Shown here: positions 1-27,053 of the stretch, one piece after another
How positions within the stretch are numbered: the first letter of the stretch is position 1
Layout of the letters: each line of letters starts with the position of its first letter
Origin: Patescibacteria group bacterium
Lineage (GTDB): Bacteria > Patescibacteriota > Patescibacteriia > S139-126 > S139-133
Length of the DNA: 27,053 nt
Direction of reading: 5' to 3'
Assembly (NCBI GenBank): GCA_049604715.1
Contig: JBMYTV010000012.1
Coordinates: forward strand, 1 to 27,053
Made by a program: the position numbers and the translations under genes
Notes under the pieces: model-generated
Seen by the model: the letters and a program-made list of their open reading frames with translations, nothing else
The model's database searches: none
What the model was told of the DNA's origin: nothing

Positions 1-161
1 CGTTCAGCATCAAGTTCAATATTTTTCTTGCCGCCGTAATAGTTTACGTGGCCAATTTTTTCAATGTAATCACCAAAAGGATCTTTGTGCTTTTGGCAAA
101 TAATAATGCGGTAGCTTGGTTTTTTCTTCTTACCAACTCGCGCTAATCGAATACTTAACAT
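1..161 (-). CDS. rpsP: 30S ribosomal protein S16 (partial, continues beyond window start)
   Basis: My translation of the reverse complement from the ATG at 159-161 gives MLSIRLARVGKKKKPSYRIII...FGDYIEKIGHVNYY. This matches the conserved S16 N-terminus (IRLAR.G.KK.P.Y.IVV...G.FIE.IG.YNP). The gene is truncated by the window edge and so is absent from the ORF track. Confidence 0.8.
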   Translation of the reverse strand, partial: MLSIRLARVGKKKKPSYRIIICQKHKDPFGDYIEKIGHVNYYGGKKNIELDAE

Positions 162-281
162 AATAATGTCTCTAATTACCTACTTGTAAAAATGTGACGG
201 ATTTACTTCGTAGTAAACTCTGCCTTTTCAGCAGAGGAGAGTATGTGCATAGAATACTAAAAAGAGGTGAGGCTGTCAAGT

Positions 282-2879
282 TTACCTATTGGCAAACTGT
301 TTGCCTTCTTCTAGCTTAATAGACAGTAATTTTGACACACCATCATCACCCATGGTTACGCCGTATAGGAGTTGCGCTTGCTCCATGGTGGCTCTGTTGT
401 GCGTAACAACTATAAACTGTGTAGTGTCTGATAGTTCTTTTAAAATACTTGAAAAACGTGCTGAATTGGCTTCATCTAGTGCAGCATCAACCTCGTCAAG
501 AACCACGAATGGTGATTTATTATTGGCGATAATAGCGCAGATAAGTGCGATTGAGGTTAGTGCTTTTTCACCACCAGAGAGCATAGTGATATTTTGTAGA
601 CGTTTACCTGGTGGCGTTGCCATGATTTCGATACCTGAGATAGTTGTTTTTTGCTCTGATTCTTCTTCAGCTTCATCAGGTTGCTGAGTAACAACAGTGA
701 GAGCTGCTTTACCTCCATTAAAGAGGGTATTAAAGTAGTGAGAGAATTTTTTATTAATTTTTTCTAAATTCTCAGTAAATTGTTTTTCTATCTTTGCGTC
801 AAGATCTTTTATAACCTCTTGTAGTGAGTTGATTGCTTCAGTGAGGTCATTGATTTGATGCTCGAGCCATTCGTGTCGTTCTTTTATTTCAGCGTGTTCT
901 TGTTTGGTTTCTTCGTCAATGCTTCCGATAAGTTCTTTTTTGCGTTTAAGGTCCTGGATTTTTTTATCAAGTGCAGCATGGTTATCAATATTTACCTTGG
1001 TATGCAGTAGTTTTTCAACTTCACTAAATGAATTATCAAAGTCATGACTTGCATTTTCTTTAATATCTTCAAGTTTTGTTTGCAAACGAGCAAGTGTAAC
1101 CTCACACTGAGTGAGTTTGGTAGTAAGTGTATTTATTGATTGTTGTACAGAGGATGACTTTTGTTGTAAAGAGTATAATTCTTGTTTTTGCTTTTGATCT
1201 GATGCCGCTGCGTCACTAAGTTTTCTTTTTGCATTAGTAATCTTTTCATCAATAACAGAAATTTGCTCACTTAAAGTATCAATCTTTTCTTTTAATGAAA
1301 CTTCTTGTTCATCAGCTGGTGCTGAGTTTTCTAGTGCAGCCCGCTGCTCAGAAACATCTTCTAGTTCCTTTTCTTTTTGTTGAATAGTACTGGCTATGGT
1401 GTTCTGTGAACCTTTTGCGCTGCTAATAGTTGCAGTAAGATTTTGCAATTCAATGTCGAGTTCTTTTTTTCTTTTTTCAAGAGCATTTAACTCTTCTTGT
1501 AGGGCAAGTGTGTCGACTGATTCATCATCACCAGGAAGCTTATCAAGCTCTGTTTTACAGTCAGTAATAAGGGTATCCAAATCCTTTTGCGCATCAGAAA
1601 GTGAAATATTTTGTTTGATAGCAGTTGTTATTTGGTTCTCAAGTGCTGTGAAAAGTCCTTGCAAGTTTTCTTTTATTGTCTTGATGGTATCAGAGTTACT
1701 TACATCGGGTTGGAGGTGTGCAAACAATTTTTCTTGTAGAGAAGATATTTTTTTACTTAAAGTTTTGTACTCATCAGCTGTTGATTGTTGTTTATCTTGA
1801 GCTGCGCTAAGTTCGTTTTCGTGCTTTAGTAAAGACTCTTTTTGTTTCTTGATATCTTTTTGAAGAGTGCTTATTTGCTTTTCTATGAAAGAAAGATTGT
1901 GCTTGCCTGATTGTGCCCACTCGTTATCTAGTCGTGTTTGCCATTGTGTTTTTTCTTGAGAAAGTTGTTGTTTTTCAGCGAGTAGTGATTCATATGAATC
2001 CTGCAAAGTAGTTGTTTGTGTACTGTCGGTGTTGGTGGTGGCTAGCTTCTCCATTGAGTGTTGTAATTTTGCTAGCTCTTTTTCTAATGCCTCCTTTTCT
2101 TTAGTAATGGTGAGTTTGCTATCAAGTTGCTGCTTACTTTGGTCGGTTAGTTCATGCCATGCATGACTATAAAAGGCAACAAGCGAATCATGTAGCTCTT
2201 TCATGACCACTTCACGTTCATCATACCGCTTCATTTGGCGGTTTAAAGACTTTAACCTCGGGGTAATCTCGTTTAGCTGTAGAGTGCCTTGTGTTAGGTT
2301 CTCTTGCGCTTGCTCTAGTTTGTTTGTAGCCTGAGCCCGCTTTAGTTGGTATTGCTTAATACCAGCTGCTTCATCAAAAAATTCTTTACGGTCACTTGGT
2401 GTGCTGTTAAGAACAGCCGCGATAGTTCCTTGTCCAATGACAGTGTACGATCGCTGTCCAATATGTGCTTTTGCTAAGAGGTAGTGGATGTCTTGCAACC
2501 TACTTTTGTTGCCATTGATTAGATACTCACTGTCGCCGCTACGAAATAACTGACGTGATAGTTCCACTTCGCTATATCCAATATCCATAACCTCATCTTC
2601 ATTGTTGAGCTTTAAGCTGACTTGGGCTGATGAGTTGCGAGATTTTTTATCTGTTCCAGCAAAAATAACATCACCGGACTTTTTACCGCGAAGTTGTTTA
2701 GCTGATTGTTCGCCAAGGACCCATCTGATAGCATCAACTACATTTGATTTTCCTGAGCCATTTGGTCCAACAATAGCGGTAATGCCTAGGGTGCCGTTGT
2801 TTTTAGCTGGTTTAAAATCAATCGTGGTTTTGTTCGCGAATGATTTAAAACCGTGAAGTGTAAGGTGTTCTAGATACAT
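282..2879 (-). CDS. smc: SMC-family chromosome segregation ATPase (865 aa; no recognisable hinge)
   Basis: The N-terminus has the SMC Walker A head (FKSF...AIVGPNGSGKSNVVDAIRWVLGEQSAKQLRG). The C-terminus has the signature and Walker B (LSGGEKALTSIAL...PFVVLDEVDAALD...QFIVVTHN...LYGVTM). A long Q/E/K/S/T-rich coiled coil lies between them. Confidence 0.85.
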   Translation of the reverse strand: MYLEHLTLHGFKSFANKTTIDFKPAKNNGTLGITAIVGPNGSGKSNVVDAIRWVLGEQSAKQLRGKKSGDVIFAGTDKKSRNSSAQVSLKLNNEDEVMDIGYSEVELSRQLFRSGDSEYLINGNKSRLQDIHYLLAKAHIGQRSYTVIGQGTIAAVLNSTPSDRKEFFDEAAGIKQYQLKRAQATNKLEQAQENLTQGTLQLNEITPRLKSLNRQMKRYDEREVVMKELHDSLVAFYSHAWHELTDQSKQQLDSKLTITKEKEALEKELAKLQHSMEKLATTNTDSTQTTTLQDSYESLLAEKQQLSQEKTQWQTRLDNEWAQSGKHNLSFIEKQISTLQKDIKKQKESLLKHENELSAAQDKQQSTADEYKTLSKKISSLQEKLFAHLQPDVSNSDTIKTIKENLQGLFTALENQITTAIKQNISLSDAQKDLDTLITDCKTELDKLPGDDESVDTLALQEELNALEKRKKELDIELQNLTATISSAKGSQNTIASTIQQKEKELEDVSEQRAALENSAPADEQEVSLKEKIDTLSEQISVIDEKITNAKRKLSDAAASDQKQKQELYSLQQKSSSVQQSINTLTTKLTQCEVTLARLQTKLEDIKENASHDFDNSFSEVEKLLHTKVNIDNHAALDKKIQDLKRKKELIGSIDEETKQEHAEIKERHEWLEHQINDLTEAINSLQEVIKDLDAKIEKQFTENLEKINKKFSHYFNTLFNGGKAALTVVTQQPDEAEEESEQKTTISGIEIMATPPGKRLQNITMLSGGEKALTSIALICAIIANNKSPFVVLDEVDAALDEANSARFSSILKELSDTTQFIVVTHNRATMEQAQLLYGVTMGDDGVSKLLSIKLEEGKQFANR

Positions 2880-2899
2880 GGGGATTATCCAAAGTGGGT

Positions 2900-3592
2900 T
2901 TAGAGCCAGCCTTTTAGTTCAAGTGCTGCTCGAGCTGCGTTCATTTGTGCTTCCTGTTTAGATGAACCATCGCCTTGCGCGATCATATCTGGTCCTATGT
3001 ATACTGCAATAGTAAATTGTTTGTTGTGATCAGGGCCATCTTCATCAACAAGTTTGTAAGTAGGTGTGATACCATGCTTTTCTTGTGACATTTCTTGAAA
3101 GTGTGTTTTTGGATCAAGATAAAGCTTGTTTTCAAGAATATGCGGAAGTTTCGATAAGATATGTTCATGAATAAAATTGCTTGCTGCTTCAAATCCACTA
3201 TCAAGGTAAACTGCGCCAATAACAGCCTCCACAGTGTTGGCTAAGATGTAGTTACGTGCTTTGGTGTTTTTGTCTTTTGCTTCACCCTTTGACAAAAGTA
3301 GATATTCTTCAAGACCTAACGTTCGCCCTGTTTCAGCAAGGGACTGAGAGTTAACTAAACTGGCTCGCCAGTTAGTAAGCTCTCCTTCTGGGTTTGGGTA
3401 GTTGCGGTACAGGTATTCTGTTACCACAAGCTCAAGTACAGCATCTCCAAGAAACTCGAGTCGTTCATTGTGATCGAGTGAAAAAGAGTGATGCTCATTG
3501 AGGTATGAGCGGTGAACAAATGCTTGTTTGAGAAGTTTGGCATCACGGAAGGTGAGGCCCAAGTCATGTGCAACGTTTTCGTAATTTGTCAT
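2900..3592 (-). CDS. rnc: Ribonuclease III
   Basis: The RNase III signature ERLEFLGDAVLELVVTEYLY is present, with a C-terminal dsRBD-like tail (GPDHNKQFTIAV...GSSKQEAQMNAARAAL). The ATG is at 3590-3592. Confidence 0.9.
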   Translation of the reverse strand: MTNYENVAHDLGLTFRDAKLLKQAFVHRSYLNEHHSFSLDHNERLEFLGDAVLELVVTEYLYRNYPNPEGELTNWRASLVNSQSLAETGRTLGLEEYLLLSKGEAKDKNTKARNYILANTVEAVIGAVYLDSGFEAASNFIHEHILSKLPHILENKLYLDPKTHFQEMSQEKHGITPTYKLVDEDGPDHNKQFTIAVYIGPDMIAQGDGSSKQEAQMNAARAALELKGWL

Positions 3593-3697
3593 ATAAGTTT
3601 CATTTCGTTACACAACCTGCGATTATGCTTCTACAAAAACATACTCGTAGACTGTGAACACTAATTAGTATATATAGTATACCACGGAGGTGTGGTA

Positions 3698-4558
3698 TTA
3701 GTTTTTATTAAGAACTTGCTGGAAAATAGCCTTGGCTTGATCATAATCAAGCTTTTCCAAAACATCATCTTCAGGTACCCACTCAGCATTTTGAATCTCA
3801 GGATCTTTGGTGATTGAAAATTCTTGCTTTTCAACTTCACCTAGAAAAAGATGGATGGTTTTTGGTGTTGGTTTTTTGTTTGGTTCGTTAACTACTACAT
3901 CGATTTCACCTATTTTGTCATACAATGTGATGTTTTCAAGGCCAATTTCTTCATTGATTTCTCGCATAGCTGCATCGCGAAGGTTCTCGTCTCCAGAAAT
4001 TTTACCTTTAGGAAATGTCCATCTCCCATGTGCATCAAGTACGACCGCGTACATTTTCTTACCTTCCTCTTCGTAAAAAATAATACCACCAGCTGAAGTC
4101 TGTTGCTCGCCCATAGGGTTTTCCATGTCTTGCTTTTCTCCATCAGCTTGCATTTGTTTATAAATAGAGCCCAGAACGCCGTTAATAAACTTACCAGATG
4201 CATCGCCACCAAATGTTTTTGCTAGCTCAATAGCTTCATTAATAGCTACTTTTGGAGGAATTGTCTCAGAGAATTTTAATTCAAAAATGCCGATACGCAG
4301 TACATTGCGATCGACAAGTGTGATTTGCTCCAATGGCCACTCAGGAGCATACTTGGTAATCAAGTCATTAATAGCATCAATGTTTTTTCGTACACCTTCG
4401 AGGATATCTCGAGAAAAGTGCTTATCATCAAAATCAGGAGCAAACTCATCGAAGTTGTGTTCGAGCATAGACAACAAACCATCATCTGGCATTTGGTAAA
4501 AATCCCATTCAAATAAGGTTTGTAATGCTAATGTACGAGAAAGATGTCTATTTGCCAT
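3698..4558 (-). CDS. nusB: NusB antitermination factor fused to a C-terminal NUDIX hydrolase domain
   Basis: Residues about 1-135 carry NusB motifs (RHLSRTLALQTLFEWDF, DRNVLRIGIFEL, INEAIELAKTFGG..KFINGVLG). Residues about 150-286 carry a Nudix box (GKISGDENLRDAAMREINEEIGL). It is one uninterrupted 286-aa ORF. Confidence 0.75.
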   Translation of the reverse strand: MANRHLSRTLALQTLFEWDFYQMPDDGLLSMLEHNFDEFAPDFDDKHFSRDILEGVRKNIDAINDLITKYAPEWPLEQITLVDRNVLRIGIFELKFSETIPPKVAINEAIELAKTFGGDASGKFINGVLGSIYKQMQADGEKQDMENPMGEQQTSAGGIIFYEEEGKKMYAVVLDAHGRWTFPKGKISGDENLRDAAMREINEEIGLENITLYDKIGEIDVVVNEPNKKPTPKTIHLFLGEVEKQEFSITKDPEIQNAEWVPEDDVLEKLDYDQAKAIFQQVLNKN

Positions 4559-4573
4559 ACACCATTTGGTGTG

Positions 4574-4726
4574 TTATTTATTTTTTTCTAAGTCTTCTGG
4601 ACATGCGTGATGTCGTGGTACGACAGAACCATCTGCACAGAGTTTGTAGGGAGGAGTAGATACACCGTGATGCGCACGTCGTCGTCGGGTACGTCCCTTT
4701 GCTTGTCGTTTTTTCGGAACACTCAT
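4574..4726 (-). CDS. rpmF: 50S ribosomal protein L32
   Basis: My translation is MSVPKKRQAKGRTRRRRAHHGVSTPPYKLCADGSVVPRHHACPEDLEKNK. This matches the L32 pattern (VPKKKTSK.RR..RRSHHAL...C). It is in a different frame from the 75-aa ORF-track entry at 4578-4805, which is probably spurious. Confidence 0.65.
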   Translation of the reverse strand: MSVPKKRQAKGRTRRRRAHHGVSTPPYKLCADGSVVPRHHACPEDLEKNK

Positions 4727-4850
4727 AGCGGTTACAAGAGTAATAATAATAAGAGCACGGGGGTCTGATATAAAATATGCTAGAAAATTGCTCTCTAGCA
4801 GTCAAACTATAGCAAAAAAATACTATATTTGCAAGTTTTTAAGCCAAAAT

Positions 4851-4878
4851 AAAACCGCGCCAATAAATTGGCGCGGTT
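4851..4878 (-). terminator. Rho-independent terminator downstream of gyrA
   Basis: Perfect inverted repeat CCGCGCCAA/TTGGCGCGG. On the minus strand it is followed by TTTTATTTT, 17 nt after the gyrA stop. Confidence 0.55.
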
Positions 4879-4894
4879 AAGTAGTAATTCCAGG

Positions 4895-7384
4895 CTATTC
4901 TTCGCTAATAAAAGCCACTGAAGCTACTTTATCACTTCCTACTTTGAACTTCATCAAGCGCACTCCTTGGGTTGCTCTACCAAGTACTGATACTCCTTTT
5001 TGCTCCAATCGAATAACTTGCCCACGATCTGACATAACAATAATATCTTGCTCAGCATCATTACTCACCACAGCCGCAGCTACAATAGAACCGGTCTTTC
5101 CAGTAATATTAGCGGTTTTTATACCACTACCTCCACGTCCTTGGACTTTGTACTCAGTGAGTTTTGATCGTTTGCCATAGCCTTTTTCTGTAACTACAAG
5201 CAATTGTTCGTTTGAACTAGCTTTTCCTTCATTGATAAGGTCCATACCAACTACATAATCTTCCTTTTTTAACCGGATTGCACGGACTCCGGCTGCAGTT
5301 CTGCCCATAGGTCTGATATCTTTTTCTTTAAATCTGATGGCTTGTCCCTTTGCAGTGGTAATAATAACATCATCTTTTCCACTCGATCCTTTTACCCACT
5401 GAAGTTCATCATCTCCTTTAAGTCCAAGTGCAATAAGTCCTGACCTTCTTACTTTTGCAAACTGCTCACGTTCTGTTTTCTTAATTTGGCCATGCTTAGT
5501 GACCATGACTAGGTATTTATTTTCGCGGGTGGTATCAAGTGCCCGAGCGGCTGTTACATGTTCTCCAGGTCCAAGCTGTAAAAAGTTGACCATGGCCTGA
5601 CCTTTGCTGGTACGTGATCCTTGTGGAATGTCATAGCCTTTGAGTTGGAATACACGGCCCTTGTTGGTGAAGAAGAGGATATCTGCATGTGTATGTGTGG
5701 TAAATAGGTCATCGACCATGTCTTCTTCTTTGGTTGTGAGACCAATAACACCCTTACCGCCTCGGCCTTGTTTCTTAAAGGTGTCAGTTGGTACACGTTT
5801 GATGTATCCGTCCTTGGTAATAAAGACTAGAGTTGCTTCATCAGGGATCAAGTCTTCTTGTGAAAATGAGTCAACTGGTGTTGGGATAATTTGTGTTTTG
5901 CGTTCATCGCCAAACTTTTCTTTGAGCTCAATTAGTTCCTCTTTTACAACACCCAAGATTTTTTTCTTGCTCTTCAAAAGATCCTCTAGGTCTTTGATAA
6001 GTTTCTTCTTTTCTTTGAGTTCCTCTTCTACGCGTAATCGTTCTAGGTTAGCAAGTTGTTGTAAGCGCATTTCAAGAATCGCAACTGACTGGCGTTCAGT
6101 CATCTTGAATTTTTTCATCAAGTTTTCCTTTGCTTCATCTCGGTCTTTTGACTTCTTAATAGTGTTGATGATTTTATCAATTTGCTCAAGTGCCATGACC
6201 AATCCCTCGAGGATGTGTGCTCGTTCTTTTGCGCGAGCAAGATCGTATTCAGCGCGGCGGACAATAACAACTTGTCTGTGCTTGATAAACTCTTCTAAGA
6301 TCTGTTTCAAACTCAAAGTCTTTGGCTGGATACCATCAATAAGCGCCACCATGTTAAATGGGAAGCTGGTTTGTAGCTGAGTCTGCTTGTATAGTTGGTT
6401 TAGAATCTTGTTCGGATAAGCATCCTTTTTGAGTTCAATAACAACACGTATACCATCTTTGTCTGATTCATCACGGAGATCTTTAATGCCGTCAATTTTC
6501 TTGTCCTTTACAAGCGAAGCAATTTTTTCAAGGAGATTTGTTTTGTTTACAGCATATGGGATTTCAGTAATAACAATCATAAACTGACCCTTCTTTGACT
6601 CAACAATATCAGCTCGTGAACGAATCACAACAGGGCCACGGCCAGTAGCATATGCTGTGCGTATGTCTTCTTTATTAAAAATAATACCGCGAGTAGGGAA
6701 GTCGGGTCCCTGAATAAATTGCATCAGATCATCAACATCAGCATCAGGGTTATCAATCAAATGCATGGTTCCATCTACAACTTCTGTTAGGTTGTGAGGT
6801 GGGATAGCTGTTGCCATAGCCACAGCAATACCAGTAACACCGTTGAGTAGAAGATTTGGAACCTTTGTTGGAAGAACAGTTGGTTCTTTTTGTGAGCCAT
6901 CATAGTTAGCGACAAAGTCAACAGTGTCTTTTTCTATATCAAGAAGCATCTCCTCGGCAAGTTGTGTCATTTTTGCCTCTGTATAACGCATTGCTGCAGC
7001 AGCATCACCATCAATAGATCCAAAGTTGCCCTGGCCGTTAACCAGTGGATAGCGCATTGAGAAGTCTTGCGCTAGGCGAACCAAACTATCGTAAATAGCT
7101 GAGTCGCCGTGGGGGTGATACTTTGCCATTACCTCACCAACAACATTTGCAGATTTTCTAAATTTTGCACTAGCACGAAGGCCATTAGTCCACATAGCAT
7201 ATAAGATGCGGCGATGCACTGGCTTCATACCATCACGCACATCTGGCAGTGCACGTGAGACAATAACACTCATAGCATAGTCAAGGTATGACTGCTGCAT
7301 TTCCTGCACAATTGGTTGTGGCTTGATAGTGCCAATGCTGTTTTTGGGTTCGTCTATTGTGTCTTTGGTTTTTTTACTAGGCAT
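4895..7384 (-). CDS. gyrA: DNA gyrase subunit A
   Basis: The N-terminus reads [29 protein letters not shown]. The catalytic region and a C-terminal beta-pinwheel with a GyrA-box-like QGRGGKGV are present. Length is 829 aa. Confidence 0.92.
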
Positions 7385-7388
7385 ATAA

Positions 7389-7721
7389 TTAGTTTTCAGT
7401 TGATGTTGATTGTTCTAGGATGTCTTTCATTTCCAAAATGACGTCATCGTTAATTTCTGGGGTGCTTGTTGGTGTAGTGGATGCAACTTGGGTCTGAATA
7501 TACTTGTGTAACATGTTTATTTGCTCTTTTTGTCTATTGTACTCTATCTTAAGGTCTTCTGTGGAAGACGCGAGTTCGTCCCAAATACCAGGCTCTTGCG
7601 TTTCTTCAGTTGGTTCGTATGGATTGGTTGCAATAACCCATATAATCCAAAATAAAAGCAAAATAACTGTACTCACGATAACATATAGATTGCGCTTTTT
7701 TTCTAATCTGCCGTGAGACAT
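7389..7721 (-). CDS. Small membrane-anchored coiled-coil protein (FtsB/DivIC-like architecture; hypothetical)
   Basis: One N-terminal TM segment ([18 protein letters not shown]) is followed by a coiled-coil-like segment and an acidic S/T-rich tail. Its stop lies 4 nt upstream of the gyrA start. Confidence 0.45.
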
Positions 7722-7727
7722 AAGATG

Positions 7728-8390
7728 TTAAATATGTACAAGCGTTACTACCATCTCATCTTGTGGTAGGTCTTTTTTCTTTAAAGTAAGTTTTTGTGTT
7801 TCTTCGAACTTCTTTATACCAAGTTCTTTCAAAAATGCTTTTTCATCATCTACTTTAGCACTCACTCCAGAGAACTTGTAATATAGCGGTATAACCATGC
7901 GAGGCTCTAAATCTTGGACCAATCGTGCTGCTTGCTTGCCATCAAGTCTATCACCGCCGCCAATTGGAACACATAAGACATCTACAGAATCAAGAAGTTC
8001 ACGTGCCTTTGCTGACAAGTCAGTTGAAGTAAGGCTGCCAACATGACCTATCTTAATGTCTTCGCTTCCAACAACATAGACAGTACCTCCAGCTGCTCCG
8101 GCATCTGCACCATAAATAGAAATCTCGCGTGTTTCATATTCACCTGGGGTTGTGATCACAAACGCTTCTTTTGAGATAAGTTTTTTATCAACCTTACTGT
8201 CAGTTGAAATGACGACCTCTGCGTCCATTTTTGGTTGTCTGCCGCCCCATGTTTTAGTTTGAAAGGGGTCAAGTAAGATAACTGAATCACCAATGCCTGG
8301 TGATTTTACTTGCAGCCTCATAAATGTATTTCCAAAGTGTTGTAGTTGCATACTTTTTTCATCAATGTATATACCTATAGTAGCAAACAT
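7728..8390 (-). CDS. MBL-fold (UPF0173/COG2220-like) protein with degenerate metal-binding motif
   Basis: It resembles small metal-dependent hydrolases (ILLDPF; DVLCVPIGGGD...MVIPLYYK). The positions expected for HxHxDH and the late His are not histidines (ISTDSKVD, LYYK). Confidence 0.45.
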   Translation of the reverse strand: MFATIGIYIDEKSMQLQHFGNTFMRLQVKSPGIGDSVILLDPFQTKTWGGRQPKMDAEVVISTDSKVDKKLISKEAFVITTPGEYETREISIYGADAGAAGGTVYVVGSEDIKIGHVGSLTSTDLSAKARELLDSVDVLCVPIGGGDRLDGKQAARLVQDLEPRMVIPLYYKFSGVSAKVDDEKAFLKELGIKKFEETQKLTLKKKDLPQDEMVVTLVHI

Positions 8391-8443
8391 TAGCCTAAAA
8401 GTAAACTTTTTTAGGCACGTAAAAGTGTGGTGTAATAAGGTGT

Positions 8444-9091
8444 TTATATAGGCAATTCAGGCAAGTTTTTTGCCTTTTCTTTGATCTCATCAATTGTTTT
8501 GGTTTCGCGCATCTTTCCTTGGGCTGATGTTTCTGTTTCATCTCCTTTTTCTTTATACTTTGACCATGAGTTACTGCGCTGCGACGCTTTGGCGCTAGTA
8601 GTTGGTTTATCTAGTGTGTGGTATTTACCATGACGGTCTTTGTGCTCCTTGGGTGCATCAGGATCTAGTCCGCGCATTTTTTCTTCTTGTAAGCGCTCTT
8701 TCATGTATTCTTTGCTACGCTCGCGCTTTATGTCAAACTTACGTGTTCGTTTGATATTTGATTTGATGTCATTATATGAAGCATCAGTTGCAGCTCGTTC
8801 TTCCCAGGCCTGCTTGACGTTCTTTTCATACTGAGAAAAGCCTGTTTTAAGCTTTTTTGCTAACTTTGGGTCGTGCTGATGTACTAAGTCTTCCATTTCA
8901 CCCAAAGAAAGCTGTTTGCCTCTGTTTAGCAAAAATTGGCCTTGTGGTTTGCTTTTCATCGCCTTTTTTAGGGATTTTATGTCTTTATTATCCATCTTGA
9001 GCGCACGGAATATCTCGTGCTGCTCAGTTGAGGTTAGGTGCTTTTTTAGCGGGATTTTTGGTGGCTCTGATGATTGCCAGAATTTGCCCAT
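8444..9091 (-). CDS. Lys/Glu-rich hypothetical protein
   Basis: A 215-aa ORF, highly charged and low in complexity, with no recognisable domain. It is the first gene of the minus-strand block. Confidence 0.45.
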   Translation of the reverse strand: MGKFWQSSEPPKIPLKKHLTSTEQHEIFRALKMDNKDIKSLKKAMKSKPQGQFLLNRGKQLSLGEMEDLVHQHDPKLAKKLKTGFSQYEKNVKQAWEERAATDASYNDIKSNIKRTRKFDIKRERSKEYMKERLQEEKMRGLDPDAPKEHKDRHGKYHTLDKPTTSAKASQRSNSWSKYKEKGDETETSAQGKMRETKTIDEIKEKAKNLPELPI

Positions 9092-9110
9092 AATATAAGG
9101 TGTTTAAGAC

Positions 9111-9139
9111 TTGCCAAAAGGTACTTTTTCTTGTAGACT
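9111..9139 (+). promoter_or_regulatory. Candidate sigma70-like promoter (TTGCCA-N17-TAGACT) upstream of rpsA
   Basis: The hexamers and spacing were read directly from the sequence. The site lies about 120 nt upstream of the rpsA ATG in the divergent intergenic region. Confidence 0.25.
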
Positions 9140-9261
9140 TAGTAGGTCTTAATAAACCTCACTTTGTGTAAGACGGCTCTTTTATAGAGCTTTTATTAAT
9201 ACCTACGCTTTGTGAGACTTATAGCATTTGGCTATAGGTTAATTGTAATCTAATCATTAAT

Positions 9262-10482
9262 ATGTCACAACAGACAAAAACTGCGAGCAAGTCGTCTAAA
9301 ATGGCGGAATTACTTGCCCAAGCAGAAAAGAATTTTTTACCAAAAGTAGGAGAGTTGGTAGGCGGCGTTGTTTTAGACGCTGGTAAAAACGAAGTATTGA
9401 TCGATATCAATGGTGTTACCACTGGTATTGTTCGCGGCAGTGAGCTTGAAGATGAGTCAGGTGAATACAGTAATTTGAAAGATGGCGATACTGTCGAAGC
9501 TACTGTTCTTGAAATTGAAAATGAACGCGGCTTGATTGAACTTTCATTCCGTTATGCTGGTCACCAGCGTGCGTGGGATGGATTGCAAAAACTTCTTGAA
9601 GGCGGCGATATTATTGAGTCAAAAGTAGTGGATGCTAACAAGGGTGGTTTGATGTGTAAGGTTGGTGGTGTTGTTGGCTTTTTGCCAGTTTCACAGCTTA
9701 CACCTGAGCATTACCCACGTGTTGAGGGAGGTGATAAGAACAAGATTCTTGAAATCCTCAAAAGTTATGTAAACACCATTTTTGATGTAAAGGTTATTGA
9801 TGTTGATGAGCGGGAAACTAAGCTAATTGTTTCAGAAAAGGCAGCTTGGGAAGACAAACAAAAAGATCTTCTTGCAAAATACAATGTCGGTACTGTTGTC
9901 AAAGGAAAAGTTACTGGTGTGGTTGACTTTGGCGCATTCGTCAGTTTTGACGATAACATGGAAGGTTTGGTACACATCTCAGAACTTGCATGGCAACGAA
10001 TCGATGATCCACGTGATGTAATTCGCGTTGGTGATGATGTTGAAGCAAAGATTATTGGTGTTGAAGGTTCTAAGATCTCTCTTTCTATCAAAGCGCTTCA
10101 TAATGATCCATGGGTTGAAGTTAGTAAGAAGTACAAGGTTGGTGATTCTGTAAAGGGTAAGGTGCTTAAGCTCAACAACTTTGGTGCATTTATTGAACTT
10201 GATGCAAACATTCATGGTCTCGCGCATTTATCAGAGCTTTCAGCTCATGATGTAAAAGATCCATCAGACATTTTGCAGCCAGGTGATGTAAAAGAGTTCC
10301 GTATTGTTTCTCTTGAGCCAAAAGAGCACAGACTTGGTCTTTCACTCAAAGCAATGAAAAAGCCCAAGGCTGACAAAAAGACAGATGAAGCAAAAGAAGA
10401 AAAGAAAACCGATCAAAAGGAAGATGTAAAGGAAAGCAAAGAAGAAAAAGTAGAGGCTGAAGAAAAGACTGAAGACAAATAA
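9262..10482 (+). CDS. rpsA: 30S ribosomal protein S1 (four S1 domains plus K/E-rich tail)
   Basis: Repeated S1-domain motifs are present (GAFVSF...GLVHISEL; GAFIELDANIHGLAHLSEL). The C-terminal tail is KEEKK-rich. Confidence 0.9.
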   Translation: MSQQTKTASKSSKMAELLAQAEKNFLPKVGELVGGVVLDAGKNEVLIDINGVTTGIVRGSELEDESGEYSNLKDGDTVEATVLEIENERGLIELSFRYAGHQRAWDGLQKLLEGGDIIESKVVDANKGGLMCKVGGVVGFLPVSQLTPEHYPRVEGGDKNKILEILKSYVNTIFDVKVIDVDERETKLIVSEKAAWEDKQKDLLAKYNVGTVVKGKVTGVVDFGAFVSFDDNMEGLVHISELAWQRIDDPRDVIRVGDDVEAKIIGVEGSKISLSIKALHNDPWVEVSKKYKVGDSVKGKVLKLNNFGAFIELDANIHGLAHLSELSAHDVKDPSDILQPGDVKEFRIVSLEPKEHRLGLSLKAMKKPKADKKTDEAKEEKKTDQKEDVKESKEEKVEAEEKTEDK

Positions 10483-10483
10483 T

Positions 10484-10514
10484 AAAATCCCCGCTCGTAA
10501 GAGCGGGGATTTTT
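10484..10514. terminator. Bidirectional intrinsic terminator
   Basis: AAAATCCCCGCTC-GTAA-GAGCGGGGATTTTT, with an A-tract upstream and a T-tract downstream. It serves rpsA on the plus strand and the small minus-strand ORF to its right. Confidence 0.7.
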
Positions 10515-10524
10515 GATACGAAGA

Positions 10525-10866
10525 TTAGAGTGGGCAGTAGTGAAGTTGGGGTATAGAAAGGAGCTCTGCTTCATCTTGTGTAGACGCATGCGCAGTCTCA
10601 ACAAACAAGATCGCACTCATATGATCAGTAAAGTCATTAGCCACAAAAAAATCCGTACCTTCGTACGAATATGAAGTTGGGCTAATGTATAGCTGATCAT
10701 AGCTAACAACACGGTTGCTGATAGCAGACTTTAGTCCAAATGCAACTAGCATAATGATGGTCAATGAGATTAGTACAAACCATAGTGGTTCGTATTTTTC
10801 CCAGAGGCTTTTCTTTCTATGGAAAGGCCATAGCTGTTGCCAGAATGATGGTTTTGAAAAAAGCAT
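10525..10866 (-). CDS. Hypothetical small membrane protein
   Basis: A 113-aa ORF with one TM segment (LWFVLISLTIIMLVAFGL). It is the only sizeable ORF between two terminators. Confidence 0.35.
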   Translation of the reverse strand: MLFSKPSFWQQLWPFHRKKSLWEKYEPLWFVLISLTIIMLVAFGLKSAISNRVVSYDQLYISPTSYSYEGTDFFVANDFTDHMSAILFVETAHASTQDEAELLSIPQLHYCPL

Positions 10867-10951
10867 GTTGTTTTTGTTTTTATAAAGGTTATTTTGACCT
10901 TTATAGTGCTATTATAGCACGAATTTTAGCAAAAATCAAGTTTGTAGGAAA

Positions 10952-10986
10952 TAAAAACACCGCTTCATTGAAGCGGTGTCGTTTTT
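10952..10986 (-). terminator. Intrinsic terminator downstream of the SPFH-like gene
   Basis: ACACCGCTTC-ATT-GAAGCGGTGT, flanked by AAAAAC and CGTTTTT. On the minus strand a T-run follows the stem. Confidence 0.55.
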
Positions 10987-11018
10987 AACACACAATCAGG
11001 TTGGTTTGGTAAACATTG

Positions 11019-13082
11019 TTACTGGTTTGGTGTGGCCGTTGAATCGGCCGGCTGGGGTACGCCCAAACCATATTTATTTTGCATCATGCCGTTCAGTATA
11101 GTACCCATCAACGGATCAAGAAGAACGCCTTGTCCCGACTGAGCACCGCCGAGGTTTTGGGTGAAGACATCAGGAGTAATATCCGTTACACCCATTGCAT
11201 TAAGTCTGTCGAGCATTTCAAGTATGGCTACGTTCTGTGATCCGATAATATCGGCCATTGCCTCATACCGCGCGCGAAGTCCCTTGGCGATTTCTTCGTC
11301 ATACTTCCGCTGTGCTCGGCCTTTCCGTAGCATCTGCGTTTCTTCAAACGAAGCTTTTTCGCTGGCAATTTTGGCTTCCATCTTGACGGATTGCTGATCG
11401 GCTTCGGCTTTTTTCTCTTCCGCTTTGATACGCTCCTGCTGCTCCAGTTGCACCTGTTCCCATTTGAGTTTATTCTGTTCAGCCAGAACGCGCTCGGTTT
11501 GGGTCGTAAGCAGCGGCGTCGGAATATGAATTTTGCCGTAGTTAACATCCATTGTTATATAGCCCTTTGAAAGGGCCTGCATCCACATATCGGCGTACAT
11601 CAGACGTTCTTGCCGTTGACGATTTTGGAAGTAGTCCAGACACGGGACATCTTGAGCTGAATTTCTGATACTGGACCGGCTATCCGGGGTAATGGAACGG
11701 TTTTCGATTTCAATCCAGTTGCCCCACATGACAAAGGCATATGCTGCCTGGTCGCGGGTCACCTTGGCTTGAATTCTGTATTCAATAGCCATTCCAAAGC
11801 CATCCGAACTAATGGCGTCGCTGGCAAAGTCAGCGAGGCCTTCCGGTACTTTCTGATTCGATTTGAAAGTAATCCGGCCGGTTGAATCATTAACCGTAAA
11901 TCCACCTTTGTAGCTAAAGTTCTGACCCCTGGTAGAAATGGTTTTTATGTCCAAAGCTTCTCGGTGAAGCGCATACTCACCCTCGGTGAGAACATTCCAC
12001 CATACGCCCTGATACCCCTCGGGAACGAGCTTGGCTTCCACGACCATGTCTTTGGTCAGGTAGTTAAACTCTTCCGGGTAGTAGTTATGCCACTTTGAAT
12101 TTTTGTCATCCAGCCAGGTATAGTCGAATTCGGGATTTTGTTTGGTGGGTTTCCACTCAAACGGTGTCAACCCGGCTTCGATGGCAACCTGCTTAATCGG
12201 CCGATCATTTTCGGTCAAAAAGTCCGGGAACATCTTTTTCCACTTTTCGTCAGTGTAGAGTAGCTGATGGTTAAAACGCTTACCGTAGTTGCATTTGACT
12301 ATAGCCACCTCACCAGGCTTAACTTTTGTGGTTTCCAGGTCGATACTCCATTTCCACAGGTATTGATTGAAGCGATACGTACCCGGCCCAAAAGCAACTG
12401 ACTGAGGCCCTTTTTGGATGTGCTTAAGGGCATATTCGGCATCTTCCAGGATGCGCTTTTTATCAAGCTCTTCATCCCAAATAGGTGCGTACAGTTGTCC
12501 CGAGGGCATATCTTTTCCGTCACGGGCGATAAGTGTGAGTACTTTTCCGGCGGGGACGATAACATCTTCTTTTTCTTCCAGATGGTGCGTAAGTGTAAGC
12601 AGCGGAGCCCAGGTAAGTCCCGGGGGATAGATCCGCATTTGTGGTCCATTTTGACCGTCACGGGCAATAATTTGACCGGTTTCCAGTTCGGATCCAAAAT
12701 ATTTACGCTTCGCATGGACGCTATTATCTTGCGGTACGACAATGTAGAAAATAAGGAAGAGTCGCCAGAGGATTACCAGCACACCAATTAATAGCGGAAT
12801 GAGCGCAATTTTGCGCCACGCCACCGGGCTCAGGCTGGTAACAAAGCTGGGAGTATTTTGGATACGATCATATTGCTTTTTGAGCACCAAATACTCTTCG
12901 TATTCTTCACGGTCTTCATCACTCACCTCGTCATCGTTCCAAACGCTACGAAACTTTTGATTCAGGGTTTGATACCGACTGGAATCAAAAGTTTCGGATG
13001 ATACGCCGTAATTGCGTTTTATCCACCAACTGATTAAAACCAGTATAATTCCGCATCCGGTTCCAAATAACAATCCAAACAT
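11019..13082 (-). CDS. Large membrane protein, SPFH/flotillin-like (tentative); G+C-rich relative to neighbours
   Basis: A 687-aa ORF with two N-terminal TM segments and a central domain. The C-terminus has an EA/K-rich coiled coil (EEKKAEADQQSVKMEAKIASE...AKGLRARYEAMADIIG) and a Gly-rich tail, reminiscent of flotillin/YqiK. Hand-counted 60-nt lines give about 45-58% G+C versus about 38% nearby. Confidence 0.6.
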   Translation of the reverse strand: MFGLLFGTGCGIILVLISWWIKRNYGVSSETFDSSRYQTLNQKFRSVWNDDEVSDEDREEYEEYLVLKKQYDRIQNTPSFVTSLSPVAWRKIALIPLLIGVLVILWRLFLIFYIVVPQDNSVHAKRKYFGSELETGQIIARDGQNGPQMRIYPPGLTWAPLLTLTHHLEEKEDVIVPAGKVLTLIARDGKDMPSGQLYAPIWDEELDKKRILEDAEYALKHIQKGPQSVAFGPGTYRFNQYLWKWSIDLETTKVKPGEVAIVKCNYGKRFNHQLLYTDEKWKKMFPDFLTENDRPIKQVAIEAGLTPFEWKPTKQNPEFDYTWLDDKNSKWHNYYPEEFNYLTKDMVVEAKLVPEGYQGVWWNVLTEGEYALHREALDIKTISTRGQNFSYKGGFTVNDSTGRITFKSNQKVPEGLADFASDAISSDGFGMAIEYRIQAKVTRDQAAYAFVMWGNWIEIENRSITPDSRSSIRNSAQDVPCLDYFQNRQRQERLMYADMWMQALSKGYITMDVNYGKIHIPTPLLTTQTERVLAEQNKLKWEQVQLEQQERIKAEEKKAEADQQSVKMEAKIASEKASFEETQMLRKGRAQRKYDEEIAKGLRARYEAMADIIGSQNVAILEMLDRLNAMGVTDITPDVFTQNLGGAQSGQGVLLDPLMGTILNGMMQNKYGLGVPQPADSTATPNQ

Positions 13083-13212
13083 ATTTTACTCCTTCCAAGA
13101 AAACTCTTGGTTTTTGTTGCTGTGAATTGGTCTATCTTCGAATTAGTTTAGTCTAACTGTGTGTTGATGTAGATATCTGATTGTGTGTTATTAAAAAACG
13201 TCAAGGTGCAAT

Positions 13213-13242
13213 TTGACATCAAAATTTATCACAAAATATTAA
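13213..13242 (+). promoter_or_regulatory. Candidate promoter TTGACA-N18-TATTAA for the flippase/ligase operon
   Basis: It lies in the divergent intergenic region, about 60 nt upstream of the ATG at 13300. Confidence 0.3.
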
Positions 13243-13299
13243 AATTGTCAAGTTGTAAGGAATGTTGTCTATCCTCTCAACTCACCATATAATACCAGT

Positions 13300-14721
13300 A
13301 TGTTAAAACACTTATTACAACACAGTATGATCCACGCAGCCGGCCGTGTTATTGGTCTTGGTATTAGTGTGGTTAGTATGGGTTTGCTTGCTCGGTACTT
13401 AGGACAAGAACAATTTGGTTGGTATATAATTGCATTTACTTGGCTGCAGTTTTTCTCTATTGCTGTGGACTTTGGTCTTTATATGATCGGTCTGAAGCTA
13501 CTAGGCGAAGCAGGTACAAAGGCAAGAGAACAAAAAGTATTCTCTCAACTTTTTTGGTTGCGTCTTTTTAGTGCGATAATTTTTGTACTTATTGCGCCAA
13601 ACATAGTGTGGCTCATGCCATATAGTATCGGCATAAAGCTTGGTGTGACTGTTTTGGCATTTTCATTTTTCTTTGCCAACATCAATCAGCTTTTGGTAGT
13701 TAGTTTTCAAAAAACAGTACGCATGCAAACCGTTGCTATCGCAGAAGTATTTGGCAAAATCACAGCTCTTATTTCTTTGTATATAGTTATACTGTTTGAT
13801 TTTGGTTTTGCAGCTGCTCTTGCAAGCATTGCATTCTTTGGACTTTTGCAGTCAGTTGTTTTGTTTTTAAAACTAACACCAGAACATTACATTTCATGGC
13901 ATTGGGACAGTGCTTTAGTAAAAAAGATACTTATACAAACAGCGCCGCTTGGGATTATTATTATTTTAAATACATTGTACTTCAAAGCAGATACCCTTAT
14001 TCTGTCGTGGTTTGTGCCTGCTGGAGAGGTTGGTTTGTATGGAGCGCCTTATAAAATCTTAGAGATTTTAGTTTCATTTCCAGCAATGTACCTAGGGTTG
14101 CTACTTCCCCATGTAGCTCAGTGGTACAAAAAGCGTCAATACAAAACACTTCGTGCATATGCTGAACAAAGCTTTCGTATTATGTCACTCCTGATAGCAG
14201 TAATGATCCCACTGACTATTGTTTTTGCCGATGACATCATGGTTTTGGTTGCTGGTAGAGATTTTGCTGCATCAGGTTTGTGGCTTCGGTATTTGATTAT
14301 TGCTGCTGCAAGTATTTTTTATGGACAGCTCTTTGGATATATTTTGGTGGGTATTGGCAGACAAAAAGTCCAAATGGTTATTTATGCAGCAGTGGCAGCA
14401 ATAGCTCTCATGCTCTATAGCGTATTTATCCCTTTAGCCGGAGTTGTTGCAGCTGCTATTATCACAATAGTTGTTGAAGTCACAGCTACGGTGGCGCTTG
14501 GTATACAGGCAGTGAAGTTTTTACGTTGGAATATACAAGTTATCCCAATCATTATCCTTACCTTGATAGCAATTGGAGTTGGTGTATTTGCCTGGCTCAT
14601 GCAGCCATACGGGCCTTGGTGGGTTATTTTCTTGTTGAGTTGTGCCGTATATCTGGTGCTTATTTTGTTATTTAGAATTGTAACAATTCAACAAATACAA
14701 ACATTAATTAAACGAGCATGA
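13300..14721 (+). CDS. Polysaccharide/lipid-linked oligosaccharide flippase (MOP/Wzx-like, polytopic)
   Basis: A 473-aa ORF with about 12 predicted TM helices and an N-terminal motif typical of Wzx/MurJ-like MOP exporters. It overlaps the next gene in an ATGA arrangement. Confidence 0.7.
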   Translation: MLKHLLQHSMIHAAGRVIGLGISVVSMGLLARYLGQEQFGWYIIAFTWLQFFSIAVDFGLYMIGLKLLGEAGTKAREQKVFSQLFWLRLFSAIIFVLIAPNIVWLMPYSIGIKLGVTVLAFSFFFANINQLLVVSFQKTVRMQTVAIAEVFGKITALISLYIVILFDFGFAAALASIAFFGLLQSVVLFLKLTPEHYISWHWDSALVKKILIQTAPLGIIIILNTLYFKADTLILSWFVPAGEVGLYGAPYKILEILVSFPAMYLGLLLPHVAQWYKKRQYKTLRAYAEQSFRIMSLLIAVMIPLTIVFADDIMVLVAGRDFAASGLWLRYLIIAAASIFYGQLFGYILVGIGRQKVQMVIYAAVAAIALMLYSVFIPLAGVVAAAIITIVVEVTATVALGIQAVKFLRWNIQVIPIIILTLIAIGVGVFAWLMQPYGPWWVIFLLSCAVYLVLILLFRIVTIQQIQTLIKRA

Positions 14722-15995
14722 GTGATGTATTTATTATTTTGCTAACTCTTTTTATTATTGTAGTAGCTTGGCGGCCATACCTTGGCGGGCTTCTAGTTTT
14801 GTCACTACTACCGAGTTATATTTTGCGTGACTCTGTAATTGGAATACCAACAACACTACTTGAGATGATGATTGTGCTTTGGTTTGTCATCACTGTGATA
14901 CATAGCATTAGAACAAAAAGGATTCATCAGTGGATGCGTTTGTTAAAAAGTAGGGTCATGCTTGTATATGGATTGTTTGTACTTGTTGGTTTGTTAACAG
15001 CTTTGTTTGCACCTGATATTCGCCTGGCTCTTGGTGCGTGGAAAGGGTGGATGCTTGGGCCTTTTGTATTTGTTTTAACATCAATATTTCACTATCGCTT
15101 GAAGCGAGATGCATATGCTTTAACTTTAGCAAGTTGCGGAACACTACTGCTTGTTAGTATTTGGGGGATGATTGAGTATATTGGTGGGTTTGGCATGCAA
15201 ATACCAGGATACATAAACGCTATGTTCTCTTCCGCAAACTATGTAGCTCTGCTAATTATCCCACTTTGGTTTGTAAGTCTTGGACTCAGCCTTCACCGTG
15301 TTGAAAAAAAGTTGTCTTCAAAGGGCGAGCTTGTTTGGTGGGTGTTTTTTCATGCGCTTGTTGGGGTAACTATTTTACTCACTAAGTCATATGCCGGAAT
15401 TTTGGCGGCAACCGCGGGAGTACTTTATATAGCAGCTTCTCTTCCTCGTGATTTTATATACAGAAAGTTGGCTCATGGTATGCTCATGATTGTAGCTGTG
15501 GGTGCTGGTTTGTTTATCTTGAGCGATGGGAAGCTTGATCGATTTGCAAATAATACAAGCTACAATTCTTTTGAAACTAGGCAGCAGATTTGGACAGTGA
15601 CATGGGATCTTATTCAAGACAAACCACTTGTTGGTATTGGTTTTGGCAATTTTGAGCCAGTTTATTATGATCGCGCTTTCGAGCTCTTCAGTCCGCCGCT
15701 TGAATGGGAGGTTCCAAGAGCGCATAACATTTTTTTACATACTTGGGTTGAGATGGGGCTAGTTGGACTTGCTATGGTGATTGGTTTGTTGTGGTTGTTG
15801 TTTAGTAACTTGCGTAATCTGTTGCTACAACCTGAAGAAAGGTATATGGTGTTTGGAGTGGTCGCGGCCCTGCTAAGTGTTGTTGTTCATGGTTTGCTTG
15901 ATACTCCTTATTTTAAAAATGATTTAAGTATAGTATTTGTTTATATAATAGTGCTTGTATTGATCCTTACCAAAAAGGGAGAAAGCGAGGTATAG
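14718..15995 (+). CDS. O-antigen ligase/polymerase family membrane protein (Wzy_C-like)
   Basis: A polytopic protein with a Wzy_C-like loop (GIGFGNFEPVYY...RAHNIFLHTWVEMGLVGL). Confidence 0.75.
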   Translation: MSDVFIILLTLFIIVVAWRPYLGGLLVLSLLPSYILRDSVIGIPTTLLEMMIVLWFVITVIHSIRTKRIHQWMRLLKSRVMLVYGLFVLVGLLTALFAPDIRLALGAWKGWMLGPFVFVLTSIFHYRLKRDAYALTLASCGTLLLVSIWGMIEYIGGFGMQIPGYINAMFSSANYVALLIIPLWFVSLGLSLHRVEKKLSSKGELVWWVFFHALVGVTILLTKSYAGILAATAGVLYIAASLPRDFIYRKLAHGMLMIVAVGAGLFILSDGKLDRFANNTSYNSFETRQQIWTVTWDLIQDKPLVGIGFGNFEPVYYDRAFELFSPPLEWEVPRAHNIFLHTWVEMGLVGLAMVIGLLWLLFSNLRNLLLQPEERYMVFGVVAALLSVVVHGLLDTPYFKNDLSIVFVYIIVLVLILTKKGESEV

Positions 15996-16000
15996 AGATA

Positions 16001-16234
16001 ATGAAAAAGATATGTTTCTATGCTGTTGTCATTGCAGTTCATCGAGCAGCGCACAACCTAGTTGTCACACCCGAGTCTGGTAGTGGCGGAGACCATAACT
16101 GGTTTTATGTTTTTATAGGGAGTGAGGCGCCAGTACAATTGCATGACAGGGTGTATTGTATTGTCAGTAACGAAGATGACAAAAGATCGTTCCGAATTTC
16201 TACTTTAAGCAAAAGCAACCACTCAAAGATTTGA
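16001..16234 (+). CDS. Small hypothetical protein (possible signal peptide)
   Basis: A 77-aa ORF that starts 5 nt after the ligase stop, with GCGAGG upstream. There is no homology I can recognise. Confidence 0.3.
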   Translation: MKKICFYAVVIAVHRAAHNLVVTPESGSGGDHNWFYVFIGSEAPVQLHDRVYCIVSNEDDKRSFRISTLSKSNHSKI

Positions 16235-16289
16235 GTGGTTTTACATAAATTTATAAACATGATATTGTGTTTGTAGTTAACAAGTTAAT

Positions 16290-16390
16290 ATCTTATCAAG
16301 AGTGAGCTGAGGGAATCGGCCCTGCGACGCTCCGGCAACTTGCCTATATGGTAAAGTGCTTCTTCCGACCCATTCTTGGGGAAGATAAGT
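16290..16390 (+). promoter_or_regulatory. SAM-I (S-box) riboswitch aptamer
   Basis: The sequence reads TCTTATCAAGAGTGAGCTGAGGGAATCGGCCCTGCGACGCTCCGGCAAC...GGGGAAGATAAG. It matches the S-box consensus (P1 CTTATC/GATAAG; AGAGNGG.GGAGGGA..GGCCC..GA.GC.CGGCAAC) directly upstream of metK. Confidence 0.7.
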
Positions 16391-16423
16391 CAGTTTATAT
16401 ACCTTCTCAGGAGGTATTTTTTT

Positions 16424-16458
16424 AACCTTTTCTTTTTCGAGAAAAGGTTTTTAATTTT
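16424..16458 (+). terminator. Riboswitch expression-platform terminator
   Basis: AACCTTTTCT-TTTTCG-AGAAAAGGTT is followed by TTTAATTTTTT, 16 nt before the metK RBS and ATG. Confidence 0.6.
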
Positions 16459-16473
16459 TTATAAGGAAATTAT

Positions 16474-17511
16474 ATGTCTTTATTACCCGCAACATATACA
16501 GCCGAAAGTGTAACTAGCGGTCATCCAGATAAAATTTGTGATGCTATAGCTGATAGTATTCTTGATTCGTGTCTACAGCAAGACAGTGAAAGCCGTGTTG
16601 CTGTTGAGTGCTTTGGCTCGCATGGGCAGTTATTTATAGGTGGGGAGGTTACAACTCAAGCTCATGTAGATTACAAAACAATCGCCCAGCACTTATATAG
16701 CGCTATTGGCTATGAGGACAATTTGGATATTACTGTCGCTGTAGCAGAACAATCCAGTGACATAGCTGATGGTATCAAAGACGATGGTGCAGGCGATCAA
16801 GGAATCATGTATGGATACGCATGTAATAGTACTGAGGAATTTTTGCCTTTGGGTGTTGTACTTGCTCATAAACTTACGCAAAGACTCGAGTTTGTTAGAA
16901 GACAGGGAGTTCTCCCGTGGCTGAGGCCTGACGGAAAAGCTCAGGTGACTATTAGTAATGGCAGAGTTGTTGCTGTTGTGGTTAGCACGCAGCATTCAAG
17001 TGGGATTAGCTTGGAGGAATTGCGCGCTCAAATAATACAATACATAGTCGAGCCATTGATCGATGTGAGTGCTGTGAAGAGTATATATATCAATCCTGCT
17101 GGAACTTTTACTATAGGTGGTTTCGCAGCGGATAGTGGATTAACTGGAAGAAAAATAATGGTTGATACCTATGGGGGTGTTGTTGTGCATGGAGGCGGGT
17201 CTTTCTCTGGGAAAGATGCATCAAAAGTAGATCGTTCTGGTGCATATATGGCCCGTTACGCTGCCAAAAGTATCGTAAGTCAGGGAAATGCAAAAGAGTG
17301 CTTGGTTTCAGTTGCGTATGCTATTGGCAAGAAAGAGCCGGTAATGCTTATGGCTGTAAATGAAAACGGTGAAGATATCCAGGAGATACACAGTTTTGAC
17401 TTCAAACCAAAATCAATCATTTCACATTTGGGATTGCTCAGGCCTATTTTTGGTAGAACAAGTAACTATGGTCATTTTGGAAAAAATATTTACCCATGGG
17501 AAAACGTATAG
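16474..17511 (+). CDS. metK: S-adenosylmethionine synthetase
   Basis: ESVTSGHPDKICDAIADSILD and GAGDQGIMYGYA motifs are present. An AAGGA RBS lies 7 nt upstream of the ATG. Confidence 0.92.
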   Translation: MSLLPATYTAESVTSGHPDKICDAIADSILDSCLQQDSESRVAVECFGSHGQLFIGGEVTTQAHVDYKTIAQHLYSAIGYEDNLDITVAVAEQSSDIADGIKDDGAGDQGIMYGYACNSTEEFLPLGVVLAHKLTQRLEFVRRQGVLPWLRPDGKAQVTISNGRVVAVVVSTQHSSGISLEELRAQIIQYIVEPLIDVSAVKSIYINPAGTFTIGGFAADSGLTGRKIMVDTYGGVVVHGGGSFSGKDASKVDRSGAYMARYAAKSIVSQGNAKECLVSVAYAIGKKEPVMLMAVNENGEDIQEIHSFDFKPKSIISHLGLLRPIFGRTSNYGHFGKNIYPWENV

Positions 17512-17541
17512 AGCTTTAACAATACATAAGGAGGAATATGC

Positions 17542-17949
17542 ATGGCAAGTGTAAAACAGTTTCAGCGCAGAGCAATCGAGAGGTTGTTGCCATATGCTGA
17601 TCCGTTGCCAGTATCGTGCAATACTAAGAGATTTTGTTTGTGCAGTGGTGGTCGTTTGTACAAGTTAGGGGCGAGTCAGGGTGTGGGTACGTGTAGTGAT
17701 GTATTGGATGTTGATGTGCTTGTAGTTGGTCGCAGGCAGGTATGTGGGAGCGGTGCTTATGTTAGAAGTAGATCCTTTGCAGCTATAGTATTGATAAGGC
17801 CAGCCACCAGAAAAGAGCGTAAATTGGCTCGGGCAGGTGTTGATCAAACTATCATGACGGTAGAGTTGCTTATTGTAAAAAGGCAAACAAAAAGCACGGT
17901 ATATTTTTCAAGGTCAGGCAAGAGGTCATACTATGTTAAGCTTGCTTAA
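17542..17949 (+). other. G+T-rich, C-poor ORF (135 aa, Cys/Val/Gly/Arg-rich) or structured RNA; identity unresolved
   Basis: A strong RBS (TAAGGAGGA) lies 8 nt upstream of the ATG. The composition is atypical: a hand count of about 120 nt gives roughly 10% C and 40% G. No family was recognised. Confidence 0.3.
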
Positions 17950-17952
17950 ACA

Positions 17953-17975
17953 AACCCCGCCAAAAGTGCGGGGTT
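17953..17975. terminator. CCCCGCC-family hairpin (terminator-like)
   Basis: AACCCCGC-CAAAAGT-GCGGGGTT is nearly identical to the hairpin after khpA. It has a weak T-run on the plus strand and a T-rich tail on the minus strand. Confidence 0.4.
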
Positions 17976-17980
17976 CTCCA

Positions 17981-18010
17981 TTGACAAAACACCTTTTTTA
18001 GTTTATACTT
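17981..18010 (+). promoter_or_regulatory. Candidate promoter TTGACA-N18-TATACT for khpA
   Basis: A consensus -35 and a near-consensus -10, about 70 nt upstream of the khpA ATG. A second TTGACA lies at 18019-18024. Confidence 0.4.
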
Positions 18011-18081
18011 AATACACTTTGACAAGTAAATAGCTTCCATATTGGATGCTGTTTTTTTATAAGTAAGTAAGAAATACGCGT

Positions 18082-18429
18082 ATGTCAGAGAAAGCAAAAG
18101 ATCAGGAGTTTGTTGAATACGTCATTAAGGCGATTGTCGACAATCCAGACGCAGTATCAACTGAGCGAACAGTTGATGAAATGGGTGTTCTTTTAACACT
18201 CAAAGTTGCCCCAGAAGATATGGGTAATGTTATTGGCCGTAGTGGTCAAACCGCACGCGCAGTGCGAACATTGCTTCGTGTTGTTGGTGCAAAGAACAAT
18301 TCACGTGTTAACTTGAAGATTTATGAACCAGAAGGTTCTCGCAAGAACCATCGTTCACAATCAAGTGAAGCGCCTGCAATGGACGAAGATACACCAGATC
18401 CAACTAGTCTTGATGATTTGAACTTGTAA
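18082..18429 (+). CDS. khpA: KH-domain RNA-binding protein (KhpA/YlqC, UPF0109-like) with acidic C-terminal extension
   Basis: Has a KH GxxG motif in context (VIGRSGQTARAVRTLLRV) and the typical N-terminal part (EYVIKAIVDNPDAV...LKVAPEDMG). Confidence 0.7.
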   Translation: MSEKAKDQEFVEYVIKAIVDNPDAVSTERTVDEMGVLLTLKVAPEDMGNVIGRSGQTARAVRTLLRVVGAKNNSRVNLKIYEPEGSRKNHRSQSSEAPAMDEDTPDPTSLDDLNL

Positions 18430-18446
18430 TATCATATTTTAGACTT

Positions 18447-18475
18447 CAAAACCCCGCCAAGTGGCGGGGTTTTTG
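18447..18475. terminator. Bidirectional intrinsic terminator (CCCCGCC family)
   Basis: CAAA-ACCCCGCC-AAGT-GGCGGGGT-TTTT. It serves khpA on the plus strand and the first array gene on the minus strand. Confidence 0.7.
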
Positions 18476-18480
18476 TATTA

Positions 18481-18515
18481 GAAAACCTTCTACTATTAGC
18501 AGAAGGTTAAAGTTG
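18481..18515 (-). repeat. Hairpin-terminator repeat, copy A (AACCTTCT-N9-AGAAGGTT)
   Basis: One of three copies of a conserved GAAAACCTYCTRC-N5-GCAGAAGGT element. On the minus strand the stem is followed by TTTT, about 50 nt downstream of the 18565-18912 gene. Confidence 0.6.
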
Positions 18516-18564
18516 ACTTCATATATAGGTGACTGCGCTACAGGAAATGAAAAATTTGAAGTAC

Positions 18565-18912
18565 TCAGCTGGATGGGTTGCGTTTGTCATAGGCTATTGT
18601 GCTCATGAGCGCTCCAAAGGCTGCTGCAAGAAGCTGCACCAGAAACATCAAAAGAGCTGTAGATTCTTGGTGCTGTAGGCTATGATCGTGAACGATGTAG
18701 AGGCTGTGACCGAGGATATACATAGCACCAAGTGAAAGTAGGATATTTAACCAGTTTCGGAAGAAAATATTTACGATATCCATTACCATCACATGCAAAT
18801 TGTTGTTCAGGTCGTTCACTTCTCGAATCTTTGCTTCAGTCGCGTCCCATCTGTACGTTAGGGTAAAGTACAAAAGGAAAGAGACAATGATATACCACAC
18901 AAGTGTAGTCAT
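18565..18912 (-). CDS. Small 3-TM membrane protein, array member 1
   Basis: A 115-aa protein laid out as TM1, a polar loop of about 30 aa, then a TM2-TM3 hairpin (ALLMFLVQLLAAAFGALMSTIAY). Confidence 0.5.
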   Translation of the reverse strand: MTTLVWYIIVSFLLYFTLTYRWDATEAKIREVNDLNNNLHVMVMDIVNIFFRNWLNILLSLGAMYILGHSLYIVHDHSLQHQESTALLMFLVQLLAAAFGALMSTIAYDKRNPSS

Positions 18913-19105
18913 GATTATTCCTCACAAAATAGATTAAACAAAGAAATTAAAAAAGAACGAAATACATTAATTAAAAAAGCTTCATCTGATCTTACATAGA
19001 GTTTATAAGTTTGTCAAAGCGAACTTTACATATATACGCTTTTAAGTTAATGTAAACCACTAATTCAAGCTCTTAAACAATAAGTAAGTTCGTAAAGGGG
19101 AAGTC

Positions 19106-19738
19106 ATGTTCTTCCAGTATGATTATGTGTTGTTGGTCATTTTGTTTCTATTTATTTATTTTTTTAGGAAGCCTGGTTATATTCTTATTTACTCCAAAAG
19201 AAGAAGAACCGGTAGGGTGTTGTTTGTAAAAAAAACAGGCAAGAGCGCTCTTGTGATGGAGAAAGTAAAGAGTAGACCGGTCTTAATAGTCTTGCCTCCT
19301 GTTTTAGCAGATTTTGTTGAGCGCTTTATCAATGAGAATTATCAGTATGACTGGATGGGTGTGATTGGGGTAGCAATGACGTATGGGAGTATGCTTGATA
19401 ATTATAAGGTTTATACTTCACCAAAGCACGACCCATCAGTTTCAAAGTTTATGCGATATCCCAAAGAAGTACCAAGTACAGGAAGAAGGCCGATGGTGCT
19501 CAAGTTTCGTCTGAACACCTATAATGAAGCATATATGCTTCAGGGCGCGACAAAGCATGGGTTGGAACTTGAAGATTATATTATCTTCAATTTAAGAAGA
19601 TTCTATAGATACGTTGATATGCGGAAGACACACTACTTCTACTACAGGCATAAAGGTGAATATAAAAAGTTTGTTATCCATGGCCCGAACTCATATAGCG
19701 GCCCTCCTGTAACATTTGGAATATTCGACCCGAATTAA
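19106..19738 (+). CDS. Hypothetical protein with N-terminal TM, inside the array
   Basis: A 210-aa ORF with a GGGG RBS 5 nt upstream. The only plus-strand gene in the island. It has a possible Arc/RHH-like segment (MVLKFRLNTYNEAYMLQGATKHGLELEDYIIFNLRRF), which is a weak call. Confidence 0.45.
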   Translation: MFFQYDYVLLVILFLFIYFFRKPGYILIYSKRRRTGRVLFVKKTGKSALVMEKVKSRPVLIVLPPVLADFVERFINENYQYDWMGVIGVAMTYGSMLDNYKVYTSPKHDPSVSKFMRYPKEVPSTGRRPMVLKFRLNTYNEAYMLQGATKHGLELEDYIIFNLRRFYRYVDMRKTHYFYYRHKGEYKKFVIHGPNSYSGPPVTFGIFDPN

Positions 19739-19811
19739 AAAATTACAACCATCACTATTGTGATGGTTTTTACATTTTGAAAGTTTGCAAAGAGATATTT
19801 TTTTAAAAAAA

Positions 19812-19848
19812 TAGAAAACCTCCTGCTATTAGCAGAAGGTGAAAGTTC
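19812..19848 (-). repeat. Hairpin-terminator repeat, copy B (ACCTCCTGC-TATTA-GCAGAAGGT)
   Basis: The same family as copies A and C, with one stem mismatch. It lies 9 nt downstream of the minus-strand stop at 19849-19851 and is followed on the minus strand by TTTTCTATTTTTTT. Confidence 0.6.
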
Positions 19849-20172
19849 TTATGCGGAATTTTGTCTTTGAAAGTGTTTGATGCCAGCATATCGGCCGGTT
19901 ATAAGCGCGCCTATTATTGCTAAAGCAAAAACAATGACAATAGGATACTCTTTCACGACTGACAGGGTATAGTACACGGCCCATGTTAGTGGTACAATCC
20001 CGATCATAAAAACAGGAATGCCCCACGGGATGCAGATGGGTTTGATAATTTCCCAGGCAGTTGGTATTGATTCAGAAGTGGTTACTAGCTTGTCTTCTGA
20101 CTCTTCCCAAAGATAAGAAAGGATGCCAGATGTGGCAAGAATTGCAATACAGCAGAGGAAAAAGAGGATCAT
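19849..20172 (-). CDS. Small 3-TM membrane protein, array member 2
   Basis: A 107-aa protein with the same TM1-loop-TM2-TM3 layout. Its C-terminal TM (PIVIVFALAIIGALITGRYAG) resembles that of member 4. Confidence 0.5.
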   Translation of the reverse strand: MILFFLCCIAILATSGILSYLWEESEDKLVTTSESIPTAWEIIKPICIPWGIPVFMIGIVPLTWAVYYTLSVVKEYPIVIVFALAIIGALITGRYAGIKHFQRQNSA

Positions 20173-20528
20173 GTTAAGTCTCCTTTCGCTTTTCTGTATT
20201 TAAGCTTCTTCCACAGTATTTCCGTCACCACATGCAGGATTAGTCCGGCAGCTATGGTGATGGCAATTACCACCCACCAGCATATTTCAAGTTTTTTGGC
20301 GAAGGGCCATGATTCTATAATGATCCAGACAAACCCGATGATAACACCGAAAAGAAATACATACATGTATTTCTTTTCTAGAAAGTGTCGCCAGTAGTCT
20401 TGAAACCGAGTAGTACCATTCGGACGTTGATAAAGAAGTTCGTGTATTATAGACTCAACTTCAACGTGTCTGATAGTTAGGGCTATCACACACACGATAT
20501 ACAATACATACGCATAAAAAACATCCAT
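20169..20528 (-). CDS. Small 3-TM membrane protein, array member 3
   Basis: A 119-aa protein with the same layout. Its stop overlaps the start of member 2 (ATGA), suggesting translational coupling. Confidence 0.5.
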   Translation of the reverse strand: MDVFYAYVLYIVCVIALTIRHVEVESIIHELLYQRPNGTTRFQDYWRHFLEKKYMYVFLFGVIIGFVWIIIESWPFAKKLEICWWVVIAITIAAGLILHVVTEILWKKLKYRKAKGDLT

Positions 20529-20539
20529 TGGCAGCTCCT

Positions 20540-20923
20540 TTAAGCTTTTGTACTGATTTTGATAAAAAACACCTTACCTTTGAAATGCCTGTTACCAACC
20601 AATAAGCCGATAAAAGCACTGGCGACCGTAATGACAGTCGGGAAAGCATACATGCCCACGTCAGTTGGTACTGGCGATGACAGGAATACGATGATGCCGA
20701 TCCAAAGTCCAACAATCGCCAGAATAATTGATATCAGCGACGGGACCCAGATTTTTTTTAAAGAGATAAACTCTTTAAAAGTTTTGTACTTCTTTTCTGG
20801 CCGTTGTAATATTTTGACGTTATACGTCAATTCAGCCATGGCCAGCAGGAGAAAAACTAAGATGATGCACCAAATAACAAACATACCAAACATGGTAGAT
20901 ACCTCACAAAGAAAATTAAACAA
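20540..20923 (-). CDS. Small 3-TM membrane protein, array member 4
   Basis: A 127-aa protein with the same layout. Its C-terminal TM (PTVITVASAFIGLLVGNRHFKG) is similar to that of member 2. Confidence 0.5.
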   Translation of the reverse strand: MFNFLCEVSTMFGMFVIWCIILVFLLLAMAELTYNVKILQRPEKKYKTFKEFISLKKIWVPSLISIILAIVGLWIGIIVFLSSPVPTDVGMYAFPTVITVASAFIGLLVGNRHFKGKVFFIKISTKA

Positions 20924-20987
20924 ACATAATTATAAAGGTGCTGCCTGCGCAATTTACAACGTTTTTACTGATATGTAAAGTTTAAAT

Positions 20988-21022
20988 TATAAAACCTTCT
21001 GCAAATTGCAGAAGGTCAGTAT
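20988..21022 (-). repeat. Hairpin-terminator repeat, copy C (ACCTTCTGC-AAATT-GCAGAAGGT)
   Basis: A perfect 9-bp stem. On the minus strand it is followed by TTTT, about 20 nt downstream of the gene ending at 21041. Confidence 0.6.
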
Positions 21023-21040
21023 TGTTTTCAAGGAGTAGCA

Positions 21041-21355
21041 TTATGCTTGTTTTGATCTCTTTCTTTTCTTTCTAAAGAGACTTTTAAAATCGATTTCCTT
21101 GATGTAGGGTATAGCCCATGAGATGAATATCCCGAGTGTCACTGAGATGAGAAATAAGCCCATATGACCCATTGACTGCCACTTGGTCATCTGCGTTGGT
21201 ATGACAATAAAGTGACCAATAACAGACACAGCGAGCAATCCGTAGCTAATAAGATTATCATCTTCTTCGTGGTGCCATGCCCAGAATATCATGCCGCTTG
21301 AAGTTGCGTAACCAATGATTATAAAGATTAACCCAATATTTGTTTCCATATGCAT
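21041..21355 (-). CDS. Small 3-TM membrane protein, array member 5
   Basis: A 104-aa protein with three hydrophobic helices and a basic C-terminal tail (RKKRKRSKQA). Confidence 0.45.
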   Translation of the reverse strand: MHMETNIGLIFIIIGYATSSGMIFWAWHHEEDDNLISYGLLAVSVIGHFIVIPTQMTKWQSMGHMGLFLISVTLGIFISWAIPYIKEIDFKSLFRKKRKRSKQA

Positions 21356-21391
21356 CCTCTTGTTAAATGAGTGTATTACTAATACTTGGTG

Positions 21392-21745
21392 TTATTTTGA
21401 TACTTCGCGCCAAAGGCGTACCATCAGCGTGCTTGTAAGCCCAACAATCAAACCGGCAAGAATTTCAAGTACCGGCAGTAGTACTGCTAATAGTACAATA
21501 AACTGTGCATTGACAGGGAAGTTGACTGGCGGCGTGAAGTATAGGTAGAGCTGGTATGCGGTACACCCTAAAAAGATTACTAAGGTGATTACGAATAAGG
21601 TCTTTTTGGCGTGGAAGGCTTCAACCCAGTTTTTCTTTTTACTTAAGTACTCAGTAATATCTGGCTCATCAGTTCCACGTATACATATTTGGTATGTAAC
21701 AAATGCAACAATAACTAACTTTAATACATGCAGAAACAAAATCAT
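21392..21745 (-). CDS. Small 3-TM membrane protein, array member 6
   Basis: A 117-aa protein with the same layout, including a polar loop (CIRGTDEPDITEYLSKKKNWVEAFHAKKT). Confidence 0.5.
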   Translation of the reverse strand: MILFLHVLKLVIVAFVTYQICIRGTDEPDITEYLSKKKNWVEAFHAKKTLFVITLVIFLGCTAYQLYLYFTPPVNFPVNAQFIVLLAVLLPVLEILAGLIVGLTSTLMVRLWREVSK

Positions 21746-21855
21746 AATAACTCTCCTTTACTAAGATGGAAATGGAAGTATTATTTCAGTTTTACGTTTG
21801 GTGTGAACAATAACACCATCTGATTCATACCAGACATAGTCTGCGTGGTATTGTT

Positions 21856-22194
21856 TCAAACACAACGTAACAAAATCTCATCCTCATAATTGGGAGGAAA
21901 ACAAAGTCTAAGCTTTTGTAGTGACGCAGGTGTAAATTTAAATGAAACACGGTAAAATGTCGGACCTATTTTCTGCGAGATAACAGGCAGTGCCGACTGT
22001 TTGCCGTACTGTTCTCGTTTGAGCCATTTTTTATTTTTCCGGTAATACAGCATCCAGTTAAGCGCTGTTCTCATAATCATGCCCTTACTTTTTACTTCAT
22101 GTACATCCTGTAATTGCCTGATGAATTGAAATAAAACCACATCCAAACGAACCATAACCTGTACAGGCTGTTGTGGACTTGGTATCTTCTTCAA
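21856..22194 (-). CDS. Small basic soluble protein, possible ribbon-helix-helix regulator
   Basis: A 112-aa ORF with a TTG start. It has a beta-strand-like VQVMVRL followed by two predicted helices (DVVLFQFIRQLQDVHEV, MIMRTALNWMLYY), consistent with an RHH fold. This is a weak call. Confidence 0.35.
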   Translation of the reverse strand: MKKIPSPQQPVQVMVRLDVVLFQFIRQLQDVHEVKSKGMIMRTALNWMLYYRKNKKWLKREQYGKQSALPVISQKIGPTFYRVSFKFTPASLQKLRLCFPPNYEDEILLRCV

Positions 22195-22212
22195 GGCTAT
22201 CTCCTGTTGTTA

Positions 22213-22671
22213 TTATTCCTTCTTTTGTAATGAATTGGCGGCTTTGGTGAACAACCAAAATACAATACCAAAGAAAATAATACTACCAACAACAAAGTGT
22301 ATGTTAATAAGCATCATATTACTAGGCGTGCAAATACGTTGCCAGACATCATCTATTGTCTGCTTTTTAGCAGCTGCGGATTCGTACGAGCCCATATGCG
22401 CTAAGCAATAGATCCCACTAAGGGCTATGACCTCCCCAATGATGAGTATCAAAGAGATAGCAAAGGGTAAAAGCAGCGAAACTCGTTCGTGCGGATATAC
22501 TTTTTGTATCTCTGGTTGGAGGCCAAATAGCCACAGGAGCCAAATGAATGCGCATATTACTGATACAATAACCCACTTTTTAATAGCCTCGCTATTTTTT
22601 AATGCTAATTCTGTAATGTAGGCATACTTAATGTGATGAAGCCACTGTGAAACAAAGCTTTGCTGTCTCAT
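22213..22671 (-). CDS. Small 3-TM membrane protein, array member 7 (152 aa)
   Basis: Three TM helices with a soluble N-terminal part of about 30 aa. It is divergent from trmD. Confidence 0.45.
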   Translation of the reverse strand: MRQQSFVSQWLHHIKYAYITELALKNSEAIKKWVIVSVICAFIWLLWLFGLQPEIQKVYPHERVSLLLPFAISLILIIGEVIALSGIYCLAHMGSYESAAAKKQTIDDVWQRICTPSNMMLINIHFVVGSIIFFGIVFWLFTKAANSLQKKE

Positions 22672-22752
22672 AATACATCCTCTTTTTTAGGGTTTGAATT
22701 ATATTTGCTTTTAGGTTATTCTCAAACTGTATTTATTTGTCTAAGTGCTGTG

Positions 22753-23412
22753 ATGCGATTCGACATTATCACAATTTTCCCTGAAATACTAGACTCCTAC
22801 CTTGAGGAGACTATTTTGGCACGCGCCAAGTCACTTGGGATTATTGAGATTTATACCCACACGCCGCGGGAGTTTGCAACTGATGCGCACAAGTCTATAG
22901 ATGATAAGCCATATGGTGGCGGCGCTGGTATGGTCATGTTATTTGAGCCTATTGCTAAGACTATAGAAAAAGTAAAAGATCCTGAGCGTAAGTCATTGAC
23001 CGTACTACTTGCTGCAAATGGTGATGTCTTTAAACAAGAAAAGGCAAGGGAAATTGTAGCAGAGTATGAACAGGTTATTTTTATCTGTGGTCGATACGAA
23101 GGTGTTGATGCGCGCATTGAGGAAATAGTAGATATGAAGATGTCCGTAGGTGAATATGTATTGGCTGGTGGTGAATTACCTGCACTTGTAATGCTTGAGG
23201 CAACCGCACGGCTGATACCAGGCGTGCTAGGGAAAGAAGAATCACTTCGCGAAGAAAGCTTTAATGAAGACGGGTATCTTGAGTATCCACACTATACCAG
23301 ACCAGAAACTGTTTCATGGCAAGGAAAAGATTATACAGTTCCAGAAGTATTGCTATCTGGCAATCATGCAGAGATTGTAAAGTGGCGTAAACAAAATTCC
23401 AGACATACATAA
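22753..23412 (+). CDS. trmD: tRNA (guanine37-N1)-methyltransferase
   Basis: Has MRFDIITIFPE and DDKPYGGGAGMVM motifs. I place the start at the internal in-frame ATG (MRFDI) rather than the ORF-track start at 22660. The upstream extension is hydrophobic and would overlap the divergent gene. Confidence 0.85.
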   Translation: MRFDIITIFPEILDSYLEETILARAKSLGIIEIYTHTPREFATDAHKSIDDKPYGGGAGMVMLFEPIAKTIEKVKDPERKSLTVLLAANGDVFKQEKAREIVAEYEQVIFICGRYEGVDARIEEIVDMKMSVGEYVLAGGELPALVMLEATARLIPGVLGKEESLREESFNEDGYLEYPHYTRPETVSWQGKDYTVPEVLLSGNHAEIVKWRKQNSRHT

Positions 23413-23427
23413 TAGATTAACAATAGA

Positions 23428-23448
23428 GCATCACAATTAAATAATTAA
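23428..23448 (+). promoter_or_regulatory. Conserved upstream motif GCATCACAATTAAATAATTAA (copy 1)
   Basis: An identical 21-mer occurs at 23955-23975, each about 26-31 nt upstream of a paralogous gene start. It may be a promoter or an operator. Confidence 0.4.
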
Positions 23449-23474
23449 AACCACAAAATAAGATAGGGGATACT

Positions 23475-23834
23475 GTGTCAAAAAAGGCATTAATAAAACT
23501 GAGAAATCAAAGACGTAAGGAGAGTAAGCACAAGAAGAAAAGAGAAGTAATGGAAGGATATGTGGGTTTGGGCGTTGCTGGAGAATTAGATAAAGGTTAT
23601 TATCAGGTGCATTATGGCACTAATCCCAAAAGGGGTTATCATGTTTGTTATTTTAATGGAGAGAGTTGGTATTTGTATAATCTTCATCCGATTATTAGGA
23701 TGGGTGAAAGAGTGCGAAAACCAAATCATATCCTCACACAGAGATTGACCGGAAGGGTTACTGCATCAAGGATATTTTATCCAACAAAAGATACTAAACC
23801 CCAAAACCCACTCAGGATGAGTTATTATAGATAA
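23475..23834 (+). CDS. Basic protein with one W/Y-rich ~50-aa repeat (uncharacterised domain)
   Basis: GTG start with a GGGGA RBS. The repeat is GYYQVHYGTNPKRGYHVCYFNGESWYLYNLHPIIRMGERVRKPNHIL. The N-terminus is K/R-rich. Confidence 0.55.
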   Translation: MSKKALIKLRNQRRKESKHKKKREVMEGYVGLGVAGELDKGYYQVHYGTNPKRGYHVCYFNGESWYLYNLHPIIRMGERVRKPNHILTQRLTGRVTASRIFYPTKDTKPQNPLRMSYYR

Positions 23835-23847
23835 ATTTTGTGAAAGA

Positions 23848-23880
23848 AAGCCCTGTCGATAATCGACAGGTTTATTATTT
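23848..23880 (+). terminator. Intrinsic terminator (CCTGTCGA-TAA-TCGACAGG + T-run), copy 1
   Basis: The hairpin is followed by TTTATTATTT. An identical stem occurs after the next paralog. Confidence 0.65.
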
Positions 23881-23954
23881 GTCTGTAGATAGTATTTGAC
23901 ATATTACTTAAAATAAAGCATGATAGCTTATCATTGGTAAGTATTTTGGTTAGT

Positions 23955-23975
23955 GCATCACAATTAAATAATTAA
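23955..23975 (+). promoter_or_regulatory. Conserved upstream motif GCATCACAATTAAATAATTAA (copy 2)
   Basis: Identical to the motif at 23428-23448. It lies 31 nt upstream of the TTG start at 24007. Confidence 0.4.
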
Positions 23976-24006
23976 GTTTGTTTGTAAAAAGAAGAGAGGT
24001 GTTATT

Positions 24007-24726
24007 TTGGTTAAGAAAAAAGGGAAGTTGATTAAGCCAGGTAATGGCGGAGGCAAGAAGCAACAAAAGGAAGGCGTAAAAGTAGTCAATGATGGCTACA
24101 TGCTCACCAGGGATGCGTATCCCTTGGAGGAGGGTTTCTACCGGGTTCATTATGGGTTTGACCGAGAAAAAGGTTACTATACGTGTTTTTTTAAGAAAGA
24201 GAACAGGTGCTGGTATATGTATAGTGATCACCTTTCAATTAAATGCGGTGAAAGGGTTACAAAACCGCAACACGTTCTTCCGGGACGAATAATAGGTCGG
24301 ATAGAAAAAGATCCCAGATTTATCCCTTCTCCATATGGAGCGGCAAAGCATCCTCTTAAGAAGCTTAAGTCCGTTGTACCCGTTCACACTAATGTTAAGA
24401 AGCAGAAAAGAAAAAAGGTGAAGGTAATTTCGGATGATTTTGTTCTCACCAGAGATGCTTATGCTCTGCCGTTGGAAAAAGGATTTTACCAAGTACATTA
24501 TGGTATTGATCCTGATACGGATTATTACAGGTGCTATTATGATGGAAAATTTTCGTGGTACATGTATGGCGACCACAAATTGATCCACAAAGGTGAGCGT
24601 GTGCGAAAGCCAACCCATGTAAAGCCTGAAAAGTTGACCGGTCCTTCATTTACAAGGCAGCTTATCAACTGCCCACCCAAAAATACTTCCGTAAAGAATC
24701 CTCTTAAGAAAACTATCTTTGATTAA
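24007..24726 (+). CDS. Basic protein with two copies of the W/Y-rich ~50-aa repeat
   Basis: TTG start with an AGAGGTG RBS. The repeats are GFYRVHYGFDREKGYYTCFFKKENRCWYMYSDHLSIKCGERVTKPQHVL and GFYQVHYGIDPDTDYYRCYYDGKFSWYMYGDHKLIHKGERVRKPTHV. It is paralogous to the 23475-23834 protein. Confidence 0.6.
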   Translation: MVKKKGKLIKPGNGGGKKQQKEGVKVVNDGYMLTRDAYPLEEGFYRVHYGFDREKGYYTCFFKKENRCWYMYSDHLSIKCGERVTKPQHVLPGRIIGRIEKDPRFIPSPYGAAKHPLKKLKSVVPVHTNVKKQKRKKVKVISDDFVLTRDAYALPLEKGFYQVHYGIDPDTDYYRCYYDGKFSWYMYGDHKLIHKGERVRKPTHVKPEKLTGPSFTRQLINCPPKNTSVKNPLKKTIFD

Positions 24727-24735
24727 TTGCAAATT

Positions 24736-24768
24736 AAAACCCTGTCGATAATCGACAGGTTTTATATT
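24736..24768 (+). terminator. Intrinsic terminator (CCTGTCGA-TAA-TCGACAGG + T-run), copy 2
   Basis: The same stem as at 23852-23870, followed by TTTTATATTTATT. Confidence 0.65.
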
Positions 24769-24833
24769 TATTCGCTAAAAATACATAAAATAGACTGTGC
24801 ATGGCTTGTGGATCAATAGAAGACCAAAAAGAC

Positions 24834-24863
24834 TTGACATTTTGCTAAGAATACGGCTATAAT
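24834..24863 (+). promoter_or_regulatory. rRNA operon promoter candidate TTGACA-N18-TATAAT
   Basis: Consensus -35 and -10 hexamers lie about 290 nt upstream of the 16S 5' end. Confidence 0.5.
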
Positions 24864-25152
24864 ACCAAAGCTTTTGAAATAGTAACCAACAAAACCGCAC
24901 TTTAGCTGATTTTACAGTAGTATAGGAGGTGACCACTACTAAGAACAGTGAAGCTTATTTTGAACAAGTAGGTTTCTCTGTTTTTATTAGCTTCAAAGCT
25001 CATAGAGACAAGATCATTGATATTTATATAGTGTTCGGGAGGTAAATGTGTATACGCGCATTTACTTTTTCTCGATCAATTCTTTTTGATTAAGCTTTTA
25101 GCTTAATCAACCATTTTCTATTTCTATTTGAAGCTTTGAGATAGATTCTCAT

Positions 25153-26622
<1,470 letters not shown>

Positions 26623-26790
26623 CTAGGGAGTTATACTCTAGTAGGTAGGGACCTATGCCACGATTCGCTCGTGGTATGTGAAACTACTGAATGTCGAGAC
26701 TCATTCATATGAGTCAGTGAAATTTTATTTCACTCAAATTAAGATGAGAAAAAGTGATCCTTCTGAACACTATATAGATATCAAACGTGA

Positions 26791-26816
26791 AAACTCCGCC
26801 TGATCGCGGAGTTTTT
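26791..26816 (+). terminator. Terminator-like hairpin in the 16S-tRNA spacer
   Basis: AAA-CTCCGC-CTGATC-GCGGAG-TTTTT. Confidence 0.4.
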
Positions 26817-26896
26817 ACTTGAATTATTTTACAAAGTCTGGTATTTTGATTGAGTTACAGGGCATGCAAGTCATGCTTTGTCTTACACATACTTAC

Positions 26897-26973
26897 GGGC
26901 GATTAGCTCAGCTGGTTAGAGCGCGTCACTGATAATGACGAGGTCGGAGGTTCAAGTCCTCCATCGCCCACCA
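26897..26973 (+). tRNA. tRNA-Ile (anticodon GAT), CCA encoded
   Basis: GGGCGAT acceptor, D-arm GCTCAGCTGGTTAGAGC, anticodon stem CGTCA/TGACG with loop CTGATAA, T-arm GGAGGTTCAAGTCCTCC, acceptor ATCGCCC, discriminator A, then CCA. Confidence 0.9.
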
Positions 26974-27053
26974 CGTCGCTCCCGAGCGACGTGGCACGCC
27001 ATATAGTGGAGTGCCTAATTCGCAAGATGTGTTTTGGTTATAATGCCATGGCA

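Follow-up and report, generated by a model that had tools for sequence, protein, structure and literature searches.

What does a transcription antitermination factor do with a Nudix domain on its C-terminus? Textbooks describe NusB as a transcription factor of one domain. It pairs with ribosomal protein S10/NusE to bind BoxA in nascent rRNA leaders, which nucleates the antitermination/processing complex. The window, by which we mean the whole 27,053-nucleotide stretch of Patescibacteria DNA analysed here, holds a nusB gene in which this factor appeared to be joined in frame to a second domain, and we evaluated whether the fusion is real, how widely it is kept, and what its Nudix half might recognise.

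A single polypeptide with a NusB and a Nudix domain

The nusB::nudix ORF (3698-4558, minus strand) runs uninterrupted from an ATG start through 286 aa to its stop codon, as read from the ORF list and the sequence. An earlier note had described a complete NusB and a Nudix box in this single 286-aa ORF, and a Pfam search bore this out by placing two domains in the one reading frame, with PF01029 (NusB) at residues 7-134 (E=3e-34, model positions 3-133 of 133) and PF00293 (NUDIX) at residues 158-277 (E=5e-18), both at scores well past the gathering scores. The C-terminal half thus matches a NUDIX profile, as the note had proposed to check, and the position it gave for the ORF held; the strand, on which it was silent, turned out to be minus. 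The window gene encodes a single polypeptide with a canonical NusB at its N-terminus and an Ap4A-hydrolase-type Nudix domain at its C-terminus.

The NusB domain takes up residues 1-138 (4145-4558, minus strand; TIGR01951 and AF2 model), with seven helices within residues 2-138 of the AF2 model, the last of which, alpha7, spans residues 119-138. The NCBIfam equivalog TIGR01951 matched residues 4-135 with 128 bits (cut-off 88.35; model positions 2-130 of 131), T. maritima NusB (E=4e-26) and E. coli NusB (E=2e-18) were both matched over their full length, and Foldseek superposed the AF2 model on 1tzv (TMt 0.83, rmsd 1.8 A, identity 40%) and on 3r2c/3r2d (TMt 0.88). The BoxA site of NusB runs along the C-terminal helix alpha7, where in E. 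coli F122 stacks on U8 of BoxA and the neighbouring K121 also contacts BoxA (PMC3177189). These two residues align with K123 and F124 of the window protein, which are invariant across 120 relatives.

The linker between the halves (DGEKQDMENPMGEQ, residues 139-152; 4103-4144, minus strand, from the translation) carries a conserved G140-E141-K142 and starts at residue 139, where the BoxA-contacting helix alpha7 ends in the AF2 model. It forms the lowest-confidence block of that model (pLDDT 69 for residues 141-150), which as a whole reached a pLDDT of 92.6 and a pTM of 0.65. Such a pTM lends no support to a fixed NusB/Nudix interdomain interface, and the model suggests that a flexible linker of about 14-20 residues tethers the Nudix domain to NusB.

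An ORF of this kind could be an artefact, with adjacent nusB and Nudix genes joined by a frameshift or a missed stop at the junction (about 4100-4160), which the earlier note had marked as the place to look. The linker, however, is in frame and 19-24 residues long in all 120 closest relatives, with GEK nearly invariant, and because it is in frame in every one of them we exclude a frameshift or missed stop; the relatives come from independent NCBI, JGI, ENA and Logan assemblies that include contigs of 0.7-1.0 Mb. With the same architecture and linker length in 120/120 relatives, the GEK motif conserved and most related genome loci fused (below), we regard an artefact as so improbable that it can be set aside.

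The fusion is ancient and widespread in Patescibacteria

Searching related genomes for the same fusion, as the note had also proposed, revealed both domains in each of the best 120 database relatives (277-304 aa, identity down to 49%) and a fused gene in 77 of the 80 best species-level genome loci. All fused relatives that bear a lineage name are Patescibacteria, and the fusion is retained from the most basal branches onward; it is ancient and widespread in this group, counting at least 77 species-level genomes and probably hundreds. Some MAGs carry the labels 'Gammaproteobacteria', 'Proteobacteria' or 'uncultured Saccharibacteria'; their loci have the Patescibacteria-type operon, and we did not take these labels as evidence of a spread outside Patescibacteria.

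Fused proteins are currently labelled plain 'NusB' in databases, and the public protein P0001, identical to the window protein, is likewise named just 'NusB' at its source. The architecture is therefore invisible in annotations. We found no paper on a NusB-Nudix fusion in the literature on NusB, Nudix and CPR/Patescibacteria, and the fusion appears to be undescribed so far.

Operon context and a candidate BoxA

The fused gene sits in a conserved block in the order rpmF - nusB::nudix - rnc - smc. The first gene of the presumed operon, rpmF (ribosomal protein L32, Pfam Ribosomal_L32p; 4574-4726, minus strand), lies 15 nt upstream, rnc (RNase III, Pfam RNase III + dsrm; 2900-3592, minus strand) follows 105 nt downstream, and smc (282-2879, minus strand, from its ORF translation) closes the block, so that the placement between rpmF and rnc claimed by the earlier note is correct, with rpmF upstream and rnc downstream in the direction of transcription. 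Across related loci, viewed with flanks of up to 10 kb, rpmF holds the same position in L001-L003, L005, L052 and L091, rnc is directly downstream of nusB in 83 of 85, SMC comes after rnc in most, and the gene order is the same even in P0205 and P0167, the fusions that have diverged furthest. A consensus scan picked up a terminator-like hairpin past gyrA (4853-4878, minus strand) and promoter-like hexamers upstream of rpmF (4746-4834, minus strand), the latter with no more matches than in shuffled sequence, and the start of the operon is tentatively predicted between gyrA and rpmF. Published work connects Nus factors with RNase III and 30S biogenesis (PMC6614801).

The window also contains a 16S rRNA gene (25154-26622, plus strand, Rfam) behind a leader with a near-consensus promoter (TTGACA at 24834-24839 and TATAAT at 24858-24863, plus strand, from sequence). 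Reading the leader directly and comparing it with the leader of locus L001 revealed a candidate BoxA, GCTTATTTTGAACAA (24953-24967, plus strand), which is the best conserved block between these two sequences (GCTGATTGAAAACAA in L001), differs from the E. coli consensus at 4 of 13 positions, and lies about 30-85 nt downstream of the leader 5' end by promoter prediction. We tentatively take this element as the presumed RNA target of the NusB domain. Scanning the window with GYTCTTTRANA and one mismatch allowed gave 16 matches where 12 were expected and none in the 16S leader, BoxA consensuses of the E. coli and B. subtilis types came no closer than 3-5 mismatches in the leader and spacer, and a search of the leader for a BoxB-like hairpin gave folds no better than shuffled sequence (z = 0.14 and 0.31).

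The Nudix half resembles Ap4A hydrolases

The Nudix domain, residues 153-286 (3701-4102, minus strand), is Ap4A-hydrolase-like by Pfam, profile search and Foldseek. Its Nudix box, GKISGDENLRDAAMREINEEIGL (residues 185-207; 3938-4006, minus strand, from the translation), fits GX5EX7REUXEEXGU exactly, the AF2 model gives this half a mixed sheet with a box helix at 193-205, and the catalytic E191, R199, E200, E203 and E204 are invariant in the 120 closest relatives. Judged by these residues, the window copy looks catalytically competent.

The subfamily of the C-terminal half, which the earlier note had left to be assigned, came out of a family-profile search as the Ap4A-hydrolase-like group (aq_158, NUDT2, CT771). 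The best match was PDB 3i7u, the Aquifex aq_158 Ap4A hydrolase (E=1.5e-24), and the same search returned CT771 (9e-17), NUDT2 (2e-15), the C. elegans Ap4A hydrolase (7.5e-15), Ndx1 (6.5e-14) and the Dcp2 Nudix domain (3e-10). Foldseek agreed, aligning the Nudix half with 3i7u at TMt 0.89 and rmsd 1.8 A, and its top 23 matches were without exception ApnA hydrolases or MutT1. Other Nudix subfamilies carry markers of their own, namely a Pro at +16 for ADP-ribose pyrophosphatases, SQPWPFPxS for NudC, and the NuCoA motif upstream of the box for CoA pyrophosphatases. An ADP-ribose pyrophosphatase was rejected on this marker, the window having V223 at +16 and an invariant Pro at +19, and NudC and CoA pyrophosphatase were rejected with both of their motifs missing from the sequence; NUDT12/NudC-type structures gave weak profile matches at about 1.6e-6.

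The earlier note had hinted at RNA 5' ends by naming RppH, a Nudix enzyme that converts 5'-ppp RNA to 5'-p RNA. The Nudix domain in this hint stands and the RppH family does not, with scores of at most 34 bits against cut-offs of at least 116, the best NCBIfam RppH model reaching 34.3 bits against a cut-off of 118, and E. coli RppH absent among the top 60 profile matches. A 'tethered RppH' is one reading of the fusion, and not an established one.

Several residues of the Nudix domain are strongly conserved, W180, K184, P226, K233, W260 and Y272 being invariant or nearly so in the 82 fused loci examined (K233 is Arg in a few, and P226 varies in three). In the profile alignment, K184, K233 and Y272 fall on K36, K83 and Y121 of the C. 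elegans Ap4A hydrolase, which we take to be its two phosphate-binding lysines and its second stacking Tyr. A Tyr 16-18 residues past the Nudix box is said, following Dunn et al. in 1999, to mark the Ap4A hydrolase subfamily, and no Tyr was found at +16 to +18 of the window, which has V223, N224 and E225 there. The C. elegans Y76, presumably the first adenine-stacking Tyr, and its human equivalent align with E225/P226. The first stacking Tyr is absent, and the binding pocket therefore differs from those of characterised Ap4A hydrolases.

These likenesses bear on what the domain binds, and one possibility is a free nucleotide (an NpnN such as Ap4A, an oxidised NTP, or (p)ppGpp), hydrolysed in the window's clade; on the rRNA transcription complex the domain would either clear non-canonical initiating nucleotides locally or serve as an effector domain adjusting antitermination to nucleotide status. 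Its nearest relatives of solved structure are all free-nucleotide enzymes (Ap4A and Ap6A hydrolases, MutT1/Rv2985), and the Nudix domain is acidic (median pI 5.2; net charge -11 in the window copy), a composition that does not suggest an extended RNA-binding surface. Against a free nucleotide stand the loss of the first stacking Tyr seen in Ap4A hydrolases, the poorer structural match to NrtR (TMt 0.65, rmsd 7 A) and the lack of an obvious reason for joining a free-nucleotide enzyme to an RNA-binding factor; we consider this reading unlikely. NUDT2, from the same Ap4A-hydrolase-like group, has been reported to trim 5'-PPP RNA to 5'-P RNA (PMC8616924).

Repeated decay of the active site and loss of the domain

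Evaluating the Nudix box across the family revealed two clades that treat it differently. In the window's own clade (clade A) the box is intact in 130 of 135 members, whereas in clade B, a Paceibacteria-type sister clade, the canonical REx2EE is missing in 44 of 67 loci, the losses following no fewer than 15 distinct patterns (RS..EK in L022 and KA..KE in L063, for example) and requiring about 19 Fitch changes (independent events). The 'dead' copies of clade B are all intact ORFs, five of five tested pass the Pfam NUDIX threshold, and their mean Nudix-domain identity of 0.52 sits beside 0.57 for intact clade B copies and 0.49 for clade A. They keep the domain, the phosphate-binding lysines and the stacking tyrosine, and away from the active site several motifs particular to clade B are strongly conserved (VHDvFGyWTL, GLD..WF and Y.DI.P). 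Because catalytic residues decay repeatedly while the domain stays, the role shared across the family is probably binding rather than hydrolysis. Phosphate-binding and stacking residues kept alongside decayed catalytic glutamates are also the signature of a ligand-binding Nudix domain, which favours the free-nucleotide reading as well.

The same pattern could mean that, in an antitermination complex specific to Patescibacteria, the Nudix fold acts as a scaffold or protein-protein element and that hydrolysis is incidental. The level of constraint is unchanged after repeated loss of catalytic residues, the conserved motifs of clade B lie outside the active site, and SuhB provides a precedent (PMC6614801; see also PMC4807359 and PMC6614797). 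Yet the residues conserved in both clades, K184, K233 and Y272, are the phosphate binders and base stackers of homologues, and their conservation therefore points to a ligand pocket and not a protein interface; the catalytic box is moreover invariant in the window's clade. We judge a purely structural role improbable.

Relatives outside the fusion behave differently. Of 118 stand-alone relatives, at least 112 have an intact box, and no fewer than four of the other six are pieces of fusion proteins; box decay thus appears essentially confined to fused proteins. For the closest stand-alone relatives P0127, P0128, P0133 and P0146, which lie on short contigs, we found no link to a nusB/rnc neighbourhood; their neighbours are nitroreductase, HAD, acetyltransferase and glycerate kinase genes. 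P0223, a near relative, is fused to a RelA/SpoT-type HD_4 domain. A second Nudix gene near trmD in L001 was considered as a paralogue and rejected, since it belongs to another subfamily and is similar in the box only. Within the fused clade, three nested lineages (L052, L073 and L075) have lost the Nudix half by deletion while NusB, rnc and the operon remain, and the domain is therefore dispensable for NusB function.

Such loss, which left the operon undisturbed, would fit a history in which a housekeeping Nudix hydrolase had simply joined NusB during genome streamlining and worked independently of transcription, with the fusion ensuring co-expression only; the closest non-fused relatives are indeed small stand-alone enzymes in unrelated neighbourhoods, and the pTM of the model suggests a flexible tether. 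A purely enzymatic passenger, however, should vanish or decay as a whole after losing its catalytic residues, and the 44 'dead' copies are full-length and as conserved as the intact ones, box decay is essentially limited to fused proteins, and the fusion is kept from the most basal branches onward. This makes unrelated functions decidedly improbable. The HD_4 fusion of P0223 speaks for its part in favour of a free nucleotide.

A possible reader of 5' polyphosphates in rRNA antitermination

The explanation we favour, tentatively and at somewhat less than an even chance, is that NusB tethers a module which recognises the 5'-polyphosphate end of the nascent, BoxA-bearing rRNA leader and, in the window, hydrolyses it. 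The Nudix domain would be a recognition module for a nucleoside-5'-polyphosphate group that NusB positions beside the nascent leader RNA, and its most likely ligand would be the triphosphate at this leader's own 5' terminus, or else a dinucleoside-polyphosphate cap there; that the ligand is RNA is something we purely infer. In the window's clade, where the active site is intact, the 5' polyphosphate would be hydrolysed to a monophosphate, and with a monophosphate end the leader fragment cut free by RNase III, the product of the next gene, would become open to decay. In the Paceibacteria-type clade, which has lost the metal-binding glutamates and kept the phosphate-binding and base-stacking residues, the ligand would be bound without cleavage. 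A wider formulation, which we find possible and on balance doubtful, is that Patescibacteria built a nucleotide-polyphosphate reader into their rRNA antitermination complex, sensing a leader 5'-triphosphate or NpnN cap or else a nucleotide alarmone, with ABY1-type members such as the window cleaving co-transcriptionally and Paceibacteria members non-catalytic.

The fusion suggests that the rRNA transcription complex of these bacteria reads or trims a nucleotide or an RNA 5' end, and its conservation across one of the largest bacterial radiations suggests a physical coupling of antitermination to nucleoside-polyphosphate recognition. If the ligand is an RNA 5' end, antitermination, RNase III processing and 5'-end-dependent decay or decapping, which are separate topics in model bacteria, would be joined; if it is a free nucleotide, an unknown signal would control rRNA synthesis in organisms with very few regulators. 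Should the reader hypothesis be true, a Nus factor would for the first time be found to carry an enzymatic or ligand-sensing domain, and co-transcriptional 5'-end processing would for the first time be seen built into a bacterial elongation complex. The natural series of intact, catalytically decayed and domain-deleted versions in otherwise identical operons offers an unusually clean experimental handle.

Comparison with known systems

Compared to the NusB of E. coli, T. maritima and Aquifex aeolicus, residues 1-138 of the window protein are a full-length NusB, with the signature IPPKVAINEAIELAK...SGKF.NGVLG and 40% identity to the T. maritima protein. Canonical NusB ends at alpha7, whereas the window protein adds about 150 C-terminal residues (linker and Nudix domain), and its gene is set in an rpmF-nusB-rnc block.

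For the added half, Ap4A/ApnA hydrolases (Aquifex 3i7u, human NUDT2, the C. elegans enzyme, Chlamydia CT771, T. thermophilus Ndx1 and M. tuberculosis Rv2985/MutT1) are the closest matches both by sequence profile and by structure. With the ApnA hydrolases it has in common the W-x-F-P-K-G before the box, the PKT strand lysine, the C-terminal stacking Tyr, and a Glu six residues ahead of the conserved Trp. Unlike them, it is fused to NusB, has a family-specific E-P-N-K loop, its P226 invariant or nearly so, in place of the first stacking Tyr, and reaches no NCBIfam equivalog. The likeness to RppH (E. coli NudH, B. subtilis YtkD and Bdellovibrio Bd0714) would be functional only, under the hypothesis we favour, and PDB matches to RppH, that of Bd0714 among them (E=1.8e-6), are confined to the Nudix box.

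Among two-domain and multi-protein systems, Dcp2 likewise places an all-helical regulatory domain ahead of a catalytic Nudix domain, one that acts on RNA 5' ends, but its N-terminal domain is unrelated to NusB and two-domain superpositions gave an rmsd of 12-15 A. NrtR, in which a Nudix domain without catalysis serves as the effector module of a transcription factor, resembles the free-nucleotide reading; it binds DNA through a winged-helix domain and is a weak structural match to the window protein (TMt 0.65). A 'metabolic enzyme' fold at work beside NusB has a precedent in SuhB, part of the rRNA antitermination complex of E. coli; its fold is that of an inositol monophosphatase on a separate polypeptide, with no homology to the Nudix half implied. 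The RsmB/Sun 16S rRNA methyltransferase, like the window protein, joins an RNA-binding module of NusB fold to a second domain, which in RsmB is RNA-modifying, and RsmB models match the NusB half of the window weakly, over the RsmB N-terminal region. In RsmB, however, the NusB-like domain is a diverged paralogue and its partner a methyltransferase, whereas in the window NusB is orthologous and its partner is a Nudix domain.

A single reading frame joining NusB to a Nudix domain

As the earlier note had proposed, NusB and Nudix domains are encoded in one uninterrupted ORF at 3698-4558. This ORF, here nusB::nudix, lies on the minus strand (286 codons, ATG start) and has Pfam matches to NusB (PF01029, residues 7-134, E=3e-34) and, in the C-terminal half, to NUDIX (PF00293, residues 158-277, E=5e-18). 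The Nudix-box peptide quoted there, GKISGDENLRDAAMREINEEIGL, is encoded at 3938-4006 (-) and agrees with every defined position of GX5EX7REUXEEXGU. The gene neighbours were also correctly described, with nusB::nudix lying on the transcribed strand directly after rpmF (L32; 4574-4726, -) and before rnc (RNase III; 2900-3592, -). After rnc comes smc (282-2879, -), and gyrA (4895-7384, -) precedes rpmF. Because a strong terminator-like hairpin lies 3' of gyrA and weak promoter-like hexamers lie 5' of rpmF, the four genes rpmF, nusB::nudix, rnc and smc plausibly form one operon.

Two side features of this region were observed. A perfect 8-bp hairpin (ATACCACGGAGGTGTGGTAT, 3679-3698) overlaps the nusB::nudix stop codon in the 105-nt gap to rnc; it has no T-run after it on the coding strand, so is no typical terminator, and could be a site for RNase III or other processing. 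The SMC encoded here is 865 aa long (850-887 aa in relatives, e.g. 11934-14486 of the related locus L001), compared with ~1,180 aa in model organisms, which implies a shortened coiled coil.

That an assembly or sequencing artefact joined two genes is scarcely credible, as the same architecture and linker length recur across independent assemblies. Among the 120 best relatives (100% to 49% identity; from NCBI, JGI, ENA and Logan assemblies), 120/120 are proteins of 277-304 aa with both Pfam domains that keep the linker length (19-24 residues between fixed columns) and the nearly invariant G-E-K motif, which disposes of a frameshift or missed stop. An identical protein is already public in a Patescibacteria MAG, named only 'transcription antitermination factor NusB'. 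Scanning one genome per species yielded at least 597 related loci, and the same fusion is encoded in 77 of the best 80 species-level loci. Linkage to rnc is invariable: in 83 of 85 loci the RNase III gene comes immediately after nusB, with SMC usually next, and even the loci of the most divergent fused proteins found (P0205 and P0167, 36-39% identity) have the order (yceD-)rpmF - nusB::nudix - rnc. Several fusion-bearing records (L009, L010, L014, P0005) are titled 'Gammaproteobacteria' or 'Proteobacteria' despite a typical Patescibacteria operon, and many other such MAGs are titled 'uncultured Candidatus Saccharibacteria'; these titles look like placeholder or erroneous labels.

The N-terminal half as NusB

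The NusB half scores 128 bits against the NCBIfam equivalog TIGR01951 (cut-off 88.35) and aligns end to end with the NusB proteins of T. maritima (E=4e-26) and E. coli (E=2e-18). Seven helices make up this half in an AlphaFold2 model (mean pLDDT 92.6); Foldseek superposes them on 1tzv (TMt 0.83, 40% identity) and, at TMt 0.88, on the Aquifex NusB of the NusB-NusE-BoxA complex. Stagno et al. (PMC3177189) place the BoxA site along the C-terminal helix alpha7 of NusB, with F122 stacking on U8 of BoxA where NusB meets NusE. The aligned partners of E. coli K121 and F122 are K123 and F124 here, both invariant among 120 relatives, and median identity to the window protein is 66% for the NusB half versus 40% for the Nudix half. 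From these alignments and the model we conclude that the N-terminal half is probably the organism's functional NusB. The linker starts at residue 139, directly after alpha7, and therefore the Nudix domain hangs ~14-20 residues from the RNA-binding helix; the pTM of 0.65 gives no indication of a fixed NusB/Nudix interface.

Fusion, deletion and inactivation

In a rough neighbour-joining tree of NusB domains (a distance tree of ~135 columns, rooted on E. coli with T. maritima as second outgroup), all fused proteins form one clade with P0167, P0205, P0182 and P0188 basal, a history that appears to comprise one old fusion, one deletion and many inactivations. The three NusB-only proteins found (L052 'Kerfeldbacteria', L073, L075) form one small clade nested beside the window's own subclade, and their genes stop 10-30 codons past the linker 'GE', with rnc 35-62 nt further. 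The Nudix segment was deleted in this lineage, and NusB can therefore do without it.

Of the 135 members that make up the window's clade (at least 49% identity; titled records are Komeilibacteria and relatives), 130 have canonical residues at the catalytic positions (E191, R199, E200, E203, E204). Its sister clade (L016-L085), with titles including Paceibacterota, Nomura-, Giovannoni-, Taga-, Taylor-, Ryan- and Niyogibacteria, retains the canonical set in just 23 of its 67 loci; all such clade names follow depositors' record titles, some clearly placeholders. The other 44 show at least 15 patterns, such as RK..EE, RE..EK, RS..EK, RS..QK, KK..EE, RV..DE and KA..KE, and Fitch parsimony on the tree requires ~19 changes from an intact root. 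In MutT and other Nudix enzymes the box glutamates bind the catalytic metal ions, so little or no activity is to be expected of these variants. E203 is the counterpart of E58 in human NUDT2, the residue mutated in PDB 4ijx. Within one nine-species clade (L018, L022, L026, L027, L036, L039, L043, L044, L081; Nudix box at ~4550-4620 in each locus) the box decays stepwise from RE..EK through RS..EK to RS..QK, with the adjacent motifs WTL(V/P)K(S/G) and PEKGK..K fixed throughout, a natural mutational series for probing a non-catalytic function.

The 'dead' domains, i.e. fused copies lacking the canonical box, are full-length ORFs, and all five tested exceed the Pfam NUDIX threshold. Their conservation is on a par with that of intact copies: mean pairwise identity is 0.52, compared with 0.57 for intact sister-clade copies and 0.49 for the window's clade, and they keep W180, K184, P226, K233 (sometimes Arg), W260 and Y272 along with strong clade-specific motifs. 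Stand-alone relatives keep the box in 112 of 118 cases, and of the six that do not, at least four are fusion-protein fragments. Such constraint on 'dead' domains, together with the box kept in stand-alone proteins, argues that the selected family-wide function depends on ligand pocket and fold and not on hydrolysis. Our comparison thus shows an intact predicted active site in the window's lineage and, in the sister lineage, a retained pocket with seemingly decayed catalysis. A Nudix fold acting as a SuhB-like structural subunit is an improbable reading, and an unrelated passenger enzyme is more improbable still, as 'dead' domains are retained.

Affinities of the Nudix half

The subfamily of the C-terminal half, which the earlier note had left to be assigned, could be placed as Ap4A-hydrolase-like by profile and structure searches. 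A profile built from 20 family members and run against every PDB sequence matched Aquifex aeolicus Ap4A hydrolase aq_158 over its full length (E=1.5e-24), followed by Chlamydia CT771 (9e-17), human NUDT2 (2e-15), C. elegans Ap4A hydrolase (7.5e-15), T. thermophilus Ndx1 (6.5e-14), M. tuberculosis Rv2985/MutT1 (2e-12) and Dcp2 (3e-10). Foldseek placed 3i7u at TMt 0.89 and 1.8 A rmsd, with nothing but ApnA hydrolases and MutT1 among its top 23 matches. The nature of all its solved relatives and the acidity of the domain (pI ~5) favour an enzyme or sensor for free nucleotides (Ap4A, NpnN or others) that acts on the complex or regulates it, a reading that we nevertheless regard as unlikely.

Membership in RppH was rejected. 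No NCBIfam equivalog was reached by the Nudix half, with the MutT1 and RppH models at 29-35 bits against cut-offs of 116-475; Bdellovibrio RppH matched the profile through the Nudix box only (1.8e-6), and E. coli RppH was absent from the top 60 PDB matches.

Searched exhaustively on its own, the Nudix half gave 4,102 relatives at E<=1e-3, the closest no better than 39% identical. Eight of the best 150 carry a NusB domain (two of these being fragments), and the rest are mostly stand-alone proteins of ~140 aa that share the overall motif pattern. Other fusions among near relatives join Nudix to a RelA/SpoT-type HD_4 domain (P0223), to polynucleotide-kinase-3'-phosphatase/HAD (P0247), to PDZ (P0126) or to a second Nudix (P0132, P0155, P0210, P0227), the first two again pairing Nudix with nucleotide-alarmone or nucleic-acid-end chemistry.

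A proposed role at the rRNA leader

The full-length 16S rRNA gene (25154-26622, +; 1,469 nt) is followed by tRNA-Ile(GAT), the 16S-tRNA stretch spanning 25154-26973 (+), and has a near-consensus sigma-70 promoter (TTGACA 24834-24839, 18-nt spacer, TATAAT 24858-24863). The best conserved stretch between this leader and that of L001 is a candidate BoxA, GCTTATTTTGAACAA (24953-24967, +), which reads GCTGATTGAAAACAA at 18367-18381 of L001. Promoter prediction puts the leader 5' end ~85 nt (window) or ~30 nt (L001) upstream of this block; folds of the 16S leaders were not significant.

RNase III cuts pre-16S out of a leader-spacer duplex. We propose that the Nudix domain would recognise a nucleoside-5'-polyphosphate beside the BoxA-bound leader RNA, preferably the 5' end of that same leader, and that a tethered pyrophosphohydrolase may tag the excised leader, with its BoxA and 5' triphosphate, for decay that depends on the 5' end. 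A functional link between Nus factors and RNase III exists in 30S biogenesis (PMC6614801; see also PMC10250234), and NUDT2, a relative of the Nudix half, reportedly converts 5'-PPP RNA to 5'-P RNA (PMC8616924). A tethered pyrophosphohydrolase acting on the leader's own 5' end is a tentative reading, to which we give somewhat less than an even chance.

Other features of the window

A SAM (S-box) riboswitch (16290-16391, +; 65 bits, above the gathering score) lies upstream of metK (S-adenosylmethionine synthetase, 16474-17511), an ordinary arrangement. Between khpA (18082-18429) and trmD (22660-23412), seven consecutive small ORFs (19849-22671, -; 104-152 aa, most strongly hydrophobic) have no Pfam match; in L001 this position is taken by a stand-alone Nudix gene (142 aa) from another subfamily. 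The adjacent ORFs 23475-23834 and 24007-24726 (+) share a ~60-aa motif, G[FY]Y.VHYG...GY..C[YF]...W[YM].Y..H..I..GERV.KP.H, in one and two copies, respectively, and match no Pfam family beyond a sub-threshold UCH match.

Comparison with known systems

Full-text literature searches found no paper mentioning a NusB-Nudix fusion, and source annotations label the fusion proteins plain 'NusB'. Since each domain is familiar and precomputed Pfam matches already reveal the architecture, the fusion is not categorically new; its novelty lies in the combination, with a Nudix module covalently joined to a Nus factor and conserved across a major radiation, and with a natural series in which the module is intact, inactivated or deleted. 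The candidate BoxA, which rests on two sequences, departs from the E. coli consensus, and its stretch between GCU and AACAA exceeds that of the E. coli BoxA by 3 nt. The Nudix half resembles Ap4A hydrolases in its closest sequence and structure matches and in K184, K233 and Y272, which align with C. elegans K36 and K83, presumably phosphate-binding lysines, and Y121, which we take to be one of two adenine-stacking tyrosines. It differs from them at the position of Y76, presumably the other stacking tyrosine, where E225/P226 stand within a family-specific E-P-N-K loop, and because this one subfamily marker fails, we file the predicted Ap4A-hydrolase-like domain as 'related to' the subfamily and not as 'a member of' it.

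Follow-up and report, generated by a model that had tools for sequence, protein, structure and literature searches.

A probably lineage-specific block of genes for small, predicted three-helix membrane proteins between khpA and trmD in a Patescibacteria group bacterium

Introduction

Why should seven genes for small membrane proteins lie side by side between khpA and trmD, and what might their products do? The question is raised by a contig of 27,053 nucleotides from a Patescibacteria group bacterium, the whole of which is referred to here as the window. The 4.3-kb block between the two genes consists of nine close-packed genes with a coding density of 80.5%, namely seven minus-strand genes for three-helix proteins of 102-152 aa (m1 to m7), a gene for a basic 112-aa protein (b112), and a plus-strand gene for a membrane-anchored 210-aa protein (p210). 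The original prediction described the block as an uncharacterised array of small proteins with three transmembrane (TM) segments, inserted at this position. Here, we examine its genes, their relationships, and the explanations that may account for them.

Results

Organization of the block

The predicted gene content was recovered in full (Table 1). Two Kyte-Doolittle scans, one of them laxer, delivered three hydrophobic segments for each of the seven minus-strand products, and p210 and b112 correspond to the two other genes expected beside them, one on the plus strand with a TM segment at its N terminus and one for a small basic soluble protein. The ATGA overlap that had been proposed for two genes is located at 20169-20172, where the stop codon of m3 overlaps the start of m2. 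For m4, use of an upstream TTG as start would give 127 aa; the protein has 117 aa in the Logan gene call and 114 aa in the NCBI version. The m3 product is on record from the Logan gene call only, and m5 has two ATGs one codon apart (M-H-M). The spacer of 81 nt between m7 and trmD holds the promoter-like site of m7-b112.

The hairpin ACCTTCTGCnnnnnGCAGAAGGT, anticipated as a conserved terminator in three copies, is present 3′ of m1, m2, and m5 and nowhere else in the window, with a chance expectation of 0. Its variants pair as G·U on the minus strand only; specifically, the variant base of copy 1 gives G·U on the minus strand and A·C on the plus strand. The leader elements of m1 and m4 are 77% alike over 39 nt. 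Since no terminator was found after b112 in the consensus scan, the m7-b112 unit possibly runs on into m6-m5.

The other genes of the 27-kb contig encode SMC, RNase III, NusB-Nudix, GyrA, an MBL-fold protein, S1, an SPFH protein, a Wzx-like flippase, a Wzy-like ligase, and MetK, followed by 16S rRNA. As the original prediction had stated for toxin and transporter partners, no toxin, transporter, secretion, lysis partner, or phage gene was found in the contig, the remaining genes being housekeeping or orphan.

Table 1. Positions of genes and regulatory elements in the block between khpA and trmD (window coordinates)
Feature	Position	Strand	Description	SD motif
khpA intrinsic terminator	18448-18473	+	AAAACCCCGCC-AAGT-GGCGGGGTTTT; -19.9 kcal/mol, z -4.7; left island edge	
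Hairpin copy 1, after m1	18485-18508	-	-13.6 kcal/mol as minus-strand RNA, then U-rich tract	
m1	18565-18912	-	115-aa 3-TM protein, monocistronic cassette (ORF and hydropathy)	GTGAGGA, 6 nt before ATG
m1 leader and SD element	18917-18955	-	Repeated upstream of m4	
m1 promoter-like site	19017-18989	-	TTGACA-17-TAAGAT	
p210	19106-19738	+	210-aa basic protein, N-terminal TM anchor, divergent from m1	
p210 terminator	19747-19768		Own to p210	
Hairpin copy 2, after m2	19818-19840	-	-14.3 kcal/mol	
m2	19849-20172	-	107-aa 3-TM protein, last gene of m4-m3-m2 unit	AAGGAG
m3	20169-20528	-	119-aa 3-TM protein	AAGGAG
m4	20540-20893	-	117-aa 3-TM protein from SD-preceded ATG, first gene of m4-m3-m2 unit	GAGGT, 7 nt before ATG
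m4 leader and SD element	20899-20937	-	Copy of m1 leader	
Hairpin copy 3, after m5	20993-21017	-	-16.0 kcal/mol, z -5.5	
m5	21041-21349/21355	-	102/104-aa 3-TM protein	
m6	21392-21745	-	117-aa 3-TM protein	AAGGAG
m6 promoter-like site	21807-21780	-	Consensus scan	
b112	21856-22194	-	112-aa basic soluble protein, TTG start	AGGAG
m7	22213-22671	-	152-aa 3-TM protein, first gene, trmD side	AGAGGA
m7-b112 promoter-like site	22698-22725	-	TTGAGA-16-TATAAT, 11/12 matches; consensus match only	

Coding signals

The nine ORFs are real genes. A Shine-Dalgarno (SD) sequence lies 5-7 nt upstream of every one of them, whereas only 20% of the ATGs found across the window have one, and in all nine cases the annotated frame scores best of the six. 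Shuffling the block yields 0.24 ORFs that reach 100 aa and 0.003 ORFs with three or more TM segments; the observed numbers, 10 and 7, respectively, far exceed chance. Among approximately 2,100 genes called in 1.85 Mb of related loci, 43 small genes encode at least three TM segments, and only one pair of these is adjacent.

The khpA-trmD junction in related genomes

As had been proposed, the block represents an insertion at the khpA-trmD junction. In most of the Patescibacteria loci fetched, the two genes are separated by less than 150 nt with no rimM between them, and the junction of the nearest genome (L002; TrmD 72%, 16S 93.3%) features an AT-rich spacer of 400 nt that holds neither a convincing gene nor the array. 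In other genomes the site is occupied by unrelated insertions of 1.4-4.5 kb; the island itself is carried by one genome only. As in the ribosome-maturation cluster rpsP-khpA-rimM-trmD-rplS, khpA and trmD flank the island in canonical order and orientation. Unlike in that cluster, the Patescibacteria loci lack rimM at this position and khpA usually abuts trmD, so that the statement that rimM would normally join the two genes fails for this phylum. A further difference is seen after trmD, where two orphan genes precede 16S rRNA and rplS does not follow.

Transmembrane architecture and kinship

All seven proteins had been thought to share one architecture. A first TM segment starting at residues 1 to 4, a long loop, a TM2-TM3 hairpin, and a short basic tail indeed describe m1 to m4 and m6, although in m1 (TM segments 2-18, 57-73, and 87-103) the middle segment passes the laxer scan only. 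The description does not fit m5, with its short first loop and strongly basic tail (RKKRKRSK), or m7, which has a 33-aa N-terminal extension and a long loop between TM2 and TM3. None of 26 control small 3-TM proteins matches the TM spacing common to the five. From hydropathy and the positive-inside rule, the N terminus is predicted to be outside and the basic C-terminal tail inside; the charge of the first loop varies inconsistently among members.

The weak similarity suggested for members 2 and 4 was borne out by BLASTP, which aligned the two proteins collinearly over their whole length (E=0.003, 32% over 87 aa), and m6 aligns with b112 (32% over 62 aa; E=3e-4 as a single comparison, 0.004 within the set). 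The remaining pairs are at background, being no closer to one another than to unrelated small TM proteins, and leave-one-out profiles (HMMs) fail to separate members from such proteins. Paralogy is thus supported in part, with significance reached by these two pairs. Partial duplication is evident from the similarity of the two pairs, the 39-nt leader shared by m1 and m4, the single hairpin in triplicate, and the five-member TM spacing; this supports the view that tandem paralogs, now diverged, make up at least part of the array. The TM spacing and the shared regulatory DNA, moreover, point to a common origin of the members.

The b112 protein contains 20 K/R versus 7 D/E residues and has no TM segment, and its C-terminal half appears from the alignment to be a diverged copy of the loop1-TM2-turn region of m6 that has lost its hydrophobicity. 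Its AlphaFold2 model, of low confidence (pLDDT 47), begins with a strand and two helices (E11-16, H17-30, and H37-54), the order known from the DNA-binding fold of ribbon-helix-helix (RHH) regulators, and neither a Pfam RHH match nor a Foldseek match was obtained. For p210, the corresponding model (pLDDT 54) gave no fold match.

Composition and homology searches

GC content at four-fold sites differs between the island (0.397) and core genes (0.247; z=6.1), and intergenic GC content is 0.33. While all island genes have an SD sequence, 12 of 13 core genes lack one at any plausible start, even though the 16S rRNA still has CCTCCT; the core-gene starts examined in L002 (n=4) lack it as well. These differences in SD use and synonymous-site GC suggest horizontal acquisition of the island, but transfer need not be involved, as expression level or gene age could also produce them.

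All nine island genes are singletons at 90% identity, and their proteins had no match in Pfam, NCBIfam, PHROGs, PADLOC, PDB, phage, plasmid, or viral (IMG/VR) searches. The best Pfam and NCBIfam E values (0.002-0.9) belong to unrelated TM families and fall short of the curated cut-offs. Two PADLOC matches of m3 to the ThsA Macro domain (E=0.06-0.07) were not significant, and a known anti-phage defence system was rejected on this ground. Searches of three island proteins in a database of 5.8 billion clusters, and of one protein by exhaustive HMMER, recovered only the queries themselves. Self-hits alone are recorded for m7, and for p210 among the 5.8 billion clusters and 1.84 billion representatives. 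The block is thus uncharacterised, as proposed, the searches having delivered neither a family or homolog nor a fold match or conserved neighbourhood. Because no database match was found and the nearest related genome lacks the array, we consider it a lineage-specific accessory island.

Discussion

Possible role of the island and alternative explanations

The explanation that we tentatively prefer is that of a genuine lineage-specific accessory island, probably acquired horizontally, that encodes stand-alone protective membrane proteins of the immunity or exclusion type. The island would comprise three or four separate minus-strand cassettes, each with its own promoter and terminator: m7-b112, possibly extending into m6-m5; m4-m3-m2; and m1, with the divergent p210 between m1 and m2. 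Local duplication, with extreme divergence thereafter, gave rise to part of the array. The cassette products are very small membrane proteins with next to no extramembrane mass, and each would act alone in the cytoplasmic membrane, where it would give protection by neutralising a membrane-targeting toxin or by barring the entry of a mobile element. Such stand-alone action is proposed because of the separate promoter-like sites and terminators and because b112 seems to be a member turning soluble; the seven proteins would accordingly not be subunits of one machine.

A prophage or mobile-element remnant, composed of moron-like units with holin-/antiholin-like or superinfection-exclusion membrane proteins and b112 as a small regulator, is an unlikely but serious alternative. 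A promoter-like site and a terminator for each unit, the foreign-looking composition and SD use, and the low-confidence strand-helix-helix start of the b112 model would all fit such an origin, as would the three-TM layout, strongly basic tail, and M-H-M dual start of m5, which we take to be reminiscent of class I holins. Yet no integrase, endolysin, capsid, terminase, or att-like flanking repeat was found at the locus, and the PHROGs, phage, plasmid, and IMG/VR searches were all empty. Furthermore, b112 looks like a decayed copy of m6 and not like a recognisable regulator, and we know of no locus with seven holin-like genes.

Equally doubtful is the view that the block is a duplicating cluster of ORFans that drift maintains in a variable junction: young genes or proto-genes that evolve fast, have little or no function, and are hydrophobic mainly because their coding strand is T-rich. 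It would be supported by the nine singletons without a homolog and by codon log-odds of 0.01-0.10 per codon, against 0.11-0.54 in conserved genes; the loss of TM character in the paralog b112 and the absence of the m3 product from the NCBI annotation are also in line with it. All nine genes, however, keep an open frame and a correctly spaced SD sequence in a lineage whose core genes lack SD sequences, and terminators and the regular TM spacing of five members have been retained as well. The four-fold-site GC content (0.40) exceeds that of intergenic DNA (0.33) and therefore does not fit an origin from local non-coding DNA. In addition, one would not expect DNA without a function to last in genomes as small as those of Patescibacteria.

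Going further than the protective role that we prefer, the proteins may represent a new, fast-diversifying family in episymbiotic Patescibacteria, namely membrane "shields" that each work alone in immunity or exclusion, directed against membrane-targeting toxins or mobile elements, and that reside on horizontally moving cassettes with their own SD-dependent signals. We regard this as quite improbable; if it were true, the cassettes would have introduced SD-dependent translation signals where core genes are initiated without SD sequences.

Still less probable is joint action of the gene products in one membrane complex of several components, for example a transporter or an accessory module for secretion or pili. 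Clustering on the same strand and the translational coupling of m3 and m2 through their ATGA overlap would be expected of the subunits of such a complex, but the array is divided into separately terminated units, and its members, instead of being distinct conserved subunits, are in part paralogous. Conservation was found in no other genome, and the searches detected neither an ATPase or large permease nor a family of the Mrp, T4SS, or pilin type. Finally, misjoining of foreign DNA to a Patescibacteria contig by assembly or binning would account for composition and SD use unlike those of core genes, and the Logan assembly is broken within p210 (19163-19189), but we consider such an artefact extremely improbable, given that the NCBI contig spans the whole region and that two independent Logan contigs, 100% identical to the window and overlapping by 27 nt, tie both island edges to core genes (khpA with m1 and the p210 start in one; p210 through m7 to trmD and 16S in the other).

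Comparison with known systems

In Staphylococcus aureus, strings of TsaI immunity genes (DUF443) lie directly downstream of the gene for the T7SS toxin TspA, and the TsaI proteins feature five predicted TM helices, with homology recognisable over the first ~75 residues (PMC9484751). The strings and the island have in common same-orientation runs of non-identical genes for small polytopic membrane proteins in a variable locus, highly divergent members, and little sign of recombination. Unlike TsaI, the island proteins have three TM segments, match no family, and are mostly unalignable, and no toxin gene is present in the window. Membership of the T7SS TsaI system was rejected based on the three TM segments, the lack of a DUF443 match, and the lack of tspA upstream; an LXG/TspA-like gene was not found in the 27-kb contig.

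Class I holins (lambda S type) have three TM segments, an N-out/C-in topology, a short charged C-terminal tail, and about 100-120 aa. The island proteins display a layout, a size, and basic tails of this type, with the topology predicted from the positive-inside rule only, and m5 has two starts. In contrast to holins, they occur as seven copies in one locus, which is not holin-like, and lack an endolysin or phage context. As no PHROGs or Pfam match to a holin or endolysin and no phage similarity was obtained for the island, membership of a lysis cassette was rejected.

Known immunity arrays usually adjoin a toxin or toxin fragments, and the immunity proteins of E1-type pore-forming colicins, of about 110 aa with three TM helices, are encoded by single genes beside the colicin on proteobacterial plasmids. 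In the island, no match to a colicin or bacteriocin immunity family (Pfam, NCBIfam) reached the cut-off; the 27-kb contig contains no adjacent cognate toxin, bacteriocin, or orphan toxin fragment, and p210 has no detectable relative. The size and topology of these immunity proteins (~100-115 aa, three TM segments) do recur in the island, with m7 (152 aa) outside the range. Specifically, island proteins of 102-119 aa share with the E1-type proteins a similar size, the three-helix inner-membrane layout, and a small transcription unit of their own, and a role in immunity or exclusion is our best guess, the reading as immunity or bacteriocin resistance being drawn from this likeness of size and topology only.

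Layout and coding status of the island

The window, an entire contig of 27,053 nt (locus tags ACPGO5_048xx, NCBI MAG "Patescibacteria group bacterium"), carries genes for SMC, RNase III, NusB-Nudix, GyrA, an MBL-fold protein, and S1 of the ribosome, as well as an SPFH protein (687 aa) together with a Wzx-like flippase and a Wzy-like ligase. A SAM riboswitch, metK, khpA, the nine-gene island, and trmD follow one another in this order, and two orphan genes 3' of trmD are followed by the 16S rRNA and tRNA-Ile genes. Two Logan contigs from run SRR27204692 are each 100% identical to the window sequence and overlap one another within the plus-strand island gene p210; such a break in the Logan assembly might stem from low coverage or from a variant strain differing inside the island.

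Positions of the island, its neighbors, and sites discussed in the text
Feature	Position (nt)	Strand	Remark
Core-gene starts compared for SD motifs	282-23412		range spanned
SPFH gene	11019-13082	-	687 aa
SAM riboswitch and metK	16290-17511		S-box, 65 bits; short metK of 345 aa
orf135	17542-17949	+	orphan ORF, 135 aa
Island	~18.4-22.7 kb		nine genes between khpA and trmD
p210	19106-19738	+	210 aa
Overlap of the two Logan contigs	19163-19189		27 nt
Overlap of m3 with m2	20169-20172	-	ATGA
b112	21856-22194	-	112 aa
trmD, start set by gene callers	22660		TTG
Upstream extension of trmD in gene calls	22660-22752		overlaps the m7 start
trmD, start adopted here	22753		ATG
First orphan gene after trmD	23475-23834	+	
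Second orphan gene after trmD	24007-24726	+	
16S rRNA, 3' end	near 26610-26622		retains ...CACCTCCTTTCT

All seven minus-strand ORFs of the original prediction (m1 to m7, numbered from the khpA side) were found in place, and hydropathy scans revealed three hydrophobic segments in each of the encoded proteins, the middle segment of m1 passing the laxer scan only. The predicted ATGA overlap of m3 with m2, the plus-strand gene with an N-terminal transmembrane (TM) segment, which is p210, and the small basic soluble protein, which is b112 (20 K/R versus 7 D/E residues, no TM segment), were likewise recovered. The proposal that all seven proteins share a single architecture held in part: m1 to m4 and m6 display TM1 at the N terminus, a long loop, a TM2-TM3 hairpin, and a short basic tail, whereas m5 has a short first loop and m7 features a 33-residue N-terminal extension as well as a long loop between TM2 and TM3.

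A Shine-Dalgarno (SD) motif is positioned 5 to 7 nt ahead of the start codon in all nine island genes, including the TTG of b112 and an internal ATG of m4, against a background of 20% for all ATGs in the window. The annotated frame has the highest codon log-odds of the six frames in nine of nine cases, and the coding density of the island is 80.5%. Ten ORFs of at least 100 aa were observed compared with 0.24 in block shuffles, and seven with at least three TM segments compared with 0.003. Promoter-like sites precede m7, m6, m4, and m1, and the units are closed by terminators. Taken together, the SD sites, the best-scoring frames, the excess of long and TM-encoding ORFs over shuffles, and the promoter-like sites and terminators indicate that the nine ORFs are genes. 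The product of m3 is missing from the NCBI annotation; that m3 is a real gene is supported by an AAGGAG site and by coupling to m2. The codon log-odds of the island are low (0.01 to 0.10 per codon versus 0.11 to 0.54 in conserved genes), and with this on one side and the regular initiation and termination signals on the other, a set of barely functional young genes is considered an unlikely description of the island.

Composition and use of Shine-Dalgarno motifs

The GC content at four-fold degenerate sites is 0.397 in the island (466 sites), 0.247 in the core genes (2015 sites), and 0.251 in the two core membrane proteins (418 sites); intergenic DNA has a GC content of 0.33 over all positions (3151 nt). 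The difference between island and core corresponds to a z value of 6.1. Translation initiation separates the same two groups: in 12 of 13 conserved core genes, an SD motif is absent at every start codon within the first 45 codons, and none was seen at the four core-gene starts inspected in the nearest relative, L002. According to a published survey, some Parcubacteria have lost the anti-SD motif (PMC9297842), whereas the 16S rRNA of the window has kept it.

Besides the nine island genes, an SD motif precedes the SPFH gene, metK, orf135, and g239, one of the two genes downstream of trmD, all of which either have an atypical composition or are without a counterpart in the syntenic stretch of L002. 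The simplest reading of the contrast is acquisition of the island from an SD-using donor of higher GC content; alternatively, the contrast may be an effect of expression level. If the dichotomy holds genome-wide, the presence of an SD motif could serve as a marker of recent acquisition in such lineages, and the contrast of SD-led accessory genes with SD-less core genes, the most transferable finding of this analysis, is perhaps of more general use.

The SPFH gene, which gives a weak SPFH/Band 7 match, lies in DNA of 47 to 49% GC, compared with about 39% elsewhere, and has a four-fold-site GC content of 0.58 and an AAGGAG motif; the L002 contig ends short of this region. It is probably another horizontal acquisition. 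The riboswitch-metK unit and orf135 sit between the Wzy-like gene and khpA, which directly follows the Wzy-like gene in L002. The SD motif of orf135 (AAGGAGG) is the strongest in the window; its codon log-odds are negative, it has no family match, and it could be either a gene or an ORF overlying something else.

A shared terminator and traces of duplication

The conserved hairpin of the original prediction, ACCTTCTGCnnnnnGCAGAAGGT, was confirmed to occur in exactly three copies in the window, which lie immediately downstream of m1, m2, and m5; none would be expected by chance. As minus-strand RNA, the copies fold with -13.6 to -16 kcal/mol, each with a U-rich tract on its 3' side. Both variant positions form G.U pairs on the minus strand and A.C mismatches on the plus strand, so that the constraint acts on the minus-strand transcript. 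An Rfam scan of 17.5 to 25.2 kb at a permissive threshold returned sub-threshold terminator-like matches only, and there were no tandem DNA repeats of note.

Paralogy of all seven members was borne out for one pair. The m2 and m4 proteins align end to end with 32% identity over 87 aa (E = 0.003, word-size-2 BLASTP; 36 identical columns in MAFFT), and their score exceeds all 266 member-versus-control comparisons by both Smith-Waterman and hhalign, whereas the remaining member pairs score at background. Leave-one-out hidden Markov models did not pick out the omitted member, and with these, as with profiles of m2 and m4 with or without m6, the members rank among unrelated small TM proteins. Further likeness resides in DNA and spacing: m1 and m4 have in common a 39-nt leader with an SD motif (77% identical) and matching first helices (VWYIIVSFLL and IWCIILVFLL), m1, m2, and m5 have the terminator hairpin in common, and the TM spacing common to m1 to m4 and m6 was seen in none of 26 control small 3-TM proteins. 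In addition, residues 50 to 109 of b112 match residues 33 to 86 of m6, i.e., loop 1, TM2, and the turn, with 32% identity (E = 3e-4 as a single comparison, 0.004 within the set), suggesting that b112 is in part a diverged and no longer hydrophobic copy of its neighbor.

The two orphan genes after trmD offer a local parallel. They encode three copies of one domain of about 110 aa with 38 to 39% identity and the pattern G[FY]YxVHYG ... WY[ML]Y ... GERVxKPxH; the hairpin CCTGTCGATAATCGACAGG follows each gene, and a 25-nt element, 96% identical, precedes each. Neither protein belongs to a Pfam family, both form singleton clusters, and L002 has no counterpart between trmD and 16S. Diverged domains combined with near-identical terminators and upstream elements imply that, in this genome, regulatory DNA is retained by local duplicates even as their protein sequences grow dissimilar. 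The membrane array resembles a more advanced stage of this process and, if its proteins are functional, would exemplify tandem duplicates diverged beyond recognition with regulatory DNA still similar.

The khpA-trmD junction in other genomes

The view that rimM would normally occupy this position had to be abandoned. Among genome loci retrieved with TrmD, fewer than 150 nt separate khpA from the downstream trmD in most patescibacterial cases, and gaps of about 450 to 500 nt, with room for rimM, belong mostly to loci from outside the phylum; rimM is thus not expected at a junction where khpA-trmD adjacency is usual. Nor does the array recur in the nearest genome, L002 (WFTG01000031; TrmD 72% identical, 16S rRNA 93.3%), which reads flippase, ligase, khpA, a 400-nt AT-rich spacer without a convincing gene, trmD, and 16S. 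The best TrmD match was 72% in the genome collection and 54% in JGI metagenomes, and no closer relative was found with this protein.

Elsewhere, the junction holds cargo unrelated to the island: one high-GC run of several ORFs, two small TM ORFs, and, by eye, a minus-strand ORF of 477 to 525 aa in the gaps of three Moranbacteria-type loci (L004, L006, and L009), possibly a Mur-ligase/FPGS-type enzyme, and three long plus-strand ORFs (320 to 433 aa) at 5872-9988 of locus L060. This variety marks the junction as a recurrent insertion point, of which the island is one lineage-specific filling. In locus L003, a run of long ORFs (246 to 370 aa) was seen by eye at 3700-7400, upstream of trmD; khpA was not detected there.

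Gene callers push the trmD start upstream, either to a TTG or to a 235-aa version, into overlap with the start of m7. The N terminus MRFDIITIF, identical in L002 and L003, points to the ATG as the true start. Cut off by the insertion from co-transcription with khpA, trmD must be served by a promoter at the island edge.

Searches for relatives

Scans of all nine proteins against Pfam, PHROGs, PADLOC, and NCBIfam gave noise only, and a cluster look-up placed each in a singleton cluster at 90% identity. In a k-mer/HMMER search, p210, m4, and m7 retrieved only themselves from 5.8 billion clusters, as did p210 in an exhaustive phmmer run over 1.84 billion representatives; when all nine proteins were compared by phmmer with ORFs from the first 82 retrieved loci, the sole matches were in same-sample contigs. 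No match was obtained in IMG/VR with m7, p210, b112, or the m2-m4 alignment, or in PDB sequences with b112, p210, m5, or m7. Single-sequence AlphaFold2 models of b112 (pLDDT 47) and p210 (pLDDT 54) were not good enough to assign a fold, and Foldseek detected no PDB structure with E < 0.1. For three-helix proteins, models would not be expected to tell homologs from unrelated proteins. The b112 model opens strand-helix-helix, which at this confidence is compatible with a ribbon-helix-helix fold and is not evidence for it. At the sequence level, then, the block is novel.

A mobile-element remnant would fit the foreign signature of the island; no att-like direct repeats flank it, however, the block as a whole had no blastn match in phage or plasmid collections, and this origin is judged improbable.

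Possible function and comparison with known systems

As the original prediction had noted, no partner is at hand: within the 27 kb, there is no partner enzyme, ATPase, toxin, secretion, or phage gene. The modest conclusion is that the block is an accessory island of orphan genes, lodged in a variable junction and seen in a single MAG. It comprises three or four independently terminated cassettes encoding minimal membrane proteins with basic C-terminal tails, and it arose in part by duplication. Given the very small proteins, separate cassettes, and free divergence, each protein more likely acts singly in the membrane than as a subunit of a conserved machine. If functional, the island would add membrane proteins of minimal size and novel sequence to a phylum whose envelope biology and interactions with hosts and competitors are almost unknown.

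Known classes with such a profile are holins, proteins that exclude phages or plasmids, and membrane immunity proteins against pore-forming or depolarizing toxins. Protection, through immunity or through exclusion, is tentatively favored, since many divergent copies make sense for such a role and not for a holin; a large part of the remaining probability falls, in equal shares, on the mobile-element remnant and on barely functional young genes. Small subunits of Mrp antiporters, SMR transporters, pseudopilins, and small subunits of T4SS were rejected, family matches and partner genes being absent.

The array members are similar in size and helix count to colicin immunity proteins of the E1 type and to class I holins; tests for membership in these families and for their genomic partners were negative. 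In Staphylococcus aureus, a string of divergent tsaI membrane-immunity genes lies beside the gene for the T7SS toxin TspA (PMC9484751). The tsaI products have five TM segments, a DUF443 assignment, alignable N termini, and an adjacent toxin (PMC9484751), none of which applies to the array; even so, the tsaI string is its closest analogy.

Follow-up and report, generated by a model that had tools for sequence, protein, structure and literature searches.

Three near-identical hairpins spaced over 2.5 kb of a 27,053-nt window (the whole stretch of DNA analyzed) from an uncultured Patescibacteria genome are in our assessment likely to be unidirectional Rho-independent terminators of adjacent minus-strand transcription units, alike in sequence because the units themselves arose by local duplication. 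Most probably these are ordinary signals for stopping transcription, multiplied by local copying, and do not represent a mobile or genome-wide repeat. The underlying motif, ACCTYCTRC-N5-GCAGAAGGT, is present at 18485-18507 (copy A), 19818-19840 (copy B) and 20994-21016 (copy C), in agreement with the three positions given by a first-pass annotation of this DNA; a search tolerating up to three mismatches detects no further match in the window, and none of 100 dinucleotide-preserving shuffles of the window contains any. The same annotation had described copy C as a perfect palindrome and copy B as carrying a single stem mismatch, both of which hold, but had left unnamed the one mismatch that copy A likewise carries on the plus-strand reading, even though the Y/R consensus covers both A and B. 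It was also correct on the flanks, with AAAACC ahead of all three copies and AAAGTT behind A and B. An independent assembly of run SRR27204692 (same strain) includes two contigs, L001 and L061, that match the window without a difference over copies A, B and C, so that the repeat is not an assembly artefact; together with L060, these contigs are 100% identical to the window, add an 8.9-kb extension and are useless for covariation.

Each hairpin closes a predicted minus-strand unit, and none is found in the intergenic gaps within units. Unit 1 (21041-22671, minus strand) comprises g22213, g21856, g21392 and g21041, of which the g21856 product is not a membrane protein; it features promoter-like sites at 22725-22698 and 21807-21780, holds no terminator-like hairpin internally, and ends with copy C (minus strand, ACCTTCTGCAAATTGCAGAAGGT) 24 nt past the g21041 stop codon. 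Directly behind the tail of copy C lies the promoter-like site of unit 2 (TTTACA-17-TAAATT, 20951-20979, minus strand). The latter unit (19849-20923, minus strand) encodes three small orphan proteins with three transmembrane segments (3-TM) each, in the order g20540 (20540-20896/20923), g20169 (20169-20528) and g19849 (19849-20172), and is followed by copy B (minus strand, ACCTCCTGCTATTAGCAGAAGGT) just 8 nt past the g19849 stop. Unit 4 consists of the single gene g18565 (18565-18912, minus strand), a 115-aa predicted membrane protein matched by no Pfam, PHROG or PADLOC entry, with a promoter-like site upstream (TTGACA-17-TAAGAT, 18989-19017, minus strand) and copy A (minus strand, ACCTTCTACTATTAGCAGAAGGT) 57 nt past its stop. 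The proposal that every copy sits downstream of a minus-strand gene, with a T-run after the stem, is thereby borne out. At each of the two convergent junctions a further hairpin, with its T-run on the plus strand, belongs to the plus-strand gene: the GC-rich khpA terminator at 18443-18470 (AAAACCCCGCCAAGTGGCGGGGTTTTT), which adjoins copy A and has an orthologous counterpart past khpA in relatives, and the g19106p terminator at 19747-19768, which faces copy B across the junction. Searches of Pfam, PHROGs and PADLOC assigned no family to any array protein, an exact-protein look-up of g21041 and g18565 retrieved no identical proteins on record, phage and plasmid records yielded no megablast match to the region, and Rfam returned sub-threshold matches only, all of them to generic terminator parts of sRNA or leader models at the khpA terminator.

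Folding lends direct support to the terminator assignment. On the minus strand, the RNA of each copy forms a 9-11 bp hairpin followed by UUUU, and none of 200 shuffles folds as well. Copy A, transcribed as ACCUUCUGC-UAAUA-GUAGAAGGU and then UUUUCUA, folds at -13.6 kcal/mol (z -4.0); copy B, with the tail UUUUCUAUUUUUUU, at -14.3 kcal/mol (z -3.6); and copy C, with the tail UUUUAUAAUUU, at -16.0 kcal/mol (z -5.0). Free energies of -13.6 to -16 kcal/mol are within the usual range of intrinsic terminators. The signal is also directional: copies A and B fold less stably as plus-strand RNA (-9.4 and -10.8), the U-run follows the stem on the minus strand only, and both stem substitutions read as G·U on the minus strand versus A·C on the plus strand, with pairing in 27/27 cells of the former versus 25/27 of the latter. 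The informative stem substitutions number just two, for which a joint preference for the minus strand has a chance expectation of about 1 in 4, and no double compensatory stem change occurs among the three copies. A consensus terminator scan independently flags copies B and C, both of which pass the 5 T in 8 criterion; copy A has five U among the first eight bases of its tail, yet is absent from the scan's list. A stable stem-loop on the transcribed strand, with a stem of about 5-14 bp and a loop of 3-8 nt, an adjoining U-rich tract and a unit-end position past the stop codon, the features by which Rho-independent terminators are recognized, are thus found together at the copies, and the intrinsic-terminator reading put forward in the first-pass annotation gains support from the minus-strand folding, the U-tails, the unit-end positions and the strand-specific G·U substitutions alike.

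In comparison with canonical intrinsic terminators, the array hairpins share the 9-11 bp stem, the 3-5 nt loop, the U-run directly after it and the position at the unit end past the stop, but differ in that three neighbors have nearly the same sequence, in that their stems are less G+C-rich than the genome's other terminators (5 G-C pairs in 9, versus 6-8 G-C pairs in the stronger housekeeping ones), and in that their U-tracts are broken after four U. We infer that transcription does terminate at these hairpins: during minus-strand transcription the nascent RNA would fold into the 9-11 bp hairpin directly ahead of the U-run, and the two together would destabilize the elongation complex and lead to transcript release. 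A stop at copy C would keep transcription out of the next unit's promoter, and stops at copies A and B would keep it out of the convergent genes khpA and g19106p, respectively.

The 9-N5-9 palindrome could in principle act at the DNA level instead, as an operator for a dimeric regulator encoded within the array (g21856 or g19106p) that would coregulate the units. Copy C does precede the unit 2 promoter-like site at close range, and in the low-confidence structural model of g21856 the first segment is beta-alpha-alpha, which would be consistent with a ribbon-helix-helix fold. That model is nevertheless unreliable (pLDDT 47, too poor for a fold search) and comes with no Pfam match, no promoter is expected at copies A and B, which sit between the ends of converging genes, leaving C as the only copy that adjoins a promoter-like site, and what the substitutions maintain is RNA pairing on one strand, not the symmetry of half-sites, all of which makes an operator role highly unlikely. 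A Shine-Dalgarno-sequestering hairpin was considered as well and rejected: the arm GCAGGAGGU is Shine-Dalgarno-like, but the minus strand offers no suitably spaced start codon after it, and the plus strand just open frames of about 9 to 30 codons, the longest of them antisense to g18565.

The terminator reading leaves the shared sequence itself to be accounted for. Copies A and B are identical at 33 of 36 nt (blocks 18479-18514 and 19812-19847), including the loop and 13 flanking bases, and copy C shares with them just the 23-nt hairpin plus UUUU, so that homology around the hairpins is limited to 23-36 nt. The resemblance extends to the other end of the units: the 5' leader and RBS region of g18565 in unit 4 (18917-18955, minus strand) is homologous to that of g20540 in unit 2 (20899-20937, minus strand), with 31/38 nt identical (z 6.1, 0/200 shuffles). 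In addition, g19849 can be aligned with g20540 over almost the full length of both (z 4.9, 0/300), and the two, to judge by their sequences, are probably old paralogs. Among the three ORFs that directly precede the hairpins no significant similarity was found, and the duplication history therefore rests on short noncoding matches. The duplication of gene-plus-terminator cassettes suggested in the first-pass annotation is accordingly retained in modified form: units 2 and 4 share both terminator and leader, and two array genes are probable paralogs, which together make an old duplication of whole units probable, whereas the hairpin-adjacent genes have no detectable similarity and the homology around the hairpins spans just 23-36 nt. 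We infer that whole units were probably duplicated long ago, with just their regulatory ends still recognizable. Units composed of a promoter and leader, one or more ORFs and a terminator would have arisen through local duplication; the constrained regulatory ends would have stayed recognizable, and the weakly constrained ORFs for small membrane proteins would have diverged to or past the detection limit.

A second gene pair in the window offers a parallel. The genes g23475 and g24007 are clear paralogs (E 1e-26), and an identical 23-nt hairpin block stands behind both of them, with the adjoining coding DNA about 55-60% identical. This pair shows the same pattern as the array, with the hairpin kept and the coding DNA diverged. 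The g24007 protein is itself an orphan.

Conserved ends around variable genes could alternatively reflect diversification by cassette exchange, with leader and terminator serving as recombination handles, or as ends homogenized by gene conversion, between which variable ORF cassettes are swapped. The noncoding ends are indeed better conserved (33/36 and 31/38 nt) than the ORFs, which show no significant similarity, and the array, which consists of orphans, is lineage-specific. However, the window encodes no recombinase and the array lacks the hallmarks of attC; its homologous arms, imperfect in sequence, extend over just 36-38 nt, and two assemblies of the sample yield no variant. A simpler explanation, as for g23475 and g24007, is that regulatory motifs are under plain purifying selection while small membrane proteins evolve fast. 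We hold exchange of this kind to be quite unlikely, and give a similarly low rating to its more specific form, in which the khpA-trmD array of an episymbiotic Patescibacterium would have its orphan membrane-protein ORFs swapped or rapidly replaced between conserved frames, with the 36-38 nt ends as handles and the hairpin doubling as a terminator. Integron attC sites span 57-141 bp, carry R''/L''-L'/R' boxes and a GTTRRRY core, lie beside intI and accompany cassettes that are usually promoterless. The array resembles them in having an imperfect palindrome behind each unit of a one-directional gene series, but the attC assignment was rejected: homology spans 23-36 nt, the flanks GTTAAAG and GTTCTTA depart from the core, no integrase is encoded in the window, and the units have promoter-like sites.

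The other origin raised in the first-pass annotation, a REP-like element, bears on whether copies exist elsewhere. REP/BIME sequences, REPINs and MITEs are short, extragenic, sequence-conserved palindromes, some of which lie at gene ends and can affect termination or mRNA stability (PMC3184786, PMC3337134). The array hairpins are likewise short, extragenic and palindromic, conserved in sequence beyond structure, and their homology ends abruptly at the element edges, as would be expected of a dispersed REP-like or MITE-like palindrome, or of a REPIN remnant, that had landed at gene ends. Yet all three copies lie within the same 2.5 kb, and a search of 35.9 kb of the same genome found none outside the array. 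A covariance model built from the three copies recovered no diverged members: its next-best matches are other gene-end terminators, at no more than 21.5 bits versus about 59, and nothing scored above these generic terminators. No copies were found in relatives, and the genome, metagenome and viral collections contain no contig with several copies. Dispersal in many copies linked to RAYT or IS transposases, as in REP and REPIN families, and the terminal inverted repeats and target-site duplications typical of MITEs were not found for the array hairpins in the DNA searched; no RAYT or other transposase is among the window's proteins, and no target-site duplications or duplicated flanks were seen. 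Finally, a mobile palindrome of 23-36 nt leaves the shared unit leaders unexplained. Neither the search of 35.9 kb of this genome nor the comparison with related ones therefore supports a REP-like element, which we regard as quite unlikely. Uptake sequences (DUS/USS) were rejected on related grounds: in Neisseriaceae and Pasteurellaceae, where their inverted repeats act as terminators, they number hundreds to thousands per genome, or roughly one per kb, whereas the array 9-mers GCAGAAGGT and ACCTTCTGC occur in the three hairpins only within the 35.9 kb, with neither over-representation nor single copies outside the hairpins.

Beyond this genome, a motif scan of 185,579 species genomes, a set that does not include the source genome, returned 35 loci with one copy each, all in unrelated members of Firmicutes and Bacteroidota. 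A metagenome scan returned 19 such loci, which apart from 16S matches had no relation to the window, and neither hairpin had a match among viral contigs. In all, the same stem recurs singly in about 45 unrelated bacterial sequences, mostly flanked by a T-tract: 33 of the 45 have a T-rich tail on the side that the search pattern left unfixed, a count on which we relied alone for these loci since tabulating their ORF context from stop-to-stop frames proved too noisy. Such recurrence could suggest independent convergence on a favored terminator sequence, without common descent. At 35 loci in 185,579 species genomes, however, extremely few terminators have this stem, independent events cannot account for three copies in 2.5 kb, and copies A and B also share their loop and 13 flanking bases; convergence as the source of the three copies is hence exceedingly improbable.

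Read as locally duplicated terminators, the hairpins in themselves matter little; they provide an operon map of an orphan gene array. They also offer a small example, seen twice in the window, of duplicated units keeping a terminator (and leader) while the coding parts diverge, and a caution that gene-end hairpins conserved in sequence need not be mobile elements. More curious is the lineage-specific orphan array that lies between khpA and trmD; should its proteins take part in host or cell-surface interactions, following up the locus could be worthwhile. In relatives the khpA-trmD site holds either no gene or one gene for a small membrane protein; in this Patescibacteria genome the two genes, normally adjacent, are separated by 4.2 kb of orphan 3-TM proteins, a lineage-specific expansion.

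Allowing up to three mismatches, the pattern ACCTTCTGC-N5-GCAGAAGGT is found at exactly three places in the window, with one mismatch each in copy A (18485-18507) and copy B (19818-19840) and none in copy C (20994-21016), while none of 100 dinucleotide-preserving shuffles yields a match. AAAACC precedes all three copies and AAAGTT follows A and B, so that the conserved hairpins and flanks described in the first-pass annotation are borne out. In an independent assembly of run SRR27204692, contig L001 spans copy A and contig L061 spans copies B and C; both agree with the window without a mismatch, and the three repeats are therefore not assembly artefacts. The two Logan contigs break inside the array of small ORFs, in a T-rich stretch within the plus-strand ORF g19106p (window 19163-19189, 27-nt overlap), where thin read coverage, trouble with a homopolymer or variation within the population could be the cause.

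Read on the minus strand, the copies fold into stems of 10-11 bp, loop-closing pairs included, with energies of -13.6, -14.3 and -16.0 kcal/mol for A, B and C (z -4.0, -3.6 and -5.0), matched by 0 of 200 shuffles. The plus-strand folds of A and B are weaker (-9.4 and -10.8 kcal/mol) because the two substitutions within the family are retained as G·U pairs in the minus-strand RNA (27 of 27 cells paired) and become A·C mismatches on the plus strand (25 of 27). As evidence this strand bias is weak, since it comprises two events that would both favour one given strand by chance about once in four, and there is no double compensatory change among the three copies. The T-run that had been claimed after the stem is present as a U-run on the minus strand only (UUUUCUA, UUUUCUAUUUUUUU and UUUUAUAAUUU for A, B and C; plus-strand tails UAAAGUUG, GAAAGUUC and CAGUAUUG).

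The hairpins lie 57, 8 and 24 nt past the stop codons of g18565 (copy A), g19849 (copy B) and g21041 (copy C), in keeping with their reported position downstream of minus-strand array genes. A promoter scan places promoter-like sites on the minus strand at 22725-22698, 21807-21780, 20979-20951 and 19017-18989 which, together with very short or overlapping intergenic gaps, predict three minus-strand units: g22213-g21856-g21392-g21041, ending with copy C; g20540-g20169-g19849, ending with copy B; and g18565 alone, ending with copy A. Each predicted unit thus ends in one hairpin and none contains a copy internally. Copies A and B sit in convergent junctions, facing plus-strand terminators with T-runs on their own strand 3' of khpA (18443-18470) and of g19106p (19747-19768), and the tail of copy C directly adjoins the next unit's promoter-like site. 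Since A and B are located between convergent gene ends, a role of the hairpin as an operator site is unlikely; moreover, no family match exists for the candidate regulator, g21856 (21856-22194, minus strand), and the model predicted for its structure is too poor to use (pLDDT 47). The best explanation of the copies is that they serve these adjacent units as ordinary, unidirectional intrinsic terminators and are related via local unit duplication; the first reading of them as intrinsic terminators is supported. Terminator-like sites are two- to three-fold enriched over shuffles throughout this genome segment (20 vs. 6.6, 32 vs. 14.5 and 16 vs. 7.0), so this genome appears to favour intrinsic termination in general.

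Contig L060, which overlaps the window without a mismatch, adds a further 8,855 nt to it, and in the combined 35.9 kb neither the motif nor its 9-mer half-sites occur outside the three hairpins. The three copies were used to build a covariance model, which, run unfiltered on 99 kb (window, L060 and three relatives), scores them at ~59 bits and everything else at 21.5 bits or less, the next-best matches being ordinary terminators of khpA (in relative L056 and the window), g19106p, the SAM riboswitch and rpsP. None of the relatives carries the motif. The dispersed, REP-like element initially considered is thus not seen in the 35.9 kb, and local duplication, its stated alternative, is favoured. 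Inverted repeats of the DUS/USS type are the best-known sequence-specific terminators (PMC2397512), but they require genome-wide over-representation, and such a reading was rejected for a motif limited, in the 35.9 kb, to three hairpins. Sites resembling attC were likewise ruled out by length, the lack of a GTTRRRY core and of an integrase, and the presence of unit promoters.

A wider motif scan returned 35 loci in 185,579 species genomes, 19 in metagenomes and 0 in the viral collection, every one of them with a single site and, 16S apart, unrelated to the window. About 45 of these sequences are distinct and come from unrelated Firmicutes and Bacteroidota; 33 of the 45 also carry a T-rich tail on the side unfixed by the search pattern, so this stem turns up now and then as a hairpin of the terminator type. 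Such single recurrence would allow the three copies to have converged independently, but at 35 loci in 185,579 genomes it is far too rare to account for three copies within 2.5 kb.

When 220 nt around each copy are aligned, homology is confined to a block of ~35 nt, in which 33 of 36 nt are the same in A and B (z 18) and copy C has only the 23-nt hairpin and UUUU in common with them. A match also exists between the 5' leader and ribosome-binding-site blocks of the A and B units (18917-18955 vs. 20899-20937, 31/38, z 6.1, 0 of 200 shuffles), and a weaker one between the promoter regions of units 1 and 4, those ending in C and A (z 4.0). Among themselves the array proteins are not similar by BLAST (E > 0.01); g19849 and g20540 form the sole outlier pair, aligning nearly end to end (z 4.9, 0/300, against a null preserving the hydrophobicity pattern). 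The proposed gene-plus-terminator duplication is hence supported at the terminators, the leaders and one protein pair, but not by extended homology or by the remaining proteins. Judged from these alignments, the simplest account of the conserved hairpin sequence would be that whole units were duplicated locally long ago; promoter, leader and terminator may then have stayed constrained while the small membrane-protein ORFs, held mainly for hydrophobicity, diverged. Cassette exchange, with the conserved ends as recombination handles, is an unlikely possibility that has no positive support: no recombinase was found, both arms are short as well as imperfect, and no variants appear in the two assemblies.

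An internal precedent for terminators outlasting genes, as in the array, is provided by g23475 (23475-23834) and g24007 (24007-24726), clear plus-strand paralogs (E 1e-26). An identical 23-nt block, CCCTGTCGATAATCGACAGGTTT (23/23; 23849-23871 and 24738-24760), lies 3' of both and holds a second hairpin pair (23852-23870 and 24741-24759), whereas the adjacent 3' coding DNA is only ~55-60% identical. The domain found once in g23475, with the motif 'G(F/Y)YxVHYG...ERV(R/T)KP', is present as two internal repeats in g24007; Pfam has no match for the family, and in the 5.8-billion-cluster collection g24007 is an orphan that matches only itself.

More unusual than the hairpins is the orphan membrane-protein array that splits khpA (18082-18429, plus) from trmD (from ~22753, plus). 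The ~4.2 kb between them (18430-22752) hold eight ORFs on the minus strand and one on the plus strand; seven minus-strand products are predicted membrane proteins of 104-152 aa, in most of which a simple hydropathy scan picks out three hydrophobic segments. Two array ORFs are non-membrane, g21856 being the only such minus-strand product; its model starts beta-alpha-alpha, which would be compatible, at low confidence, with a ribbon-helix-helix DNA-binding fold. The array proteins have no Pfam, PHROG or PADLOC match, and g19849 and g20540 are orphans in the 5.8-billion-cluster collection and in an exhaustive 1.84-billion-representative search, respectively. In the closest relatives reached via TrmD (62-76% identity), trmD directly follows khpA (L056) or a single 90-aa, 3-TM minus-strand gene lies between them (L058 and L059); the site being empty or single-gene there, the array represents an expansion specific to this lineage.

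The window, from a Patescibacteria MAG, also carries the housekeeping genes smc, rnc, gyrA, an S1-domain gene, 16S rRNA and tRNA-Ile, and one ORF (3698-4558, minus) joining an N-terminal NusB to a C-terminal NUDIX hydrolase domain, which may be an unusual fusion. A SAM-I riboswitch (16290-16391, plus; 65 bits, above the gathering score) is followed by terminator-like hairpins (16399-16417 and 16424-16449) and a short metK (345 aa), and the 16S rRNA gene (25154-26622) has a perfect consensus promoter (TTGACA-18-TATAAT, 12/12; 24834-24863, plus) ~290 nt upstream. The genes rpsP, khpA and trmD are usually found in one operon; here rpsP lies left of the window (L060 12719-16896 region), ~18 kb from the other two. 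The khpA terminator and that of rpsP (L060 13210-13238) have a common stem, CCCCGCC/GGCGGGG, in an A-tract/T-tract frame, which may be a relic of former linkage or merely a common GC-rich stem. The neighbours of rpsP are a gene for a T2SSE-type ATPase and, in tandem, four small T4SS_pilin paralogs (121-159 aa), which form another small-gene array.

Follow-up and report, generated by a model that had tools for sequence, protein, structure and literature searches.

Paralogous genes without detectable relatives, bounded by shared leader and terminator elements, inserted between trmD and the rRNA operon of a Patescibacteria genome

Patescibacteria are mostly episymbionts and possess very many lineage-specific unknown genes; the AGNOSTOS catalogue lists 54,343 lineage-specific unknown clusters in Cand. 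Patescibacteria, 45,788 of which are species-level (Vanni et al. 2022, PMC9132574). With clusters in such numbers in the phylum, the pair of genes described here, ORF-A and ORF-B, represents a common phenomenon. Like the catalogued clusters, the A/B family is taxonomically restricted and has neither an annotation nor a Pfam domain, whereas it differs from them in being seen in one sample only, in having a worked-out history of cassette and module duplication, and in combining demonstrated constraint on the protein with two conserved non-coding elements. At the level of the proteins, we take ORF-A and ORF-B to resemble the Sso7d/Cren7, cold-shock/OB-fold and SH3-like/KOW proteins by type only, all being small and basic (pI ~10) with Lys/Arg tails, and their core, predicted to be all-beta and to expose aromatic residues on successive strands, would resemble those of these groups, again by type. 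However, no sequence or fold match to any of these groups was obtained for the A/B proteins (no match in Pfam, E ≥ 0.06 against PDB sequences and a best E of 2.8 in the Foldseek search), and we do not assign them to any of the groups. By analogy, the locus is also reminiscent of the autoregulated operons of ribosomal and other small proteins, in that an element in the leader lies 26-31 nt before the start codon of a basic, plausibly nucleic-acid-binding product, but the A/B leaders differ in lacking a predicted RNA structure.

ORF-A and ORF-B are located between trmD and the 16S rRNA gene in the window, that is, the whole stretch of 27,053 nucleotides that was analyzed (Table 1). The public annotation contains these two proteins as well, in agreement with the ORF positions given in the original prediction. 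Furthermore, the Logan assembly, produced independently from the same run with a second assembler, is 100% identical over positions 19163-25188 and shows the same gene arrangement. In the closest relative (L002; 16S 94.2% identical, TrmD 71% identical), the gene order is khpA-trmD-rRNA promoter-16S, and the trmD stop codon is separated from the promoter string (TTGACA...ACGGCTATAATACCAAAGCTTTT) by ~55 nt. Homology with this relative restarts at ~24773 (GCTAAAAATACATAAAATAGACTGTGCATGGCTTGTGGA), directly after the T-run of the second terminator. Since the relative passes from the trmD stop codon to the same promoter within ~55 nt, the A/B pair is a lineage-specific insertion relative to L002. 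For an inserted pair such as this, the neighborhood (trmD, rRNA) reveals little. At least 9 relatives among the Patescibacteria (L002, L003, L008, L010, L013, L028, L037, L049 and L062) have the 16S operon directly after trmD, with the trmD-16S gap among the relatives ranging from 0.2 to 3.9 kb and containing, in L028, unrelated unknown ORFs. The locus had originally been described as the place where rplS normally follows trmD, which is not the case in the relatives, where 16S rather than rplS follows trmD. A divergent L19 (rplS, PF01245) occupying the place of rplS was likewise rejected, with no Pfam match at E ≤ 1 and an hhalign probability of 0.4% for the three-module alignment A1 against E. 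coli L19. The GC content and skew of ORF-A and ORF-B are unremarkable compared to the rest of the contig, and recent horizontal transfer, as judged by composition, was dropped as an explanation.

Table 1. Features of the trmD-16S rRNA region, with positions given in window coordinates
Feature	Position	Strand	Description
trmD (tRNA m1G37 methyltransferase)	22744-23412	+	conserved left neighbor; Pfam PF01746, E = 9e-50
Lineage-specific insertion	23413-24772	+	1.36 kb, two expression cassettes; comparison with L002
Promoter-like TTAACA-17-AATAAT	23417-23445	+	10/12 consensus match; box copy 1 overlaps spacer and -10
Leader box copy 1	23424-23448	+	TAGAGCATCACAATTAAATAATTAA; includes the 21-mer (23428-23448) and an AATTA-AA-TAATT inverted repeat
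SD-like AGGGGA	23465-23470	+	4 nt 5' of the ORF-A GTG; read from sequence
ORF-A	23475-23834	+	GTG start, 119 aa, one module
Terminator 1 (predicted)	23852-23880	+	8-bp stem, TAA loop, T-run, upstream A-tract; -12.0 kcal/mol, z = -2.8
Promoter-like TTGACA-17-CATGAT	23896-23924	+	5' of cassette 2; 10/12, consensus match only
Palindrome ATGATAGCTTATCAT	23920-23934	+	overlaps -10 of the cassette 2 promoter-like site; read from sequence
Leader box copy 2	23951-23975	+	TAGTGCATCACAATTAAATAATTAA; 24/25 nt as in copy 1
SD-like GAGAGGTG	23994-24001	+	5 nt 5' of the ORF-B TTG; read from sequence
ORF-B	24007-24726	+	TTG start, 239 aa, two modules
ORF-B N-terminal module BN	24007-24372	+	residues 1-122; identity 36% to A, 45% to BC
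ORF-B C-terminal module BC	24373-24726	+	residues 123-239 and stop codon; alignment A1
Terminator 2 (predicted)	24741-24769	+	same hairpin, then TTTTATATTT; -13.7 kcal/mol, z = -4.3
rRNA operon promoter TTGACA-18-TATAAT	24834-24863	+	12/12 consensus match
16S rRNA	25154-26622		downstream of the rRNA promoter
tRNA-Ile	26897-26973		downstream of 16S rRNA

The two genes are built from three copies of one module, with ORF-A as a whole corresponding to a single copy and ORF-B containing the copies BN and BC. Each copy is 117-122 aa long and consists of a K/R-rich head, a core predicted to be beta-rich and a C-terminal NPL[KR][KM] motif. In ORF-A (pI 10.3; K+R = 26, D+E = 8), the core is rich in W and Y and the tail reads NPLRM, whereas ORF-B has a pI of 9.8 and its second module carries its own internal K/R-rich head (NVKKQKRKKVKV). 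Alignment A1 of the three modules contains 27 invariant columns, with pairwise amino acid identities of 36-45% over 113-118 codons. The duplication had been recognized correctly in the original prediction, but the repeat was assigned a size of ~50 aa, whereas the unit is the entire 117-122-aa module, including the head and the tail. Two points of the motif proposed for the repeat also need correction: C[FY][FY] is separated from WY by 4-6 rather than 6-8 residues, and the element given as GYY reads GYH in ORF-A and DYY in BC. Within ORF-B, a direct repeat of 18 nt (17/18 matching) is present at positions 24345 and 24693, at the NPLKK motif, and its spacing of 348 nt, or 116 codons, marks the in-frame duplication of the module.

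Nucleotide identity between the modules is 0.51-0.63, 0.58-0.64 and 0.35-0.40 at codon positions 1, 2 and 3, respectively. For ORF-A compared with the other modules, identity at the third position (0.36-0.40) is well under that at positions 1 and 2 (0.51-0.61), indicating coding constraint in the frame of ORF-A. The between-module pN is 0.35-0.41 and pS is saturated at 0.80-0.86, above the pS of 0.53-0.76 between orthologues of the window and L002. The modules are old and constrained, and ORF-A and ORF-B are real protein-coding paralogues under protein-level purifying selection. That both ORFs are instead spurious, representing non-coding spacer DNA open by chance, is scarcely credible in the face of three in-frame paralogous modules with such pN and pS values and with the lowest identity at third positions, of 27 invariant residues that include W, Y, H and C, and of the correct placement of SD site, start codon and terminator for both ORFs. 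The SD-like sites of both genes match the 3' end of the 16S rRNA, which carries CACCTCCTT. What could be said for spurious ORFs is that homologues were found nowhere, that no confident structure was predicted and that GC content at the first codon position is 0.42-0.48 in ORF-A and ORF-B compared with 0.49-0.59 for housekeeping genes on the contig; the last of these differences is due to the high Lys content of the two proteins.

The searches for homologues covered Pfam, NCBIfam, PHROGs, PADLOC, PDB sequences and 15 billion proteins, without a match to ORF-A or ORF-B. When 5.8 billion clusters were searched through a word index, using both protein and profile queries, only ORF-A and ORF-B themselves were retrieved, and an exhaustive phmmer search of 1.84 billion representatives yielded no genuine homologue. 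Neither a degenerate pattern combined with tblastn over viral and JGI metagenome collections, nor tblastn against phage and plasmid records, nor a profile search of the six-frame ORFs from the trmD loci of 80 relatives uncovered a relative, and neither protein matched the PADLOC (anti-phage defence) or PHROGs profiles. The A/B family is known from a single sample only. The earlier statement that the repeat is not a recognized domain was upheld by the Pfam search, which had been suggested as a check, and by the other databases, none of which gave a match. Structure prediction, suggested as well, was performed but did not produce a confident fold: AF2 with a 3-sequence alignment reached a pLDDT of 37 for the full module and 48 for the core, too poor to use. 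The low-confidence models contain only beta strands in the core, 3-4 short ones, and a Foldseek search against the PDB with the pLDDT-48 model gave a best E of 2.8, with OB folds among several of the non-significant top matches, which we do not count as evidence.

A partial resemblance was noted to the His box of UCH (PF00443), with which ~45 residues share the pattern Y-x-V-(x)-H-x-G-x4-5-G-[HY]-Y-x-x-[YF]-x5-7-W-Y-x-x-x-D. However, only these ~45 of ~120 aa align, and the A/B modules lack the Cys box and the rest of the ~300-aa papain-like domain. Moreover, the position of the catalytic His (GHY) is occupied by Tyr in all three modules, which read GYH (ORF-A), GYY (BN) and DYY (BC); the His in GYH of ORF-A lies one residue downstream of the position aligned with the catalytic residue of UCH. 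The UCH Pfam profile scored 20.1 bits with ORF-B, under the cut-off of 23.9, and did not match ORF-A; when modules were searched individually, one of the three matched (E = 0.0028), and the hhalign probability for the modules against UCH was 1.2%. A match at E = 2e-7 was obtained to P0003 (3205 aa), which corresponds to ten USP17-like units called as one protein; this significance arises because the weak matches of the ten tandem units add up, and a single unit gave no match. Homology to USP/UCH was rejected in view of the sub-threshold Pfam score, the repeat-summation artefact and the hhalign result. ORF-A and ORF-B constitute an orphan, taxonomically restricted family of a Patescibacteria genome. 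The family is new in the sense that it has no detectable relative, and no new mechanism is implied.

The non-coding flanks of the two genes are far more similar than their coding sequences. The 21-mer GCATCACAATTAAATAATTAA has exactly 2 copies (positions 23428 and 23955) in the 27-kb window, with no further copies there at ≤3 mismatches and 0 predicted from shuffles. The similarity extends beyond the 21-mer to a 25-nt leader box, the two copies of which agree at 24/25 nt and end 26 nt (ORF-A) and 31 nt (ORF-B) before the start codon, confirming the identical 21-mer that had been reported ~30 nt upstream of both genes. Downstream of the genes, the 19-nt hairpin CCTGTCGATAATCGACAGG similarly occurs exactly twice in the window, at 23852 and 24741 (0 expected from chance). 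It starts 17 nt (ORF-A) and 14 nt (ORF-B) past the stop codon, consists of an 8-bp stem, with 5 G-C pairs, and a 3-nt loop, and is followed by the tails TTTATTATTT and TTTTATATTT, respectively. The two predicted terminators are identical at 23/23 nt, and 23 nt is also the length of the longest word common to both cassettes (shuffles: mean 9.6, maximum 13). Both were called terminator-like, as anticipated from the identical hairpin and T-run, and both display the GC-rich stem-loop, the T-run and the location just after the stop codon that define Rho-independent (intrinsic) terminators, which this contig uses as a rule. Paralogy, box and hairpin together substantiate a duplicated module of gene, leader and terminator, postulated originally as one of gene, promoter and terminator.

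Just outside the box and hairpin islands, identity falls to the chance level (1-5 of 10). Given that pS between the modules is saturated and yet the box and the hairpin remain identical at 24/25 and 23/23 nt with sharp edges, the two elements are not neutral leftovers but are conserved far beyond neutral expectation. Within the 27-kb contig, they occur solely at the ORF-A/ORF-B locus. The 21-mer was absent from GTDB-representative genomes and JGI metagenomes, collections which do not include this MAG, and neither box nor hairpin was found in 81 fetched loci or in genome and metagenome collections lacking this MAG, apart from one chance match of the hairpin in the viral collection, without a T-run and in coding-like DNA.

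Identical flanks could also be maintained by repeated short-tract gene conversion, or result from recent local copying, in which case the elements would be ordinary promoter and terminator sequences; we regard this as unlikely, though by no means negligible. Identity between the hairpin copies extends even to the 3-nt loop, which is more than terminator function needs. In addition, the other side of trmD harbors a lineage-specific island of small membrane proteins, the genes of which reuse a 39-nt leader (77% identical) and a second hairpin family (ACCTTCTGC...GCAGAAGGT, 3 copies) even though the proteins barely align, so that homogenized flanks are possibly a general habit of this genome. However, the identity islands at the A/B locus are just 23-25 nt long with razor-sharp edges, whereas typical gene conversion tracts are longer. 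Furthermore, the coding regions contain no comparable patch except for the 17/18-nt NPLKK match within ORF-B, and conversion would need to strike exactly both functional non-coding elements and nothing else.

The boundaries of the insertion bear on another possibility, namely, that the box and the hairpin form the termini of a gene cassette that is mobile or was captured by recombination (integron-like or MITE-like), with two such cassettes inserted beside the rRNA operon. The insertion extends from the trmD stop codon precisely to the T-run of the second hairpin, the same 5' and 3' elements bound both units although their contents differ in length, the trmD-16S gap is variable among the relatives and filled with unrelated ORFs in L028, and the island across trmD has a bounded-unit layout like that of the A/B cassettes. 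Nevertheless, we judge such an origin highly improbable. None of the ORFs ≥100 aa in the 27 kb encodes a recombinase such as an integrase or a transposase, a target-site duplication was not seen, and the contents of the units are paralogous, as predicted by tandem duplication in situ; nor does either element recur in the window, the 81 loci or the collections searched, bar the viral hairpin match. The hairpin itself is a perfect 19-nt stem-loop followed by a T-run, the textbook anatomy of a terminator. By contrast, integron attC sites are imperfect inverted repeats of 57-141 nt with R''/L''-L'/R' boxes and extrahelical bases, and have IntI and attI nearby. An integron gene cassette was ruled out because the hairpin is unlike attC and no integrase is present among the window ORFs ≥100 aa.

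To return to the leaders as conserved elements, the -10 hexamer of leader B is as in leader A, but the position homologous to the -35 of leader A is occupied by TTTTGG (2/6), and the promoter-like site of cassette 2 with the better consensus match is found 30 nt 5' of box copy 2. Hence, the position of the box relative to the best promoter match differs between the two copies. A stable or shared RNA fold was absent from the leaders (z = -0.8 and +0.8), and Rfam yielded nothing at the gathering score in the leader and intergenic regions, the sole match at E ≤ 1 over positions 23350-25160 being a meaningless miRNA model (E = 0.64) outside the leaders. An RNA element in the leader was ruled out by the absence of both a fold and an Rfam family. 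We infer from the sequence that the 25-nt box is a cis-regulatory site common to both genes, probably a core-promoter or operator element that is read by a protein.

ORF-A and ORF-B contain no signal peptide, lipobox, TM-like segment or hydrophobic N-terminus, and their N-termini are purely K/R-rich. The original prediction had allowed for binding to either nucleic acid or the cell wall; the former appears more plausible, with pI values of 9.8-10.3 and no TM or signal segment, whereas the latter is unsupported, there being neither a signal peptide nor a match to wall repeats. We infer that the A/B proteins are cytoplasmic and bind nucleic acid, either RNA or DNA, composition being the one feature that points to binding. 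The invariant H-C-H-H set (H46, C58, H71 and H85 in the ORF-A numbering) may hold a metal ion.

The W/Y-rich beta-hairpin motifs, which we take to be superficially like choline- and glucan-binding repeats, would also fit host-interaction or surface proteins that leave the cell by non-classical export and bind cell-wall or host-surface polymers through their aromatic repeats. The neighboring lineage-specific island, with its small membrane proteins, is consistent with such a role, as are the mostly episymbiotic lifestyle and the many lineage-specific unknowns of Patescibacteria (PMC9132574). We nonetheless find a surface location quite unlikely: the sequences lack a signal peptide, lipobox and TM-like segment, Pfam wall-binding repeats (e.g. 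PF01473) were not matched by the individual modules even at E ≤ 10, and the internal module BC retains the basic head, which implies that the head is a part of the domain rather than a targeting signal.

The reading that we favor, as slightly better than an even bet, is that of cytoplasmic, probably nucleic-acid-binding proteins with the following history and control. The ancestral cassette would have carried a single ~120-aa module, with the leader box and an RBS before it and an intrinsic terminator after it, and would have occupied, or entered, the short stretch that separates trmD from the rRNA promoter. Following duplication of the cassette in tandem, the module would have duplicated again, in frame, in one of the copies, giving rise to the two-module ORF-B. 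The box would be read by a sequence-specific protein, which would subject the two genes to common control; the gene products themselves are possibly the readers. Nucleic acid would be contacted by the small all-beta, aromatic-rich core, aided by the lysine/arginine-rich tail. In the most specific version of this scenario, to which we attach little credence, the module would be an unseen nucleic-acid-binding domain, perhaps metal-binding through H-C-H-H, that recognizes its own leader box and/or hairpin, and the locus would be an autoregulated cassette before the rRNA promoter.

If a new fold and sequence-specific recognition of its own leader prove true, the family would extend the repertoire of small nucleic-acid-binding domains and would provide one of few experimentally tractable entry points to gene regulation in Patescibacteria, about which, to our knowledge, almost nothing is known. 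The A/B pair also illustrates the growth of an orphan family by the proposed steps of insertion beside a core gene, duplication of the cassette and in-frame duplication of the module, with the expression signals staying identical while the coding sequence drifts to 36-45% identity.

ORF-A and ORF-B (public protein names ACPGO5_04865 and ACPGO5_04870) lie, at the coordinates predicted for them, on a complete contig of 27,053 nt from an uncultured 'Patescibacteria group bacterium'. The unit repeated in them is a module of ~120 aa present in three copies, namely ORF-A and the two halves of ORF-B, rather than the ~50-aa repeat originally proposed: homology covers the K/R-rich head, the aromatic core and the NPL[KR][KM] motif at the C-terminus. 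The alignment of the three modules contains 27 invariant columns, including Y43, H46, Y47, Y55, C58, W65, Y66, Y68, H71, GERV, KP and H85, and the predicted motif is present, with a spacing of x4-6 instead of x6-8 and a 'GYY' that is not invariant. A basic head, NVKKQKRKKVKV, also occurs internally, in the second half of ORF-B, so that the basic segment belongs to the module and is not an N-terminal targeting signal.

Nucleotide identity between the modules is 0.51-0.63, 0.58-0.64 and 0.35-0.40 at codon positions 1, 2 and 3, respectively; in the annotated frame, conservation is thus lowest at third positions, a signature of coding constraint. The corresponding pN is 0.35-0.41, and pS is 0.80-0.86 (saturated), compared to 0.53-0.76 for orthologues shared by the window and its closest relative, so that the duplications must be no younger than the split from that relative. 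Sites resembling Shine-Dalgarno sequences and matching CCUCC of the 16S 3' end precede both genes, and the base composition of the genes is typical for the contig. Furthermore, the region 19163-25188 is reproduced with 100% identity in an independent Logan assembly (run SRR27204692), so that the arrangement is no assembly chimera. Collectively, the sequence data indicate that ORF-A and ORF-B are real, old genes, and the idea that the frames are spurious can be virtually dismissed, being contradicted by the substitution pattern. The halves of ORF-B are mutually closest (45% identity versus 36-40% to ORF-A), and the in-frame duplication in ORF-B is marked by an 18-nt direct repeat whose copies lie 348 nt from each other. 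In the simplest history, a single ancestral cassette would have been duplicated in tandem, and the module would then have been duplicated in frame within one of the copies.

Coordinates of the features discussed, in window positions
Feature	Position	Strand	Description
ORF-A	23475-23834	+	GTG start, 119 aa
ORF-B	24007-24726	+	TTG start, 239 aa
Box	23424-23448; 23951-23975		leader element of ORF-A; of ORF-B
21-mer GCATCACAATTAAATAATTAA	23428; 23955		within the boxes
Hairpin CCTGTCGATAATCGACAGG	23852; 24741		after ORF-A; after ORF-B
Palindrome	23920-23934		ATGATA-GCT-TATCAT
rRNA promoter string	24834-24876		TTGACA...ACGGCTATAATACCAAAGCTTTT
Second island	18565-22671		4.1 kb, between khpA and trmD
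Island small proteins		-	six or seven, 104-152 aa, ~3 TM
Island ORF		+	210 aa
Island ORF	21856-22194	-	112 aa, non-TM
Island hairpin family	18485; 19818; 20993		ACCTTCTGC-loop-GCAGAAGGT
Island leader	18917-18955; 20899-20937		39 nt, 77% identical
khpA-flanking hairpins	17952-17982; 18449-18479		CCCCGC...GCGGGG
SAM riboswitch	16290-16391		65 bits
metK	16474-17511
ORF after metK	17542-17949		135 aa, uncharacterised
NusB-NUDIX ORF	3698-4558	-	286 aa

The locus was compared with 80 trmD loci from GTDB representative genomes. The closest one (L002, WFTG01000031.1; 71% identity in TrmD and 94.2% in 16S) has the gene order wzx-wzy-khpA-trmD-16S. In L002, the rRNA promoter string begins ~55 nt past the trmD stop codon, and homology to the window restarts at ~24773, directly after the T-run of the second terminator, which indicates that the pair is a 1.36-kb lineage-specific insertion (23413-24772) ending exactly at the terminator. 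A profile search of all six-frame ORFs detected no module-like product at any of the 80 loci. The original prediction placed the pair where rplS normally follows trmD; this did not hold, since 16S follows trmD in at least nine relatives (L002, L003, L008, L010, L013, L028, L037, L049 and L062), at distances of 0.2 to 3.9 kb. Nothing was displaced, rplS not being the follower of trmD in this lineage. The L028 gap encodes two unrelated uncharacterised ORFs of 90 and 196 aa. That of L013 is GC-rich, with sigma-factor-like and adenylosuccinate-synthetase-like ORFs, and the contig may be chimeric. In L003, the 16S 5' end tttatttgagagtttgatcct occurs twice (7685-7713 and 7806-7830, ~120 nt apart), which may mean that the rRNA gene has a duplicated start or, close to its 5' end, an intervening sequence.

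As predicted, the proteins do not match a known domain: searches of Pfam, NCBIfam, PHROGs and PADLOC were empty, and PDB sequence searches returned only noise (E ≥ 0.06). A word-indexed search of 5.8 billion clusters, which relatives below ~30% identity could escape, recovered only the two proteins themselves, with single sequences and profiles alike. Both are present under 'lgn' in a protein collection whose sources include Logan assemblies, and no third paralogue was detected, either from the organism's own sample or from elsewhere. Viral contigs and JGI metagenomes (pattern and tblastn scans) and phage and plasmid records (tblastn) yielded nothing. Exhaustive phmmer against 1.84 billion representatives found only self, the neighbouring gene and a 3205-aa protein (E = 2e-7) in which gene calling had fused ten tandem USP17-like units. 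Homology to this ubiquitin-specific protease (USP) family was rejected: the E-value comes from the summation of numerous weak hits in the His box of USPs, one USP17-like unit on its own had no match at library scale, and hhalign gave a probability of 1.2%. Weak motif matches repeated in this way receive whole-sequence E-values that overstate their significance.

The identical 21-mer upstream and identical hairpin downstream of each gene were confirmed by exact searches of the window, with two copies of each and no further 21-mer match with up to 3 mismatches (shuffles predict 0); together with the paralogous modules, this bears out the predicted duplication of gene and flanks. The box ends 26 nt (ORF-A) and 31 nt (ORF-B) before the start codon, and the hairpin begins 17 and 14 nt, respectively, after the stop codon. 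Both hairpins are followed by a T-run, score as terminator-like and form much more stable folds than shuffled sequences do; their anatomy is that of textbook intrinsic terminators, which, judging from sequence, are used throughout the contig. Box (24/25) and hairpin (23/23) form sharp islands of identity in otherwise randomised DNA: identity per 10 nt is 4, 4, 1, 3, then 9, 10, 5, then 3, 4, 2 when anchored on the box, and 3, 1, 4, 6, then 10, 10, 7, then 4, 5, 3, 1 when anchored on the hairpin. The longest word common to both cassettes is 23 nt (maximum over 200 shuffles, 13). Given the saturated synonymous sites, these islands cannot be neutral remnants; they result either from purifying selection on the specific sequence or from homogenisation over very short tracts.

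No RNA structure is predicted for the box leaders (z = -0.8 and +0.8), and the box matches no Rfam family even at a permissive threshold; it contains an inverted repeat, AATTA-AA-TAATT, and in leader A extends over both the spacer and the -10 of a promoter-like site (10/12). Based on these features, the box is probably a shared promoter/operator element read by a sequence-specific protein. Leader B has a poor -35 at the equivalent position and another 10/12 promoter-like site 30 nt upstream of the box. A perfect palindrome without counterpart in the ORF-A leader overlaps the -10 of the promoter-like site 5' of ORF-B.

A second lineage-specific island is missing from L002, where the khpA-trmD gap is only ~400 nt. 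Its small membrane proteins barely align with each other, and no island protein matched Pfam, NCBIfam, PHROG or PADLOC. The island units share a terminator hairpin family and a leader, so that conserved expression signals surround fast-diverging small ORFs on both sides of trmD, rendering the flanks of ORF-A and ORF-B less singular. Mainly because of this pattern, two other explanations retain some weight. Short-tract gene conversion, rather than selection, could have maintained the flanks, as signals are reused around diverging ORFs across trmD as well; it is unlikely, and would be compatible with the rest of our account. Mobile or captured cassettes would likewise appear as bounded units with reused expression signals, as found across trmD, but are very improbable considering that there is no recombinase, the hairpin is of the terminator type and the contents of the units are paralogous.

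Within the island, the N-terminus of the 112-aa ORF, VQVMVRLDVVLFQFIRQL, resembles by eye a ribbon-helix-helix strand and helix, with no profile match. The two similar hairpins flanking khpA are the contig's third instance of neighbouring units sharing a terminator sequence. The segment 16290-17949, between wzy and khpA, in which a SAM riboswitch precedes metK, is also missing from L002. Elsewhere, one ORF encodes both a NusB domain (residues 7-134) and a NUDIX hydrolase domain (158-277).

Both proteins are basic (ORF-A, pI 10.3, 26 K+R versus 8 D+E; ORF-B, pI 9.8), and ~12% of the residues are W, Y or F. Structure prediction produced only low-confidence AF2 models (pLDDT 37 and 48), in which the sole elements are 3-4 beta strands (FYQVHYG, YxCYY, SWYxY and RVR), and Foldseek with such a model matched no known fold significantly. 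Composition and predicted secondary structure are consistent with a small, aromatic-faced all-beta domain carrying a basic tail. Many proteins that bind DNA or RNA are built along these general lines, and on this basis we tentatively favour nucleic-acid binding, with a probability of roughly one-third. The alternative suggestion of cell-wall binding was not upheld, and a role as surface or host-interaction proteins is quite unlikely, given that neither protein has an export signal, a wall-binding repeat, a TM-like segment or a hydrophobic N-terminus. The invariant set H-x11-C-x12-14-H-x13-H could be a metal site, its enrichment across three sequences not being statistically compelling.

Judged by its sequence, the module is not a member of any known family and would be new in this narrow sense. 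AGNOSTOS lists 54,343 lineage-specific clusters of uncharacterised function in Patescibacteria (45,788 of them species-level; PMC9132574), so that an orphan family is ordinary as a phenomenon. The pair is raised slightly above this background by its protein constraint, its clean duplication and fusion history, two perfectly conserved cis-elements and its site directly before the rRNA promoter.
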